A DNA stretch of 64,000 nt from an uncultured Parachlamydiaceae bacterium (GTDB lineage: Bacteria > Chlamydiota > Chlamydiia > Chlamydiales > Parachlamydiaceae), in the NCBI GenBank assembly GCA_963752155.1, contig CAVVXH010000015.1, positions 64,001 to 128,000 on the forward strand. Direction: 5' to 3'. A program made the translations under genes and the position numbers. Position 1 is the stretch's first letter. Every line of letters starts with the position of its first letter. Positions 1 to 64,000 of the stretch are shown in pieces. The notes under the pieces are model-generated. The model saw nothing but the letters and a program-made list of their open reading frames with translations, searched no databases and was not told the DNA's origin.

Positions 1-299
1 TCACGAACTATTGCTATCGTCTCGTCTATATTCTTCTCAATTCGGAGTGCATTTAAAGTTCTGTGCATTAAAATACGAGTATTCTTAGCTAGTTTTGGAT
101 TAGAATCTCTGATTCGATCTTTCCAACTATCTAAGGTACTCATTTGTTGATCCGATGAGATCTTATTTAATAATATTTTAAGAGCACATTCCGTAGATTC
201 AAGATCTATATCCCCATCGTTAATGTACCTATCTAAAGCTTTAACAGAATCCTCAGTCACAGGATTGTTAAAAAAATTAGATATTGCATCTGCATGCAT
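1..299 (-). CDS. Array family-1 small membrane protein, 3' end truncated by window edge
   Basis: Not in the ORF track. Reverse strand from ATG at 299 reads MHADAISNFFNNPVTEDSVKALDRYINDGDIDLESTECALKILLNKISSDQQMSTLDSWKDRIRDSNPK..., near-identical to 981..1412. Preceded by the shared GGAGG leader. Confidence 0.85.
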   Translation of the reverse strand, partial: MHADAISNFFNNPVTEDSVKALDRYINDGDIDLESTECALKILLNKISSDQQMSTLDSWKDRIRDSNPKLAKNTRILMHRTLNALRIEKNIDETIAIVR

Positions 300-417
300 A
301 AAAAGCCTCCATATATTGAAATTTTTGCGTCAACTTACTCAAAACTCTATAAACTCTATTGAATCGAGATTCCACCTACTCGTCCAAACCTCATTAAGTC
401 TAGAACTATATTTTTAA

Positions 418-861
418 TTACTTTGTCGAAAATCTCTGATCATAGAGATAAGATGCCCCGCATACGAAAAACAAAAAAAATACTACTAAGCGGCCGACTT
501 TTATTATAGTCGCATTCATTACTTCATTACTTCTTATTATACCTTTTGCATGAGCTACTACTTTACGAACTATTGCTCTCGTCTCGTCTATCTTCTTCTC
601 AAATCGGATTGCATCTAAAGCTCTGTACATTAATTCACAAGTCTCTATAGTTGGTTTTGGATTAGAATCTCTGATTCGACCTGTCCAACTCTCTAGAGTA
701 TTCACTCCTTGATTCAATGGGATCGGTTTTAATAATAATTCAAGAGCAGATTGTATAGATTTACTATCCATATTCTTTTCTTGAATGTAACTATCTAAAG
801 CACGAACAGAATCCTCAGTCACAGGATTGTTAAAAAAATTAAATATTGCATCTGCATTCAC
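418..861 (-). CDS. Array family-1 protein with single C-terminal TM segment (Inc/effector-like, function unknown)
   Basis: ORF with shared DAI.NFFNNPVT N-terminus and hydrophobic VVFFLFFV tail; GGAGG RBS upstream. Confidence 0.85.
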   Translation of the reverse strand: MNADAIFNFFNNPVTEDSVRALDSYIQEKNMDSKSIQSALELLLKPIPLNQGVNTLESWTGRIRDSNPKPTIETCELMYRALDAIRFEKKIDETRAIVRKVVAHAKGIIRSNEVMNATIIKVGRLVVFFLFFVCGASYLYDQRFSTK

Positions 862-980
862 GAAAAGCCTCCATATATTGATAATTTTTGCGTCAACTTA
901 CTCAAAACTCTATAAACTCTATTGAATCGAGATTCCACCTACTCGTCCAAACCTCATTAAGTCTAGAACTATATTTTTAA

Positions 981-1412
981 TTACCTTGTCGAAAATCTCT
1001 GATCAAAGAGATAAGATGCCCCGCATACGAAAAACAAAAAAAATACTACTAAGCCTCCGACTTTTATTATAGTCGCATTCATTGCTAAATTACTTTTTAT
1101 TATATCATTTGTAGCATTTGTGTGATTACTTATTTCTGTTATATTCTTCTCAATTCGGATTGCATTTAAAGCTGTGTACATTAAAAAACGAGTATCCTTA
1201 GCTGGTTTTGGATTAGAATCTCTGATTCGATCTTTCCAACTATCTAAGGTACTCATTTGTTGATCCGATGAGATCTTATTTAATAATATTTTAAGAGCAC
1301 ATTCCGTAGATTCAAGATCTATATCCCCATCGTTAATGTACCTATCTAAAGCTTTAACAGAATCCCCGGTCACCAGGTTGTTAAAGAAATTATATATTGC
1401 ATCTGCATGCAT
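981..1412 (-). CDS. Array family-1 protein with C-terminal TM segment
   Basis: Paralogue of neighbours; same leader and RBS. Confidence 0.85.
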   Translation of the reverse strand: MHADAIYNFFNNLVTGDSVKALDRYINDGDIDLESTECALKILLNKISSDQQMSTLDSWKDRIRDSNPKPAKDTRFLMYTALNAIRIEKNITEISNHTNATNDIIKSNLAMNATIIKVGGLVVFFLFFVCGASYLFDQRFSTR

Positions 1413-1460
1413 AAAAAGCCTCCATATATTGATAATTTTTACGTCAACTTACTCAAAACT

Positions 1461-1976
1461 CTATTGAATCGAGATTCCACCTACTCGTCCAAACCTCATT
1501 AGGACTAGATCTATATTCTTAATTGCATTGTCGAAAATCCTGATCATAAACCCTTTGGATTTCGAGATAACATGCCCCGCATATGCAACACACAAAAAAA
1601 ATGCTACTAAGCCCGCGACTTTTATTATAATCGCATTCATTGCTAAATTACTTCTTATTATACCATCTATATGAGCTCTTGTTTCACGAGTTATTGCTAA
1701 CGTCTCTTCTGAACTTTTCTCAATTCGGAGTGCATTTAAAGTTGTGTGCATTAAATTACGAGTATACTTAACTGGTTTTGGATTAGAATCTCTGATTCGA
1801 TCTTTCCAACTCTTTAAGGTACTCGTTTGTTGATCCGAGGAGATCTGATTTAATAATATTTTAAGAGCAGATTCCAATTGATCCGTATCCTTGCCTTCAA
1901 CGTACCCATCTAAAGCTTTAACAGAATCCTCGGTCACAGGGTTGTTAAAGAAATTATATATTGCATCTGCATTCAC
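1461..1976 (-). CDS. Array family-1 protein, TM plus long tail variant
   Basis: Paralogue; tail ...MRFGRVGGISIQ. Confidence 0.85.
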   Translation of the reverse strand: MNADAIYNFFNNPVTEDSVKALDGYVEGKDTDQLESALKILLNQISSDQQTSTLKSWKDRIRDSNPKPVKYTRNLMHTTLNALRIEKSSEETLAITRETRAHIDGIIRSNLAMNAIIIKVAGLVAFFLCVAYAGHVISKSKGFMIRIFDNAIKNIDLVLMRFGRVGGISIQ

Positions 1977-2033
1977 GAAAAGCCTCCATATATTGATAAT
2001 TTTTGCGTCAACTTACTCAAAACTCTATAAACT

Positions 2034-2549
2034 CTATTGAATCGAGATTCCACCTACTCGTCCAAACCTCATTAAGTCTAGAACTATATTTTTAATTACC
2101 TTGTCGAAAATCCTGATCATAACCCCTTTGGATTTCGAGATAACATAACCCGCATATGTAACAGAAAAAAAAAATGCTACTAAGCCCCCGACTTTTATTA
2201 TAGTCGCATTCATTACTTCATTACTTTTTATTATACCTTTTACATGAGCTGCTGCTTCATGAGCTACTGCATCCGCCTTGTCTGACCTTTTCCCAAGTTG
2301 GATTGCACTTATAGCTGTGTACATTGAATTACGAATCTTCGCAACTGGTTGTGGATTAGAATCTGTGATTCGATCTTCCCAACTCTTTAAGGTACTCGTT
2401 TGTTGATCCGATGAGATCTGATTTAATAATATTCTAAAAGCAAATTCCAATTGTTTCGTATCCTTGCCTTTAATGTACCCCTCTAAAGCTTTAACAGAAT
2501 CCTCGGTCACAGGGTTGTTAAAGAAATTATATATTGCATCTACATTCAC
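2034..2549 (-). CDS. Array family-1 protein, TM plus long tail variant
   Basis: Paralogue; same leader. Confidence 0.85.
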   Translation of the reverse strand: MNVDAIYNFFNNPVTEDSVKALEGYIKGKDTKQLEFAFRILLNQISSDQQTSTLKSWEDRITDSNPQPVAKIRNSMYTAISAIQLGKRSDKADAVAHEAAAHVKGIIKSNEVMNATIIKVGGLVAFFFSVTYAGYVISKSKGVMIRIFDKVIKNIVLDLMRFGRVGGISIQ

Positions 2550-2658
2550 GAAAAGCCTCCATATATTGATAATTTTTGCGTTAACTTACTCAAAACTTTA
2601 TTGAATTAAGATTCCACCAGCCGTCCAAATTAAGCCTAAATCTATATTTTCAATTACC

Positions 2659-3159
2659 TTATCTAAGGTCCTGATTATAAGGTTTGCGTAATAGGCATGC
2701 CCAAGAGACGAAATACAAAAAAAATGCTACGAAGGTTACAACTTTTAATGAAGTCGCCCTAGTTATGACATTTCTTTTTGTTACATCTGTTGTTGTGTTA
2801 TCCACCTTTGTCTCTAGCTCTGTTATTTTTTTCTCTAACAGATTTCTCCTTATACGTTCTTTTGCAAGCATAGCACCCTTTACAAGCTCTTTTCGTGATT
2901 CACTGCTTATACTCGGATTGTTACTTAACTTTATGATCCAACCATTGATAACTTCCTTCTGGTTAGAATTTTCTCCCAACTGTTTGGCAAGATTTTCAAA
3001 ATCTGAAATAATTATGGCTAAATCATTTTGTTCAACATAGTCAGCGATGCCCAGAGCATTGACAACCATATCTTTTTCTTCAATATCGCTAGCGACGTGC
3101 TGAGTATTAACAGATGAGTAGTCAAGTAGTTTTCCTAATAGTTGTTGCAAAGGTTGCAT
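2659..3159 (-). CDS. Array family-2 protein (MQP.QQLL N-terminus, coiled coil, C-terminal TM)
   Basis: Paralogous to 6267..6773 and 10966..11427; shares the KVV..VAFF TM module with family 1; AAGGAG RBS. Confidence 0.85.
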   Translation of the reverse strand: MQPLQQLLGKLLDYSSVNTQHVASDIEEKDMVVNALGIADYVEQNDLAIIISDFENLAKQLGENSNQKEVINGWIIKLSNNPSISSESRKELVKGAMLAKERIRRNLLEKKITELETKVDNTTTDVTKRNVITRATSLKVVTFVAFFLYFVSWACLLRKPYNQDLR

Positions 3160-3714
3160 AAAAATCTCCTTTGATGATTATTTTCTTTGGAAAAATTTGT
3201 AACACTGCATGCCTACGCATTATTGCGTTCCATATACATCCATATTATTATTTTTTCTAATGATAACAGAAGGCAATTTTTTTTTCAACAGTTATGTTAA
3301 AGCAAAGTGTTTCTGGCTGGAACAAGAAGTGTCATAGGAATAGGTATATGGAACAAAATGAGCCTAGAAGCAAAGATAGCTGCAACCACCTGTGGTATTG
3401 GGTGTCTTGCTTGGGCGTAAACTTATCTGTGCTAACGACCCCTTGCGCAATTTATTCATCGAAGATTGGCGCAGAGCTAGGTGTACAGAACTATTCAAAG
3501 CAGCTACAAAAAGATAAATAGAAAATAAAACAGGCCAATTTTTTAGTTCATTATTGTGAGCTCTTCATTGAATTTACAAATTTGATACAATGTACAAATT
3601 TGCTGGTGTGGTTAAAATTAAGCAGAAAATGGGGTCACTATTCTATTTAGTCCCCATTTGCAGCAAATGGGGACTAACTGTATAGCCACAGTATTTCTTC
3701 AACAAATGCGCTTT

Positions 3715-4428
3715 TTAGATCTTGGTTTTTTCTCCTGAAGCAAAATTGCAAACCCCTTCTAAATCTACTATAGCTTTCCCTACTCCCTGTCGAGCTGCAA
3801 CCACAGCAGAACCTACAATACTTCCTGTAGCAGAGCCACCATCTCCTGTAGCAGGGCCTACACCTCCTATTGTGAACGGAATAGTCGGTATTGACAAATT
3901 CGCCCGTTGGATCCAGGTTTTTTCTCCTATGGCACGATTGCCAACCTCTTCTACACCTACGATAGCTCCTTCTACCCCAAGCCCACAGGCAGCTCCTTGT
4001 CCAACTGCAGCAAAAGTAAAGCTACCCACCGCCAGAGGAAATGCAATAATTCCTGTTATGATTGAAGCAATCGCCGTTGTGCCAAGTATCGTTCTGGCAG
4101 TAGTCTGTGACAATGATTCCATCTTTAATTCAGCATTTTGCGCTACTAGATTCGCCAAGAATAAACCCTTCTCAAATCGGAGTGCATCTAAAGCGCTGTA
4201 CATTAATTCACAAGTCTTTGGTTTTGGATTAGAATCTCTGATTCGACCTGTCCAACTCTCTAGAGTATTCACTCCTTGATTCAATGGGATCGGTTTTAAT
4301 AATAATTCAAGAGCAGATTTTATAGATTTACTATCCATATTCTTTTCTTGAATGTAACTATCTAAAGCACGAACAGAATCCCCGGTCACAGGGTTGTTAA
4401 AGAAATTATATATTGCATCTGCTTGCAT
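3715..4428 (-). CDS. Array family-1 protein with long Gly/Ala-rich hydrophobic C-terminal module (Inc-like or glycine-zipper)
   Basis: Family-1 N-terminus fused to a ~45 aa hydrophobic stretch containing GSFTFAAVGQGAACGLGV. Confidence 0.85.
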   Translation of the reverse strand: MQADAIYNFFNNPVTGDSVRALDSYIQEKNMDSKSIKSALELLLKPIPLNQGVNTLESWTGRIRDSNPKPKTCELMYSALDALRFEKGLFLANLVAQNAELKMESLSQTTARTILGTTAIASIITGIIAFPLAVGSFTFAAVGQGAACGLGVEGAIVGVEEVGNRAIGEKTWIQRANLSIPTIPFTIGGVGPATGDGGSATGSIVGSAVVAARQGVGKAIVDLEGVCNFASGEKTKI

Positions 4429-4468
4429 AAAAAGCCTCCATATATTGATAATTTTTGCGTTAACTTAC

Positions 4469-5008
4469 TCAAAACTCTATTGAATCGAGATTCCACCAGA
4501 TTCCACCTACCCGTCCAAACCTCATTAGGTCTAGATCTATATTTTTAATTACCTTGTCGAAAATCCTGATTATAAACCCTTTGGATTTCGAGATAACATA
4601 ACCCGCATACGTAACAGAAAAAAAAAATGCTACTAAGCCCCCGATTTTAATTATAGTCGCATTCATTACTTCATTACTTCTTATTAAACCATCTATATGA
4701 GCGTCTGCTTCATGAGCTCCTGCTTTCGCTTCGTCTATATTCTTCTCAAATCGGAGTGCATCTAAAGCTCTGTACATTAATTCACAAGTCTCTATAGTTG
4801 GTTTTGGATTAGAATCTCTGATTCGACCTGTCCAACTCTCTAGAGTATTCACTCCTTGATTCAATGGGATCGGTTTTAATAATAATTCAAGAGCAGATTG
4901 TATAGATTTACTATCCATTTTCTTTTCTTGAATGTAACTATCTAAAGCACGAACAGAATCCTCAGTCACAGGATTGTTAAAAAAATTAGATATTACATCT
5001 GCTTGCAT
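4469..5008 (-). CDS. Array family-1 protein, TM plus long tail variant
   Basis: Paralogue; tail extended by a short micro-duplication (TTCCACCAGATTCCACC near 4491). Confidence 0.85.
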   Translation of the reverse strand: MQADVISNFFNNPVTEDSVRALDSYIQEKKMDSKSIQSALELLLKPIPLNQGVNTLESWTGRIRDSNPKPTIETCELMYRALDALRFEKNIDEAKAGAHEADAHIDGLIRSNEVMNATIIKIGGLVAFFFSVTYAGYVISKSKGFIIRIFDKVIKNIDLDLMRFGRVGGIWWNLDSIEF

Positions 5009-5121
5009 AAAAAGCCTCCAAATATTGATAATTTTTGCGTTAACTTACTCAAAACTCTATTGAATCGAGATTCGAGATTCCACCTACCCATCCAAACCTC
5101 ATTAGATCTAGATCTATATTC

Positions 5122-5226
5122 AATTTGTAACATAACATAGGATCATCTCAATAGGGGTGAATATGTTTAATTTCCTCTTAACACACGAGTGTTATATTCC
5201 CCTACTTTTTCGATTGCCTTACAATA
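5122..5226 (-). pseudogene. Remnant copy of the 3' end of the patatin gene plus downstream spacer
   Basis: Closely matches 6809..6905 (gatcatctcaat...atatgtttaatttcctcttaa.acacg.gtgttata.tc.c.tactttttcgattgc). Confidence 0.75.
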
Positions 5227-5618
5227 AGTACAATATGGACAAAGCATTGCTGGCCCTTTCAATTTTTTCCCAATAACGGCTCCGATATCTGCATGCTTTC
5301 GCCTGTGTGCCTACGCATTATTGCGTTCCATATCCATCCATATTATTATTTAAGTAAATAATAACAGGAGGCAATGTTTCAATCAATATTTTTTTCGCCC
5401 GTTTTTCGCCCGTTCGCCCGTTTTTCAACAGCTTCAACAGTTTTTCAACAGTTATATTCGATCTTAAGTGATTCAATATGAATTACATAATATAATATCA
5501 CTTACCAAAGGAGATTCAAGCCGGGAGGATAATGTAAACCAAACGATACATTTACAAACGAAGACTCTCGGTACTCGCCTCTCAACAAAGATAAATCTGG
5601 AAAAACTTTTATATACTC

Positions 5619-6164
5619 CTATTTCTTTAACGCCTCTTTAATCAAGCAGTTATTTCCTCTAGCAGAATTGTAAACTGTTTCTCCGAATATCCAGGTTCCA
5701 CCTACCCCAAGCCCACAGGCAGCTCCTTGTACAACCGCAGCAAAAGTAAAGCTACCCGCCACCACAGGACCTGCAACAGCCCCTCCTATGGCAGGAAGAG
5801 TCCCCATTAAAACAAGCTGCGTTCGAGCATTTGACTTTAACGCTGATTGGGCATCTAATCTAGCTTGAAGAGCTTGTTCATTCGCGAACTTTATAGACTT
5901 GTCAAGTCGGAGTGCATCTAAAGCTCTGTACATTAATTCACAAGTATCCCTAGCTGGTTTTGGATTAGAATTTATGATTCGACCTGTCCAACTCTCTAAA
6001 GTAGTCACTACTTGATTCAATGGGATCGGTTTTAATAATAATTCAAGAGCAGATTGTATAGTTTTACTACACAGAGTCCTGTCTTGAATGTAACTATCTA
6101 AAGCACGAACAGACTCCTCAGTCACAGGATTGTTAAAAAAATTAGATATTGCATCTGCATGCAT
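5619..6164 (-). CDS. Array family-1 protein with Gly/Ala-rich hydrophobic C-terminal module
   Basis: Family-1 N-terminus; GSFTFAAVVQGAACGLGVGG. Confidence 0.85.
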   Translation of the reverse strand: MHADAISNFFNNPVTEESVRALDSYIQDRTLCSKTIQSALELLLKPIPLNQVVTTLESWTGRIINSNPKPARDTCELMYRALDALRLDKSIKFANEQALQARLDAQSALKSNARTQLVLMGTLPAIGGAVAGPVVAGSFTFAAVVQGAACGLGVGGTWIFGETVYNSARGNNCLIKEALKK

Positions 6165-6266
6165 AAAAAGCCTCCATATATTGATAATTTTTGCGTTAAC
6201 TTACTCAAAACTCTATTGAATTGAGATTCCACCTAACCGTCCAAACCTCATTAGGTCTAGATCTTC

Positions 6267-6773
6267 TTAATTGCCATGCCGAAAATCCTGATCATAAATC
6301 CCTTGGATTGCGAGATAGGCGTACCCAGCATACGTAACACAAAAAAAAAATGCTACTAAGCCTACGACTTTTAATGTAGTCGCATTCATTGCGATATTTG
6401 TTTTTGTTATATCATTTGTCATATTTGCATTTTTACTTATTTCTGTTAATTTTTCATTTAACTGAATTTGTTTTTTTGCAAACTTAGCACCCTTTATAAG
6501 CTCATCTCGTGATTTAATACTTATACTCTGACTGTTACGTAACTTTGTGATGCAACCATTGATAACCTCTTCCTGGTTGGAATTTTTCCCCGCCTGCTTA
6601 GCAAGAGCTTCAAAATCTGAACCAATTAAGGCTGTACCATTTTGTTCAACATAGTCAGCGATAGCCTGGGCATTGATAACTATATCTTTTTCTTCAACAT
6701 CGCTAGCGACATCATGAGTATTAACAGATGAGTTGCCAAATAGTTTCCATAATAGTTGTTGTGTTGGTTGCAT
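6267..6773 (-). CDS. Array family-2 protein
   Basis: Start moved to ATG 6773 (MQPTQQLL) by homology to 3159 and the AAGGAG RBS. Confidence 0.85.
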   Translation of the reverse strand: MQPTQQLLWKLFGNSSVNTHDVASDVEEKDIVINAQAIADYVEQNGTALIGSDFEALAKQAGKNSNQEEVINGCITKLRNSQSISIKSRDELIKGAKFAKKQIQLNEKLTEISKNANMTNDITKTNIAMNATTLKVVGLVAFFFCVTYAGYAYLAIQGIYDQDFRHGN

Positions 6774-6846
6774 AAAATCTCCTTTGATAATTATTTTCTT
6801 TGTAAAAATTTGTAACATAGGGTCATCTCAATGGAGATGAATATGT

Positions 6847-9800
6847 TTAATTTCCTCTTAATACACGGGTGTTATACTCGCTTACTTTTTCGATTGCTTC
6901 ACAATTGGAAAATTTAGATAATTCTATAGCCATTTTAAATAATAAATCAATAATAGGGAATGCAAGATGGGTATTACCATAATGTTTTTGGCAAAGCATG
7001 AGCGATTGATTAAAAAACTCTTCTGCTTTTTTGAAGACGATCAGAAAATTTTCTTGGTGGAAAGGTATCTGAATCTCTCGTACATCAAGCGAGAAGGGGA
7101 CATTACTATTTAAAAACAACTTGCGAAGTTGCCCTAAGGCCTTGGGATATGCTTCATGAAAAGAAGAAACTCTTTCATAAATACGGCTAACTTCGCTAAA
7201 TGAACGGTTCAATTTTTTTTGAAGATCAATTTCTAAATGATTTTTCAAAGGATTTCTCTTTATTGTATGCGCTTGTGATAGCCATAAAATGGCTCCATCC
7301 CAAGTACGATTGTCATGTTCTTCAAACAATTCTCCCTGCCGACAGGCTAAATGAAATGCTTTTACATAACTATTAGATAGATCAATCCCACCTGATTGAT
7401 TGATTACATCTTTCAGTCTTGTAGCTAAGGGAATAGAAAAAGTTTTTGTACTGGAATCGTAATCAACAAAACCATTGTTGCAAAAAATACGCAACCCCTT
7501 ACGAGATTCTTTTTGCAACTTGATCCCGCACAATTTTTCTTCGAATTCAAAATAATCTTTAACCCATTTTTCTGGAATACGTAACGGATTCAAGTGCAAA
7601 CAGGTGAGAAGCAGATTAAAAACGATCGGGTTTGTTTCTTTCAGATTTGCTAAACGGAGGTCCCAACGCTGCCCTAGACTTAATACATCTCTACAAGGTG
7701 CATTCAAAGGACGAAATAAATCCTCAATTGCTTTCTTCCCTGAAGTAATCAAACCCTGCTGTCCTTCTAGTGATAAATCAAAATCTAAAAGCGTTACACC
7801 ATTATTCGATATTTTGGCCACTCGACTTATAGCTTGCAGACTTTGATGCTCCTTACGGATCAGCTGTTCAGAATCATAATAGACCTGGATTAATCCTCCA
7901 AGAAGATCTCTTAAACTATCTATATTTTTATTTGGTACCATGAGATTCTGCTGAGGGGAGGTTAAACTTAAACCCAAAGTTCTTCGATTAAACACTGGGC
8001 CATCCTCTTCACCTAAAGTTAGCCCTCTATACCGTTTGTGGTCAAAGGCTTCGATCGGTAAATTATAAAGTAAACCTCCATCAATGAAAGAACCATGTTC
8101 CTCTGCTTTTATTCTTTGACCTCTTGTTTTAAAATGAAGAATATGGGGTTTAAATACTAAAGGAATAGACATCGAACACCGTACAGCATCAGAGATAATA
8201 AGATTATCCCATTTTTCTTCTTCTGAATTGAAACGATAAATCCCTAATTCAGTTCCAATATTAATAGAAAACAGATGCAAATGTTTGTAAGGTTTTCCCT
8301 TTTCAATTAATTTTCTTAATTCACCAAAGGTACAATATGGAACCCCAGTTTTCATTGCAATCACTTCTTCTATCCATTCTCTGAATACTTCTCCTGCACA
8401 AATTCCAGTAGTCATTTTAATGCCAGATAGTAAATCACCATTATTTCCAAAGATTTTCCCTTTAGCTTTATCAGCTATTATCTTTCCTGCTAAAAGTGGA
8501 ACATTTTTTATATCCGATAGCCGGCCTGACAAATTATTTATTAATTCTTTTAATTTCTGCAAAGTAATGGGGCCATCACCTAGACGACTTTTTATGATAG
8601 GATAGTTGAGAAGATTGGTTACTGAACTAGGCAAAGAAACATCTAAAAGAAGCTCCACCAAAGAATTCTCTTGGAGTAACTTTTGGATTTCAGCAGCGGT
8701 ATGGCCACAGGAAAGAAAAGCTGCCATGATAGCACCAGCTGAAGTTCCAGCCACTCTCCGAAGCATCTTTAAAGCACCTAGCCGTTCCAGTTCACCAATT
8801 GCACCGATATGTGCAATCCCGGTTGGACCTCCCCCTTGAATGACTAAATTGATAGGTGGAAAATAAGCAAAATTAATGGCTCCCTTCTCTTTGGATGTGA
8901 CTTCATCAGCAATTCCATGAAGAAAAATTTGAACTTCCCTATTTAGAGCCAAAGCGTGAGGCTTCTCCCGATGTCTATTTTCAATTTGCAACAGATCGGG
9001 ATCAAGAATGATTAAGAGTTGAATGATTTCCATCACACCTTTTCTGGCTGCTAAATGTAAAGCAGTATTGCCCTCATCATCAACACTCCTGAGGTTTGCT
9101 CCCCTTTGATAAAGCAATAACAATGCACTGTAAGAACCTTTTGAAGCCGCTAAGAGAAGGGGTGTTTTTCCCTCAGAATTTCTATCCTCAAGAAGAGGAT
9201 GAGTATGATCATGGTACTCTGCCAAAAGGTGATCCAACATCTGCAACTGATCAAATTGAATCGCGACATGGAGGAGATTGCCAGCTGATTGAAGTATATG
9301 ATTCCATACCACACCACCCTTACAAGCAGCTAGAACGTCAAAGCACTGTATCTTCCCCTAACTATAGCCCATAAGAAAGGAGGCAAAGTGAGATCATTCT
9401 TCGAAGAAAAAGCTGTTTTAATAGCTTCACTGCAATTTACTAATGCATGAACCATAGAATCATTACTTGACTGAATAGCTACATGTAAGCACGTTCTCCC
9501 ATCAAGATCAAGCTGCTTTATAGACACAGTATTCTTTAAAACTGGAACAAGTTCAGGTCGATTGATTTTAGCAATAGCATGAAGAACTTGATTAAAATTT
9601 CCAGAAGATAACCAATGCCGCAAATCTTGACGTACAACGATATCTTCTACGATCTCTTTATTTAAACGTTCTAGGATAGTAAATAGAATGTTATGTCCTT
9701 TACGATCACAAAGCCCGATCAGAACATCCCCAGCTTTTTCGATTTTTTTCCAATTACGATTCCGACATGCTGTAACCACAGCCTCAAAGCAAAGTTCTCG

Positions 9801-9914
9801 TTGATTTTCAGGTCCACATTGAAGTTCAAAAATTTCAATAAGCTTAGGTAAGTTGGCATCCTCTACATCTATCTGCATCCCTTCTTCTAAGCGCCCATGT
9901 GCTATTGGTTCCAT
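6847..9914 (-). CDS. Ankyrin-repeat patatin-like phospholipase (putative secreted effector), split by one frameshift near 9355
   Basis: Ankyrin motifs (GRTCLHVAI, GKTPLLLAA, GNTALHLAA) and patatin motifs GGG..G, GTSAG, DGG. ORFs 9330..9914 and 6847..9312 join into an intact ankyrin repeat (PPFLWAIVRG/KIQCFDVL) if one base is added. Confidence 0.88.
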
Positions 9915-10161
9915 ATTCTACCTTAATATTATTGGTGTTTAAACGGATAATGGTAGAAGGCCTTTTTTCAGTCAATATTTTTTTTTGTAAGCTCTCAAAA
10001 TTCAAATGTTGAGCTCAACCAATATCTTTGCTACTTCGAAAAGCTATTTATTTTTCTTGCTCCGACTTCCATACAACCATGCAGAAAAGACAGCAATGAT
10101 CTCTAGAACGTCTTGAGAAGGCTGTTTCTAACCCCCATCAAAAATAAATTTGGGGAAATTT

Positions 10162-10746
10162 TTATGAACCTCTATTTCTTAACAAATTCGCCTCTTGGAT
10201 CAAGGTACTATTCCCTCTAGCAAGATTATAAGCTTCTTCTCCAGCTATTAAAGTGACTCCTGTCCCAAACCCATAGAAAGCTCCCTGCCCAACTGCAGCA
10301 AGAGTAAAACCACTTGCGGCCATCAAAGAACCTGCAATACTTCCTCCTACAGTAGGAAGAGCCAAGGTTAAAGCAAGCTGCATTCTAGCATTGGACTGTA
10401 ACGCTGATTGTGCATCTGAACTGGCTTGAAGAGCTCTTGCATTCGCAAGGTTTGTTCTGTTCATTAAATCCATTACAACTAAATTTCGTTGAAGTGCATC
10501 TAAAGCTATGTGCATCGGATTACGAGTATTCATGGCTGGTTTTGGATTACAATTTTTGATTCGATCTGACCAACTATTTAAGATACTCGCTTGTTGATTC
10601 AATGGGATCTGATTGATTAATCTTTCAAGAGCACATCGTACAGACTCAGTATCCATATCCTTTTCTAGAATGTATCTATCTAAAATTCGAACTGAATCTT
10701 GAGTCACAGGATTGTTAAAAAAATTATATATTGCATCTTCATCCAT
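10162..10746 (-). CDS. Array family-1 protein with Gly/Ala-rich hydrophobic C-terminal module
   Basis: Start moved to ATG 10746 (MDEDAIYNFFNNPVT); homologous to 5619..6164. Confidence 0.85.
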   Translation of the reverse strand: MDEDAIYNFFNNPVTQDSVRILDRYILEKDMDTESVRCALERLINQIPLNQQASILNSWSDRIKNCNPKPAMNTRNPMHIALDALQRNLVVMDLMNRTNLANARALQASSDAQSALQSNARMQLALTLALPTVGGSIAGSLMAASGFTLAAVGQGAFYGFGTGVTLIAGEEAYNLARGNSTLIQEANLLRNRGS

Positions 10747-10776
10747 AAAAGTCTCCATATGTTGATGGTTTTTGGG

Positions 10777-10906
10777 CAGCAATTCCCGCTAAACTTTCGT
10801 GCCCGCGTGCGCGCGTGCGTGCCCGTGCCCGAAAAATTTCGTAGATTTTACTAATTTTCGAGCACGGGCACGCAGGCACGAGCACGAAAATTAGCAGGAA
10901 TTGCTG
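10777..10906. mobile_element. MITE-like element, family E (CAGCAATTCC...GGAATTGCTG)
   Basis: Terminal inverted repeats with internal GTGCCC/GGGCAC repeats; flanked by tggtttttggg (10766-10776) and tggtttttgcg (10907-10917); interrupts the conserved array leader. Confidence 0.8.
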
Positions 10907-10965
10907 TGGTTTTTGCGTTTCGATTCATCAAAAAAATACAATCTATGGTCGCCCCTGGTATAGGT

Positions 10966-11427
10966 CTATAGATTTAGTTTCCTCACCAAAAATCGATCAT
11001 AAGTCGATTGGATGATCAAATAGACATATCCAACAAACGCAACACAAAAAAAAAGTGCTGGCATACTTATAACTTTTAATGGAGAAGTATTTATCCTGAA
11101 ATTTCTTTTTGTTACATCTGTTATGTTATTTATATTTCGATCTAATTCTTTTAAATTTTCATTCAACAGTTCTTCGCTTAAATGTTGGTTTGCAACCATT
11201 GCAGCCTTCATAAGTTCTCTTCGTAATTCAACACTTATGCTCTGATCGTCGCGTAACTTCGCAATCCAGCGCTCGATAATCCATTGATGATTGGAATTTT
11301 TCCCCCACATCTTAGCAAGATTTTCAAGATCTGTAGCAATTGAAACTGTATCTTTTTGTTCAACATAACTCACAAGGGCATTAGTATCGACAGATGAGTT
11401 ACCAAATAATTGCCCTAATAGCTGCAT
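10966..11427 (-). CDS. Array family-2 protein (diverged)
   Basis: Start at ATG 11427 (MQLLGQLFGNSSV) with AAGGAG RBS; homologous to 6267..6773. Confidence 0.8.
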   Translation of the reverse strand: MQLLGQLFGNSSVDTNALVSYVEQKDTVSIATDLENLAKMWGKNSNHQWIIERWIAKLRDDQSISVELRRELMKAAMVANQHLSEELLNENLKELDRNINNITDVTKRNFRINTSPLKVISMPALFFCVAFVGYVYLIIQSTYDRFLVRKLNL

Positions 11428-11765
11428 AAAAACTCCTTTGATGATTATTATTTTTCGAACAATTTGGGAGGACAGGATCATCTCAATGGAGATATATATA
11501 TTTAATTTTTTCTTCACTCTTTCGCAAAATGAATAATAGATAGAAAGCAATTTTTCAGTCAATATTTTTTTTCAACATGATGAATTGCTCTAAGAGATAG
11601 CAAATTTTTTTCCGCACATGAGTCCTAGTGAGATTAAGAGCAGTTTTGTAGCTCATAGATAACCCAATTGGGCCATTCGCATGATGCGGAATACTAAGAA
11701 AAATTAAACGCAAAGCGAAACAGTTGCCTGCGGCGCCCCCTATTGGGAAATAACAAATTTTTAAA

Positions 11766-12222
11766 GCGCCTTGCCATTGGTGCCTGACCTGATATTCTGA
11801 CATTTGACTACAATGATGACATAACCTCCCAGGAGGGCAAATGTCAGAATGTCAGGTCTGGAACCAAGGCCAGAACGTTATCTCTCAGAATTAAGTATCT
11901 TGTTATTAATTGAAAACGACGCTTTTTTCAGTTGCGTAAATCTTGGGGTAAGGGACTGTGCAATAATAACTTGTATGATTGGGCAACGCCAAAGCTCCCG
12001 TGGTTAAGCGATCGAAAGTGACCCCATATTATAATATGGGGTCACTTTCGATCGCTTAACCACGGGGCTTTGGCGCAGCCCAATCGTGCAAGTTATTGTT
12101 GCACAGTCCCTAACGTTCCAGCTTTGGTTCCAGACCTGACATTCTGACATTTGCCCTTTAGGAAGCAATGTTATCGCATCGGCAAATGTCAGAATATCAG
12201 GTCAGGCACCAATGGCAGGCGC
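11766..12222. repeat. Composite nested inverted-repeat element, family A copy 1
   Basis: Arms gcgccttgccattggtgcctgacctgatattctgacatttg... and reverse complement; each arm has an internal hairpin. Confidence 0.9.
11952..12110. mobile_element. MITE-like element, family B (GGGACTGTGCAA...TTGCACAGTCCC), 159 bp near-perfect hairpin
   Basis: TAA directly on both sides; nested in family A copy 1. Confidence 0.8.
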
Positions 12223-12310
12223 GAACTTGTTATTTAGGAGGCACGAAGGCAGAAAGAGCACAAAGTCCAAGTTTATGACCGAGCCTGGTATAGGGTCATG
12301 TAGTCTGAGG

Positions 12311-13603
12311 CTACAAAATATTTTCTTCCAAAGGAGAATACATTTGCAAAATTGACTTCATCTCTCTTTGATTTACAAGGGCCAAATCCTTAACTAAATG
12401 ATCAAATTCAGCCTTTGCAATTTCAAATAATCCAATATGTTTGATATGCAAGTCCAATTTTTTAGCTACATTTTTAGCTTCTGTAAAGTTATATTGAGAA
12501 TCAATTTTAGCAATTTCAATTAACATTCTAACTTTCTTAAGTTCATCACTAACTGCTGAAACTGCTTTTCTGGCTCTAATAAGCTCCTCCGGAGCAATTT
12601 TAGCAACTTCAATTAACATTTCCGCTTTACACTCTATATCTTTCACAGCTTCAATCGTCCTTATAATCGCTATAAGATTATTCTTTATACGCTCTTTAAG
12701 ATTAGACTGAGAATCAATTTTAAACATTTTAATTGTTGCTAAAATTCTTTTATCGTTATTTCCAATTTTTTTGAAAATCTCTACAATTTCCGTAAGATCG
12801 TGTTGAGGGTCAACAATGGCAATTTCAAGCAATGCTTGGACTTTAAAATAAGAGTCAACAATAAATTGAGCAGTCGTTTTAGCTTCAACTAATTTATCTC
12901 GAACTTCTATTTTTACAATTTCAAGCAATGCTTCATCTCTTTTAAGACTTATTTCAATAGTATGAGCTGTCTCTTTAGCGCTAGCAAGATCATATTGCGC
13001 CTCTTCAACTGCAATTCTACATAAAATATAATCCTTTAGGCTTTTAGTTTTATTATCTGCAGCAACTTTTTTAGCGATTGTAAAGTCATGTCGAGGATCA
13101 ACTCTAGCAATTGTACATAACGCAATTGCTTGTACATTATAATCAGTACAAGTTTTAATAACCTCATAAAATGTTGCAAGATTATTAAAATCAAATTCAT
13201 TAATTTCAAGCAGTGTTAAATTTTTATAAATGGGATTTTTAAAAGTTTCAGCAGTTATTCTTGCATCCAAATAACTATAGGGGGCTTCGAGTTTAAATAT
13301 CTCATATAACGCTTTTTCGTGATAACCATGAGGAGCTTTTTGAGCAGCTAACCGAGCTTCAGCAAAACACTTAACAAATAACATTCGAGTTTTAATTTTG
13401 AAATCATTATCAAATAATTGTTTCCAAGATTTATTTAAGCTAACCATTATGACAAATGAAAAATTGTTCAATTCATTAGTTATCCCCTCAATAATGTTAA
13501 AATTTGAATGATAAACATTTTTAAATAATTCATCCGAGTTAGTTTCAAATTTTTCTGCTGCATTAATTTTCACGTCATTAGCACTTAAACTTAACATTTC
13601 CAA
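12311..13603 (-). CDS. Helical-repeat protein with possible degenerate F-box (effector-like)
   Basis: Repeats such as ALLEIA..DP.HD.T; paralogous to 55588..57459. Confidence 0.75.
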   Translation of the reverse strand: MEMLSLSANDVKINAAEKFETNSDELFKNVYHSNFNIIEGITNELNNFSFVIMVSLNKSWKQLFDNDFKIKTRMLFVKCFAEARLAAQKAPHGYHEKALYEIFKLEAPYSYLDARITAETFKNPIYKNLTLLEINEFDFNNLATFYEVIKTCTDYNVQAIALCTIARVDPRHDFTIAKKVAADNKTKSLKDYILCRIAVEEAQYDLASAKETAHTIEISLKRDEALLEIVKIEVRDKLVEAKTTAQFIVDSYFKVQALLEIAIVDPQHDLTEIVEIFKKIGNNDKRILATIKMFKIDSQSNLKERIKNNLIAIIRTIEAVKDIECKAEMLIEVAKIAPEELIRARKAVSAVSDELKKVRMLIEIAKIDSQYNFTEAKNVAKKLDLHIKHIGLFEIAKAEFDHLVKDLALVNQREMKSILQMYSPLEENIL

Positions 13604-13777
13604 CCTCTAGTTTTGTTTCGTCTTTTATTCTTTTAAGCTGAACATTCTCCATACTATAATAATGGAATAAAAATGGTTGTCAATGGCAAAATACCCGAAC
13701 ATGTTTAGCAGAATCAAAAAAGATTTGCAATTCTAAAGCAAATCATCCTAATTAACAAATTCGCTTTTTTAAGGAAA

Positions 13778-14126
13778 GCGCCTTGCCATTGGTGCCTGAC
13801 CTGATATTCTGACATTTGCCGATGCGATAACATTGCTTCCTTAAAGGGCAAATGTCAGAATGTCAGGTCTGGAACCAAGGCCAGAACATTACCCCCAAAA
13901 GGACAGCAAGGACAACAGGAAACGCGGAACAAATCGGTCAATAGAAATTTTCAATATCATTAAGGATGCTTGTTTGCTGTCCTTTTGCTGTCCTTGCTGT
14001 CCTCTGAGAGGTAACGTTCTGGCCTTGGTTCCAGACCTGACATTCTGACATTTGCCCTCCTAGGAGGCTATATCTTCATTTTAGGCAAATGTCAGAATAT
14101 CAGGTCAGGCACCAATGGCAAGGCGC
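13778..14126. repeat. Family A composite inverted repeat, copy 2 (core carries family C 9-mers)
   Basis: Same arms as copy 1; centre aaggacagcaaggacaac...tgctgtccttgctgtcct. Confidence 0.9.
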
Positions 14127-14236
14127 TATAAAAATTTGTTATTCCCAGATAGGGCGCCACGAGATGATGCAATAACATTTTGTTTGAAATGATAAAGATA
14201 TAGAATTTACGTATTTGAATCTAGAAGTTCAGAATT

Positions 14237-14313
14237 TTTCGGGCACGGGCACGCACACGCACACGGGCACGAAATAATTTTCAAAAATCGTTCTTTATGC
14301 CCTGGAATTGCTG
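14237..14313. repeat. Family E right-end fragment
   Basis: cgggcacgggcacgcacacg...ggaattgctg. Confidence 0.65.
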
Positions 14314-14393
14314 AAAATGCCTCTATACAAGATATTCCGGAGTTGATACACTAAGCTAAATATATCTTCTGTACCTTTACTTGGACATCATTC

Positions 14394-15983
14394 ATGGCAA
14401 TTATACTTAACAAAATTTCCAAAAGCTTTGGCAGTCGCATCTTATTTGAAAACGTTACAACTTCATTTAATGCCGGCAATCGTTATGGTTTAACTGGACC
14501 CAATGGCTCGGGAAAATCAACTTTATTAAAAATTATCATGGGTTTCGAAGAACCTACCTCAGGCACTGTCACCCTTCCCGACCGCGTAGGAATCTTGCGT
14601 CAAAATATTGAGGATTATCGTGACTTCCAAGTGATCGACGTAGTGATCATGGGTAATAAACGCCTTTGGGATGCCTTAAAAGAACGCGATGCCCTTTACG
14701 AAGTCGAAATGTCTGATGATGTCGGAATGCGTCTCGGAGAACTAGAAGGAATTATTGCCGAAGAAAATGGTTACTCCGCAGATTCCGATGCTGAACTTTT
14801 CCTAACCGGAATGGGTATTCCAACAGAATTCATTCATCAAAAAATGCATGCTATTCCTACTGACATGCAATTCAAAGTCCTACTCTGTCAAGCTCTCTTT
14901 GGAGAACCTCAGGCACTCCTTCTTGACGAACCAACCAACCACCTTGACATGGAATCTATCGGTTGGCTTGAAACCTTCATGCATCAGTATAAGGGCACTC
15001 TAATCGTCATAAGCCATGATCGCCACTTCCTCAATTCTGTCTGTACCCATATCGCAGACATTGATTATGAAACGATCATTACCTACCCAGGTAACTATGA
15101 CCAAATGGTATTGGCAAAAACATCTGTCCGTGAACGTGCTGAGCTTGATGCTAAAAGTAAAGAAAAAAAAATTGCTCAGCTACAAGATTTCGTTTCTCGT
15201 TTTGGCGCAGGTACGCGTGCGAGCCAAGTGCAATCTCGCGTCCGTGAAATGGAACGCCTACAGCCGCAAGAATTGAAAAAATCCAATATTCAAAGACCCT
15301 ACATCCGTTTCATTCCAACTGAAAAAGCTCCAGGACAAGTTGTACTGAAAATCAACGGAATCTCTAAATCCTATGAAGGAAAACTTGTCATCGACAACTT
15401 CTCCATGGAAATCTTACGTGGAGATAAAATCGGTATTATCGGTCCTAACGGGTGTGGGAAATCCACCTTAGTCAAAATGTTATCCGGAGCTATAACCCCC
15501 GATAGCGGAACTGTTGAAAACGGACACCAAGTCCAAATAAGCTATTTTCCTCAGAACCACACCGATCTCATTGACAAAAAGGAAACTGCCAATGCGTTCG
15601 ATTGGCTGAAAGAGCGTCAGAAATCGACATATGATCAAGAAATTCGGAGTGCTTTGGGGAAAATGCTTTTTGGTGGAGACGATGCCTTCAAACCTGTGGG
15701 AACTCTTTCCGGAGGGGAATCAGCACGTTTAATTATGGCCAGCATGACATTGGCAGACCACAATGTTTTGATCATGGATGAGCCTAACAATCACTTAGAT
15801 CTTGAAGCTGTCTCAGCATTGGCATGGGGGCTTGAAGAATACAAAGGCACAGGTATCGTGGTCAGCCATGACAGAGATCTTATCGGTCAAGTTGCCAATA
15901 AAATTCTTGCTTTCGAAGGAAATAAAATTCGCATTTTTGATGGTACTCTCGATGAGTACTTTGCAAGCAAAGACAAAAAGTAG
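14394..15983 (+). CDS. ABC-F family ATP-binding protein (YbiT-like)
   Basis: Two Walker A motifs (GPNGSGKST, GPNGCGKST), LDEPTNHLD, LSGGE, no TM segments. Confidence 0.93.
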   Translation: MAIILNKISKSFGSRILFENVTTSFNAGNRYGLTGPNGSGKSTLLKIIMGFEEPTSGTVTLPDRVGILRQNIEDYRDFQVIDVVIMGNKRLWDALKERDALYEVEMSDDVGMRLGELEGIIAEENGYSADSDAELFLTGMGIPTEFIHQKMHAIPTDMQFKVLLCQALFGEPQALLLDEPTNHLDMESIGWLETFMHQYKGTLIVISHDRHFLNSVCTHIADIDYETIITYPGNYDQMVLAKTSVRERAELDAKSKEKKIAQLQDFVSRFGAGTRASQVQSRVREMERLQPQELKKSNIQRPYIRFIPTEKAPGQVVLKINGISKSYEGKLVIDNFSMEILRGDKIGIIGPNGCGKSTLVKMLSGAITPDSGTVENGHQVQISYFPQNHTDLIDKKETANAFDWLKERQKSTYDQEIRSALGKMLFGGDDAFKPVGTLSGGESARLIMASMTLADHNVLIMDEPNNHLDLEAVSALAWGLEEYKGTGIVVSHDRDLIGQVANKILAFEGNKIRIFDGTLDEYFASKDKK

Positions 15984-15991
15984 AAGTAGAC

Positions 15992-18844
15992 ATGAAAGAT
16001 CTTCCCAAGGCCTATGAAGCCAAAATCGTCGACGCCAAATGGTATAAATTTTGGCAAGAGAATGGATTTTTTACTGCAGATCCCCTCTCCCCTAAACAAC
16101 CTTATTGCATTGTCATGCCTCCACCGAATGTGACAGGTGCTCTTCACATGGGACATGCACTTGTCAACGCTTTACAAGATGTATTAATTCGCTGGAAGCG
16201 AATGAGTGGTTTTGAAGCTTTGTGGGTTCCCGGCACGGATCATGCGGGAATTTCTACGCAAACTGTTGTTGAAAGGCACTTAAAGAACACTACAGGCAAA
16301 CGTAGAAAAGAATTTCCGCGAGAAGAATTTCTTGGTCATATTTGGAAGTGGAAAGAAGAAAATCAACACCGGATTATCAACCAGCTGAAAGTTTTAGGGT
16401 GTTCATGTGACTGGACACGCGAACGATTCACTATGGATGAAGGCAACAATAGAGCTGTACGCATTGCATTCAAAAGACTTTATGATGAAGGACTGATCTA
16501 CCGAGGCGATCGCCTGGTCAACTGGGATCCGGTCACGCAAACCACTTTATCCGATGATGAAGTCGAATATGAAGAACGACAATCCTTTTTATGGCACTTT
16601 AGATATCCTTTAAGCGACGGCTCAGGGTACATTTCTATTGCGACAACCCGACCTGAAACGATGCTGGGAGATACCGCCATTGCGGTCTCTCCTAAAGATG
16701 AACGTTACTCTCATCTCGTCGGTAAAACGGTCCTTCTTCCTCTCATGGAGAGGGAAATCCCCATTATTGCAGACCACCTCGTCGACCCAACTTTTGGTAC
16801 AGGAGCCGTAAAAGTAACTCCTGCTCATGATCCAAATGACTATCAAATGGGCACGACGCACCAACTTCCTTTTATAAACATCATGACACCTGATGGTAAG
16901 ATCAATGAAAATGGGGGGGCTTTTGTTGGGATGACGATGGCTCTTGCTCGGGAAGCTGTGGTGGCTGAGATGCAAAAAAAGGGATTTCTTGAAAAAGTGG
17001 ATCCTCATCTCAATCGTGTTGGGGTCTCCTATCGCTCCAAAGCTGTCATTGAACCGTATTTATCCAAACAATGGTTCATCCGCATGGATGGCTTTGCGAT
17101 TAAACTGCGAGACGCGGTTACTTCAGGCAAAGTAAGGCTTATCCCTAAAAACTGGGAAAGCACCTATTTCCACTGGGTTAACAACTTGCGCGACTGGTGT
17201 ATTAGTCGACAGCTTTGGTGGGGACATCGCATCCCTATATGGCACTCCATACAAGATCCTAACAAACAAATTTGCTATGACGGTGAAGGGGTTCCCCCTG
17301 AAGTGGCAGCGGCCCCAGATCTTTGGCAACAGGATGAAGATGTCCTAGACACTTGGTTCTCGTCTGCTCTGTGGCCTTTTTCAACTTTAGGATGGCCAGA
17401 GAAGACTCCGGAACTCAACCGTTTCTATCCTAATTCGGTGCTTATCACAGGTTACGATATCCTATTTTTCTGGGTGGCGCGGATGTTAGTGATGGGTGAA
17501 CAGATGATGGGTGAGCTTCCTTTTCCGGAAACTTTCCTTCATGGCCTTGTTTACGCAAAATCGTATTGGCGCGACCTCGACGGAGGAGGGATCACCTATG
17601 TTTCACCGGAAGAAAGAGATAGCTATGAACGAGGCAAGGCTATTCCAAAAGAGGTCAAATTCCGTTACGAAAAGATGTCAAAGACTAAGGGAAATATCAT
17701 TGATCCTCTAGAGATCATAGATGCGTATGGAACAGATGCTATTCGTATGGCTCTTTGCGCTAGTGCTAGCCAAGCACGCGAAATTGATTTGGATTTACGA
17801 CGATTTGAGGAATTTAAAAATTTCACAAATAAAATATGGAATGGGGCTCGCTTCGTCCTGATGAACTTGGAGGGAGATGAAAAACAAGGATCAACTCCTC
17901 TGACATCCGGCGAATTTAATCAAGGACTTAATGAACATCTTTTAGCTTTGGAAGACCGTTGGATTTTATCTGTTCTAAATCGCACAATACGCAGCGTAAA
18001 TGCCAAATTAAAGGATTATCTTTTTGATCAAGCGACTCTAGAGGCCTATGACTTCTTTTGGAAAGAGTTTTGTGCTTATTACTTAGAAATTTCCAAACCT
18101 ACTCTTTTTGGTAAAATTGGAACACCCGAAGAGAGAAAAAACAAACAAAAGCTACTTCTCATTGTCTTACTCCATGCGATCAGACTGATCCATCCTATGG
18201 CTCCATTTATTACAGAAGAGCTCTTTCAGGCGTTAAAGGAACGATTGCCTGGACTTAACCTTGATATTATAGAGGCCATCGATCCTTATACAGCTGAAGC
18301 CATAACAGCTTTAAGTAGTGCTGCGTGCATTCAAGCTCCTTACCCTAATGTCATTCGAGCAGAAGACTTAGCTCCAAAAATCGATGAGACGTTCGCCTTT
18401 ATCGAATCAATTGTCTATACAATTCGCAATATACGTGGCGAAATGAAAATTCCTTCCACTACACCGGTCGAAGTTCACATCGTCATCCCTGAAGATCACC
18501 CTCACAAGCAAACTGTAGGGAGTAATTTACATATTATTGCTGCGCTGATAAGAATTAGTAACATTCAGTTACACGCAACGGATCCTGTATTTCTTCATCA
18601 CGCTAGTGTCGGAAGTGTTGAAGGATTAAAAATCATGCTGCCTATTCCGCCTGAACTCCTTCAGCAAGAAAAAGCTCGTCTGACAAAAGAGAAGGAGCGA
18701 TTGACACAGCTTGTTGAAAAACTCTCCGTTCAGCTTAATAACACAGAATTTGTCAGTAATGCTCCAGAAGCATTGATTGAAAAGCAACGTACGCTTTTAG
18801 TGCAAGCTAAAGAAGACTTACAACAAATTCTGATGAAGGAATAA
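15992..18844 (+). CDS. valS: Valine--tRNA ligase
   Basis: PPPNVTGALHMGH, WCISRQLWWGHRIP, KMSKT motifs. Confidence 0.98.
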   Translation: MKDLPKAYEAKIVDAKWYKFWQENGFFTADPLSPKQPYCIVMPPPNVTGALHMGHALVNALQDVLIRWKRMSGFEALWVPGTDHAGISTQTVVERHLKNTTGKRRKEFPREEFLGHIWKWKEENQHRIINQLKVLGCSCDWTRERFTMDEGNNRAVRIAFKRLYDEGLIYRGDRLVNWDPVTQTTLSDDEVEYEERQSFLWHFRYPLSDGSGYISIATTRPETMLGDTAIAVSPKDERYSHLVGKTVLLPLMEREIPIIADHLVDPTFGTGAVKVTPAHDPNDYQMGTTHQLPFINIMTPDGKINENGGAFVGMTMALAREAVVAEMQKKGFLEKVDPHLNRVGVSYRSKAVIEPYLSKQWFIRMDGFAIKLRDAVTSGKVRLIPKNWESTYFHWVNNLRDWCISRQLWWGHRIPIWHSIQDPNKQICYDGEGVPPEVAAAPDLWQQDEDVLDTWFSSALWPFSTLGWPEKTPELNRFYPNSVLITGYDILFFWVARMLVMGEQMMGELPFPETFLHGLVYAKSYWRDLDGGGITYVSPEERDSYERGKAIPKEVKFRYEKMSKTKGNIIDPLEIIDAYGTDAIRMALCASASQAREIDLDLRRFEEFKNFTNKIWNGARFVLMNLEGDEKQGSTPLTSGEFNQGLNEHLLALEDRWILSVLNRTIRSVNAKLKDYLFDQATLEAYDFFWKEFCAYYLEISKPTLFGKIGTPEERKNKQKLLLIVLLHAIRLIHPMAPFITEELFQALKERLPGLNLDIIEAIDPYTAEAITALSSAACIQAPYPNVIRAEDLAPKIDETFAFIESIVYTIRNIRGEMKIPSTTPVEVHIVIPEDHPHKQTVGSNLHIIAALIRISNIQLHATDPVFLHHASVGSVEGLKIMLPIPPELLQQEKARLTKEKERLTQLVEKLSVQLNNTEFVSNAPEALIEKQRTLLVQAKEDLQQILMKE

Positions 18845-18974
18845 ATTGCTTAATGAGTAACATACGTTCTACAAAATTTAATCAAACGGATCTTATTAAA
18901 TCATATATTGTCTATTATATTGGATAATATTTATTATTCTAATTATTCAGTTTATCACGATTAGCCTTATGGAT

Positions 18975-19100
18975 CAAGTGAGATCTGCGCCCACCTTCGG
19001 GATTTTTTGACAAAATTCCCTTTTCGACGAGATCGACAATATCTCGGTAAGCCGTGTCCTGTGAACATTTTGCTAATGCTGCCCATTTCGAAGGTGAGAA
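18975..19100 (-). pseudogene. C-terminal HTH remnant of a Fic/DUF4172-type protein
   Basis: SKWAALAKCSQDTAYRDIVDLVEKGILSKNPEGGR resembles the C-terminus of that family; the upstream part is replaced by a family F repeat. Confidence 0.65.
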
Positions 19101-19101
19101 A

Positions 19102-19296
19102 GATGCTGCGATGTAAGATATAAAGTATAGGAAAAAATTAAACGCAAAGGCACGAAGGCGCAAAGAGCACAAAGAGATCTTACGCGAAGAATTTTCATTT
19201 TAAAAAAATAGGTGAATTTTATTTTACATGTAAGATCTCTTTCTGCTCTTTGCCCCTTCGTGCCTTTGCGTTTAATTTTTCTTAGTAATCCGCATC
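19102..19296. repeat. Family F palindromic element, copy 1
   Basis: Arms gaaaaattaaacgcaaaggcacgaaggcgcaaagagcacaaagagatcttac and reverse complement; homologue at 61467-61666. Confidence 0.88.
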
Positions 19297-19316
19297 AGTC
19301 GATTTGGTTATTTAGG

Positions 19317-19346
19317 AGTTATTATGTTGTCGACAACATAATAACT
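19317..19346. repeat. Perfect 30-bp palindrome
   Basis: agttattatgttgtc|gacaacataataact. Confidence 0.9.
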
Positions 19347-19446
19347 TTGCTTTAACACAATAGGAACAATAGGAAAATCCATTGTTTTTTATTTGGCGAG
19401 TAGTGTATTATAGTTCATGCACAACAATTTAAAAAGGAGATAAGAG

Positions 19447-21312
19447 GTGAATGAAATTAATAATCCTATATCAGAGGCTTTAGTCTATTGGACAAGTCCA
19501 CAAACTTTGGAAATAATAAAAATTGATCCCTTCATTACTGAAAAAATAGTTCAACTTGCCCTACATATTCGAAATCAAATAGAGGATACTTACAAAGAAA
19601 AGGCCATTGAATGCTGCAAGGAGCGAATTTTTACAATAGGGAATGTGAGTTTATTATTAAAAGCTGTTCATACTTTTGATCAAGTTTTTCCATCGGAAAG
19701 CTCTCCGAAAAGGACATTAATTTTTGAAAATGGCGAAGAAAGGATTTTTTCAGCTTTAGAGCTTAAATTCTTAACCAAAGTTTCAGAGTTTTTTGAATTA
19801 TTTTTGGGAAATAAATTCCTTCAAGGTAACCAACCGACTCTATCTTTAAAAAATATTCAAAAAAGTGTTTTTGACGCCCTATTTCTATCTCTTGAAAATG
19901 GAATGATAAAGGATGTGGATCAAGCATTTGATATTCTAAAATTATCTGCATTTTTACAAATGACTCATTCTCCCGCTGAAACATTTATCAAAAATATGTG
20001 GTCATTTGAAGAAGATCACCCACGAATTTTAAAGCTTGCTAATCAACTAGAAATTCGAAGTTTAAACGGCCCTGTTCGCTCTCATCTTGCTGAATTTCTT
20101 ATATATGCTATTAACCAAGCTGTTTGTAGAGACAAAAATCCTCAAGAATATCTTGAAGGGCTTAAAAATTTAGATCCCTCAAAAATTTGTTTTACTTTAG
20201 ACACTCTCGACGAAGTTTTTGAGATCGTCTTGGAGAAACTTCCTAATTTAGCTGAACTAGACCAATATAGAACAGAATACTATTTATCTTCCGGCCTAAA
20301 GCATTTGAGTAAATTAACCAGCTTAACGACTCTCAAATTCAATGGTATCCAAAAATTAAATGATCAAAATGTTTCAGTTGTTAGTCAATTAATAAGTTTG
20401 ACATCGCTTGATCTTAGCTTCAAAAAAATTAGTGATGCAGGAATTAAATCCTTCGCCACCTTAGCCAATTTAAAAAATTTAGATCTTCACTATAATGATA
20501 AAATTTCTGACGATGGAGTACAGGTCATTGCCCAATTGCGTAATCTTGAAATTATAAATATAAGTCACTGTGCAGGTATTTCTAATGCAGCTTTGCACCA
20601 CCTCAAACTGCTTTCATTGCAAAAGCTCTTTATAGGAGGATGTTCGATTACTGATGAGGGATTAGAGCATTTAATTTGTCAAACTAAATTAATTGAATTA
20701 TATATTGATAATTGCAAAAAAGTTACAAATAAAGGTTGTAATTATATTTCTCCATTGACAAATTTAACTATTCTTAGCTTAAGATCCGATTTAATCAGTA
20801 ACCAAGGTATTTTGTCTCTTTCCTCTCTTAAGAAACTTTCTGAACTTGATATAAGTAATTGTGAAAATCTATCAGATGAAAGTCTTAAGTTCCTTTCAAC
20901 CAATAATACTCAGCTTGCTAAACTGGAGCTTTCTAGAGGGAAAAAATATACTGAGCGCGGTTTCAGTCATTTCCCCAAACTCCCCAATCTCACGGAGCTA
21001 GATCTTGGTGAATGTACCGGATTTTCAGATTATGATATTAAGTATTTCTTTACATTAACGAAACTTCAAAGTTTAGAATTAAGCGAAACGGAGATCTCTA
21101 ATATTGGACTTGAAATGATTACTAAATTGCCTTTGATCACTTATTTGGGAATTAAACGTAGTCGAATCAGGGGATACGGTCTCTCATCTATATATAAAAT
21201 GCCGCAACTTCGCACTCTTGTGTTCGGAAATAAAAATAATTTTGATAAAGAAGACTTGGTAAAACTTAAAAATAAATTTCCACATCTTGAACTACAAAAT
21301 CTGGGGGGTTGA
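19447..21312 (+). CDS. BTB/POZ-like plus leucine-rich repeat protein (effector-like)
   Basis: L...SEFF..F BTB-like segment followed by many L..L.L...ISD.G LRRs; AAGGAG/GAGG RBS. Confidence 0.85.
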   Translation: MNEINNPISEALVYWTSPQTLEIIKIDPFITEKIVQLALHIRNQIEDTYKEKAIECCKERIFTIGNVSLLLKAVHTFDQVFPSESSPKRTLIFENGEERIFSALELKFLTKVSEFFELFLGNKFLQGNQPTLSLKNIQKSVFDALFLSLENGMIKDVDQAFDILKLSAFLQMTHSPAETFIKNMWSFEEDHPRILKLANQLEIRSLNGPVRSHLAEFLIYAINQAVCRDKNPQEYLEGLKNLDPSKICFTLDTLDEVFEIVLEKLPNLAELDQYRTEYYLSSGLKHLSKLTSLTTLKFNGIQKLNDQNVSVVSQLISLTSLDLSFKKISDAGIKSFATLANLKNLDLHYNDKISDDGVQVIAQLRNLEIINISHCAGISNAALHHLKLLSLQKLFIGGCSITDEGLEHLICQTKLIELYIDNCKKVTNKGCNYISPLTNLTILSLRSDLISNQGILSLSSLKKLSELDISNCENLSDESLKFLSTNNTQLAKLELSRGKKYTERGFSHFPKLPNLTELDLGECTGFSDYDIKYFFTLTKLQSLELSETEISNIGLEMITKLPLITYLGIKRSRIRGYGLSSIYKMPQLRTLVFGNKNNFDKEDLVKLKNKFPHLELQNLGG

Positions 21313-21587
21313 CACAGAAAAAATGTAACTATACACGTCCCTATTTGCAGCAAACGTAAAGGCGGCGGCGCTAGCATGCCTTCACGTTTGCTGCACAAAG
21401 TCAATGATTACGGTGTTGGTTGGCTGTCACACCACACCCCTAGTATGAAGGTGCTTTAAGGTAGTGAAGTGACTCAACATCGGAATCCATACGCATCAGG
21501 ATAAGGAAATTAACATTAACATTAACACGCATCATTAACACGCATTCACGATGTTGTCGGGATATTTTTTTTTATGTAGACGTAATC

Positions 21588-22136
21588 AACGATACAACGA
21601 TACAACGATAAAACGATAAAAACGATAAAAACGATAAGAACGATAAGAACGATAAAAACGATAAAAACGATAAAAAACGATAAAAAACGATAAGAACGAT
21701 AAGAACGATAAAAAACGATAAAAAACGATAAAAAATGATAAAAAATGATAAAAAATGATAAAAAATGATAAAAAACGATAAGAATGATAGAAATATTTGT
21801 GGAATACTCAGTGCGTCACAGATTTCTTCTAGATTAGTCGAAAAGTCTTCATTGCTTTGCAGTAATTTCCTATGCCGGAAATTTACTAACAAACCGATTT
21901 AAAGTTGAGAAACTTTTAAATAGTTGAATAATTGCGCCTGATATTCGCAAACCAAACTTTTACAACATTTTAATTTCACGATTACGGTTTTTCATACAAC
22001 CAGACTTCTTCCATCGTTTTTATAGTTTTTTATCGTTCTTATCGTTTTTATCGTTTTTATCGTTCTTATCGTTTTTATCGTTTTTATCGTTCTTATCGTT
22101 TTTATCGTTCTTATCGTTTCTATCGTTTTTACCGTT
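21588..22136. repeat. Family D: inverted pair of 9-bp tandem arrays (AAAAACGAT/AAGAACGAT)n ... (ATCGTTTTT/ATCGTTCTT)n
   Basis: Forward array 21588-21790, reverse array 22013-22136. Confidence 0.93.
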
Positions 22137-22291
22137 GACCCACAGTAGCAACAGAACGGGTCAAGCTGTATACTCGGAATGCATACGCATCAGGATTCAG
22201 GATTCAGGATAAGGAAATAAAATTTTAATTTCCTTATTTCCTTATCCTTATCTTTTCCATATCCAATGATGACCTACAATTGCGCAATAAC

Positions 22292-24376
22292 TCATTTTTT
22301 GACGTTTTTCTTTTTGCAAGTACTAATAAACGCATGAAAAGCAGGAATCTGCCGCAGAGTCACTAGCCAATCATCTTGCATCATTTCAGTGACTGAAGGT
22401 AATGCATTATAAAGATCGGCCTTTTCTAAATAAAACATTCCGGCATAAGAGTTTCCCATTAAAGAATGATAACACGCTAAATTATAATAGGCTTGAGAAC
22501 ACCCTAGATGAGCTGCTTTTAAAAATTTAGCTTCAGCTTCTTCAAAACATTTTCGACTTTTGTAAGGGAGGGCTGCATCGTGAACCAATTGAGCTAAGTT
22601 CATATGGGTTAAACCACACTCATTCCAAGCCATCTCATCCTCAAAATCTCGACCAATAACTTCTTCAAAAAAGTCAATCGCTCTTTCCAAACATTCCGCA
22701 TCACCGATTAACTCCCCTAAATGGGAAAGAGCTAAAGCAAGATTATACTTAACATGAGGATGATTCGGTTCACTCTGAAGCACTTTTTGCAACGCAATAA
22801 TGGCTTTTTCATAATAGATAGGTTCTTCAGAAAAATCCCCTAAAAAATCATAGGCACATCCATAATTATAGAGAAGTTCTGCATCGCACTCTTGCTTCTC
22901 ACTCCAGGACTTTTGCAGTTTAACAGCATTCTCGAATTTTTCAATAGCCGCAATCGCATAGAGTTTATCGTGAGTGAGCTCTCCTAATTTCATTAATGCC
23001 ACTCCCCAATCATTCCAACATTGCGGCTGGGACACTGCGCCATTCTCCATAGCCTTTGCACAGAAATTGCAAGACTTTTCAATCCATGAGACATCTTCTT
23101 TGAGCTCACCTATGGCAAAGTGACTGTACGCTAAGCCGTGCCAAAGCAATACAGAATTTTTATTAATGGCCAAACCTTGGAGGAATTTACTTATTGCCTC
23201 ATGAAACCAAGATTCATGATTAAAATAACGTCCCAATTCATTCAAACAACACCCATAAAGATGCCAAACAAGATCATTTTCCGGCTGTAAAGACGCACTT
23301 AATGCAAATTTCTCTTCTGCAGCCTTTAAGAGAACAACTTGTTCAGTGAGAGCTCCGACAATCATCAATGCTTCACCCCAACAATATAAAATATTGGGAT
23401 TGTTCATCTCAAGCGAATCGGCTATAGCAAATCTTTCTGCAGAGCTTTGCAAAAGCGAAACATTTTCATTTTGTTTAGCATGCTCAAGCTCTAACTGTCC
23501 CCACTTAAACCAGATCATCAAATGCCCAGGATCCATTTTAGCTGCATTGGAAAAACTTCTCTGAGCCAAACTAAAATAATCAGACTCATCAGTATTTTCA
23601 AATAATAACATGTAGCATAATCCTAAAGCATACCACGCTTCTACAGACTCATGGGACCTTTGGAGCGAATGTTGATAACATTCAATAGCTTCAAAATGAA
23701 AACTTGCGTTCCCTAAAAGCTGGGCTAGTTCAAAATGAATATCTCCATCATCTTTAAAGAAATCGGCATCTTCAAGGCCCAACTTTCTTGCTACGCGAAA
23801 ATTTTCACGTGCATTAAAGAAATCGAGGGCTTCTCCGCTGTTTTTCCCTAAAAGAAAAAGAATTTTCCCCCAATCCCAAAAAAAACGAGCCTGAACAGGA
23901 TTCTCTTCGTTAGAAACAGAATTCGCTAATTCCTTGCAAACATGATTCGCTCGAATAAGATAGCTTTCATCTTCTACAAGCATTGCTTTACCTAAAAGCA
24001 CTTGAACATAGGTGTGACCAAGGTTAAAATTAAAAGGGTAAAGCGATAAACTTTGTTCTAAAGCCCTAAGGGCTGCACTCAGGTACTTTACATTATTGAT
24101 CCCTTGTGTCAAATAAACTTTAACAACCAAATCTAAAATCTTACAACTATTCGGGGAAATCCTCATTGCCTTTTCAAGCAAGTCTGCAGCCTTAGGATCG
24201 TTTAAATTAAAAAGTTCTTCCCCCCTCAAAACAAACAATTGCCCCAAAAGCTCCCTATCGGAAACGCCCAAGGAGCTCCAACTGGTTGAATCTTTATAAG
24301 GCTCCAGAACCTCAAATCCCCTAGCTTGATAAGCCTCTTGCAATTGACCAAAAAATGAAGAATTTTCTTCTGTCAT
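22292..24376 (-). CDS. Tetratricopeptide-repeat protein
   Basis: Multiple TPR-like W..WG.AL..LG and YNLA motifs. Confidence 0.88.
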   Translation of the reverse strand: MTEENSSFFGQLQEAYQARGFEVLEPYKDSTSWSSLGVSDRELLGQLFVLRGEELFNLNDPKAADLLEKAMRISPNSCKILDLVVKVYLTQGINNVKYLSAALRALEQSLSLYPFNFNLGHTYVQVLLGKAMLVEDESYLIRANHVCKELANSVSNEENPVQARFFWDWGKILFLLGKNSGEALDFFNARENFRVARKLGLEDADFFKDDGDIHFELAQLLGNASFHFEAIECYQHSLQRSHESVEAWYALGLCYMLLFENTDESDYFSLAQRSFSNAAKMDPGHLMIWFKWGQLELEHAKQNENVSLLQSSAERFAIADSLEMNNPNILYCWGEALMIVGALTEQVVLLKAAEEKFALSASLQPENDLVWHLYGCCLNELGRYFNHESWFHEAISKFLQGLAINKNSVLLWHGLAYSHFAIGELKEDVSWIEKSCNFCAKAMENGAVSQPQCWNDWGVALMKLGELTHDKLYAIAAIEKFENAVKLQKSWSEKQECDAELLYNYGCAYDFLGDFSEEPIYYEKAIIALQKVLQSEPNHPHVKYNLALALSHLGELIGDAECLERAIDFFEEVIGRDFEDEMAWNECGLTHMNLAQLVHDAALPYKSRKCFEEAEAKFLKAAHLGCSQAYYNLACYHSLMGNSYAGMFYLEKADLYNALPSVTEMMQDDWLVTLRQIPAFHAFISTCKKKNVKK

Positions 24377-24441
24377 AATAATCTACTTGGTTAAAACGTC
24401 TATATGTTAAGTTTAGCAATTTCAAACTTTTTTATCAATTC

Positions 24442-25182
24442 TTAACTATCTTTCTTTTGTTCAACATGAGAGTTAATGAAAAACCAATCTGGATGCTCTT
24501 CCATAGCCTCTAAGAGATCTTTATAAGTAAATTGATTGTTGGCGGGATAAAGGGTTTCAATAAGATTTTTAATTAATTGAAAATCCTCTTGAGTATCCAC
24601 TGTCCATCGAAAACGAGAATCGTCGATATCCCCTAAAACCTTAGCTAATCTAAATCGATGAGGATGAGAATAAATAAATGAAGTGACATGCTCCCGATCG
24701 CTAACCTTCACAGCTCTTTCTGCAGCCTCATTTAAACTTTTAAAGGAAAAAACTTCTACATCCATACCACGGGGATAAGTACGTATGAGTGTATTAGAAA
24801 CATAATCAATTTCGGGATAAAGGGATAAATAACGCTGGACAACTTTATCAATGATCTCAGGAGCGATCAAAGGACAATCAGCGGTGATACGCACAATAAC
24901 TTCCACAGAAAATTTCTGTGCTGCTCCCAAGAAGCGTCCAAGCACGTCTTCAGAATCACCTCTATAGTATGAAATTGAAGCCCTCTCACAAAAAGAGGCT
25001 ATAGGGTCATCACTTTCTTGATCTGTAGTGGCAACGACAACATCTTGTAAAGCTGGTACACGAGCCACCCTTTCAAGCAAGAACTCTAAAAGAGGTTTTC
25101 CTAAGACTTTTTTCATAACTTTACCTGGCAATCGCACGGACCCTTGCCTTGCCTGAATAATCGCAGCTACTTTTGGATTCAC
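24442..25182 (-). CDS. SpsF-like cytidylyltransferase/glycosyltransferase
   Basis: IIQAR.GS.RLPGKVM, RITADCPL, RWTVDT.ED motifs. Confidence 0.9.
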   Translation of the reverse strand: MNPKVAAIIQARQGSVRLPGKVMKKVLGKPLLEFLLERVARVPALQDVVVATTDQESDDPIASFCERASISYYRGDSEDVLGRFLGAAQKFSVEVIVRITADCPLIAPEIIDKVVQRYLSLYPEIDYVSNTLIRTYPRGMDVEVFSFKSLNEAAERAVKVSDREHVTSFIYSHPHRFRLAKVLGDIDDSRFRWTVDTQEDFQLIKNLIETLYPANNQFTYKDLLEAMEEHPDWFFINSHVEQKKDS

Positions 25183-25308
25183 TTTTTCCTTTCCTATTAA
25201 AATTTAAGAAGCTATAAGCTTGTGCTTTAAGAACTTGCGCCTTAAATAGATATTATGCGAAATTGTTAATACTTTTGCACAACTTTTGGTAATCATGGAG
25301 CGAAGAAA

Positions 25309-27348
25309 ATGCGACGATCTATCTGCTATTGCAATCCCAGCACCACTTTAGCTGGTAAAATTAATACCTGGAAATTCATTTATACACCTGCCGTCAATTT
25401 ACCGAAAGGGGCACGGCTAACTTTTGATTTAGGAAGCAGCGGTCGTGACATCGATTGGCAAGTTCCCACTGTAGATCTTTCTAAGACTAGCAATGTCATT
25501 TACGCAAAGCTAGAAAATGGCAAGATTATTCAGGCAAAAGAAGTCGAGATTCCAGACAGTTATACGCCGCAATTTGAATTTACTCTCCCTGTAGAACTCC
25601 CTGCCGGAAGTAGCTTCACGATCATCGTAGGAGCTCCTAAAGAAGGGGTAAGCACTTCTGTTAAAAATGGGACCAGGGCTCAAACGATGGCCCAACGTCG
25701 ACGAACATTTACTCTTAACATCGATACAAGCACCAAAGGTAAAAGCAAAGTAAAAACAGAAGAACCTGAAATCTTTACAATGGATGTCCGCGGAAATGAA
25801 CTGAGCCGCATCATTGTTTTAACCCCTTCATTTGTTGTGCGAAACAGACGTTTTGATGTGACTGTTCGCTTCGAAGACCAATTTGGAAATCTAACGAGCG
25901 AAACAAATCCAAATACCCTCATCGAGCTTTCCTATGAACATTTGCGCGAAAATCTCAATTGGAAGCTATTTGTGCCCGAAACCGGATTCATTTCCCTTCC
26001 CAACCTTTACTTCAATGATCCCGGTGTATACACAATAAGGCTCCATAACACCCTTACAAAACAAACTTTTAATTCCCCCCCCATCAAATGTTTTGCTGAA
26101 TCAAATAAAAGCTTATTTTGGGGTCTTTTGCACGGAGAATCTGAAAGGATTGATTCGACTGAAAACATTGAAAGTTGCCTAAGATACTTCAGAGATGACA
26201 AATCTGAAAATTTCTTTGCATCTTCACCGTTTGAAAGCGCAGAAGAAACTCCATTGGAGATTTGGAAATCGATCTGCCAACATATTACAGACTTTGATGA
26301 AGCCAACCGATTCACCGCTTTTATCGGTTTCCAGTGGCAAGGCGAAGGCTCTAAAGAAGGAATAAGACAAATTCTTTATGCTAAAGACAACCGGCAAATT
26401 TTACGTAAAAAAGATGCTAAATACAACATGCTCGATAAAATCTATAAAAGCTTTGCCCCCAAGGATATGATCTCAATCCCTTCATTTACAATGGGAAAGG
26501 GGCTTGGATATGATTTTAACAATTATGTTCCGGAATTTGAACGCGTTGTCGAAATTTACAATGCTTGGGGTTCTTCAGAATGCCTTCAAAAAGAAGGTAA
26601 TACTCGCCCTATCCGCGCAAATGGAAAAAAAGGAATCTCTGAAATGGCTAGCGGCTCTTTGCAAAAAGCTTTGCAACGCAATTGCCGCTTTGGATTTGTT
26701 GCAGGTGGTCTGGATGACCGAGGAGCCTATATCGACTTCTTTGACAGTGATCAAGAACAATATTCACCTGGTCTTACAGCCATTATTGCAACTGAACATT
26801 CTCGGTCAGCACTTTTTGAAGCCCTCTACAATCGATCATGCTACGCAACAACAGGCAAACGAATCATTTTAGGTCTCTATCTTGCTTCATATGGGATGGG
26901 TTCCGAAACAAGCACTGCACAAAAACACGGGTTCCTTTTCAATAGGCATCTCCATGGCTTTGTTGCCGGAACGACGACCCTCAAAAGTGTCGAAATCATT
27001 CGCAACGGTTTAGTCATTCAATCTTACTCACCGGATAACTATAAACTTGATTTCGCTTACGATGACATGTCTCCGCTACAAAGTGTTTCAATTGATGCTA
27101 AAGACAAAAAACCACCCTTTGTCTATTACTACTTGCGTGTCACTCAGATTGACGGCCACATGGCATGGAGTTCCCCTATTTGGGTAGATTATATTCCAGG
27201 AAGTGCAACGGGAAAAAGCACCATCAAGTTGCGCCAGCCAAAGCCTAGTAAAGCAGCTCTCGATTATACTGAAATTGATGAAGACCTAAGTGGACTGGAT
27301 TTAGATGAAGATGAAAACGATGATGATAACGTGGATACATTAGGATAG
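25309..27348 (+). CDS. DUF3604-domain conserved chlamydial protein
   Basis: MRRSICY N-terminus, WGLLHGESER, YYYLRVTQ.DGHMAWSSPIWVD. Confidence 0.85.
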   Translation: MRRSICYCNPSTTLAGKINTWKFIYTPAVNLPKGARLTFDLGSSGRDIDWQVPTVDLSKTSNVIYAKLENGKIIQAKEVEIPDSYTPQFEFTLPVELPAGSSFTIIVGAPKEGVSTSVKNGTRAQTMAQRRRTFTLNIDTSTKGKSKVKTEEPEIFTMDVRGNELSRIIVLTPSFVVRNRRFDVTVRFEDQFGNLTSETNPNTLIELSYEHLRENLNWKLFVPETGFISLPNLYFNDPGVYTIRLHNTLTKQTFNSPPIKCFAESNKSLFWGLLHGESERIDSTENIESCLRYFRDDKSENFFASSPFESAEETPLEIWKSICQHITDFDEANRFTAFIGFQWQGEGSKEGIRQILYAKDNRQILRKKDAKYNMLDKIYKSFAPKDMISIPSFTMGKGLGYDFNNYVPEFERVVEIYNAWGSSECLQKEGNTRPIRANGKKGISEMASGSLQKALQRNCRFGFVAGGLDDRGAYIDFFDSDQEQYSPGLTAIIATEHSRSALFEALYNRSCYATTGKRIILGLYLASYGMGSETSTAQKHGFLFNRHLHGFVAGTTTLKSVEIIRNGLVIQSYSPDNYKLDFAYDDMSPLQSVSIDAKDKKPPFVYYYLRVTQIDGHMAWSSPIWVDYIPGSATGKSTIKLRQPKPSKAALDYTEIDEDLSGLDLDEDENDDDNVDTLG

Positions 27349-27355
27349 ATATTTA

Positions 27356-28084
27356 ATGCCCCTCTATACCAAGCAAAACCCTAAAACAATTCAATCGATG
27401 TTCGGTTCGATTGCTAAAAGCTATGATCGAACCAATGCCATCCTCTCCTTTCAATTGCATCGTTTATGGAATCGAAAACTGATGCAAACAATAATGGAAG
27501 ACCGAAAGGAAGATTCGTACTCGATTGCAGATCTTTGCTGTGGTACAGGAGCCATCACACTTCCTTGGCTAACAGCTCAAAGGGCCAAACAAAGAGTCTA
27601 TCTGGTCGATTTTTGCGCAGAGATGCTAGAATGTGCTAAACAAAAAGCCCATGATTTAAAGGTTAATGAACTCCATTCCATTCAAATCATCAATGCAGAT
27701 GTTCAACAGCTCCCTCTTGAGACTTCTAGCATTGACTATGCGACCCTTGCCTATGGAATCCGCAATGTTAGCTCTCCCCAAAAATGCTTTCAAGAGGCCT
27801 TTCGCGCCTTAAAAACAGGCGGTGCATTAGGAATACTTGAACTGACAGAACCGGAAAATAGATTTCTTCGCCTAGGGCATCAAATCTATTTAAAAACCGC
27901 ATTGCCTTTGCTTGGGAAACTCTTCACGAAAAATGAAGAAGCTTACCAATATCTAAGTCGCAGCATCCAAACTTTTATCAAGCCTATAGAACTTAAGCTG
28001 CTTTTGAAGGAAACAGGCTTCAGTTCTGTAAAGATCATTCCTTTGTCTTTTGGGATAGCAACCATTCTGATCGCTGAAAAATAA
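27356..28084 (+). CDS. ubiE: Demethylmenaquinone methyltransferase (UbiE/MenG)
   Basis: MFGSIA..YDRTN, DLCCGTG, YGIRNV, AYQYL..SI. Confidence 0.92.
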   Translation: MPLYTKQNPKTIQSMFGSIAKSYDRTNAILSFQLHRLWNRKLMQTIMEDRKEDSYSIADLCCGTGAITLPWLTAQRAKQRVYLVDFCAEMLECAKQKAHDLKVNELHSIQIINADVQQLPLETSSIDYATLAYGIRNVSSPQKCFQEAFRALKTGGALGILELTEPENRFLRLGHQIYLKTALPLLGKLFTKNEEAYQYLSRSIQTFIKPIELKLLLKETGFSSVKIIPLSFGIATILIAEK

Positions 28085-28105
28085 GCTATCTGTTAAACAA
28101 TATAA

Positions 28106-29452
28106 TTACCTCATTTTAGGTAGATAAACTTCAGTAATACGAGTAAGAAATTTATTTACAGGAACTACGTCCCGCAATATCCCCTCCACCCTTTCCCCAT
28201 TGATTATTCCATCCACCGGTATTCCATTCACTGGTATTCCATTCACCACTCTATTCACCAATAATGTCCCATTTACTAGTACTCCATCCACCGTTCCATT
28301 AACTGGTATTCCATTCACTTGTACCCCATTCGCTCGCGTTCGAATCATCTTTACTTCCCCCTGAAGCGGATACAGCACTACTTTTGGACCCTTAGGCACA
28401 TCTGATAATACTTCATGAAACAAAATGCTGGGTTTCTGTTTTAACCGACTTACACAACTTTTAGGTATATTTGTCAGAGATATGTTAAGACTAAATATAC
28501 GATTTATATTTTCAGAAAGATCGGTCAAACCGATACACTTATAAGCATCAATCTTGACTATCATAGGCATTTCTCTAGGAAGCGCAGTGAGAATGGGAGA
28601 TTCGCTACACCTGAGATTTGTCAATTCTAACATGACCTCTGGAATCTTAGTTAATTTTTCACAATAACAACACTCAAGGGTCTCAAGATGGCTCCAATCA
28701 TCTGTCAATATTTTTAAACTCGTGGAATTGACTATAAGATGCTTAATATTTAAGCTGACTTTTGTATCAACTAATTTTTTAATAATATTATCAATTGGGT
28801 CTATCCAATTGGATAAATTTACAACTGAAAATGCAACTGTGCGATGAAAAGTACGTAATGGTTTTTGGAGACGATCATATTCCCGTTGGTGATTCTGATC
28901 CCAAAAACGACCTCTTAATTTATAATTAAATATTGTTACCTTATGGTAGGCACTCAGCTCCAAATTTTTTGGAGTATAATTTTGATCAACCCCTTGTAAA
29001 TGCGCTGAGGAGAGAAATTCTACAATTTGTTCTAGCTTAGTTATATACATACCCTGCAATTGTCGTTGAAATTTGAGATACTCATGCTCGGTATTCCATT
29101 CTATATCGTTGTTAAGGATCAAATTAGCCCAAAATTTTGAAACACAGGCCAACACTCTATAGTCTTTTCCAGTTGGATATTCGTTGCAATAATAATTTTT
29201 AGATAAATATAGATGAGGTAAAATACTCTTCCTGACAAGATCAGCATCAAGTTGAGGAACAGGGCAAAACTTCTCTTCAGTCAAATCTATGATGATTTGG
29301 TCTTGTTCTCCTAGAGCTTGCATCGTTTGGTTCAGGACTTTTTGTTTTTTAGCTGGGCTTTCAGATTCATAAGTTTCTAGAATGTTTGACTGCTGAAAAC
29401 TTAGAGGGGCTTGAAATAGGTCCTCTCGACCTCTTTTTGAATCTGGAATCAT
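28106..29452 (-). CDS. Effector-like protein with F-box-like segment, short LRR region and C-terminal VNG repeats
   Basis: LACVSKFW F-box-like end; L..L...C.KLTKIP LRRs; VNGIPVNG repeats. Confidence 0.7.
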   Translation of the reverse strand: MIPDSKRGREDLFQAPLSFQQSNILETYESESPAKKQKVLNQTMQALGEQDQIIIDLTEEKFCPVPQLDADLVRKSILPHLYLSKNYYCNEYPTGKDYRVLACVSKFWANLILNNDIEWNTEHEYLKFQRQLQGMYITKLEQIVEFLSSAHLQGVDQNYTPKNLELSAYHKVTIFNYKLRGRFWDQNHQREYDRLQKPLRTFHRTVAFSVVNLSNWIDPIDNIIKKLVDTKVSLNIKHLIVNSTSLKILTDDWSHLETLECCYCEKLTKIPEVMLELTNLRCSESPILTALPREMPMIVKIDAYKCIGLTDLSENINRIFSLNISLTNIPKSCVSRLKQKPSILFHEVLSDVPKGPKVVLYPLQGEVKMIRTRANGVQVNGIPVNGTVDGVLVNGTLLVNRVVNGIPVNGIPVDGIINGERVEGILRDVVPVNKFLTRITEVYLPKMR

Positions 29453-29594
29453 ATGTTACCTTTTCTATAATACTTTAATCCTTGGCTAAGGCGAAATGTG
29501 TAAAAGTTATTGCCTTAAGAATTAAAACGATATCATTAATCGAAATTCATGGGAAGAATAAAAGACGAGGGCTATCAGCAGGTTCCATAGAAGT

Positions 29595-30227
29595 CTATGA
29601 AGATTCAACTTTAACACGCTCGAATGAAGCTATTTCTTTCAATAAAGGATCTTTAGCATTGGTTTCAATTTCCTGTATAGCTTTAACAATATATCTAGCT
29701 TTTTCTGGATATTTACGAAAATCTTTTTTTATACATTCTAATTGAGCTATTTGCTTTAAAAATTCATCTTGCATCATATTTTTAAATACTAAATCTCTAA
29801 AAGGATGATTGCTTTTAATAAGTTTAAGGCAAGCTAAAGATTTCCAAAAAGGATCTTGAATTTTCGCAAGAATCAAACCACTCTTTTGAAAATATTTTTT
29901 TTGGCTTACAAATGTTAACAATTTACAATCTTTAAAAGTAATTGATTTTGTTTGTGTTACATTTTTTTCTTTGTTAATCTCAAAAAACTTACTACGAAAC
30001 TGAGGATTTTCAGAAGCATAAAATTCAGTAAATAATTGAATGTATCCTGGATTATTAGGCATTTCTCTCCAAGGTTTATAAACATTACTAATTTGGAGTA
30101 ATTCATTATCGTTTAAATGAGAAAAAAATTTTAAAAGGATGTCTTCAGGCATAGCCTTGAGAGGTCCTTCTACTAAAGTACAGGGGTTAAATGCATTACA
30201 GATTGAATCAAACAGTTTTACATTCAC
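29595..30227 (-). CDS. F-box-like protein
   Basis: LKAMPEDILLKFFSHLNDNELLQISNVYKPW; GGAGG RBS. Confidence 0.75.
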   Translation of the reverse strand: MNVKLFDSICNAFNPCTLVEGPLKAMPEDILLKFFSHLNDNELLQISNVYKPWREMPNNPGYIQLFTEFYASENPQFRSKFFEINKEKNVTQTKSITFKDCKLLTFVSQKKYFQKSGLILAKIQDPFWKSLACLKLIKSNHPFRDLVFKNMMQDEFLKQIAQLECIKKDFRKYPEKARYIVKAIQEIETNAKDPLLKEIASFERVKVESS

Positions 30228-30369
30228 TGAATACCTCCATGATTTTAAAAATAATTATAACATAAACTATATTTAATAGTCAATCTAAAGCGCAGTACTA
30301 AGAAAAATTAAACGCAAAGCGAGACAGTTGCCTGCGGCGCTCCCTATTGAGAAATAACAAATTTTGAAA

Positions 30370-30742
30370 GCGCCTTGCCATTGGTGCCTGACCTTATATT
30401 CTGACATTTGCCAATGCGATAACATTGCTTCCTAAAGGGCAAATGTCAGAATGTCAGGTCTGGAACCAAGGCTGGAACGTTAGGGACTGTGCAACAATAA
30501 CTTGCACGATTGGGCTTTCGCGTTGCCCAATCATACAAGTTATTATTGCACAGTCCCTTACCCCCAAGATTTACGCAACTGAAAAAAGCGTCGTTTTCAA
30601 TTAATAACAAGATACTAAATTCTGAGAGGTAATGTTTAGCCTTGGTTCCAGACCTGACATTCTGACATTTGCCCTCCTGGAGGTTACGTTATCATTGTAG
30701 GCAAATGTCAGAATATCAGGTCAGGCACCAATGGCAAGGCGC
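30370..30742. repeat. Family A composite inverted repeat, copy 3 (extra outer inverted layer about 30336-30777)
   Basis: Same arms; interior is the reverse complement of copy 1. Confidence 0.9.
30483..30557. mobile_element. Family B MITE, 75 bp
   Basis: GGGACTGTGCAA...TTGCACAGTCCC with TTA on both sides. Confidence 0.8.
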
Positions 30743-30865
30743 TTTAAAAATCTGTTATTTCCCGATAGGGGGCGCCGATGTTATAATCAGGGGTGCATAC
30801 TTAATTAGAAGTCACATATTTTGGATCCGGAAATGGGGGAGGAAGAAATGGCAAAGTTTTGGACA

Positions 30866-30960
30866 TTACGACTTCACGCAGTGGTTGAAACCACTTGGAG
30901 GCTACGCGGCTACACTCAACATCGGAGAGAGCTACAATTTGCGTAATTTCTTAGTTGTTA
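30866..30960. repeat. Family H single arm
   Basis: tcacgcagtggtt..acca.tggaggctacg.g.ctacactcaacatcgga matches 57613-57691. Confidence 0.75.
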
Positions 30961-31025
30961 AGATACTTTATTTGATTGCATCCTTAAATCTTTAAATTTT
31001 TTTTATTTTTGGGCACAATAATCAT

Positions 31026-31685
31026 ATGGCCAATATTCCCAATCATTTATTTTTCTTGTTACTTTTGATTATTACTATCCTTTCAGGATGTAATCATAAT
31101 GAGGTTCCCACCTCTCAAAGATGGCAAGAGTTCTGCTGCAGAGATACCGGTGATCCAAAAATGCGCGTCCCTCTATATCGAGGGAAAGTCCCCTCTCATT
31201 GGCAAAGGAAAGATCCTGCCGAAACTGAATCGATTGCCGATACGACAAAACCTATTGCTGAATTTCGTATTGGGAATCACGAGGAAGAACACGTCTACCT
31301 AACTCTCTTTACATTTCCTGTAGAAACCTACACCCAAAGAATTCCACCTTCAGCTCAGCTAGAACGCTGGAAACGTCAATTTGACGAGTTTGATTCCACA
31401 TCTTTAAGCATTGAACCGTATGCACATGGAGGATATGTAGGTCTTTCTATCTATGCCAAAGGGACAATCAATCAACAAGAAAGAAGCTTGCTTGGATTTA
31501 GCATGCAATTAGCCTCCATCCATTGGTTCACCTTGCAAAATTATCAAGAACACCCTCTAAAACAAATGTCTGCCGATTATACCATTAAAGCTACTGGTTC
31601 TCCTTCAGCAATACAAAAATGGAAAGAAGAGATCAAACTTTTTGCAAACAGCTTTGAATTGATTGAGGAGATACCGATCAGATGA
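31026..31685 (+). CDS. Hypothetical lipoprotein
   Basis: Hydrophobic signal ending in LSGC lipobox; overlaps next start. Confidence 0.75.
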   Translation: MANIPNHLFFLLLLIITILSGCNHNEVPTSQRWQEFCCRDTGDPKMRVPLYRGKVPSHWQRKDPAETESIADTTKPIAEFRIGNHEEEHVYLTLFTFPVETYTQRIPPSAQLERWKRQFDEFDSTSLSIEPYAHGGYVGLSIYAKGTINQQERSLLGFSMQLASIHWFTLQNYQEHPLKQMSADYTIKATGSPSAIQKWKEEIKLFANSFELIEEIPIR

Positions 31686-33595
31686 TTTCACTGTTTTACC
31701 GCATCTATCATTTTCTTGGTGGAATCACATTTGCTTTGTTCCTTATTGCTACTACAGCAGGCTTTGTCGTATTGGGCACCTTTTTTGAATCTGCAACCGA
31801 TTCTCATCGTTATGCCTCTCAACTTACTTATGGAAGCTCTTTATTCTCATTGCTGCTGTGTGGATTTTTTATCAATATTTTAATCTCTGCGTTGCGTCGA
31901 TTTCCATTTAAAAAAAGGCATTTCCCTTTTTTAATTACACATTTAGGGATGCTCATGGTCCTTGGAGGCGTACTCATAAAAATCTATTTTGGTGTTCAGG
32001 GGACAATGACCCTTCTAGAAGGAAGCGGATCAGATCTCCTTTTTCTAAAAGAAAAGCCTTCTTTGTTAATTGAAAGCAAAGAGGCCCTCGAACCTGAATT
32101 CTATACCTTTAATCGAGATTTTTCCCGTCACAGCGTATTAACACCGCTAAGATCATATACAGAACCCAATGAAGACACTTTAACAATTACTTTACTTGAT
32201 TATGCCCCAAATAGCTATGAAACAGTTGAAACATTGATCAAAGGTGACTATACATCTATTTTTAACCTTCAACCTAGCCCTGTCCACGCGTCAACCTTTA
32301 CCTATGAAGAACTTCCACTCCCTTCAATCGTAAATCTTCCTCAATCTAAAGAAAATCCCTGGAACTTACTTGCACTAGCGACCGACTCACCTGAAAGCAT
32401 TGCCAAAAAAGTCTACGCCGATATCATTACGGTCACACTACGAGAAATTCATTCTAGGGAACTTCTTTATCAAGGTTCATTAAATCAGCTTCTAAAAAAT
32501 TCGGAAAAATTCAAAGCACGCTTAAATTTCTCATGGACTCCATTAAAAGGATTTGACCACCCCACACTTTACGTCGAACTGAGAGAACAAGAGAAAGAGG
32601 ACAAGGTTGCTATTTCATTAGATGGGCACGAAGCATTGCTAAATCGGAATGCTTTCCCTTTTCTTGGGAAAGGTTTGATGACTGTCGATTTAAATGCGAC
32701 TCCCACATTATTGCTATTGAAAGACCTACAGAATGATGTTCATGTATTTGCAATTTCAAGATATGGACAAGTCGCCTTTAAGAAATGCTGTCAAGGTGTT
32801 TTGGATAATATTTTAGCTTATGATCATGGCTATCTGGGCTATAGCCAAGAAATACGAATCCCTTACGTAGAAAATGTTTTCAATAGACAAATGCGCGAAC
32901 TTCTATTTTTAGATACGATGCAATCTGACAGAAAAAGAGAATTTTCACCTGAGGTTCTCTTGTCAGGCTATTTAAGAGCTTATGGTATGGGCCTCGATCT
33001 CGAACACAACTTTTCTTTACCTTCCCTGCTTGATCTTGAGACTCAAGATTCTCCTTTAGTCCTCGAAAGCCCATTATCTATACGTCATAAAGCAACTTCC
33101 CCTTCGAAAAAATTGGAAAACAATATTCCCTGCGTTTTTCTTCATTTTAAAAAAGGGTCTCGTGAAGAAGTGATTTCTTTGAGATACGATCCGACGGGAA
33201 GTGGTTTTAAGTGGCCTGTACTCAATGGAGAATACATTGTACGTTTTCAGCCTCTATTACAGAAAATCCCCTATCGTTTAAGATTAAGACAAGCGAGACA
33301 AATCAACTACCCAACTTCCTCACAACCTTTTAGTTACGAAAGTGATCTTATCATTACTGATAAGTCAAATAACCTAGCCATTGAAAGTCAAATCAGCATG
33401 AATCAAGTGCATGAAACCTTGGATGGGTATCGTTTCTACCTTACTGAGATCTTTCCTGCTGACAAGGGTTCCTTAAAAAGGATACACATTGTCGTTAATC
33501 AAGACCCTGCCAAATACTTGTTGACTTATCCTGGAGCCTTTTTAATGGTTTTAGGAATATTTATGTTGTTTTTCCGGCGAAAAAGTTATGAGTGA
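31682..33595 (+). CDS. ResB-like cytochrome c biogenesis membrane protein
   Basis: Three N-terminal TMs with ITHLG motif, C-terminal ISMN and VNQDP...TYPG TM. Confidence 0.7.
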   Translation: MISLFYRIYHFLGGITFALFLIATTAGFVVLGTFFESATDSHRYASQLTYGSSLFSLLLCGFFINILISALRRFPFKKRHFPFLITHLGMLMVLGGVLIKIYFGVQGTMTLLEGSGSDLLFLKEKPSLLIESKEALEPEFYTFNRDFSRHSVLTPLRSYTEPNEDTLTITLLDYAPNSYETVETLIKGDYTSIFNLQPSPVHASTFTYEELPLPSIVNLPQSKENPWNLLALATDSPESIAKKVYADIITVTLREIHSRELLYQGSLNQLLKNSEKFKARLNFSWTPLKGFDHPTLYVELREQEKEDKVAISLDGHEALLNRNAFPFLGKGLMTVDLNATPTLLLLKDLQNDVHVFAISRYGQVAFKKCCQGVLDNILAYDHGYLGYSQEIRIPYVENVFNRQMRELLFLDTMQSDRKREFSPEVLLSGYLRAYGMGLDLEHNFSLPSLLDLETQDSPLVLESPLSIRHKATSPSKKLENNIPCVFLHFKKGSREEVISLRYDPTGSGFKWPVLNGEYIVRFQPLLQKIPYRLRLRQARQINYPTSSQPFSYESDLIITDKSNNLAIESQISMNQVHETLDGYRFYLTEIFPADKGSLKRIHIVVNQDPAKYLLTYPGAFLMVLGIFMLFFRRKSYE

Positions 33596-33604
33596 ATGGG
33601 TGAA

Positions 33605-35097
33605 TTACACTTCAATTTTAAGAGATGGTTTTTGCTTGTTTAGCTCTTCGATGGCTCCTGCAGAGATATTTGTATGTGTTAAAATCACTTCCTGAAGTGA
33701 AGAAATTTTAAGCGCATTAACGATCCCTTGATCAGATAAATTTTGGCATCGGGTTAAATTCAAATGACTTAAAGAAGTTATTCGTTTGACTATTTCCAAC
33801 AATTCTTGATCTTCAATGGACGTACGACCAAGATCTAAGCTCACAAACTGCTGCTGACAAGTGGCCAATGCATGAAAGGCCGTATTATTTAGGCTGCGGC
33901 ATTCACTAATCGTTAATTCACGGAGTTGACGGGCCGAAAGTAATATCAATGAAAACTCTTCTTGACTTAGAAATTCACAACGGGAAAGATTTAATGTAAT
34001 TAAGCGTGTGAGCTTCGTCAATTCTCCCCAACTCACCAAAGTGATCCGAGAACAACTTGTTAGATTTAGCTTTTGAAGCGATGGAAAATTTATACAAATT
34101 TTTTTAAAATAAACATCATCAAGCACAAAAGATCCAGCAAAAATGAGCTCTGTGAGATGTTGAAGAAGATAAATATTTTCCGAGAAGACTCTCATTCTAC
34201 CCAGATCCATCGAGATCAATCTAGGACAATGTTGCAAAAGGGTTATCACCGCAGAATCTTCCATCACCCTTTCACCTGCAATGAAATGAGTCACATAAGG
34301 AGTCCATTTAGAAAATTGTTCTAATGAAAATTCAGATGAAACTTCAAGTTCAAGAGCTAATTGTTCAATATTTAAGGGGAAAAGGACAACGCCTCCTTGA
34401 AATGAGTTAAATAGCTCACAACATCTTTTTTTGACTCGTATTAAAGAGTTATTTTCAGAGATTTCGATATATTCAAAAAGGTTCTCTGGAGTTATATACC
34501 TTAGCATGAGCTCTTCACTCTCATCCTCAAGCTCTTTAAACTCACAACCTCGAGCCAAATGCAATATCCTAAGAATATCTTTTTCATCAAGTAAATGCAG
34601 CTCTTTAACTTTTCCCTTATAAGCATATTCTCTGAGAATCGAAAAATCTGCATAAGGAGCATTCGTAAAAGAAAAGCTTTTCTTGCCTTTTTCAAGACAA
34701 TTTGTTCGAATATAATTAGACCAATATGGAGAAGCTGTTTGAAAAAGTAGGCTGTTAATGCTAATTGTGCGATCTGAAAGTTCAACGATGAGGTTTAAAG
34801 GCAACCATTTATTGAAATTTTGAAAATGTTCACGGATAGCAGCCGCAACGCTGCGCACCGATTCGATACGCAAAATATCGTGGAAGGATTGTTGATTTAT
34901 CCATTCGAGAGCATTCTTTGAAAAATGGGGATGTCTATTGCACCAGGTCTCATCTTCACAGCTTGCAGCAAAGAAACTTAATAAATCTTGGGGATTTTTA
35001 TCAACATCTCAAGTAGCTGATCTTCAGTTTCAGCGACTTGATATCTTGTAAAAAGTTCATCTGGAAGGGTGTAGGGCATTAACATAGATCTATCCAT
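33605..35097 (-). CDS. BTB/POZ plus LRR protein, frameshift near 35000
   Basis: BTB-like ASPYW segment and F-box/LRR-type repeats. The frame stays open upstream of 34873 (NPQDLLSFFAASCEDETW) and joins MDRSMLMPY (ATG 35097) if one A is added to an A5 run. Confidence 0.78.
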
Positions 35098-35131
35098 TAT
35101 AATCCTGTATATACTATGAACGAGAAATAAA

Positions 35132-35488
35132 ATGAAAAATAAAATTATCCTTCCTGATAATGACGATGACCTATTAAACGAATGCACTGTCACAGCTTAT
35201 CGTGCAAGCGGATCTGGAGGTCAACATGTCAATGTAACAGATAGTGCTGTCCGCCTAAAACATATCCCCTCTGGGATAGTCGTCACTTGTCAAAAAGAAA
35301 GAAGTCAATATCTCAATAAAAGAGAATGTATCAAAAAATTGCGCCATCTCGTTGAAAAACTCAACTATGTAAAACCCAGAAGAATCCCTACAGCCATTTC
35401 AAAAACAACCAAAGCCAAAAATTTAGATAAGAAAAGTAAACATTCACTTAAAAAATTTTTAAGGAGGAATGTAAATGAGCCTAACTGA
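35132..35488 (+). CDS. Peptide chain release factor-like protein (ArfB/YaeJ-type)
   Basis: [11 protein letters not shown] with GGQ motif, ERSQYLN, basic C-terminal tail. Confidence 0.88.
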
Positions 35489-35585
35489 TAAGATAAACAC
35501 AACAGTAAATCAACAATATAAAACATTGAACTTATATCACAATTTTCTTATTATTGAAAGGAGAAAAAACTATATTTAAAGATAT

Positions 35586-35894
35586 ATGCCTTATCAAACG
35601 AACTTTGATCCAAGACTACCAATCAATACAAACTTTATTCCGCCTAAACAAAACCAAGAGGTTTCTCCTACAATTATATACGTTAATCCAACACTAAAAC
35701 AACCTAAGCCACTTTCACCTTATAAAAAAAATACATGGGGAAATAAATATTCGATAAGTAATCTTAGAAACTATTTGAGCAATGTCAAATCAGTAAAATT
35801 AAAAATCCTATTAGCTTTAAAAGAACAACCTCTTACCCTGAAAGACATTACATTAATTTTAAGTGAAGAAACATTGTACATGCTTGCAGACTAA
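35586..35894 (+). CDS. Hypothetical protein
   Basis: 102-aa ORF, no recognisable motif. Confidence 0.4.
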   Translation: MPYQTNFDPRLPINTNFIPPKQNQEVSPTIIYVNPTLKQPKPLSPYKKNTWGNKYSISNLRNYLSNVKSVKLKILLALKEQPLTLKDITLILSEETLYMLAD

Positions 35895-35919
35895 TCAGGG
35901 AAAAAAGTGTGCGGAGTAC

Positions 35920-36153
35920 AGCAATTCCCGCTAAACTTTGGTGCTCGGGTGCGCACGTGCGTGCCGTGCCCCTTACTTTCCGCAGGTAAAAGTGATGCAA
36001 GATTTTATCCGAAAAACATTTTATACTATTGTGTCGGGTTAGGTCTACACTTTTTTTTATTCATTTTTCGGAACATTTTTCAATTTGACCCCGAAATCAC
36101 CTCTCCTTCAATCAATCAATAAATAAATAAATAAATACGACCTTCCTTTTGAG
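35920..36153. repeat. Family E left end plus ~190 bp interior
   Basis: Close match to 54586-54825. Confidence 0.85.
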
Positions 36154-36390
36154 CGATAAAACGATTAAGAACGATAAAAACGATAAAAACGATAAAAACG
36201 ATAAAAACGATAAGAACGATGGAAAAAGACTAGAAATTACCTCATCAAAATCTTTAGGAAAAGGCTGCAAAACAATGAGGACTTTTCGATTAGTCTAGAA
36301 GAAATCTTTAAGAAAAAGTATGCGCAAAATCGTTCTTATCGTTCCTATCGTTCTTATCGTTCCTATCGTTTTATCGTTCTTATCGTTTTT
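36154..36390. repeat. Family D inverted 9-bp arrays, copy 2
   Basis: Forward 36154-36220, reverse 36329-36390; spacer core homologous to 21821-21862. Confidence 0.9.
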
Positions 36391-37032
36391 TTAGATGATT
36401 TCCCATTGCTGTTGCAAACCAATACTATGTAATTTTCTCGTAGGATTTACGATCACTTTATTTCCACAACTGAGCAAAAAAGAAAGATCGAGAGAACTAT
36501 CGCTATAAGCAGTACTATTTTGATAGGCTATACCATTCTCTTGAAAGGCTTTAGATGCCCAAGCTGCCTTGACGTCCCCCTCAACTAAATGCTCAATATG
36601 TGAGAATAAACCTGCAGAGCTTACAGCATAGATGGAAGACTCAACGTGCAAAACACCGAGTTTCTGAGCAATCGTGCTAACAATAAATTTTGGAGAACTC
36701 GATAAAATAGCCACAAAATGACCTGCATTTTGAGCCCTTTTAAGCCGTTCAATGGCTGGGCTATAAAGAATAGTATTCAAATGACCCTCAACAAATTGAT
36801 TGGCATACATCTCAATCTGCTTCGCTGACCGCCCCTGAAAAAGCCTCTTAAAAATCGCATGATGAACGGATACAATCGAAATCAAACCCAGTTTATGCAA
36901 AAGATAAATGCTTAAAAGCTGCAAAAGACGAAAAAAAGAGAAAAAACCCTGTTGGTACAAGAACTTGCCAAAGTAAAAACTGCTATTTACCTTCAGCAAA
37001 GTTCCGTCTAGATCAAATAGGCTTGCATGCAT
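36391..37032 (-). CDS. HAD-IB family hydrolase
   Basis: FDLDGTL, AYSDS..D, VNP motifs. Confidence 0.9.
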   Translation of the reverse strand: MHASLFDLDGTLLKVNSSFYFGKFLYQQGFFSFFRLLQLLSIYLLHKLGLISIVSVHHAIFKRLFQGRSAKQIEMYANQFVEGHLNTILYSPAIERLKRAQNAGHFVAILSSSPKFIVSTIAQKLGVLHVESSIYAVSSAGLFSHIEHLVEGDVKAAWASKAFQENGIAYQNSTAYSDSSLDLSFLLSCGNKVIVNPTRKLHSIGLQQQWEII

Positions 37033-37046
37033 AAACTCACAAGGGT

Positions 37047-38927
37047 TTATTGGCCATTATCCTTCATTTTTAATCGAATGGCAATCGTCTCTTCAATTTC
37101 CCTGATACCTTCTGAAATCTTATCCAGACGTTCTTTTTCAGCAGTGATTTGAATATTAAAGTTCATCGCTTTTTCGAAATCTAAGCCCGAATTACCACTT
37201 TCTTTTCGGAGATGCTCTAGTTGTTTTTTGATTTCTTGACGACGCTCTTTCCGCTGTTGTAAGACTTTTTTAAGTTGTTCAATAGCTTGACGGTCATCAT
37301 CTGAAAGGGACAATACATCCATCTCTTTCTTTTCGATGAGTGCATCTTTCACGGGTTTAAGCAAACGTTCTAGCTCTTGCTTTTCCAATTTTGTGGCTTG
37401 AAGTTCTGAAATTCTCTGAACGAATTCATCTCTCTTGGCTGTTAAGGAAGCAGCATTGTAGGCTTCCAGATCCAACAACAAAGCACTAATTTCATTTTTT
37501 ATTTCTTGAACTCGGAATTTTTTAAGCTTCTCTCGTTCTAAGACTTGATTGGCACGTTCTTGCTCTTCCAATTTAGCTTTATCAATCATTGGTTGGCGTA
37601 TTGAATTCACTTGATCACGCAAAGCCTTAATCTCATCGCGGCCAAGTTCCACATGACGCAATTCAGCAAGAACAGCATCCAAAGCAGTGTGCACCCCTTC
37701 ACAATCGAGAGTTCCTTCTTGCATTTGTTGTTCAATTTGAATGAGTTTGTCATGAAGAACCTGCGCATTCTCTTTATGAAGTGCTTTGTGCTGAGCTCGC
37801 TGCCTTTTGCGCTCTTTATCACCACTTTTCAATTTATCCCAACACTCGCTTAAACGCATGCGTGTATAAGTAAACGATTGAGTGTTAAGAGTGAGAAGCT
37901 TAGCAATAGCTTGCAATGTTTTGATCTCTTCCCGCAAATAGAAAAATGACTCATGAAAGGATTCGTTAGCAAAATATTGCTCCACAAAATGATCCACATC
38001 GGTACTAAAATTTTGGCTCAATTCTTTAATGAGTTCTTTGCGTCGAGGAAACGTTTTATCGCCTGCATTAGAGAGGCGCTGGAAAAATTTATTTTTCTGG
38101 CGAACGCGCATTTCGATGCGAATGAGCTCTTTACGCAAAGCTGTGATGCGGCTTGCATGGGCATTGAGAAGGTTTAATTCCCTCTGAGTGTTTACATAAT
38201 ATTCAGAATTTGACTTCAGAGATTGGCTACTTTTCAAAAGATCATGCCCAGATATATTTCCTAATGCTTGCTCGGTGTTTTCCTGCTCATTTTCGATGGC
38301 TTTAATGGCAATTTCAATTTGTTCAGAGGCAAAGGCACTTTGTTCATCTAGAGTTTCTTTCAGGCGTCGGGCTTCTTTAGAAAGTTCAGCATATGTATTC
38401 CAAAGCTCTGTACGTGAAACAGGATTGATATTTTCTTTAAAGAGTTGCAAAGCAATCGTACGAGCATCCCAGAAGCCTTTAAAGTAAGGAGTTCCTTGTT
38501 TTGTTGCTAAAGCGGTCGACATAAAAGAAATCACGTGCCGAAGCTTTCCTTCAGCATCGTTAATAGCTTCAAGTTTTGCTACAAAAGATTCATAGAGCTG
38601 CTTTCGATTCAATTCTTTGTTATCCACAGCTTTGCGATGAATCTCCTCATCACTGCCTATTACAGGATTAGCCGAATTTGAAGGCTCGCTTTCCACTCCG
38701 GAATCTTCTTCAGTTTGTAGATTTTCCGCATTTAAATGTTCTTCTTCAATGCGAATTTCCTCAGCGAGGCGCTCTTCTGAAAGGTGACTTTCCGTGGCAG
38801 GAGCTTCAAAAGACTCATGAGAGGCAGGTGAGGAGGTTTCGTCCAGGTTCTCTATGATATCATTAGCTGCAAAAATATTCTCGTGTAGCATTTCTTGATC
38901 ACCAAAATTTTGTTTATCATCATTCAT
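37047..38927 (-). CDS. Coiled-coil hypothetical protein with acidic N-terminus
   Basis: Long ORF, heptad-rich. Confidence 0.8.
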   Translation of the reverse strand: MNDDKQNFGDQEMLHENIFAANDIIENLDETSSPASHESFEAPATESHLSEERLAEEIRIEEEHLNAENLQTEEDSGVESEPSNSANPVIGSDEEIHRKAVDNKELNRKQLYESFVAKLEAINDAEGKLRHVISFMSTALATKQGTPYFKGFWDARTIALQLFKENINPVSRTELWNTYAELSKEARRLKETLDEQSAFASEQIEIAIKAIENEQENTEQALGNISGHDLLKSSQSLKSNSEYYVNTQRELNLLNAHASRITALRKELIRIEMRVRQKNKFFQRLSNAGDKTFPRRKELIKELSQNFSTDVDHFVEQYFANESFHESFFYLREEIKTLQAIAKLLTLNTQSFTYTRMRLSECWDKLKSGDKERKRQRAQHKALHKENAQVLHDKLIQIEQQMQEGTLDCEGVHTALDAVLAELRHVELGRDEIKALRDQVNSIRQPMIDKAKLEEQERANQVLEREKLKKFRVQEIKNEISALLLDLEAYNAASLTAKRDEFVQRISELQATKLEKQELERLLKPVKDALIEKKEMDVLSLSDDDRQAIEQLKKVLQQRKERRQEIKKQLEHLRKESGNSGLDFEKAMNFNIQITAEKERLDKISEGIREIEETIAIRLKMKDNGQ

Positions 38928-39161
38928 GTTTCTCTAACTCTTTTTTAACTTTAAGGATGTCCCTTCGGGAACTTCATTTCAGAAGCCGTCTGTTGAATTT
39001 TTAATGCGATATACTTCAAACCCAAGGACAATAAATTTAAAGATGTTTTACAAGATGATTGTAGTAGATTTCTCATTTCTCGTAAAGTGTTAGATGCTCT
39101 CTTTCAGCAATTTCCGCTAAAAATAAAGAATATCTGAACGAGGTTCGTAGCCAACTAGTCT

Positions 39162-39920
39162 TTAATTTTTAGCAGGAATTACTGCACTTCCTGCATCCTT
39201 ATCAACAATCCAAAAGGCACGGTGTTGAGGAGTTCCTATTTTTTGTATCGGTAAATCATTAGGTCGATAAGGGCCTGTAAGAACTTCATTGAGCCTACTG
39301 CTTTTGCTCTTACCTAAAACATAAATGACTATTTCTTTGGCGTTATTGATGCACTCATATGTTAATGTGAGTCGCCAGGTTTCTAATGAAGGAATAAAAT
39401 TAGCGACAACTAGTCTTTCAGTAGGCTGAAGTCCATGGGTACGAGGAAAAAGAGAAGCTGTGTGTCCATCATCTCCCATGCCTAACATGATCAGATCAAA
39501 ACTCCCTTCAGGAACTTTTTCAAGAATAATTTTCTCATAGATTTGAGCATTTTGTTCTATCCTCGATTCCCCTACCATGCGGAAAATATTTTCACTGGGA
39601 ACGCCAATATGACTAAATGCTGCATCCATTGCCATTTTATAATTGCTGTCAGGGTGATCAGGCCCTACAGAGCGCTCATCGCTCCAAAAGAGCATCACTT
39701 TGCTCCAATCTACTCGAGAACGATTTTGTGGAGCAGCAAGCAAGGTATAAATGCCTTTTGGAGTGCTTCCTCCTGATAGAGCCACAGTAAAAAGACCTCG
39801 CTCTTTAATGGCATTAGTCGCAGTTCTGATGAAATGCTCTGCAGAATATTTCAATGTTTCATCGCGATCGCCTACAACAACAATATCGCGAGTTTCACCC
39901 AATGTTTGGATTTCCGGCAT
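39162..39920 (-). CDS. pgl: 6-phosphogluconolactonase
   Basis: ALSGGSTP, FWSDER, LGMGDDGHTASLFP; start probably MPEIQ. Confidence 0.95.
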   Translation of the reverse strand: MPEIQTLGETRDIVVVGDRDETLKYSAEHFIRTATNAIKERGLFTVALSGGSTPKGIYTLLAAPQNRSRVDWSKVMLFWSDERSVGPDHPDSNYKMAMDAAFSHIGVPSENIFRMVGESRIEQNAQIYEKIILEKVPEGSFDLIMLGMGDDGHTASLFPRTHGLQPTERLVVANFIPSLETWRLTLTYECINNAKEIVIYVLGKSKSSRLNEVLTGPYRPNDLPIQKIGTPQHRAFWIVDKDAGSAVIPAKN

Positions 39921-39928
39921 GTTATCCC

Positions 39929-41467
39929 CTAAAGCCACTGTCGACCATTACGTTCAAGAAGCTGATCAGCTTCTTTGGGACCCCAAGTTCCCGCAGAATA
40001 ATTGGGAAAATTCGAATTAGAGCCTTGGCTCCATTTTTCTAATACAGGTGTTAACAGTCGCCAAGAGGCCATCACTTCATCAGCACGTGCAAACAGAGTA
40101 TTGTCGCCGATCATGCAATCATAGAGAAGTCTTTCATAGGCCTCTGGAGGAGTAGCTTTGAAATACGAATGATACTGGAAATCCATTTTGACGGGCTGCA
40201 AGCAAGTATACCCTGGTATTTTGCAGTTCATATTGAGAGAAATCCCCTCATCAGGTTGAATACGGATCACTAACACATTCTGCTCAACTTTCCCTCCATG
40301 GGTTTCAAATAGAAAACCAGGAACCTCTTTAAAAACGACAGCAATTTCAGTTGCTCTACGAGGCAAACGCTTACCTGCACGCAAATAAAAGGGCACGCCC
40401 GACCAACGCCAATTGTCAATGAAAAGCTCTAGGGCAACAAATGTTTCCACATTCGATGCAGGATTGACATTATCCTCTTGACGATACCCTTTAACATTTT
40501 CTTTATTAACCACCCCTTCCCCATATTGCCCTCGTACAGCATAGGTATCGATATTGTTTATATCAAAAGGGCGAATAGACTCTACAACTTTAACTTTTTC
40601 ATTGCGGATAGCATTCGCATTTAAGCTCGTAGGAGGTTCCATGGCAACTAATGAAAGGAGTTGCATCATGTGATTTTGTACAATATCCCGCAACATTCCA
40701 GCTTCTTCCCAAAACTTTCCTCGAGTCCCAACTCCCATATCCTCGCTGACGGTAATTTGAATGTTGTCGACATAACGATTATTCCAATTTGCTTCAAAAA
40801 AAGGATTGCTAAAGCGGAAAAGGAGAATATTTTGAACAGTCTCTTTACCTAAATAGTGGTCGATGCGGTAAATTTGATTTTCGTTAAGTCTAGAGGTCAT
40901 TTCTTCCTGAAGCTGCTCAGCTGATTGCAAATCATGACCAAAGGGCTTTTCAACGATAACACGCGACCACTTCTCTTCGACTGGATATTTGTATTGATAG
41001 AGTAAATTGTGCTCTTTTAACTTCTTCGTAACCAACGAAAAAAAGCTTGGCTGAGTCGAAAGATAATAAAGTCGATTTCCTTTTGTTCCAAACTTTTCAT
41101 CAAATTCCTTCATCCGAAGACCTAATTTTTCATATCCTTCATCTTCATGGAAATCTGACTGATGGTAAAAAAGTTTAGAGCTAAATGAATCCCACAACTG
41201 CATATCTACAGGCTTGGTGCGAGAAAAATTATTAACTGCATTGAACATCTCCTCTCGAAATTCCTGATCTGATTTATTCCTTCGAGCAAAAGCCACGAAA
41301 ACAAAATTCTCCGGCAGTTGCCCTTCAAGGTCCAAATTATACAAAGCCGGAAGTAATTTTCGACTTGTCAGATCACCTGTAGCACCAAAAATCACCAAAA
41401 CGCAAGGTTGAGGAGACTTACATTGACGATTCATATAAGCAACTGAGGCGGCATGAAGTACTGACAT
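39929..41467 (-). CDS. zwf: Glucose-6-phosphate 1-dehydrogenase
   Basis: GATGDL, RIDHYLGKE, WRWSGVPFYLRAGK. Confidence 0.97.
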   Translation of the reverse strand: MSVLHAASVAYMNRQCKSPQPCVLVIFGATGDLTSRKLLPALYNLDLEGQLPENFVFVAFARRNKSDQEFREEMFNAVNNFSRTKPVDMQLWDSFSSKLFYHQSDFHEDEGYEKLGLRMKEFDEKFGTKGNRLYYLSTQPSFFSLVTKKLKEHNLLYQYKYPVEEKWSRVIVEKPFGHDLQSAEQLQEEMTSRLNENQIYRIDHYLGKETVQNILLFRFSNPFFEANWNNRYVDNIQITVSEDMGVGTRGKFWEEAGMLRDIVQNHMMQLLSLVAMEPPTSLNANAIRNEKVKVVESIRPFDINNIDTYAVRGQYGEGVVNKENVKGYRQEDNVNPASNVETFVALELFIDNWRWSGVPFYLRAGKRLPRRATEIAVVFKEVPGFLFETHGGKVEQNVLVIRIQPDEGISLNMNCKIPGYTCLQPVKMDFQYHSYFKATPPEAYERLLYDCMIGDNTLFARADEVMASWRLLTPVLEKWSQGSNSNFPNYSAGTWGPKEADQLLERNGRQWL

Positions 41468-41669
41468 AATAATGCTCTTTTACAATCTTTAAAACTGAGA
41501 TGAGGGAGTCGAGAAAAAGAAACCGCTCACTTATTTGCCATGATATCTAAATCAAAAGAAAATTTCAATAGTCCAAATTTCATGTGCCCTGGAAAAAAGC
41601 AAGGTCGCTGGAATCTGGATTGAGATTGAATTTTTCGGAAAATTTTGTGCCATAGATACGACAATATTT

Positions 41670-42008
41670 CTATATGTTGGAGGCAAGAGAAGGTTTGGTT
41701 GCCTTTATTTTCTTATGCCTTGTTTGTGTGCGTCTCGGAGAGTGTTTTTTAGCTTGAACTACGGTTTCTTTTCCCATTTCATACAAAACGTCTGGGCATA
41801 TGTCTGCATCATTAGGCCACACAATACTTAATGGATGTTTTTCGTCATCTAAAGAAACCTGCTTGAAGAGTTCAATATCTTGCAATGGGGCAAAATAAAA
41901 TCCTCCTTTTTTAACCAAGCTAGAAAGATCGACAATTTTAGTTTTTTTATCGCTGAACAGAAGCTTTAGCTTGTATCCGTTTATGTACTCAACTTTCTTT
42001 ACTCTCAT
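41670..42008 (-). CDS. DUF2442-domain protein (putative antitoxin-like partner)
   Basis: V..VEY..GYKLKL.FSD, IVWPNDADICPDVLY. Confidence 0.85.
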   Translation of the reverse strand: MRVKKVEYINGYKLKLLFSDKKTKIVDLSSLVKKGGFYFAPLQDIELFKQVSLDDEKHPLSIVWPNDADICPDVLYEMGKETVVQAKKHSPRRTQTRHKKIKATKPSLASNI

Positions 42009-42010
42009 GT

Positions 42011-42271
42011 CTAAACCAAAGGTTTAATTTTCTTTATTTGCTGATTATTTTGAAGGCTTTCCCAGTTACTCAAAAGTGACTTTTGATTGATAGAATCCCA
42101 TTCAATAACAATGCCATGTATCCTAGGAGGCAACTCTCCATTTATTATTTCTAAAGGATTTATCGAAATTTGTGCTTCATATTCATTATAAACAGCATGA
42201 AAATGCGGTGGATTGTGTTCTGCTGCAAACATCCGTATTACAATCCCTAAAAATCTGCTTATTTCTGGCAT
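42011..42271 (-). CDS. DUF4160-domain protein
   Basis: MPEISRFLGIVIRM...EHNPPHFHA. Confidence 0.9.
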   Translation of the reverse strand: MPEISRFLGIVIRMFAAEHNPPHFHAVYNEYEAQISINPLEIINGELPPRIHGIVIEWDSINQKSLLSNWESLQNNQQIKKIKPLV

Positions 42272-42393
42272 TTTCCCTCTTTTCTCTAATTATAGTCCAT
42301 AAATCATTTTTGTGAAATCCTACAACTTCTTTTAACTTTGTGCGTAGAAGAGTCCTAAGCTCTTAAGGACATAATTTTCATGTGCCCTGTTCC

Positions 42394-42861
42394 TTAATTC
42401 AGCAAAATAAAGTCTAAATAATTTTGCAGAATAATGACAGCTGCCACGCTATCAACCTTTTGAGAACGTTTCTTACGGGATAATTGCCCTTCTCTCAAGA
42501 AACGATCTGCTTGAACTGAAGTGAGACGTTCATCCCAAATGATGATTGGAAACATTACTTTTTCTTTCATCAGTGAAACAAAATGAGTGACTTCATCAGC
42601 TAAAAGACCTTTTTTGCCACTCATCAGTAGTGGAAACCCAATGACAATTGATTCAATATTATAACCACGAGATTTCGCATGTTCCTCTAAGAGATCAATT
42701 AACTTAGTAACTGTCTTTTCCGATTGTTTTTCTGCCTTTAACGTTTCCAAAGGTGTAGCAATAATCTTACGTTCATCAGAGACAGCAAGGCCGATGCGTA
42801 CCATCCCATAGTCAATGGCGATAATACGAGTCGGTTGCTTCCAGTTTTCTTTTGTATTCAC
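42394..42861 (-). CDS. ruvX: RuvX/YqgF family nuclease
   Basis: AIDYG..RIGLAVSD, WDERLTS, VDSVAA..ILQ. Confidence 0.93.
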   Translation of the reverse strand: MNTKENWKQPTRIIAIDYGMVRIGLAVSDERKIIATPLETLKAEKQSEKTVTKLIDLLEEHAKSRGYNIESIVIGFPLLMSGKKGLLADEVTHFVSLMKEKVMFPIIIWDERLTSVQADRFLREGQLSRKKRSQKVDSVAAVIILQNYLDFILLN

Positions 42862-44492
42862 TTAACTTCCATAACCTTTTTTAGACGCTGTTGGGCCAAG
42901 CTAGCCCCAATAAAATCTCGAAAAAGAGGATGTGCTTGTGTGGGCTTCGATTTAAATTCAGGGTGAAATTGCACTCCAAGCATCCATGGATGTCCCTTTA
43001 CTTCAGCAATCTCGCAAAGCCCTCCTCCTTCTAACACCCCCGAAAAGGAAAAATTATTTTTCTCCATTTGTTCGCGGTATTTATTGTTAAATTCATAGCG
43101 ATGACGATGCCGTTCCAAAATCTTCTGAGAACCATAGGCTGCATACGCCTTAGAATTTGGTACGAGCTCACAGCTATAAGCCCCAAGGCGCATTGTTCCG
43201 CCTAAATCCTGAACAGTTCGCTGTTCACTCAGCAAAGAAATAACTGGATTTTTTGTATCTACATTGATTTCAGTTGAATTCGCATCAGCCAAACCCAACA
43301 CGTGGCGAGCAAATTCCACGGCCATCACTTGCATTCCCAAGCAAATTCCAAAATACGGAATATTGTTCTCTCGACAATATTTCGTTGCCATAATTTTTCC
43401 TAACCAACCCCTCTCTCCGAAACCACCAGGAACCAAGTAACCGTCACAACCCTGAATAGATTCGCTCACGGAATTTTGTTCTTCAATTTTATCTGCTTCA
43501 AAACGTTTGATGTTGACCTGTACTCCATGAGCAAGAGCTGCATGTTCGAGAGCTTCTACCACCGATTTATAAGCATCTTGATGATCAACATATTTACCAA
43601 TCAATCCAATCGTTACATTCCCCTTAGGATTTTTGATCGTCTCTATTAAGACTTCCCATTCCTTAAGATCTATCGGGCGATCCTGAAGTCCTAACAATTG
43701 GCAAATCATTCCATCTGCATTTTGAGCATGCAGCTCTAAAGGCACTTCATAAATGCTATTCTCCACATCGACTTCTTCGATGACGTACTTTCTTTGAACA
43801 TTGCAAAACAAGCTAATTTTATCTTTGACATCTTCTGAGAGCGGAGCTTCACTTCGACAAAGAATCATGTCAGGGAAAATTCCGATTCCACGCAAGGTTT
43901 GTACAGAATGCTGAGAAGGCTTAGTTTTAACTTCTCCGGCAGTTTTTAGATAAGGAACATAGGTCAAATGGATATTCATGCAATCGCCAGGATGATCATA
44001 GCGAAACTGTCGAATGGCTTCTAAAAACGGAAGAGATTCTATATCGCCGATTGTTCCCCCGATTTCAACGATCACCACATCGATCCCTTCTTGTTGTTTT
44101 GCACAGGCGACGATCTTATGCTTGATTTCATCGGTAATATGCGGAATCACTTGCACAGTCTTACCGAGGTAACCCCCTTCACGCTCACGCCTAATGACAG
44201 AGTTATAGATTTGCCCAGAAGTGATGTTTGAACAAGCAGACAGCGGAGAATTCGTATAACGAAAATAATGCCCTAAATCTAAATCCGTTTCTGCTCCATC
44301 GTCAGTCACATAAACTTCTCCATGTTGATAAGGACTCATCGTACCTGGATCCACATTGAGATATGGATCGCATTTTAACATTGCTATTTTGAGTCCTTTT
44401 TTCTCTAGAAGCATGCCAATAGAAGCTGCTGTCAGTCCTTTTCCTAAGGATGAACAGACTCCGCCTGTAACAAAGATGTATTTTGTGTGCAT
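42858..44492 (-). CDS. pyrG: CTP synthase
   Basis: KYIFVTGGVCSSLGKG, GICLGMQ, QFHPEF. Confidence 0.98.
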   Translation of the reverse strand: MHTKYIFVTGGVCSSLGKGLTAASIGMLLEKKGLKIAMLKCDPYLNVDPGTMSPYQHGEVYVTDDGAETDLDLGHYFRYTNSPLSACSNITSGQIYNSVIRREREGGYLGKTVQVIPHITDEIKHKIVACAKQQEGIDVVIVEIGGTIGDIESLPFLEAIRQFRYDHPGDCMNIHLTYVPYLKTAGEVKTKPSQHSVQTLRGIGIFPDMILCRSEAPLSEDVKDKISLFCNVQRKYVIEEVDVENSIYEVPLELHAQNADGMICQLLGLQDRPIDLKEWEVLIETIKNPKGNVTIGLIGKYVDHQDAYKSVVEALEHAALAHGVQVNIKRFEADKIEEQNSVSESIQGCDGYLVPGGFGERGWLGKIMATKYCRENNIPYFGICLGMQVMAVEFARHVLGLADANSTEINVDTKNPVISLLSEQRTVQDLGGTMRLGAYSCELVPNSKAYAAYGSQKILERHRHRYEFNNKYREQMEKNNFSFSGVLEGGGLCEIAEVKGHPWMLGVQFHPEFKSKPTQAHPLFRDFIGASLAQQRLKKVMEVK

Positions 44493-45235
44493 AATAGTGC
44501 CTCAATTTTTTGTATATCTTCAGGGAGGTCGACCCCCACTGCGCCGTTGTTTACAATAGCGACTTTAATTCTATAACCATGCTCCAGAGCTTTTAGCTGC
44601 TCTAAGTCTTCGATAGATTGAAGGGGTGTTTTGGGTAAAAGTGCATATTCCAAGAGAAAATTAGGACGATATCCATAAATTCCTAGATGCCGATAATACC
44701 GAGTTTTACAACAATACTTTCCATTTTTATTTGATGGAATTAACGTACGGCTAAAGTATAAAGCGTTGCCTTGTTGATCCATCGTGCATTTTACAATGCT
44801 AGGGTTTATGGCATCTTCTTCAACATCCAACAATACAGCAGCAGTTGACATTGAAGCCTGTGGATTGCCATGCAAAATATCGACGACAGCCTCGATTGTT
44901 TTTGGGTCAATACAGGGCTCATCACCTTGAATATTAACGACAATTGCGCTCCTTAAATGAGGATAACGCATGATGACTTCAGCAAGACGATCGGTTCCGG
45001 TATCGCAATCTTTGCTAGTCATGACGACTGTGCCGCCAAAACTTTTCACATGATCATAAATCCTCACATCGTCAGTCGCTACAACAACAAGTTTTAATCT
45101 TTCACAACGTAATGCATTTTCATAAGTGCGTTGCAACAAAGTTTTACCCATGATGATAGCCAAAGGCTTGCCGGGAAAGCGGGTACTTCCATATCTCGCA
45201 GGAATGATCCCTATACAGTCAATTTCATCAGACAT
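44444..45235 (-). CDS. kdsB: 3-deoxy-manno-octulosonate cytidylyltransferase
   Basis: IPARYGSTRFPGKPL, NIQGDEP, EDLEQLKALE. Confidence 0.96.
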   Translation of the reverse strand: MSDEIDCIGIIPARYGSTRFPGKPLAIIMGKTLLQRTYENALRCERLKLVVVATDDVRIYDHVKSFGGTVVMTSKDCDTGTDRLAEVIMRYPHLRSAIVVNIQGDEPCIDPKTIEAVVDILHGNPQASMSTAAVLLDVEEDAINPSIVKCTMDQQGNALYFSRTLIPSNKNGKYCCKTRYYRHLGIYGYRPNFLLEYALLPKTPLQSIEDLEQLKALEHGYRIKVAIVNNGAVGVDLPEDIQKIEALLCTQNTSLLQAESVHP

Positions 45236-45309
45236 ATTGTGCTTGTTGGTTTTTTATTATATGATATCCAACACATTATAAGCTAAAAATTTTCGCCATG
45301 CAAGATAAT

Positions 45310-45499
45310 AAGGACGGCAAGGACAGCAAGGACAAAAAGGACGAAAAGGACAACAAGGACAACAAGGACAACAATGACGTGGGACGCAAAGGATATATTT
45401 GATAAAATGTCTTTGCTGTACTATAACCTGTTACTGTCCTTGTTTGCTGTCCTTGTCGTCCTTGCTGTCCTTGCTGTCCTTGCTGTCCTTACCGTCCTT
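45310..45499. repeat. Family C: inverted pair of 9-bp tandem arrays (AAGGACAGC/AAGGACAAC)n ... (GCTGTCCTT)n
   Basis: Forward 45310-45373, reverse 45434-45499. Confidence 0.9.
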
Positions 45500-45579
45500 C
45501 AAGAATTTCTCTTGCATCAATTAACAGCACACTATAAAATCAGCTACACGAATTAAACCTAAACAGGATAATTAAATTA

Positions 45580-46188
45580 ATGGATATGCTACCTGAAGTG
45601 TTCAATAATTGGTTATTGCACTATGGCAGTTTTGCACTTTTTGGACTCTTAGCTTTAGGGATTATTGCCTTACCTGTCCCAGAAGAAACACTACTAGTCT
45701 TTACCGGGTACCTCATTCAAAATGGAACTTTTAACCCTGTTTCCGCCTTTATCGCTGCCTACTTTGGTAGCATTGTAGGAATTACAGGCAGCTATCTAAT
45801 CGGGCATACCGGTGGACTGTACATCATCAAAAAATATGGATCTTACGTAGGCCTGTCCGAAGAAAAAATGAACAAGGCCCACAATTGGTTTGAACGCTAC
45901 GGAAAATGGGTCCTATTTATCGGATATTTTGTTCCAGGCGTACGCCACTTTACCGGAATATTTGCAGGCGTAGCAGATCTAGAATACCATCATTTTGCCT
46001 TATATGCCTATTCAGGCGCTTTTTTCTGGGTAACAACATTTATATCAATCGGATATTTCTTCGGCACTTACAATCAAGCCCTTTTTGAACTAGTCGAAAG
46101 CAATATGGAAACCATCCTAACCTGTTCGGTAGTCGCCATTCTATTATTTATCGGAATAAAGAAATGGAAAATTAACTCAACTCCGTAA
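45580..46188 (+). CDS. DedA family membrane protein
   Basis: LPVPEETLL, G..SY.IG, WFERYG, F.PGVRH. Confidence 0.92.
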   Translation: MDMLPEVFNNWLLHYGSFALFGLLALGIIALPVPEETLLVFTGYLIQNGTFNPVSAFIAAYFGSIVGITGSYLIGHTGGLYIIKKYGSYVGLSEEKMNKAHNWFERYGKWVLFIGYFVPGVRHFTGIFAGVADLEYHHFALYAYSGAFFWVTTFISIGYFFGTYNQALFELVESNMETILTCSVVAILLFIGIKKWKINSTP

Positions 46189-46399
46189 AGGAGGAGCTAT
46201 CTAAACACTTTTCTATCATTGTATCTTCATCTATAATCGATTGGGCTCCATCCAACATATAGAGAGCTAAAACAGGATCCCCCTTATAACTCATCTTTAC
46301 TTCTTTTTGACCATTTTCTTTGTCATCACACGTTAAAAGCACATAACATGAATGATTCTTTTCAAGACGCGCCTTTATTGACTTATGAGCATCAGTCAT
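46172..46399 (-). CDS. Small hypothetical protein
   Basis: Likely start MTDAHK with AAGGA RBS; the upstream ORF extension runs into a MITE. Confidence 0.6.
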   Translation of the reverse strand: MTDAHKSIKARLEKNHSCYVLLTCDDKENGQKEVKMSYKGDPVLALYMLDGAQSIIDEDTMIEKCLDSSSFTELS

Positions 46400-46481
46400 A
46401 TATTTTCCTTTTACTACTATAGATTTTCTTATACCAGACACAGTCATAGATGATATTTTTTTACAACCACACTCGGTGTAA

Positions 46482-46555
46482 GGGACCGGCAATAATAACT
46501 TGTACGATTGGGCTGCGCCAAAGCCCAATTGTGCAAGTTATTATTGCCCAGTCCC
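46482..46555. mobile_element. Family B MITE, 74 bp, stand-alone
   Basis: GGGACCGGCAATAATAACTTG...CAAGTTATTATTGCCCAGTCCC flanked by TAA/TAA. Confidence 0.82.
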
Positions 46556-46722
46556 TAAATCGCACCTTAACAATTCGATTCTTTTTTTACAAAGAAGGAA
46601 TTACAAAAACTTCTATAAAAAAACATTTGTCAGAGATTAAAATTCAATTTACACTCTATAACAGGTGCAGTCGTAAATTATATTTTCTGCTGCGCGAAAC
46701 TCCCGAGATTGGACGAGGTGCT

Positions 46723-47964
46723 ATGAATCCTTTTGAGATCTCTAACGTTGAAAAAGAGATGATGATCCACACACTCAAAGCATGGGCATCCATAAACACG
46801 CATTGCTCCAACTTAAAAGGGCTTGAAGCCATGCTAAGTACATTCGAATCAGCCTTTGCTCCATTGGGAGGAACTCAACAACGGATCAAATTACCAGACA
46901 GATTTGACATTGATTCTAGTGGTCAAAAGAAATATTATCCGGTCGGAGAGGCTCTTCACATCAAAAAGAATCCCAATGCCCCCTTCCAAATTCTCTTAGC
47001 AGGCCATATGGATACTGTTTTCGAAGAAACTTGCCCCTTTCAAAAAGTGATTCAAATCGATGAAAATCGCCTTTTAGGCCCTGGTGTAGCCGATATGAAA
47101 GGGGGAATTCAAGTCATGCTCAAAGGTTTAGAGCTTTTAGAACAATCTCAATTCGCTAAAAACATCGGATGGCAAATTTTACTGACTCCTGATGAAGAAA
47201 TCGGCTCCCCTAGTTCTGAATCCCTATACTCTCAAATCGCTAAAGATATTCATGTAGGCCTTGTTTTCGAACCCTCATTTCCAGATGGAAAATTTGTCAG
47301 TCAACGCAAAGGATCAATCAATCTCATCGCAATTGCTAAGGGAAAATCTGCTCATGCCGGAAGAGATTTCCACATAGGCCGCAATGCCATCGCTGCTTTA
47401 GCCTATTTTATAAGCGCAGCTCATTCTTTAAATCGGCAACACCAAACGATGACCCTCAACATTGGTAAAATATCCGGAGGAGAAGCTTCGAATATCGTTC
47501 CCGATCACGCCATTTGCCACATCAATATACGCTCAGACGACGAATTAGAATTAATCAGCGTCTCAGAAAAACTTAACTCCCTAGCTCAAGAAGCAGCTCT
47601 TGCTGTAGCTGAAGATGGAATTACGATTCAAACTTACCCGCTAACACAGCGAGCCCCAAAGCCTTTTGATTCAACCTCTGAGGCCCTCTATCGGATTGTG
47701 CAATACTGTGGCACAGAGCTCGGACTCAATCTTGATTGGAAACCTAGTGGCGGAGTCTGCGATGGAAATATCCTTGCACAAGCTGGAGTTCCGACGATTG
47801 ATACACTCGGCGTCATTGGTGGTAATTTGCATACTTTTCAAGAATACATGGAAATACACAGCCTAGTTGAACGTGCCAGCTTAACAGCTCATTTATTAAT
47901 CACATTTGCTTCACAAGAAAAATTGCGAAATACATTTATACATCCAGGAGAAAAAAAGCTATGA
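46723..47964 (+). CDS. M20 family metallo-hydrolase (probable desuccinylase of the AST operon)
   Basis: GHMDTV, GVADMKGG, DEEIGS, AHAG, GGVCDGN; start at ATG 46723 after GAGGTG. Confidence 0.85.
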   Translation: MNPFEISNVEKEMMIHTLKAWASINTHCSNLKGLEAMLSTFESAFAPLGGTQQRIKLPDRFDIDSSGQKKYYPVGEALHIKKNPNAPFQILLAGHMDTVFEETCPFQKVIQIDENRLLGPGVADMKGGIQVMLKGLELLEQSQFAKNIGWQILLTPDEEIGSPSSESLYSQIAKDIHVGLVFEPSFPDGKFVSQRKGSINLIAIAKGKSAHAGRDFHIGRNAIAALAYFISAAHSLNRQHQTMTLNIGKISGGEASNIVPDHAICHINIRSDDELELISVSEKLNSLAQEAALAVAEDGITIQTYPLTQRAPKPFDSTSEALYRIVQYCGTELGLNLDWKPSGGVCDGNILAQAGVPTIDTLGVIGGNLHTFQEYMEIHSLVERASLTAHLLITFASQEKLRNTFIHPGEKKL

Positions 47965-49355
47965 ATCATCCAATCAGTCCACAAATCACTACGCTACTTT
48001 CCGATCCTCGCATCGTTCAAGCCAAAAAATTGCTTTTGGAAGTCATTGCCGAGAAACAAAAAAATATCACCGCTCCTCGACCGGCAAATCCGGAATTCAA
48101 ACAAGGCTATCAAGAAATCTTGGACAATTTTGCCCTGTATCGGAGCTTTCCTCTTTGGTATCCCTATTTAGGCAGTGGTTTCGGAAATGGTTCGTTAGTG
48201 GAACTGCTCGATGGCAGTATCAAGTATGACTTCATCTCTGGAATAGGTGTCCATTTATTTGGGCATAGCCATCCCTCCCTGATTGAAGCTAATCTGCATG
48301 CAGCTCTCTCTGACATCCCTATACAAGGACATCTACAACAAAATGTCGAATGCGTGGAACTCTCTGAACTCCTCATCAACGCATCCAAGATCCCTCATTG
48401 TTTTCTCACAACCTCTGGAGCCATGGCTTTAGAAAATGGATTAAAACTAGCCTTTCAGAAAAAATTTCCGGCTCGTCGTCTTTTTGCATTCGAACGTTGC
48501 TTTTCCGGACGCACGTTGGCCCTTGCCCAAGTGACAGATAAAGCTGCTTATCGTGACGGCCTTCCTGCTACTTTGCAAGTTGACTATGTTCCTTTTTACG
48601 ACCCCAAACATCCCGAAGAAAGTACAAAAAGGGCTTTGGATACAATCAAAAAACAGATGACACGCTACCCTAAAGACCATGCAGTCATGATCTTTGAACT
48701 CATTCAAGGAGAAGCAGGATTCTACGTGGGTTCGACCCAATTCTTTTCCGCGATCATGGATCTATTAAAAGAAAATCAAGTGACGATCCTTATAGACGAA
48801 GTGCAAAGTTTTGGGCGCACGTCACAATTATTTGCCTATCAACATTTTGATCTGCATAAGTATGTCGATATCTGTATTGTTGGAAAGCTGTCTCAAGTCT
48901 GCGCAACTCTCTTTACTGACGAATTTAAACCGAAGCCAGGACTCATTAGCCAGACATTTATTTCTAGCACAAGCGCCATCTATTGCAGCATCACCATCCT
49001 TAAAATGCTATTGAATTCAGACCTCTATGGTCCCAACGGTAAGAACAGTCGATTTCACTCCCTATTCTCCAAGTTGTTAACTGAAATTGCAGAACGTCAT
49101 CCTGGATGCCTCCAAGGACCTTTTGGGGTTGGATCCATGATTGCTTTCACTCCGTTTAATGGAGAAACCGCTTTAGTCACAAAAATTGCTCATGCTTTAT
49201 TTGAAGAAGGACTCATTTGTTTTATTGCCGGCAGTAATCCTACAAGAATCCGGATGCTTCCACCGGTACCGGTTCTTTCGGAAGATGAGATCAAGGCAGC
49301 ATGTGGTCTGATCGAAACGACCCTTAAAAAAAGTAAAGATTTATGTATATCATAA
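47961..49355 (+). CDS. astC: Class III aminotransferase (succinylornithine transaminase-like)
   Basis: SGAMA.E, FSGRT, ELIQGEAG, DEVQSFGR, GK; operon context. Confidence 0.75.
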   Translation: MNHPISPQITTLLSDPRIVQAKKLLLEVIAEKQKNITAPRPANPEFKQGYQEILDNFALYRSFPLWYPYLGSGFGNGSLVELLDGSIKYDFISGIGVHLFGHSHPSLIEANLHAALSDIPIQGHLQQNVECVELSELLINASKIPHCFLTTSGAMALENGLKLAFQKKFPARRLFAFERCFSGRTLALAQVTDKAAYRDGLPATLQVDYVPFYDPKHPEESTKRALDTIKKQMTRYPKDHAVMIFELIQGEAGFYVGSTQFFSAIMDLLKENQVTILIDEVQSFGRTSQLFAYQHFDLHKYVDICIVGKLSQVCATLFTDEFKPKPGLISQTFISSTSAIYCSITILKMLLNSDLYGPNGKNSRFHSLFSKLLTEIAERHPGCLQGPFGVGSMIAFTPFNGETALVTKIAHALFEEGLICFIAGSNPTRIRMLPPVPVLSEDEIKAACGLIETTLKKSKDLCIS

Positions 49356-50380
49356 GACCAATAGAATCTAAAGATGAAAAATTATTTCTTCAATTAGCCC
49401 TTTCTTCTCCACCGGGTATTTTAACTTTACCTCGGAATCCTCTACGGGTTAAACAAAAATTGATCGATTCACTTAAAGCTTTTGCGTCAGAGGCTTCAGA
49501 AAACGGCTGTTATCTTTTCGTTCTCGAAAATTTGGAAACGCATCAGCTTGAAGGATGCTCTGCAATCCTAAGTTCTGTCAATCTAGATTATCATTATAAA
49601 GTTGAACATCATCATCGTTTAGATGATACGATGGAGCAGATTCCCAAGGTACAAACATTGCTTTATCCTCAAATCAATCATAATAACGCTTCTGAAATCT
49701 GCACTCTATTTCTGACCAAATCAAATCGAAAAAGGGGGCTGGGTCGTTTATTATCATTAAGCCGCTTTCTTTTCGTTGCATCTCATCGAGAACGTTTTGA
49801 AAGCGAATTTATGGCTGAAATGCGAGGGGTTATTGACTCTGAAGGCAAATGCCCTTTTTGGGATGGTCTTGGACGCCATTTTTGTAATCTCGATCTTAAT
49901 GAAATTTTAGCTCTCTATGAAGCCAATATAGAAATCGCCGAAAAAATTCTGCCGGATCATCCTATTTACTGCAGCCTTTTACCACAAGAAGTTCAAGATG
50001 TCATTGGTAAGGTCCATCCAAGTACTGTTCCAGCACTAAAAATGTTAGAAAATCAAGGGTTTACTCTTCGTAATTGGATTGACATCCTCGATGGAGGCCC
50101 CCGTATCTATGCTGAGACTTCGGAAATTCAAATCATTAAAACAACCATTCACGCTCCAGTCACAAAAATCTCTTCCAATGCGTTAACCGAAAATGAAGAC
50201 AACATTAAATTAATTTCAAACCGAAAACTGAATTTCAGAGCCTGCTACGGGGTCGTCATTGTTGAGGAACAGGGCGTAACCATTGATGCTAGCACGGCAC
50301 GAAATTTAGAAGTCGAAACCGGGGAACTGATTTGTTTTGCCAATATCATACATTCAGAAAAGGAAAAAACAGATGGCTAA
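49343..50380 (+). CDS. astA: Arginine N-succinyltransferase
   Basis: SEICTLFL, LLSLSRFLF, AEMRG, PFWDGLGRHF, DILDGGP. Confidence 0.93.
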   Translation: MYIIRPIESKDEKLFLQLALSSPPGILTLPRNPLRVKQKLIDSLKAFASEASENGCYLFVLENLETHQLEGCSAILSSVNLDYHYKVEHHHRLDDTMEQIPKVQTLLYPQINHNNASEICTLFLTKSNRKRGLGRLLSLSRFLFVASHRERFESEFMAEMRGVIDSEGKCPFWDGLGRHFCNLDLNEILALYEANIEIAEKILPDHPIYCSLLPQEVQDVIGKVHPSTVPALKMLENQGFTLRNWIDILDGGPRIYAETSEIQIIKTTIHAPVTKISSNALTENEDNIKLISNRKLNFRACYGVVIVEEQGVTIDASTARNLEVETGELICFANIIHSEKEKTDG

Positions 50381-51854
50381 TTCACTTTATATCAACAATC
50401 AATGGATTTCAGGAAACGGAACACAGCTAGTTTCCTACAATCCAGCAACTGGAACTCCAGTCTGGGAAGGAACTACAGCAAATGCTGAAGATGTCAATTT
50501 AGCTGTAGAATCTGCTCGAGCAGCATTTCCAAGCTGGTCAGAGACTCGAATAAAAACACGAATAAAATTTCTAAGAAAATTTCAAACGATCTTAGAAAAT
50601 AATAAATTTGAGTTCGCTGAAACGATCTCTTTAGAAAATGGGAAGCCAATATGGGATGCTGCTAACGAGGTCAATTCTATCTTAACTAAAGTCGATATCA
50701 GCATCGATGCCTACGAAATGCGTTGTTTGCATTTAGTCAAAGATGAAAAGGGAAAACACACTGTTTTACGCCATCGTCCACATGGGGTCATCGGTGTATT
50801 TGGTCCTTTTAATTTCCCTGCACACTTGCCAAATGGACATTTTATCCCTGCTCTCCTCGCAGGGAACACAATTGTTTTTAAACCCAGCGATCTAACTCCA
50901 CTCGTTGCAGAAAAAATGATTCGTTTTTGGAAAGAAGCAGGCCTTCCAGCTGGGGTCATCAATTTGCTTCAAGGAGGAGTCGCAACTGGCCAAGCTCTAG
51001 CAAATCATCACAATCTTGACGGCATCTTTTTCACTGGAAGCTGGGCTGTAGGAAAACATTTAACAGAACTTTACAGTCAAAGATCTGGGAAAATTCTTGC
51101 TCTGGAAATGGGTGGCAATAATCCCCTAATTTTTACCGAAGTCGACAATCTCAAAGCTGCTGCGTATACTACCATTCAATCTGCTTATTTGACTTCGGGT
51201 CAGAGGTGCACCTGCGCCCGCAGGCTGATTATTCCAGAGGGTTCCAAAGGTGACGCTTTCATCAACGAGCTTCTTTCCTTGACCAAAAATATTAAAATTG
51301 GACCCTACACAGATTCCCCGCAACCTTTTATGGGCCCATTGATTTCCCCTAATGCAGCAAAGAAGCTTCTAGAGACTCAAGATAAACTGATCGAACAAGG
51401 TGGACGTCCTCTTATGAAAATGTCCGCGCTGAAACAGGGTTCTGCGTTTCTATCGCCTGGTCTCATCGATGTCACAGCAGTAAAAAATCGCAATGACGAG
51501 GAGCATTTTGGGCCATTTTTGCAACTCATTCGCGTAAAAGACTTTCAAGCGGCGCTGCAAGAAGCTAATCAGACTGAATACGGCCTTACGGCGGGCCTTC
51601 TAAGTCGTCATAAAGATGAATTTAATCAGTTTTGCGCTAGCATTAAAGCTGGGATCATAGCATGGAACTCCCCTACAACAAATGTAGCTTCTTCACTTCC
51701 CTTTGGAGGAGTAGGGAAAAGCGGAAATTTCCGACCTACAGCCCTTTATGCCGCAGACTATTGCGCTTATCCTGTAACATATATAGAAAATAGCTCGTTA
51801 GAGCTTCCGGAGACACTTCTCCCCGGAATCCTACCCATAGGAGATTCATCATGA
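50373..51854 (+). CDS. astD: Succinylglutamate-semialdehyde dehydrogenase
   Basis: FGPFNFPAHLPNGH, LALEMGGNNP, GQRCTCARR, YAADYCAYPV. Confidence 0.95.
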   Translation: MANSLYINNQWISGNGTQLVSYNPATGTPVWEGTTANAEDVNLAVESARAAFPSWSETRIKTRIKFLRKFQTILENNKFEFAETISLENGKPIWDAANEVNSILTKVDISIDAYEMRCLHLVKDEKGKHTVLRHRPHGVIGVFGPFNFPAHLPNGHFIPALLAGNTIVFKPSDLTPLVAEKMIRFWKEAGLPAGVINLLQGGVATGQALANHHNLDGIFFTGSWAVGKHLTELYSQRSGKILALEMGGNNPLIFTEVDNLKAAAYTTIQSAYLTSGQRCTCARRLIIPEGSKGDAFINELLSLTKNIKIGPYTDSPQPFMGPLISPNAAKKLLETQDKLIEQGGRPLMKMSALKQGSAFLSPGLIDVTAVKNRNDEEHFGPFLQLIRVKDFQAALQEANQTEYGLTAGLLSRHKDEFNQFCASIKAGIIAWNSPTTNVASSLPFGGVGKSGNFRPTALYAADYCAYPVTYIENSSLELPETLLPGILPIGDSS

Positions 51855-53178
51855 ATGCTGTTGAAGTCAATTTCGATACTTTAGTGGGTCCAACACATAA
51901 TACAAGCGTTATTTCTTTTGGAAATATCGCTTCGCAAACGCGTCACTTGGCTCCTTCAAATCCCAGAGCTGCAGCTCTTCAGGGCCTCGAAAAAATGTTT
52001 TTTCTCGACTCTTTGGGTCTTCGTCAGGGGATTTTTCCACCTCAGAGACGTCCCGATATTCCAACTCTCAGATTGCTAGGCTTTCATGGTACAGATCGAG
52101 AAGTTCTTAAAAGGACTTGGGAACAAAGTCCACTGATATTAATGAGCGTTTGTTCCTCAGCTTCTATGTGGACAGCCAACAGCTCCGTCATTACCCCTTC
52201 ATGTGATAACAAAGATAATCGCGTACATATTACACCTGCGAATTTAAGTAGCAAATTTCACCGATCGATCGAAGCACCACATACAGCAAGAACTTTAAAA
52301 CTAGTTTTTCCCGGAGCCACATTTTGAACACCATCCACCTCTACCCTATGGAAATTACTTCAGCGATGAAGGAACAAGTCAACCATACCTGCTTAGCAAA
52401 ATGCATGGCACACCTGGAGTACACCACTTTGTGTATGGACGCTCTAGCTTCAAAGAGAACTTGCTTGCTCCGAATCGATATCCGGCGCGTCAAGCGCTTG
52501 AAGCGAGTGAATCTGTGGCAAGATTTCACGGCTTAAACCCTTCCGCCGTTTGCTTTGTTCAGCAAAATCCAGAAGCGATAGATGGTGGAGTCTTCCATAA
52601 TGATGTGATTTCTGTCGGCAATAACAATCTATTTCTTTACCACGAAAAGGCCTTTTGCAATAGTGAAAATCATATTAACATCCTCAAAAATGCAGTGAAT
52701 GAAACATGTCAAACTCATCTAATTTGCATCAAAGTCCTTGAAAAGCAAGTTTCACTAAAAGACGCCGTCGAATCTTATCTTTTTAATTCTCAGCTTATTA
52801 CATTGAAAGACAATACCATGATGATCATACCCTATCGAATGCCCAGAAACGACTCCTTCGGTCTTCAAATATTTAACTGAATTAACAGAAGATCCCGACA
52901 ATCCTGTCGGCAGAATCCACTATTTTAACTTGAATGAGAGCATGCTCAGTGGCGGAGGACCTGCATGCTTGCGCATACGCGTCGTCCTGACACAAAATGA
53001 GTTGGCAACTGTCAATCCACGTTTTATGTTTACTAAGAACCTTTATGAGAAATTAGTCGAATGCGTCAATAAACACTATAGAACAGAACTTGTGCCGAAA
53101 GATTTTGCAGACCCTAAATTTTTTGATGAGTTAATGGAGGCTCAGGACGCGATTGAAAGAATCTTCGAAATTCAATAG
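51851..53178 (+). pseudogene. astB: N-succinylarginine dihydrolase, multiply frameshifted (or sequence errors)
   Basis: EVNFD.LVGPTHN, SMWTAN, FHNDVISV, SYLFNSQL, SM..GGGPACLR spread over different frames. Confidence 0.88.
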
Positions 53179-53187
53179 AGTCATTTA

Positions 53188-53247
53188 AACACGTTATTCC
53201 ATGGAAAAACGTGTTCATCACCCACGTTTTTCCATGGAATAACGTGG
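53188..53247. repeat. Family G tandem palindromes (cacgtt.ttccatggaa.aacgtg) x2
   Basis: Two copies upstream of the ATPase; a third at 57472-57498. Confidence 0.8.
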
Positions 53248-53289
53248 AAATGTCTTGCTCTATCGACTCTATTTCGTTAGAATAAAATT

Positions 53290-54583
53290 ATGAAACGCAA
53301 TATCTATCAGTCCCTTCAAGAGTGGAAAGAATCTCCTCGCCGCAAACCTCTTATTTTAAATGGAGTCAGACAATGTGGCAAAACCTATTCTCTCAAGTAT
53401 TTTGGTCATACATTTTACAAAAATATCGCCTATCTAAATTTTGAAAGAGATGAAAAACTTAGTCAATATTTTGAAGAGACCCTAGACCCAAAGCGACTCA
53501 TAAAGATCCTCAGCATACACTTAGAAGTTGAGATTGAAGCCGAAAAGACACTACTCATTTTTGATGAAATACAGAACTGCTCAAAAGCCCTCAATAGTTT
53601 AAAGTATTTTTGCGAAGAAGCCAATGAATATCACATAGCAGCTGCAGGTTCTCTCCTGGGTGTAACAACAGTCCGAGAAGCAGGGTTTTCCTGTAGGGAA
53701 AGTGAACTTCCTTCACCTTTATCCCTTAACATTTTTCGAATTTCTCACAGCTATAGGACAAGATAAAACGCGCTTGTTCCTAGAGGAATATCATTCATAT
53801 GATCCCATTCCAAATCCACTGCATGAAAAATTAATCCATTTTCTAAAAATTTATCTTTTTATTGGTGGAATGCCAGAAGCGGTAGCTGAATATGCAAAGA
53901 CAGAAAATCTGAACGTCGTTAGAGAAATTCAACTGGAAATTCTTTCGGCATACGAAAAAGACTTTTCAAAGCATGCCCCTCCTACAGAAATTATGAAGAT
54001 CATGACAGTCTGGACACAAATTCATCGCCAATTAGCAAAAGAAAACAAAAAATTCATTTTTGCAGCAATACGAAAAAGCGCTAGAGGCCGAGATTATGAA
54101 GAAGCCATTCAATGGCTTTCAGATGCAGGACTTATTCACAAAAGCTATCTAGTTGAAACTCCTAAATTTCCTCTTAAGCAGCCTATGCCGACAATTCGAC
54201 TTTTAAAGTCTTTCTATGCGATGTAGGATTGCTAGGAGCCCAAAGCAATCTTTCTCCTCAAACAATTATTGATGGAGATCGATTTATTTGCTGAATTCAA
54301 AGGAGCTCTTACAGAAAATTATGTAGCCCAGGAATTAATCGCAACTCAAAATAAAAAGCCTTATTACTGGACTAGCCAAGGCACAGCTGAAATTGACTTT
54401 TTGATTGAAAGTGACCATGAAATTTATCCGTTAGAAGTGAAAGCTGGCGAAAGCAGAAAAAAAAGAGTCTTCTTGTTTACGAACAGAAATACTCTCCTTC
54501 AAAGCTTCTTAGATCCACAACTATGAATTTAAAACATGATGGAAATATCTATAATTATCCACTTTATTTGGTGTCTCAGTTAA
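53290..54583 (+). pseudogene. AAA_14 ATPase with DUF4143 domain, multiply frameshifted
   Basis: MKR start, GVRQCGKT, FDEIQ, GGMPE, ENYVAQEL, EIDF...PLEVKAG in successive frames. Confidence 0.85.
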
Positions 54584-54585
54584 CA

Positions 54586-55501
54586 TAGCAATTCCCGCTA
54601 AACTTTCGTGTGCGTGTGCGTGCCCGAAAAATTTCGTAGATTTTACTAATTTTCGGGCACGGGCACCTTACTTTCCGCAGGTAAAAGTGATGCAAGATTT
54701 TATCCGAAAAACATTGTATAGAGTTAGGTCTACACTTTTTTTTTATTCCTTTTTCGGAACATTTTTCAAATTTGACCCCGAAATCACTCTTCTTCAATCA
54801 AAAAATACCGACCTTCCTTTTGAGCTTTTTTGAATTAATTCTTTCTCATTCTCGTAAAAAAGATTTTTGACTTTCTTATCAATCTCATTTAATTCTCTAA
54901 GTATCTTCCGATATCTTCGATAATTAAATGTTCAATGATGTCACCACCTTCTTCAATTATCGTTCTTATCGTCTTTATCGTTTTTATCGTTCTTATCGTT
55001 TTTATCATTTTTATCGTTTTTATCGTTTTTATCGTTGCATCGTTGATTACGTCTACATATCCAACTCACAGGGTATTTTGAGCTTATTTTACTGCAATTT
55101 CATTGATGTTCACAGCTTGATACGTTCTGTTGCTACTGTAGATCAACGGTATAAACGATAGGAACGATAAGAACGATAAGAAGGATAGGAACGATAATAA
55201 GGATAAGAATGATAATTGAGGAAGGTGGTGACATCATTGAACATTATGAACTATCTGATTTGCATTTGAGCATACTTAAAATGCTAGGAATTGAAAAGAA
55301 ACATTATTGGCAGACCTCCGCAGGATAATTTAATATGATCATCTATTTTGCCAATCAAAAACAACCAGCTTGGCTATCCTCGCCAAGGGGGATCGTTTTC
55401 CATGGCGGTTGACATCAGTAAGGCATCACAAAATTGCATCACTTCTACCCGCGGAAAGTAGGGGGCACGCACACGGGCACGAAAATTAGCGGGAATTACT
55501 G
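54586..55501. mobile_element. 916-bp non-autonomous family E element with 9-bp target-site duplication, carrying a family D array
   Basis: Ends tagcaattcccgctaa... and ...ttagcgggaattactg; CAGTTAACA at 54577-54585 and 55502-55510. Confidence 0.85.
54927..55245. repeat. Family D inverted 9-bp arrays, copy 3, with opposite polarity and an outer 35-bp inverted repeat
   Basis: (ATCGTTTTT)n 54957-55036, (AAGAACGAT)n 55152-55215; aatgttcaatgatgtcaccacctt and aaggtggtgacatcattgaacatt. Confidence 0.88.
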
Positions 55502-55587
55502 CAGTTAACATCTTGCTATTGACCAAAAAATTTTATTTTGATAAGATAAACATGCACAATTTAAAATTTTTAATTCAAGGAGTTAAA

Positions 55588-57459
55588 ATGTTTGTAAACA
55601 ATGCTCAGAATAGCATTTCTACACAGGTACCATTTAATGCTAAACAACCATTTGCAAACCTACCACAAGCTCTACCTTCTGTCCTGATCAACTTAATCTT
55701 AGATAAACTTGATGATTCATCATTCGTCCGAATGACAAACTTAACTAAATATTTGATAAGTTATTCTAAATCCAATCTAGAGACCAAACAACGCAAAGAT
55801 CAAATAAAATTGGCTAATTTTATGTCACTTGCATTTGGTACTCCTGCGGACCCCATTAATTTGATCGTTGGCGAAATGGATATTTTATCATTAATTAGAA
55901 TGAGTAAATTAAGTAAATTATGGGCTATAAATCCAGAAATTATGAGAAAGAAGTTATTCCTAAAAATTGAATATACATTTAAAAAAATTCCCCACCATAT
56001 AGACAAAAATCTCGAAATTGCTAAAATACAATTTAAACTAGCTCAAATTGATCCACTTTATTTAGACGAAGCTAAAAAAGCTGCTAAAGATTTTGCATAT
56101 GACCCAAACAATGAAAAATCTCAATTATTATTTGAAATAATAAAGTTCGAAGCTAAAATAATCGAAACTAAAATTGAAAATATGAGCAAAGTCAAAGATA
56201 AAGATAATCTTGATGAATTGACTATAGAAATTATTAATTCTTTTGACGCACTTAAAGAAACCATAAAATCTATTAAATCTGAAGAACTAAAAGATCAAGC
56301 ATTGCTTGAAATCGTTAAGGTCGAATCTAAATGGGATGTTGAAATAGCTAAAGTTACCGCACTATCTATTAAGTCTGAAGAATTAAAATGTAAAGCATTG
56401 CTTGAAATCGCTAAATTTGATCCTATGCATGATTTTACGGAACTTAAAAAGATTGCCACAGCTTCTCATTCAAGCAATTTGATGTTAGATATTGTGAAAC
56501 TTGAAGTTCAATATGATATTGAAGAAGCTAAAAGGACCGCCGAATTAATTCAAGATAAAGTCTTAAAAATTGATGCCTATCTTGAAATTGCTAAAGTAAG
56601 TCTTGCAAACGAATATGAGGTTCTGCTGGCAAAAATTCTAGAGATGGGTAAATCTTTGGACATTCATCAACGAGGAAATATGCTCCTTAAAATAGTAAAA
56701 ATGGAGATTAGGTTCCCAAGATTTTTCCCTAAAAGAGCTGATCAGTTTGCCAGGATGATTAAAGATCCTTCTACTAAAGCCAAAGCGCTACTTGAAGTCT
56801 TAACTTGCTACCGTACACACGGTAATTATCTTGAAACTAGACGAATGGTGGCTGATATTATAGATCTCCCCCTATACGAAAATATTAAAAAAGATGATTT
56901 ATTATTATATGAAATTGCAATAAATGTAGGAAAGAGTGATCTTCTTGCTGCTGAAGATATAATAAAAAATGTTAGTGATCCATTTCTAAAAATTCAATTT
57001 AATTTTGAACTTAGTAATGAAAGGCTTGCTGATAATATTCACTTTTTTGACAATTTCAATTACGATATTTTAGAAGAAGAAAATATAGTAATCGAAAAAG
57101 AGGTGAGAGGTGTTGAAATTACCTGTCCGCCTAGAAAGAATGATCTTAAGTACAGACGTGCCTGTGCGATGTTTGAATTGGCTAAGAATAGCTCTAAACC
57201 AGACTTCACGGAAGTTAAAATTGCAAATAAATCTCAAACTGCTAATCGCTTAAAACAAATATCAACGGGTAACCCTAGATATCCTTATAGTTTTAAATCT
57301 GAACAAATAGAGTATCCGAACGATCACCTTACTCTAAATATTGTAAAAGAAGAAATTAAATATGACATGATGACAGCTATTCAAACCGCCGATTCTATTA
57401 GAGATCCAGGCCTAAAAGCTCTCGCTTATCTTGAAATAGCAAAAGCAGTGCGTGATTAA
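55588..57459 (+). CDS. Tandem F-box-like plus helical-repeat protein (effector-like)
   Basis: LPSVLINLILDKLD and PADPINLIVGEMD F-box-like segments; ALLEIAKFDP.HDFT repeats; start ATG 55588 after AAGGAG. Confidence 0.78.
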   Translation: MFVNNAQNSISTQVPFNAKQPFANLPQALPSVLINLILDKLDDSSFVRMTNLTKYLISYSKSNLETKQRKDQIKLANFMSLAFGTPADPINLIVGEMDILSLIRMSKLSKLWAINPEIMRKKLFLKIEYTFKKIPHHIDKNLEIAKIQFKLAQIDPLYLDEAKKAAKDFAYDPNNEKSQLLFEIIKFEAKIIETKIENMSKVKDKDNLDELTIEIINSFDALKETIKSIKSEELKDQALLEIVKVESKWDVEIAKVTALSIKSEELKCKALLEIAKFDPMHDFTELKKIATASHSSNLMLDIVKLEVQYDIEEAKRTAELIQDKVLKIDAYLEIAKVSLANEYEVLLAKILEMGKSLDIHQRGNMLLKIVKMEIRFPRFFPKRADQFARMIKDPSTKAKALLEVLTCYRTHGNYLETRRMVADIIDLPLYENIKKDDLLLYEIAINVGKSDLLAAEDIIKNVSDPFLKIQFNFELSNERLADNIHFFDNFNYDILEEENIVIEKEVRGVEITCPPRKNDLKYRRACAMFELAKNSSKPDFTEVKIANKSQTANRLKQISTGNPRYPYSFKSEQIEYPNDHLTLNIVKEEIKYDMMTAIQTADSIRDPGLKALAYLEIAKAVRD

Positions 57460-57504
57460 TGCAATCCCATGAACACGTTATTCCATGGAATAACGTGGAA
57501 ATGT

Positions 57505-57691
57505 AAATTGTAGCTCATCACTCCGATGCTGAGTGTAGCCACGTAGCCTCCATATGGTCTAAACCACTGTGTGAAATCGTAATAACCAAAAAATTGCGCA
57601 AATTTCTTAGCCGTTACGATCTCACGCAGTGGTTTAGACCATATGGAGGCTACGTGACTACACTCAACATCGGAATGATGAGCTACAGTTT
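57505..57691. repeat. Family H long hairpin
   Basis: gtagctcatca.tccgatg.tgagtgtag.cacgtagcctccatatggtctaaaccactg and its reverse complement. Confidence 0.88.
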
Positions 57692-57759
57692 GCTCAAATT
57701 TCTTAGCTGTTACGATATCAGTCGATTTTGTAATCTTCCCTAGACATCCGGTATAAGAT

Positions 57760-57795
57760 GCGCACACGACCACGAAAGTTTAGCGGGAATTGCTG
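57760..57795. repeat. Family E right-end fragment
   Basis: cacgaaagtttagcgggaattgctg. Confidence 0.7.
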
Positions 57796-57902
57796 ACCGC
57801 TTCTCATATGCCTTCCCTTTAAATTGATATTTTGGTATAATTACTAGTAAAAATCTATTGTTTGAAAACTAGATGTTTTGTAACTAACTCAGGAGGTGAC
57901 TG

Positions 57903-59033
57903 ATGAATAATGCTAAAGGTATCAACTGGGGGACAGCGATTTTCTTGATCACTTATCAAGTCATCTTACTGTTTTCTTTGCCTTTTTATTTTTACTACTG
58001 CACTCCCCATATAGGGACCCTCATTAGTGCCTTTGTTTTGCTATGGTTAACAGGCCTCAGTATCACTGCAGGCTATCACCGTTGTTTTGCTCATCGTAGC
58101 TACAAGGCCCACCCTGTTCTTGAAGCCATATTAGTTTTTTTCGGAACAATGGCCGTCCAAGCAAGCGTCTTACGCTGGTCTTACGAACATCGCCTTCATC
58201 ATGCTTTCGTCGATACAGATAAAGATCCCTATTCCATTAAGAAGGGCTTCTGGTATGCACACTTTTTGTGGATGCTAGAAAAGCTTCAGCCCATTGATCC
58301 TAAAGTTGTTCCTGACCTAATCAACAAAAAGATGATCAGCTTTCAACACCGCTATTATAAATTTTTAATGGTTGCCGTCAATGCATTAGTATTTTTTGCG
58401 GTGGGAGCGGCTTTCCAAGATTACTGGGGCGCATTTTTTATAGCTGTGTGGCTGCGCATTTTCTGCTTACAACATTTTACATGGTTCATTAATTCTCTTG
58501 CTCATACTTGGGGCAGCAAACAATTCAGCCTTGAACAATCTGCTGTCGATAACTATGTGATCGCCTTGTTGACATTTGGAGAAGGTTATCACAACTTCCA
58601 TCATACGTTTGCAAACGACTATCGCAATGGAATTCGTTGGTTTCATTTTGATCCAACGAAATGGCTCATCTGGACACTCTCAAAAGTCGGCCTTGCACAT
58701 GGCCTAAAAAAGACCGACTCTTTGACAATAAAAAAACGATTGATCATAGAGCATAAAGCTTATCTAATGGAAAATCTTTCTAGCTACTGGGAAGACACAA
58801 AACACGAACTTGAAAAACAGGTTATCGATCTCTCGGAACGGATTTTATCAAGTATCACTGAATTTGCTAAGCTCAGAGAACTGCAATCAAAGAAAGAAAC
58901 TTCTGAACCTAGTTCTATAGAACAAATTCAGGGGAATATTCGTGAACTGCAGATGAAATTAAAAGAAGACTGGAATCAGTGGAAAGCGTTGTCACATAGT
59001 ATTTTACGACCTGAAAATCGACCAATAGCTTAG
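57903..59033 (+). CDS. Acyl-CoA delta-9 type fatty acid desaturase
   Basis: His boxes HRCFAH, HRLHH, HNFHH; NSLAH. Confidence 0.94.
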   Translation: MNNAKGINWGTAIFLITYQVILLFSLPFYFYYCTPHIGTLISAFVLLWLTGLSITAGYHRCFAHRSYKAHPVLEAILVFFGTMAVQASVLRWSYEHRLHHAFVDTDKDPYSIKKGFWYAHFLWMLEKLQPIDPKVVPDLINKKMISFQHRYYKFLMVAVNALVFFAVGAAFQDYWGAFFIAVWLRIFCLQHFTWFINSLAHTWGSKQFSLEQSAVDNYVIALLTFGEGYHNFHHTFANDYRNGIRWFHFDPTKWLIWTLSKVGLAHGLKKTDSLTIKKRLIIEHKAYLMENLSSYWEDTKHELEKQVIDLSERILSSITEFAKLRELQSKKETSEPSSIEQIQGNIRELQMKLKEDWNQWKALSHSILRPENRPIA

Positions 59034-59122
59034 GGACTGGGCAAGGACGGGATGTCCTTGCCGCCCTAAAAACCCTCCTTCACCCCTCTCAGCGCCATCT
59101 TTTTATTTTTCTTATTTTTCTG

Positions 59123-59152
59123 TTGACTCAATATTTACAAGAATTGTATAAA
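59123..59152 (+). promoter_or_regulatory. Probable sigma70-type promoter of the tRNA
   Basis: TTGACT-18 bp-TATAAA just upstream of the tRNA. Confidence 0.5.
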
Positions 59153-59162
59153 TAGCTTTTAC

Positions 59163-59234
59163 GGTGGCATGGCCAAGTGGTAAGGCAGAAGCCTGCAAAG
59201 CTTCCATTCCCCAGTTCGAATCTGGGTGCCACCT
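59163..59234 (+). tRNA. tRNA-Cys(GCA)
   Basis: Acceptor GGTGGCA/TGCCACC, anticodon arm GAAGC-CTGCAAA-GCTTC, GTTCGAAT T-loop; CCA not encoded. Confidence 0.96.
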
Positions 59235-59274
59235 TACTTTCAATCAGTACAAGCAAACAAGCTAACCAATCCTG

Positions 59275-60102
59275 ATGCTCTATTTAGTAGCAACCCCTAT
59301 AGGAAATCTTTCGGACATCACCTTCAGAGCCGTCGAAACCCTCTCCATGTGCGACTATATCCTCTGTGAAGACACTCGATACAGCCTACGTCTATTACAA
59401 CACTATAAAATCCATAAACCTTGTCGCAGCTTTCATAAATTCAATGAAATCCAAAAAGAAAACAGTCTAATCGACGACCTAAAATCCGGAAAATCGATAG
59501 CTCTCATTTCTGACGCCGGAACTCCAGGCATCTCCGATCCTGGTGAACATTTAGTCAAACGATGCATCGAAGAAAACATCCCTGTAACAACCATCCCCGG
59601 ACCTTGTGCTGCTATTGCAGCGCTCTCTTGCTCAGGATTCACGACGCAAAAATTCCAATTTTATGGATTTTTACCCCGCACCGACAAGGCTTTAAAGAAT
59701 ACTCTCCTTGAACTCCTCGATTATAATGGTACATCTATCTGTTATGAGTCCCCTAAACGTCTTTCACATACACTACATGCAATAGAAAGCCTGGCTCCAA
59801 CAAGACAACTTGCCATTGCCCGCGAACTTACAAAAATACATGAAGAAATCATACGCGGAACCGCAACGAGTTTACTTCAAAGATATGAATCCGGAGTCAA
59901 AGGTGAAATCGTATTGCTGATTGAACCTAATCCTAATAGCGGAGAGACAAGCTGGCAGTCTCTATCTCCTGAAGAACACGTCAAAGAAGTCGAAAAAACC
60001 TATCATCTTTCACAACGTGATGCGATTAAAATGGTAGCTACGCTACGTGGTGAAAGCAAACGTAGCATCTACAACAAAATGGTTTTACAAAATACCCCTT
60101 AA
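59275..60102 (+). CDS. rsmI: 16S rRNA (cytidine1402-2'-O)-methyltransferase
   Basis: LYLVATPIGNL.DIT.RA, SDAGTPGISDPG, RELTKIHEE. Confidence 0.96.
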   Translation: MLYLVATPIGNLSDITFRAVETLSMCDYILCEDTRYSLRLLQHYKIHKPCRSFHKFNEIQKENSLIDDLKSGKSIALISDAGTPGISDPGEHLVKRCIEENIPVTTIPGPCAAIAALSCSGFTTQKFQFYGFLPRTDKALKNTLLELLDYNGTSICYESPKRLSHTLHAIESLAPTRQLAIARELTKIHEEIIRGTATSLLQRYESGVKGEIVLLIEPNPNSGETSWQSLSPEEHVKEVEKTYHLSQRDAIKMVATLRGESKRSIYNKMVLQNTP

Positions 60103-60152
60103 AACGTTATTCTCTCTTTTTTGCATAGCATACCCCAACAAGGAGCTCCACC

Positions 60153-61430
60153 ATGAATATTCACCAATGGATATCATTTACTACCACAGCACTTTTGTCA
60201 ATCCTTTGCATCTCTCAAAGCTCAGCTAGCACTTTCTCCCCCGGAGCCAAAGCTGCTGGAATGGGATCTACAGGTGTAGCCTATTCACAAGATTCCCTAG
60301 CCGGAGCCTATAATCCTGCAGGGATCGTCGATGTCGAAGATCGCATAGATTTTGGCTTTGGCTGGACAAGAGAAAGAGGAAATATAGAAATAAAGCCTCC
60401 TATAAAAAATAATACCGAAGACTCAGGCGATAGCTTTGAAAGCCCCGTTAACTTCTTTAATGGAGAATTCGGAATTAATAAAGTTTTTTCTACCTGTTTT
60501 TGTAATAACTACTGGGATTGGGCCATTGGGTTAGTTGGATATAACCAAGATTATCTAAAAACGTCCTATAAAAAGCCTATTTCCTTTCTTGGAACAACAA
60601 AAGCTGGTCTAGAATACATCCATGAAATCATTTCACCCGTTATTAGCTTACGTTTAAACCAATGCCACGCGATTGGAATATCCTTAGATGTTCATTTTCA
60701 AAGAATACGGGTAAATGGATTACAGGAATTAGCCAAAGATAACCTAAGTATTTTCCCTCAAGATGTGACAAATAAAGGCTACTGCTATTCTTCAGACATC
60801 GGAGTTTCTATTGGCTGGAAATGGGAAGTCATGGAAGCCTTAACAGTTGGTGCTACCTACCACAGCAAAACAAGCACACGTAAATTCAATAAATATAAAG
60901 GACTCTTTGCTGAAGAAGGTCAAATCCACATACCTGAACGTTATGCCCTCGGATTGGCTTATCAATATCTACCGAATTCCACATTCACTTTTGATGTAGA
61001 ATGGATCCAATGGCAGGAGATTAAGTCATTGCATAACTCCATTGAAAACCTCAAAAAAAAGCAAAAATTCGGCAGCAACGAAGGCCCAGGATTTGGTTTC
61101 CGCAATCAAATTTATTTTGGTCTTGGCCTTGATTATGGGATCAATGAAAACTGGACAATCAGAATGGGTTATAGACAGACCAATACATTTCTCAAGAATA
61201 CACAGACCACTTTAAACATCCTTACCTGCAACACTGTCGAAAGCTACCTCACGTTAGGAGCCACCTTTACGTGGAGATCTAATGAATTCACAGCATTCTT
61301 TGCCCACGGTTTTGAACATACCGTCAATGGTAAAAAAGAGATTCCAGAAATTCTTGACAAAGACAAAAATAAAGTAAATCTTACGGAGAGCAACAATACT
61401 CTAGGGATCTCATGGGGTTATCTATTCTAG
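60153..61430 (+). CDS. OmpP1/FadL family outer membrane transporter
   Basis: Signal peptide, GAKAAGMG, YNPAG motif, C-terminal YLF. Confidence 0.88.
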   Translation: MNIHQWISFTTTALLSILCISQSSASTFSPGAKAAGMGSTGVAYSQDSLAGAYNPAGIVDVEDRIDFGFGWTRERGNIEIKPPIKNNTEDSGDSFESPVNFFNGEFGINKVFSTCFCNNYWDWAIGLVGYNQDYLKTSYKKPISFLGTTKAGLEYIHEIISPVISLRLNQCHAIGISLDVHFQRIRVNGLQELAKDNLSIFPQDVTNKGYCYSSDIGVSIGWKWEVMEALTVGATYHSKTSTRKFNKYKGLFAEEGQIHIPERYALGLAYQYLPNSTFTFDVEWIQWQEIKSLHNSIENLKKKQKFGSNEGPGFGFRNQIYFGLGLDYGINENWTIRMGYRQTNTFLKNTQTTLNILTCNTVESYLTLGATFTWRSNEFTAFFAHGFEHTVNGKKEIPEILDKDKNKVNLTESNNTLGISWGYLF

Positions 61431-61466
61431 CCGGTAGGTGCTGCGCTTTAAATAACAAAATCGACT

Positions 61467-61666
61467 GATGCTGAATACTAAGAAAAATTAAACTCAAAGG
61501 GACGAAGGCACAAAGAGCACCAAGAGATCTTACGCGAAGAATCTTCAGTTTAAAGAGAAAATAGTAAATTTTATACTTTACATGTAAGATATCTTTGTGC
61601 TCTTTGTGCCTTCGTGCCTTTGTGTTTAATTTTTTCCTATACTTTATATCCTAATATCGCAGCATC
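61467..61666. repeat. Family F palindromic element, copy 2
   Basis: Homologous to 19102-19296. Confidence 0.88.
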
Positions 61667-61720
61667 TGGCCTCGTTACCTACCATTGCCCACTCTTTAAG
61701 ACTCTAAAAATACCAAAACT

Positions 61721-61901
61721 TAATTTTGTGGTATGAAAACCCACACGAAAATTCATACCACAAAATAAAGAAAAGCTAATTTTGTGGTATGAAAATATAA
61801 AGGAAATATCATACCATAAAAAGAAGAAAAGCTAATTTTGTGGTATGAAAACTCACACGAAAATTCATACCACAAAATAAAGAAAAGCTAATTTTGTGGT
61901 A
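61721..61901. repeat. Three full 56-bp palindromic units plus a partial fourth, in tandem
   Basis: Units start at 61721, 61777, 61833, 61889: taattttgtggtatgaaaa-N13-tcataccacaaaataaagaaaagc. Confidence 0.92.
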
Positions 61902-61913
61902 TAAGGAAAACTC

Positions 61914-63342
61914 ATGCATTTTGTTGGTAGAAAAAAAAGAATTAGAAATCCTCGAACGCCTTAAATTGAAAAATTCTTCAAGCCTTGTCGTAGTATGGGG
62001 GAGAAGGCGAATCGGGAAAAGTAGGCTTATTTCGGAATACCTGAAAAAGAAAAAAAGTTGGAATTTTTCTGGCCTTCCTCCGTCGCCTCATGTAACCCAT
62101 CAAGAACAAATTAATGTCTTTATAAGTCAAATGGCCCGAAATATCGGCATGCCTGAACTTAAAACATCAGATTGGAGCGAAGTTTTTTGGCATCTAGGTA
62201 ATCAAGCTGAAAAAGAACCAGAACTCATCATTTTCTTTGATGAAATTTCATGGATGGGTTCAAAAGATTCAAATTTTTTGGGATATTTAAAAACAGAATG
62301 GGATAGAAGCTTCTCTAAACATCCAAAATTAATTTTAATTCTATGTGGTTCTGTTTCAAGTTGGATAGAAAAGAATATTCTTAGCAGCACTGGATTTCTA
62401 GGAAGAATCTCTATAAAATTAGAAGTAAAGGAATTACTATTGTCTGAATGTAATGAATTTTGGTCATTACAAAGTAAACGTATAAGTAGTTATGAAAAAT
62501 TAAAAGTTTTAAGTATAACAGGAGGAGTCCCCAAATATTTAGAAGAAATTGTGCCAGGTGAGTCAGCAGAAAAAAATATAAGCAATTTATGTTTTACACC
62601 CCAGGGACTCCTCTACAGAGAATATGATCAAATATTTTCGGATCTATTTTCTAGAAGAACTCCCACATTTGACAAAATAATTAAAACACTCGCTGATGGA
62701 CCAAAAAGTTTAACAGATATATCCAGTGAATTGACAATAGATAAAAGTAATTTAACTGATTATTTACATGAACTCGTTACAGCTGGATTTGTATCTGAAG
62801 ATTTCACTTGGAATATTAAAAATAAAAAAGAGTCAAATCTCAAAAAATTCCGTTTAAAAGATAATTACACTCGATTTTATTTAAATTTTATTTTACCTAA
62901 CAAAGGTAAAATACAGCTTGGAGTATTTTATAATAATTCTTTATCAAATCTTTCAGGTTGGGAAGTCATATTAGGGCTCCAATTTGAAAATCTAGTAGTC
63001 AATAATGTTGTTAAGTTGTGTCAGATCATAGGGATTGATATTCAACAAGTTGAACAAGCTGGGCCCTTTTTTCAAAAAAAGACAGAAGCAAGACCTGGAT
63101 GCCAAATTGATCTACTTGTACAAACAAAATTTGCAACACTTTATCTATGTGAAGTGAAATTTTGCATGGGAGAAGTCAATAAATCCGTGGTCCATGATGT
63201 AAAAATTAAATTAGATCGATTAAGTATTCCAAAAGGCTATTCCGTGCGCCCGATTTTAATTCATGTGAACGGAGTGACACAAGGAGTAGTTGAAAGCGGT
63301 ATTTTCGATAAGATAATAGATTTTAACGAGTTTTTGCAATAG
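61914..63342 (+). CDS. AAA ATPase with wHTH and C-terminal PD-(D/E)xK-like domain; +1 frameshift in A8 run near start
   Basis: GRRRIGKS, FDEISW, TGGVPKYL, QIDLL...CEVKF. ATG 61914 with AAGGA RBS gives the family-typical MHFVGRKKELEIL if one A is removed. Confidence 0.85.
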
Positions 63343-63426
63343 CTCAAGCGTGTGACTAAGGAATCATTCATCTATTTAATCTTTCTTTTTTTATGACAAC
63401 CTGCTATAATGATTTTAGAAACGTTT

Positions 63427-63526
63427 GTGCAAGTTATTATTGCACAGTCCCTTAGGGATTGTGCAATAATAACTTGTATGATTGGGCTGCGCCAAAGCCC
63501 CGTGGTTAAGCGATCGAAAGTGACCC
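63427..63526. repeat. Two family B halves joined tail-to-head at a single TTA
   Basis: ...ttgcacagtccc TTA gggattgtgcaataataacttg... Confidence 0.78.
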
Positions 63527-63918
63527 AATAGCCAAAAGGAAAAGCAAATGATCTCTTCAGACCAAAGAAAAGAAGAATCTAAAAATCAAGTTCCCCCGTT
63601 CCTTTTTGTACTTAAAGAAGGGCCAGAATTTGAGAAAAATTTACTCGATTATTCTCTATGCATGATGCAAATCAAACCGGAGAGCTTTAAAAATTCAAAT
63701 CAGAAAATAATCGTCTCTTCTCGAAATAAATATGACAGTCAAGTTGGCTAAAACTTGACTCCACACTGCTGAAAAAAAATGCAAAAGTACATATCTCTCT
63801 TGCATAATTCAATATGAATCATCTAAAATGATGACTTCAAGCATTCGTCATCCCTTCAAGGCTGACTCATACAATGCAGCCCAAGAAAATGAACTTTAAA
63901 TTTAAGGAGAATCATCAG

Positions 63919-64000
63919 ATGGCAAATTCTACAGCAAAGGAAATCATTTTTGAAGAAAAAGCACGCGAGCTTTTGCTTCTCGGAATAAAAAAACTCGCAG
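63919..64000 (+). CDS. groEL: Chaperonin GroEL, 5' end only
   Basis: MANSTAKEIIFEEKARELLLLGIKKLA; AAGGAG RBS. Confidence 0.85.
   Translation, partial: MANSTAKEIIFEEKARELLLLGIKKLA

Follow-up and report, generated by a model that had tools for sequence, protein, structure and literature searches.

We identified a tandem array of 12 small, co-oriented genes on the minus strand of the window (the whole 64,000-nucleotide stretch analyzed here), which encodes two families of predicted membrane-anchored proteins, F1 and F2. We read them, at roughly even confidence, as exported binding proteins that are Inc-like though not canonical Incs, are tethered to a membrane and evolve under diversifying selection. 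All results rest on one error-prone assembly, a Parachlamydiaceae-like MAG that is 80% complete. The closest named relatives of a neighboring ABC-F protein come from Parachlamydiaceae.

Extent and growth of the array

An earlier note, made from the letters alone, had listed at least 12 genes, nine of family 1 (DAI.NFFN) and three of family 2 (MQ..LL). All of them were recovered at the same starts (Table 1), and an F2 gene is directly followed by an F1 gene three times, as described there. The near-identical F1 leader was also confirmed: its pattern has eight matches genome-wide, every one inside the array locus, and the ninth leader, before the F1 gene starting at 10746, is diverged and contains a MITE-like repeat with 132 further blastn matches in the genome. 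Two other statements needed correction. Between the first F2-F1 pair and the patatin gene there are a separate head resembling a promoter (9975) and an ankyrin frame of 194 aa (9914-9330), so the one does not run directly into the other. The array was said to run off the left edge, and F1i (start 299) does cross it, but it ends at C15:63868, beyond which only a stub of 22 codons (C15:63750-63818) remains. With its boundary about 250 bp to the left of the window, the array consists of the 12 genes and the stub alone. Elsewhere in the genome, five tandem clusters of small paralogues were found, each with three members, which makes this array of 12 the largest and argues against a chance arrangement. 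Over-expansion during assembly, a concern raised earlier, was ruled out because the copies are too divergent, the longest exact repeat within the array being 162 bp.

Our analysis shows that the locus grew from a unit of promoter, ankyrin-patatin, F2 and F1, and that whole-unit duplications produced four unit heads. These heads are homologous, each with a sigma70-like site, and stumps of the patatin gene are present in units C and D. Six of the nine F1 genes are chimeras with an F1 head and a tail of F2b origin; unequal crossing-over within the long helix joined F1 heads to the F2b anchor. All six chimeric tails match F2b best (72-85% at the DNA level), and none matches a Gly-rich tail. Unequal crossing-over also repeated a block of about 560 bp (tail, spacer and head), and recombination continues to reshuffle the copies, with mosaic F1 heads (recombination test, p = 0.0006). 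A diversity-generating retroelement was rejected, as PF00078 was not detected in the 80%-complete assembly and the changes occur at all base pairs with a tree-like history. The 165-aa flanking gene was likewise rejected as F1 kin (E = 0.88).

Table 1 Features of the array locus in window coordinates
Feature	Position	Strand
Unit A head; sigma70-like site TTGACT-18-TATTAT at 11562-11533	11517..11571	-
F2a, 153 aa; helical head and long helix, then one C-terminal TM	10966..11427	-
Palindromic MITE/REP-like repeat inserted in F2-F1 spacer; 132 matches elsewhere in genome	10775..10960	
F1a, 194 aa; F1 head and Gly/Ala-rich 48-residue uncharged tail; most divergent F1	10162..10746	-
Unit B head; promoter-like site 9975-9947	9930..9984	-
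194-aa ankyrin frame, probably 5' part of patatin gene	9330..9914	-
Ankyrin-patatin, 821 aa; retains GTSAG and DGG; many relatives have a longer C-terminal region	6847..9312	-
F2b, 168 aa; all six chimeric tails match its tail and downstream spacer best	6267..6773	-
F1b, 181 aa; F1 head and 47-residue Gly/Ala-rich uncharged tail	5619..6164	-
Unit C head, promoter-like site 5386-5358, and stump of ankyrin gene start (70% over 116 nt, E 6e-9)	5286..5395	-
Stump of patatin 3' end and F2 upstream region (88% over 93 nt); unit C lost patatin and F2	5133..5225	-
F1c, 179 aa chimera; F1 head and F2b-type TM tail reading on into former spacer	4469..5008	-
F1d, 237 aa; F1 head and Gly-rich tail with internal duplication	3715..4428	-
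81% copy of far-side array boundary sequence (part of 165-aa opposite-strand gene); earlier array end	3342..3698	+
Unit D head, promoter-like site 3288-3260, and short stump of ankyrin gene start	3210..3297	-
F2c, 166 aa	2659..3159	-
F1e, 171 aa chimera; 1 synonymous and 24 non-synonymous changes separate its head from that of F1f	2034..2549	-
F1f, 171 aa chimera	1461..1976	-
F1g, 143 aa chimera, short tail	981..1412	-
F1h, 147 aa chimera; F1c-type head, F1g/F1i-type tail	418..861	-
F1i, 143 aa chimera; last whole array gene; ends 133 bp outside window (C15:63868)	1..299	-

Architecture, relatives and selection

Structure prediction gave five helices plus a long helix for the heads of both families (head pLDDT ~80-95). 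In both models, a continuous helix of 47-51 residues runs from head to anchor, giving the long or coiled-coil helix expected of Inc proteins, and the folded head begins at residue 2-3, so that a disordered N-terminal leader is absent from the predicted proteins. A single uncharged stretch of 16-25 residues, corresponding to one TM, is present in nine of the 12 proteins; a stretch of at least 40 residues is found in F1a (48), F1b (47) and F1d (40). The tails of these three are Gly/Ala-rich and weakly hydrophobic (maximum 19-residue Kyte-Doolittle value 1.5-2.0), and are therefore borderline at best for an Inc bilobed domain. The F1 and F2 N-terminal profiles match each other (P = 7e-4), and each family's profile has the other family as its best non-self match in the genome (E = 0.07 and 0.26). 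F1 and F2 probably form one superfamily with a five-helix head, a long helix and a membrane anchor. The predicted C-terminal anchors and the swapping of heads and tails between F1 and F2 bear out the modular, membrane-anchored family proposed earlier.

The earlier note had not recognized the family, and HMM and structure searches likewise gave no credible match. A length-limited search of 5.77 billion protein clusters returned only the locus's own 9 + 3 proteins, and five matches among 1.84 billion representatives were all the array's own. F1/F2 was found in none of 60 relatives and the F1 head in none of 399 genomes of the order, and pattern scans of metagenomes, GTDB genomes and viral contigs confirmed nothing. 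A joint-profile match in one of 72 family genomes (E = 0.006, inside a 665-aa frame) was taken as chance; an F2-head match in one of the 399 order genomes (E = 7.8e-4), to a 286-aa protein lacking the F2 layout, is within chance for that number. Pfam, NCBIfam, PHROGs and PADLOC contained nothing credible for F1/F2; F2a matched a cyclase model (E = 5e-4 over 78 residues), a match absent for F2b and F2c. Foldseek found no structural relative at E ≤ 0.001, and the best VIA-align matches (Z 6.4, rmsd 3.4, 92 aligned; Z 6.9, rmsd 2.9, 73 aligned) lie in the range of common helical arrangements, so the fold searches show neither a novel nor a differing fold. Type III gatekeeper chains (CopN, BopN, YopN, InvE and SepL) were not accepted as relatives of F2 (Z 5.3-6.2). 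The best ESM Atlas scores, 0.79 for F1b and 0.88 for F2b, were to unnamed 138-164-aa clusters and serve as leads only. A literature search mostly of papers outside subscription found none on the locus. Within the collections searched, a species-restricted family is the best explanation.

The claim of active diversification was supported by both the mosaic copies and the dN/dS of the F1 head, which lay between 1.4 and 3.1. Gene-wide estimates for all nine copies were 1.39-2.1 (p = 0.14, 0.013 and 0.002), the excess over 1 not being significant under GY+F3X4. Without F1a, which was excluded after pairwise values were inspected, they were 2.2-3.1 (p = 0.004, 3e-4 and 4e-5); five of the six fits were significant. 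A tree-free count for the head gave 22 synonymous versus 114 non-synonymous steps (ratio 1.5-1.9; p = 0.057 and 0.002). Neither of the two tail estimates was significant (1.44, p = 0.10; 1.63, p = 0.19), and the value for F2 (0.84) was not significantly above 1. Control values were 0.73, 0.39 and 0.45 for three other paralogue triplets (C2 and C7, also among the five three-member clusters, were omitted as dispersed or fragmentary), and 0.05 for orthologues of the neighboring ABC-F gene. Differences between copies are scattered single bases rather than frameshift runs, and hydrophobic columns of the F1 head are less variable (p = 0.004). These results show that selection favors amino-acid change in the F1 head, with hydrophobic core positions varying less. 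Fast surface change combined with part-swapping points to an arms race with some partner.

The ankyrin-patatin gene and competing explanations

The 821-aa gene matched PF01734 at 94.6 bits (cut-off 27.7) and is an ordinary member of the chlamydial ankyrin-patatin(-NB-ARC-TPR) proteins, with 31-46% identity over the patatin region to 51 other proteins, of which the named ones are mostly chlamydial. Unlike them, it is split from its N-terminal ankyrins and has a shortened C-terminus. It retains GTSAG and DGG, but its glycine-rich loop is off-consensus at one conserved position, so patatin activity is not assured. The 194-aa ankyrin frame weakly matches the N-terminus of a 1345-aa relative, and the frame change between it and the patatin gene may be real or an assembly error. 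The array had been described as built around this gene. The gene was indeed part of the duplicated unit, but only its ends survive in two later copies. The expected linkage also failed, since the other ankyrin-patatin loci examined lack an F1/F2 neighbor: none was found in four long regions (L002-L004 in the same genome and the 19-kb L034 in a same-genus genome), and seven further loci, with 1.5-kb flanks only, are weak tests in a set that is small overall. The patatin gene looks more like a passenger than the array core, and the basis of a functional link is position only. It may be a co-located effector that was copied along with the unit and then lost from later units.

F1 and F2 could instead serve the ankyrin-patatin as variant inhibitors, chaperones or membrane adaptors, in an immunity-type array that lost its toxin while the partners diversified. 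Orphan-immunity arrays in polymorphic toxin systems retain partner genes after toxin loss, and the present locus resembles them in having one toxin-like gene, many diverging small tandem paralogues and toxin stumps in the repeats. It differs from them in that no interbacterial delivery system was identified, the secretion genes covered being those of type III. In addition, the patatin gene shares a unit and a common promoter-like head with F2 and F1, and F2b starts 74 bp after its stop. The linkage is, however, not conserved at the four long regions, the patatin family is widespread in chlamydiae (52 matches) whereas F1/F2 were found in one genome, and with a single patatin copy there is no evident changing target that would account for dN/dS above 1, which leaves this explanation rather unlikely. 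We regard as similarly doubtful a two-component pore, suggested by analogy with YaxAB/ClyA and anticipated in the earlier note, in which F2, with its one TM, and the hairpin-type F1, with 40-48 Gly/Ala-rich residues, would oligomerize in a membrane as homologous partners. The three F2-F1 pairs, two of them with a hairpin-type F1, the homologous heads and the glycine-zipper-like tails fit this idea. Against it, the six chimeras have lost the hairpin, which is at odds with an obligate hairpin subunit; unit D, with its single F2 and five chimeras, has no hairpin gene; and the selection signal falls on the soluble head. Known two-part alpha pore-formers are about twice the size of the 143-237-aa array proteins. 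Structure searches bearing on this type returned middling, generic helical matches only, which do not argue against it.

If the proteins were not exported, they might be tail-anchored in the inner membrane, with cytoplasmic heads sensing or blocking phage proteins and the patatin possibly acting as effector. The lack of an N-terminal leader and the single C-terminal TM in nine of 12 proteins are compatible with this, and patatins are effectors in anti-phage systems, although the N-terminal matches here are weak and far below cut-off. F1/F2 have no credible PADLOC or PHROGs match, and elsewhere in the genome the ankyrin-patatin family lies amid eukaryote-like, effector-type genes; we consider this explanation unlikely. 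A mostly non-adaptive origin, with a recombination-prone orphan locus drifting under relaxed selection and partly distorted by assembly error, appears quite improbable. Drift has been proposed for other Parachlamydiaceae expansions (PMC4209131), the genome is repeat-rich by blastn, and the essential genes rpoB and clpB are shattered in the assembly. Random change would, however, give a dN/dS near 1 and not 2-3, all 12 frames are open with leaders intact and differ by scattered single bases, the neighboring ABC-F gene has a dN/dS of 0.05, and 27 of 28 conserved genes tested are unsplit. Mimicry of SNAREs, with a helical N-domain, coiled coil and C-terminal TM interfering with vesicle fusion, is suggested by architecture alone and seems very improbable: the Pfam SNARE model (PF05739) gave six weak genome matches at E ≤ 10, none in the array locus, and the stalk is shorter than the SNARE motif of about 60 residues. 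Just as speculative as the drift explanation would be a protist symbiont with a repertoire, driven by recombination and under strong diversifying selection, of receptor or inhibitor heads that are tethered to a membrane and exchangeable between two anchor types. The heads would recognize giant-virus or co-infecting-bacterium proteins in the shared host cell, or proteins of the host's cell-autonomous defense, and would recruit or restrain an ankyrin-patatin at that membrane. Parachlamydia blocks giant-virus factory maturation (PMC9457554), an effect to which we found no link at the array locus.

Proposed Inc-like export and significance

As exported, Inc-like binding proteins, F1 and F2 would leave the bacterium most likely by type III secretion, and the C-terminal anchor would insert into a host membrane, either that of the vacuole (inclusion) or another. 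Facing the host cytosol on a helical stalk, the five-helix head would then bind a fast-changing partner, possibly a host protein of defense or trafficking, or one from a co-infecting virus or bacterium. The organism is, as presumed earlier, a chlamydia with type III secretion genes: sctJ, sctR, sctU and sctV were found (sctU and sctV split in the assembly). In the 80%-complete assembly, searches for sctN and its flanks gave no match; both same-genus genomes contain sctN. By a crude effector score, the N-terminal composition falls in the 66th-91st percentile of 1661 ORFs, which is only mildly effector-like.

Incs are defined by a bilobed hydrophobic domain of at least 40 residues (PMC3048545, PMC3290821), and are often orphan, clustered, coiled-coil-rich, tandem-expanded and sometimes positively selected (PMC3048545, PMC3290821, PMC3126793). 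The array resembles the Inc expansions of C. pneumoniae, C. caviae and C. felis (PMC3048545, PMC3290821) in its small, orphan, clustered genes for helical or coiled-coil proteins with a hydrophobic segment, in its occurrence in a chlamydia that has type III secretion genes, and in positive selection, as on some Incs (PMC3126793). The Inc repertoire proposed earlier holds for clustering and long helices, but its 40-60 aa hydrophobic hallmark is present in three of 12 proteins at most; the other nine have a single C-terminal TM in place of two TM helices joined by a short loop. Unlike Incs, the array proteins fold from the N-terminus and swap heads and anchors between two paralogous families, and no sequence links Incs to F1/F2. 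Since Waddlia Wimp1 is located at the inclusion membrane despite having no bilobed domain (PMC6925127), the missing domain does not exclude such a location for F1/F2.

The PEX/NEX F-box and BTB expansions of Parachlamydiaceae, as described in PMC4209131, are similar lineage-specific tandem arrays of up to 13 members in the same bacterial family, with birth and death and remnants. Those proteins carry recognizable eukaryote-like domains, whereas the array has no known domain. The expanded families in that study showed purifying selection (M0 dN/dS of 0.29-0.63, against 1.4-3.1 here) and little recombination, none of it convincing, whereas the array copies are clearly mosaic; the array thus departs from them in both respects. 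The value of the finding is limited by the fact that the family was found in one uncultured, error-prone genome and by the fact that orphan tandem membrane-protein arrays are common in chlamydiae. The hosts of Parachlamydiaceae are mostly protists, which have no antibodies, so a gene-wide dN/dS of about 2-3 marks molecular conflict with another side. The twelve natural variants of an 85-residue soluble head provide a ready-made bait set for a partner search.

Extent and history of the array

We examined a minus-strand array of nine F1 genes (F1a-F1i, marked by DAI.NFFN) and three F2 genes (F2a-F2c, marked by MQ..LL) in the assembly G000 (3.13 Mb, 22 contigs, 80% complete), in which the window corresponds to C15:64001-128000. 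The 12 genes, their leader and the three F2-F1 pairs were all found as the earlier note had described them. That note had the array still running off the left edge, but it does not go far: its last gene ends just outside the window, and beyond it lie a stub of 22 codons and then a 165-aa gene on the opposite strand. No further F1 or F2 copies were found elsewhere in the assembly, and the array is its largest tandem cluster of small paralogues (12 members vs. five clusters of 3). Over-expansion by the assembler was ruled out, since the longest exact repeat within the array is 162 bp; the array is real.

The 165-aa orphan contains two Gly/Ala-rich hydrophobic stretches, showed no kinship with F1 by BLASTP, and has a partial copy inside the array. 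A 430-aa orphan with ~32-residue helical repeats, which matched nothing in the protein family collections searched, is flanked by inverted copies of a repeat with >400 blastn matches in the genome, and together they could form a composite mobile unit. On the same contig lie two tandem genes, presumably nucleoside-diphosphate-kinase-like by motif, of which the second begins with a hydrophobic leader; two ndk paralogues of Waddlia are reportedly the subject of a published paper.

The nearest named relatives of the ABC-F gene belong to Parachlamydiaceae (88% and 83%), and the window carries F-box, LRR and TPR genes, typical content of Parachlamydiaceae-type genomes. Regional indel errors split atpA, sctU and sctV; of 28 conserved genes probed with sister-genome proteins, 27 are in a single frame. 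Because rpoB, rpoC and clpB are fragmented, parts of the assembly are poorly polished and apparent pseudogenes in it need read support; the broken astB and AAA_14/DUF4143 genes are either pseudogenes or assembly errors.

Coordinates of the features discussed
Feature	Position	Strand
Unit heads	window 11562, 9975, 5386, 3288	
T8-T10 runs	window 11054, 6350, 4627, 2724, 2174, 1601, 1043, 480	-
Last array gene	window 299 to C15:63868	-
165-aa orphan	G000:C15:63109-63606	+
Partial copy of the 165-aa gene	window 3294-3521	+
430-aa orphan	window 12311-13603	-
Inverted repeat copies	window 12111-12217, 13784-13891	
Broken astB and AAA_14/DUF4143 genes	window 51851-52880 and 53290-54226	
Fragmented rpoB, rpoC, clpB	G000:C6:5861-13814; C10:232134-234733	
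Tandem kinase-like pair	G000:C15:50983-51924 (L001:4983-5924)	
Ankyrin-patatin region L002	G000:C2:152000-170000	
Five hydrophobic genes	G010:C100, L038:4309-6582	

Four homologous unit heads each carry a sigma70-like site; the scan found 46 sites overall against 39 expected, so that the homologous position of the four sites alone is informative. In unit B, an ankyrin-patatin gene sits between the unit head and F2b. Unit C retains ~45 first and ~55 last bases of the patatin gene, unit D a short stump of its start, and unit A essentially nothing. The stumps in units C and D indicate that the unit which was duplicated included the patatin gene, and that at least two copies lost it but kept F1/F2 genes; in unit A it was either lost or never there. 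The patatin family is widespread (52 matches at E up to 1e-40, self included) and present in 6 of 72 genomes of the bacterial family. The protein keeps GTSAG and DGG and differs from its relatives at one conserved glycine-loop position. Between it and its first ankyrins the reading frame changes (between window 9330 and 9312), which may reflect an error in the assembly. F1 and F2 were absent beside ankyrin-patatin genes in three other G000 regions and one 19-kb same-genus region, so the association is local and historical. The proposal that the array is built around the patatin fits the duplicated unit, but not the copies that lost it or the other patatin loci read. The closest genome has different genes upstream of ABC-F-valS, and its contig with the other flank is too short for comparison. 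In region L002, the ankyrin-patatin gene, with a P-loop region and then a TPR frame, lies in head-to-head orientation to genes for ParA and DnaG/DnaB-like replication proteins (labelled from motifs by eye), a neighbourhood that suggests an integrated mobile element.

Heads and exchangeable anchors

Structure models predicted F1 and F2 to be alike, with an ~85-residue five-helix head continuing into a 47-51-residue helix; pLDDT was below 50 in the Gly-rich tail. The head profiles aligned over 62 columns (27% identity, P 7e-4, probability 27), and each was the other's top non-self match among six-frame ORFs of the whole genome (E 0.07 and 0.26). The two heads are likely, though unproven, to share a common origin.

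Two anchors were distinguished: one TM of 16-25 residues close to the C-terminus in three F2 and six F1 proteins, and a 40-48-residue uncharged Gly/Ala-rich stretch in F1a, F1b and F1d. For all six single-TM F1 genes, the best match of the tail was to F2b with its spacer (72-85% at the DNA level); a Gly-rich tail was matched by none of them. The six genes are thus chimeras of an F1 head and an F2b-type tail. A ~560-bp tail-spacer-head block was duplicated repeatedly within the array, and the leader common to F1 genes is the F2-to-F1 spacer copied with every repeat. In F1c, F1e and F1f, a common frame change lengthens the tail into sequence that is spacer after F2b. T8-T10 runs occur in the TM-coding part of 9/9 single-TM genes, one just beyond the window edge. 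A/T runs of 9 or more number six in 11.9 kb, compared with ~1 expected at the genome rate, the runs being homologous and hence non-independent. Slippage at the T runs could provide a putative on/off switch for the membrane anchor.

Diversification of the F1 head

In the F1 head, dN exceeded dS in 28 of 36 non-independent pairwise comparisons, and the F1e-F1f pair shows 24 non-synonymous changes to 1 synonymous change, almost all of them single-base (Fisher p 0.02). One-ratio codon models of the nine copies gave dN/dS of 1.39, about 2.1 and 2.0 (p 0.14, 0.013 and 0.002 vs. 1), rising to 2.2, 2.7 and 3.1 (p 0.004, 3e-4 and 4e-5) without F1a, an exclusion decided after the data had been seen. A tree-free step count, robust to recombination, yielded 22 synonymous and 114 non-synonymous steps for nine copies, a ratio of 1.5 (p 0.057) with kappa set to 1 and of 1.9 (p 0.002) with kappa set to 2.8; leaving out F1a, the counts were 15 and 95 (p 0.017 and 0.0006). 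The same procedure gave control values of 0.73, 0.39 and 0.45 for three of five other paralogue triplets and 0.05 for ABC-F. For F2, dN/dS was 0.84; for the tails it was 1.44 and 1.63, both non-significant. The F1 copies are mosaic (49 informative sites; neighbour incompatibility 0.22 vs. 0.33 overall, p 0.0006). Hydrophobic columns are less variable than polar ones (1.85 vs. 2.52 residues per column, p 0.004), and the fold is conserved while its likely surface varies. For PEX/NEX expansions in Parachlamydiaceae, dN/dS of 0.29-0.63 and little recombination have been published (PMC4209131).

Possible roles

This layout, in which a stable, small head sits on a helical stalk whose membrane anchor can be exchanged and diversification falls on the head, would suit a membrane-tethered binder engaged in a conflict. 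Chlamydiae usually enter such conflicts by exporting proteins through type III secretion into the membrane of the inclusion, and an exported, Inc-like role for F1/F2 is the leading reading, at about even odds. The genes sctJ, R, U and V are present; sctN with its flanks was not found in this 80%-complete assembly and is present in both same-genus genomes. Counting against export, the models contain no disordered N-terminal leader and 9 of 12 proteins have one TM only. Incs are often orphans encoded in clusters, rich in coiled coils and expanded in tandem (PMC3048545, PMC3290821); positive selection acts on some (PMC3126793), and one Waddlia inclusion-membrane protein is entirely without the bilobed domain (PMC6925127). 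The array may be Inc-like in its function, but we do not class it as an Inc array because the defining hairpin is missing in most members.

What can be said of how the locus evolved (duplication of units, formation of chimeras, mosaic copies and an excess of amino-acid change) is much firmer than any functional reading. Bacterial-side phage defence seems unlikely. A role as patatin partners is improbable, as is a two-part pore. We give little credence to drift or artefact, or to the boldest reading, a variable repertoire acting with the patatin against a giant virus, co-infecting bacterium or host defence protein; SNARE mimicry is very improbable. Parachlamydia blocks giant-virus factories (PMC9457554), an effect that shows that such conflicts occur and has no tie to the F1/F2 locus.

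Homologue and family searches bore out the earlier note's failure to recognise the family. Lineage-specific tandem arrays are common among chlamydiae; another Parachlamydiaceae genome (G010) has five adjacent 144-151-aa hydrophobic genes of Inc-like look, apparently unrelated to F1/F2. The present array stands out in combining the exchange of heads and anchors between two paralogous families with a dN/dS that exceeds 1 over the whole gene.
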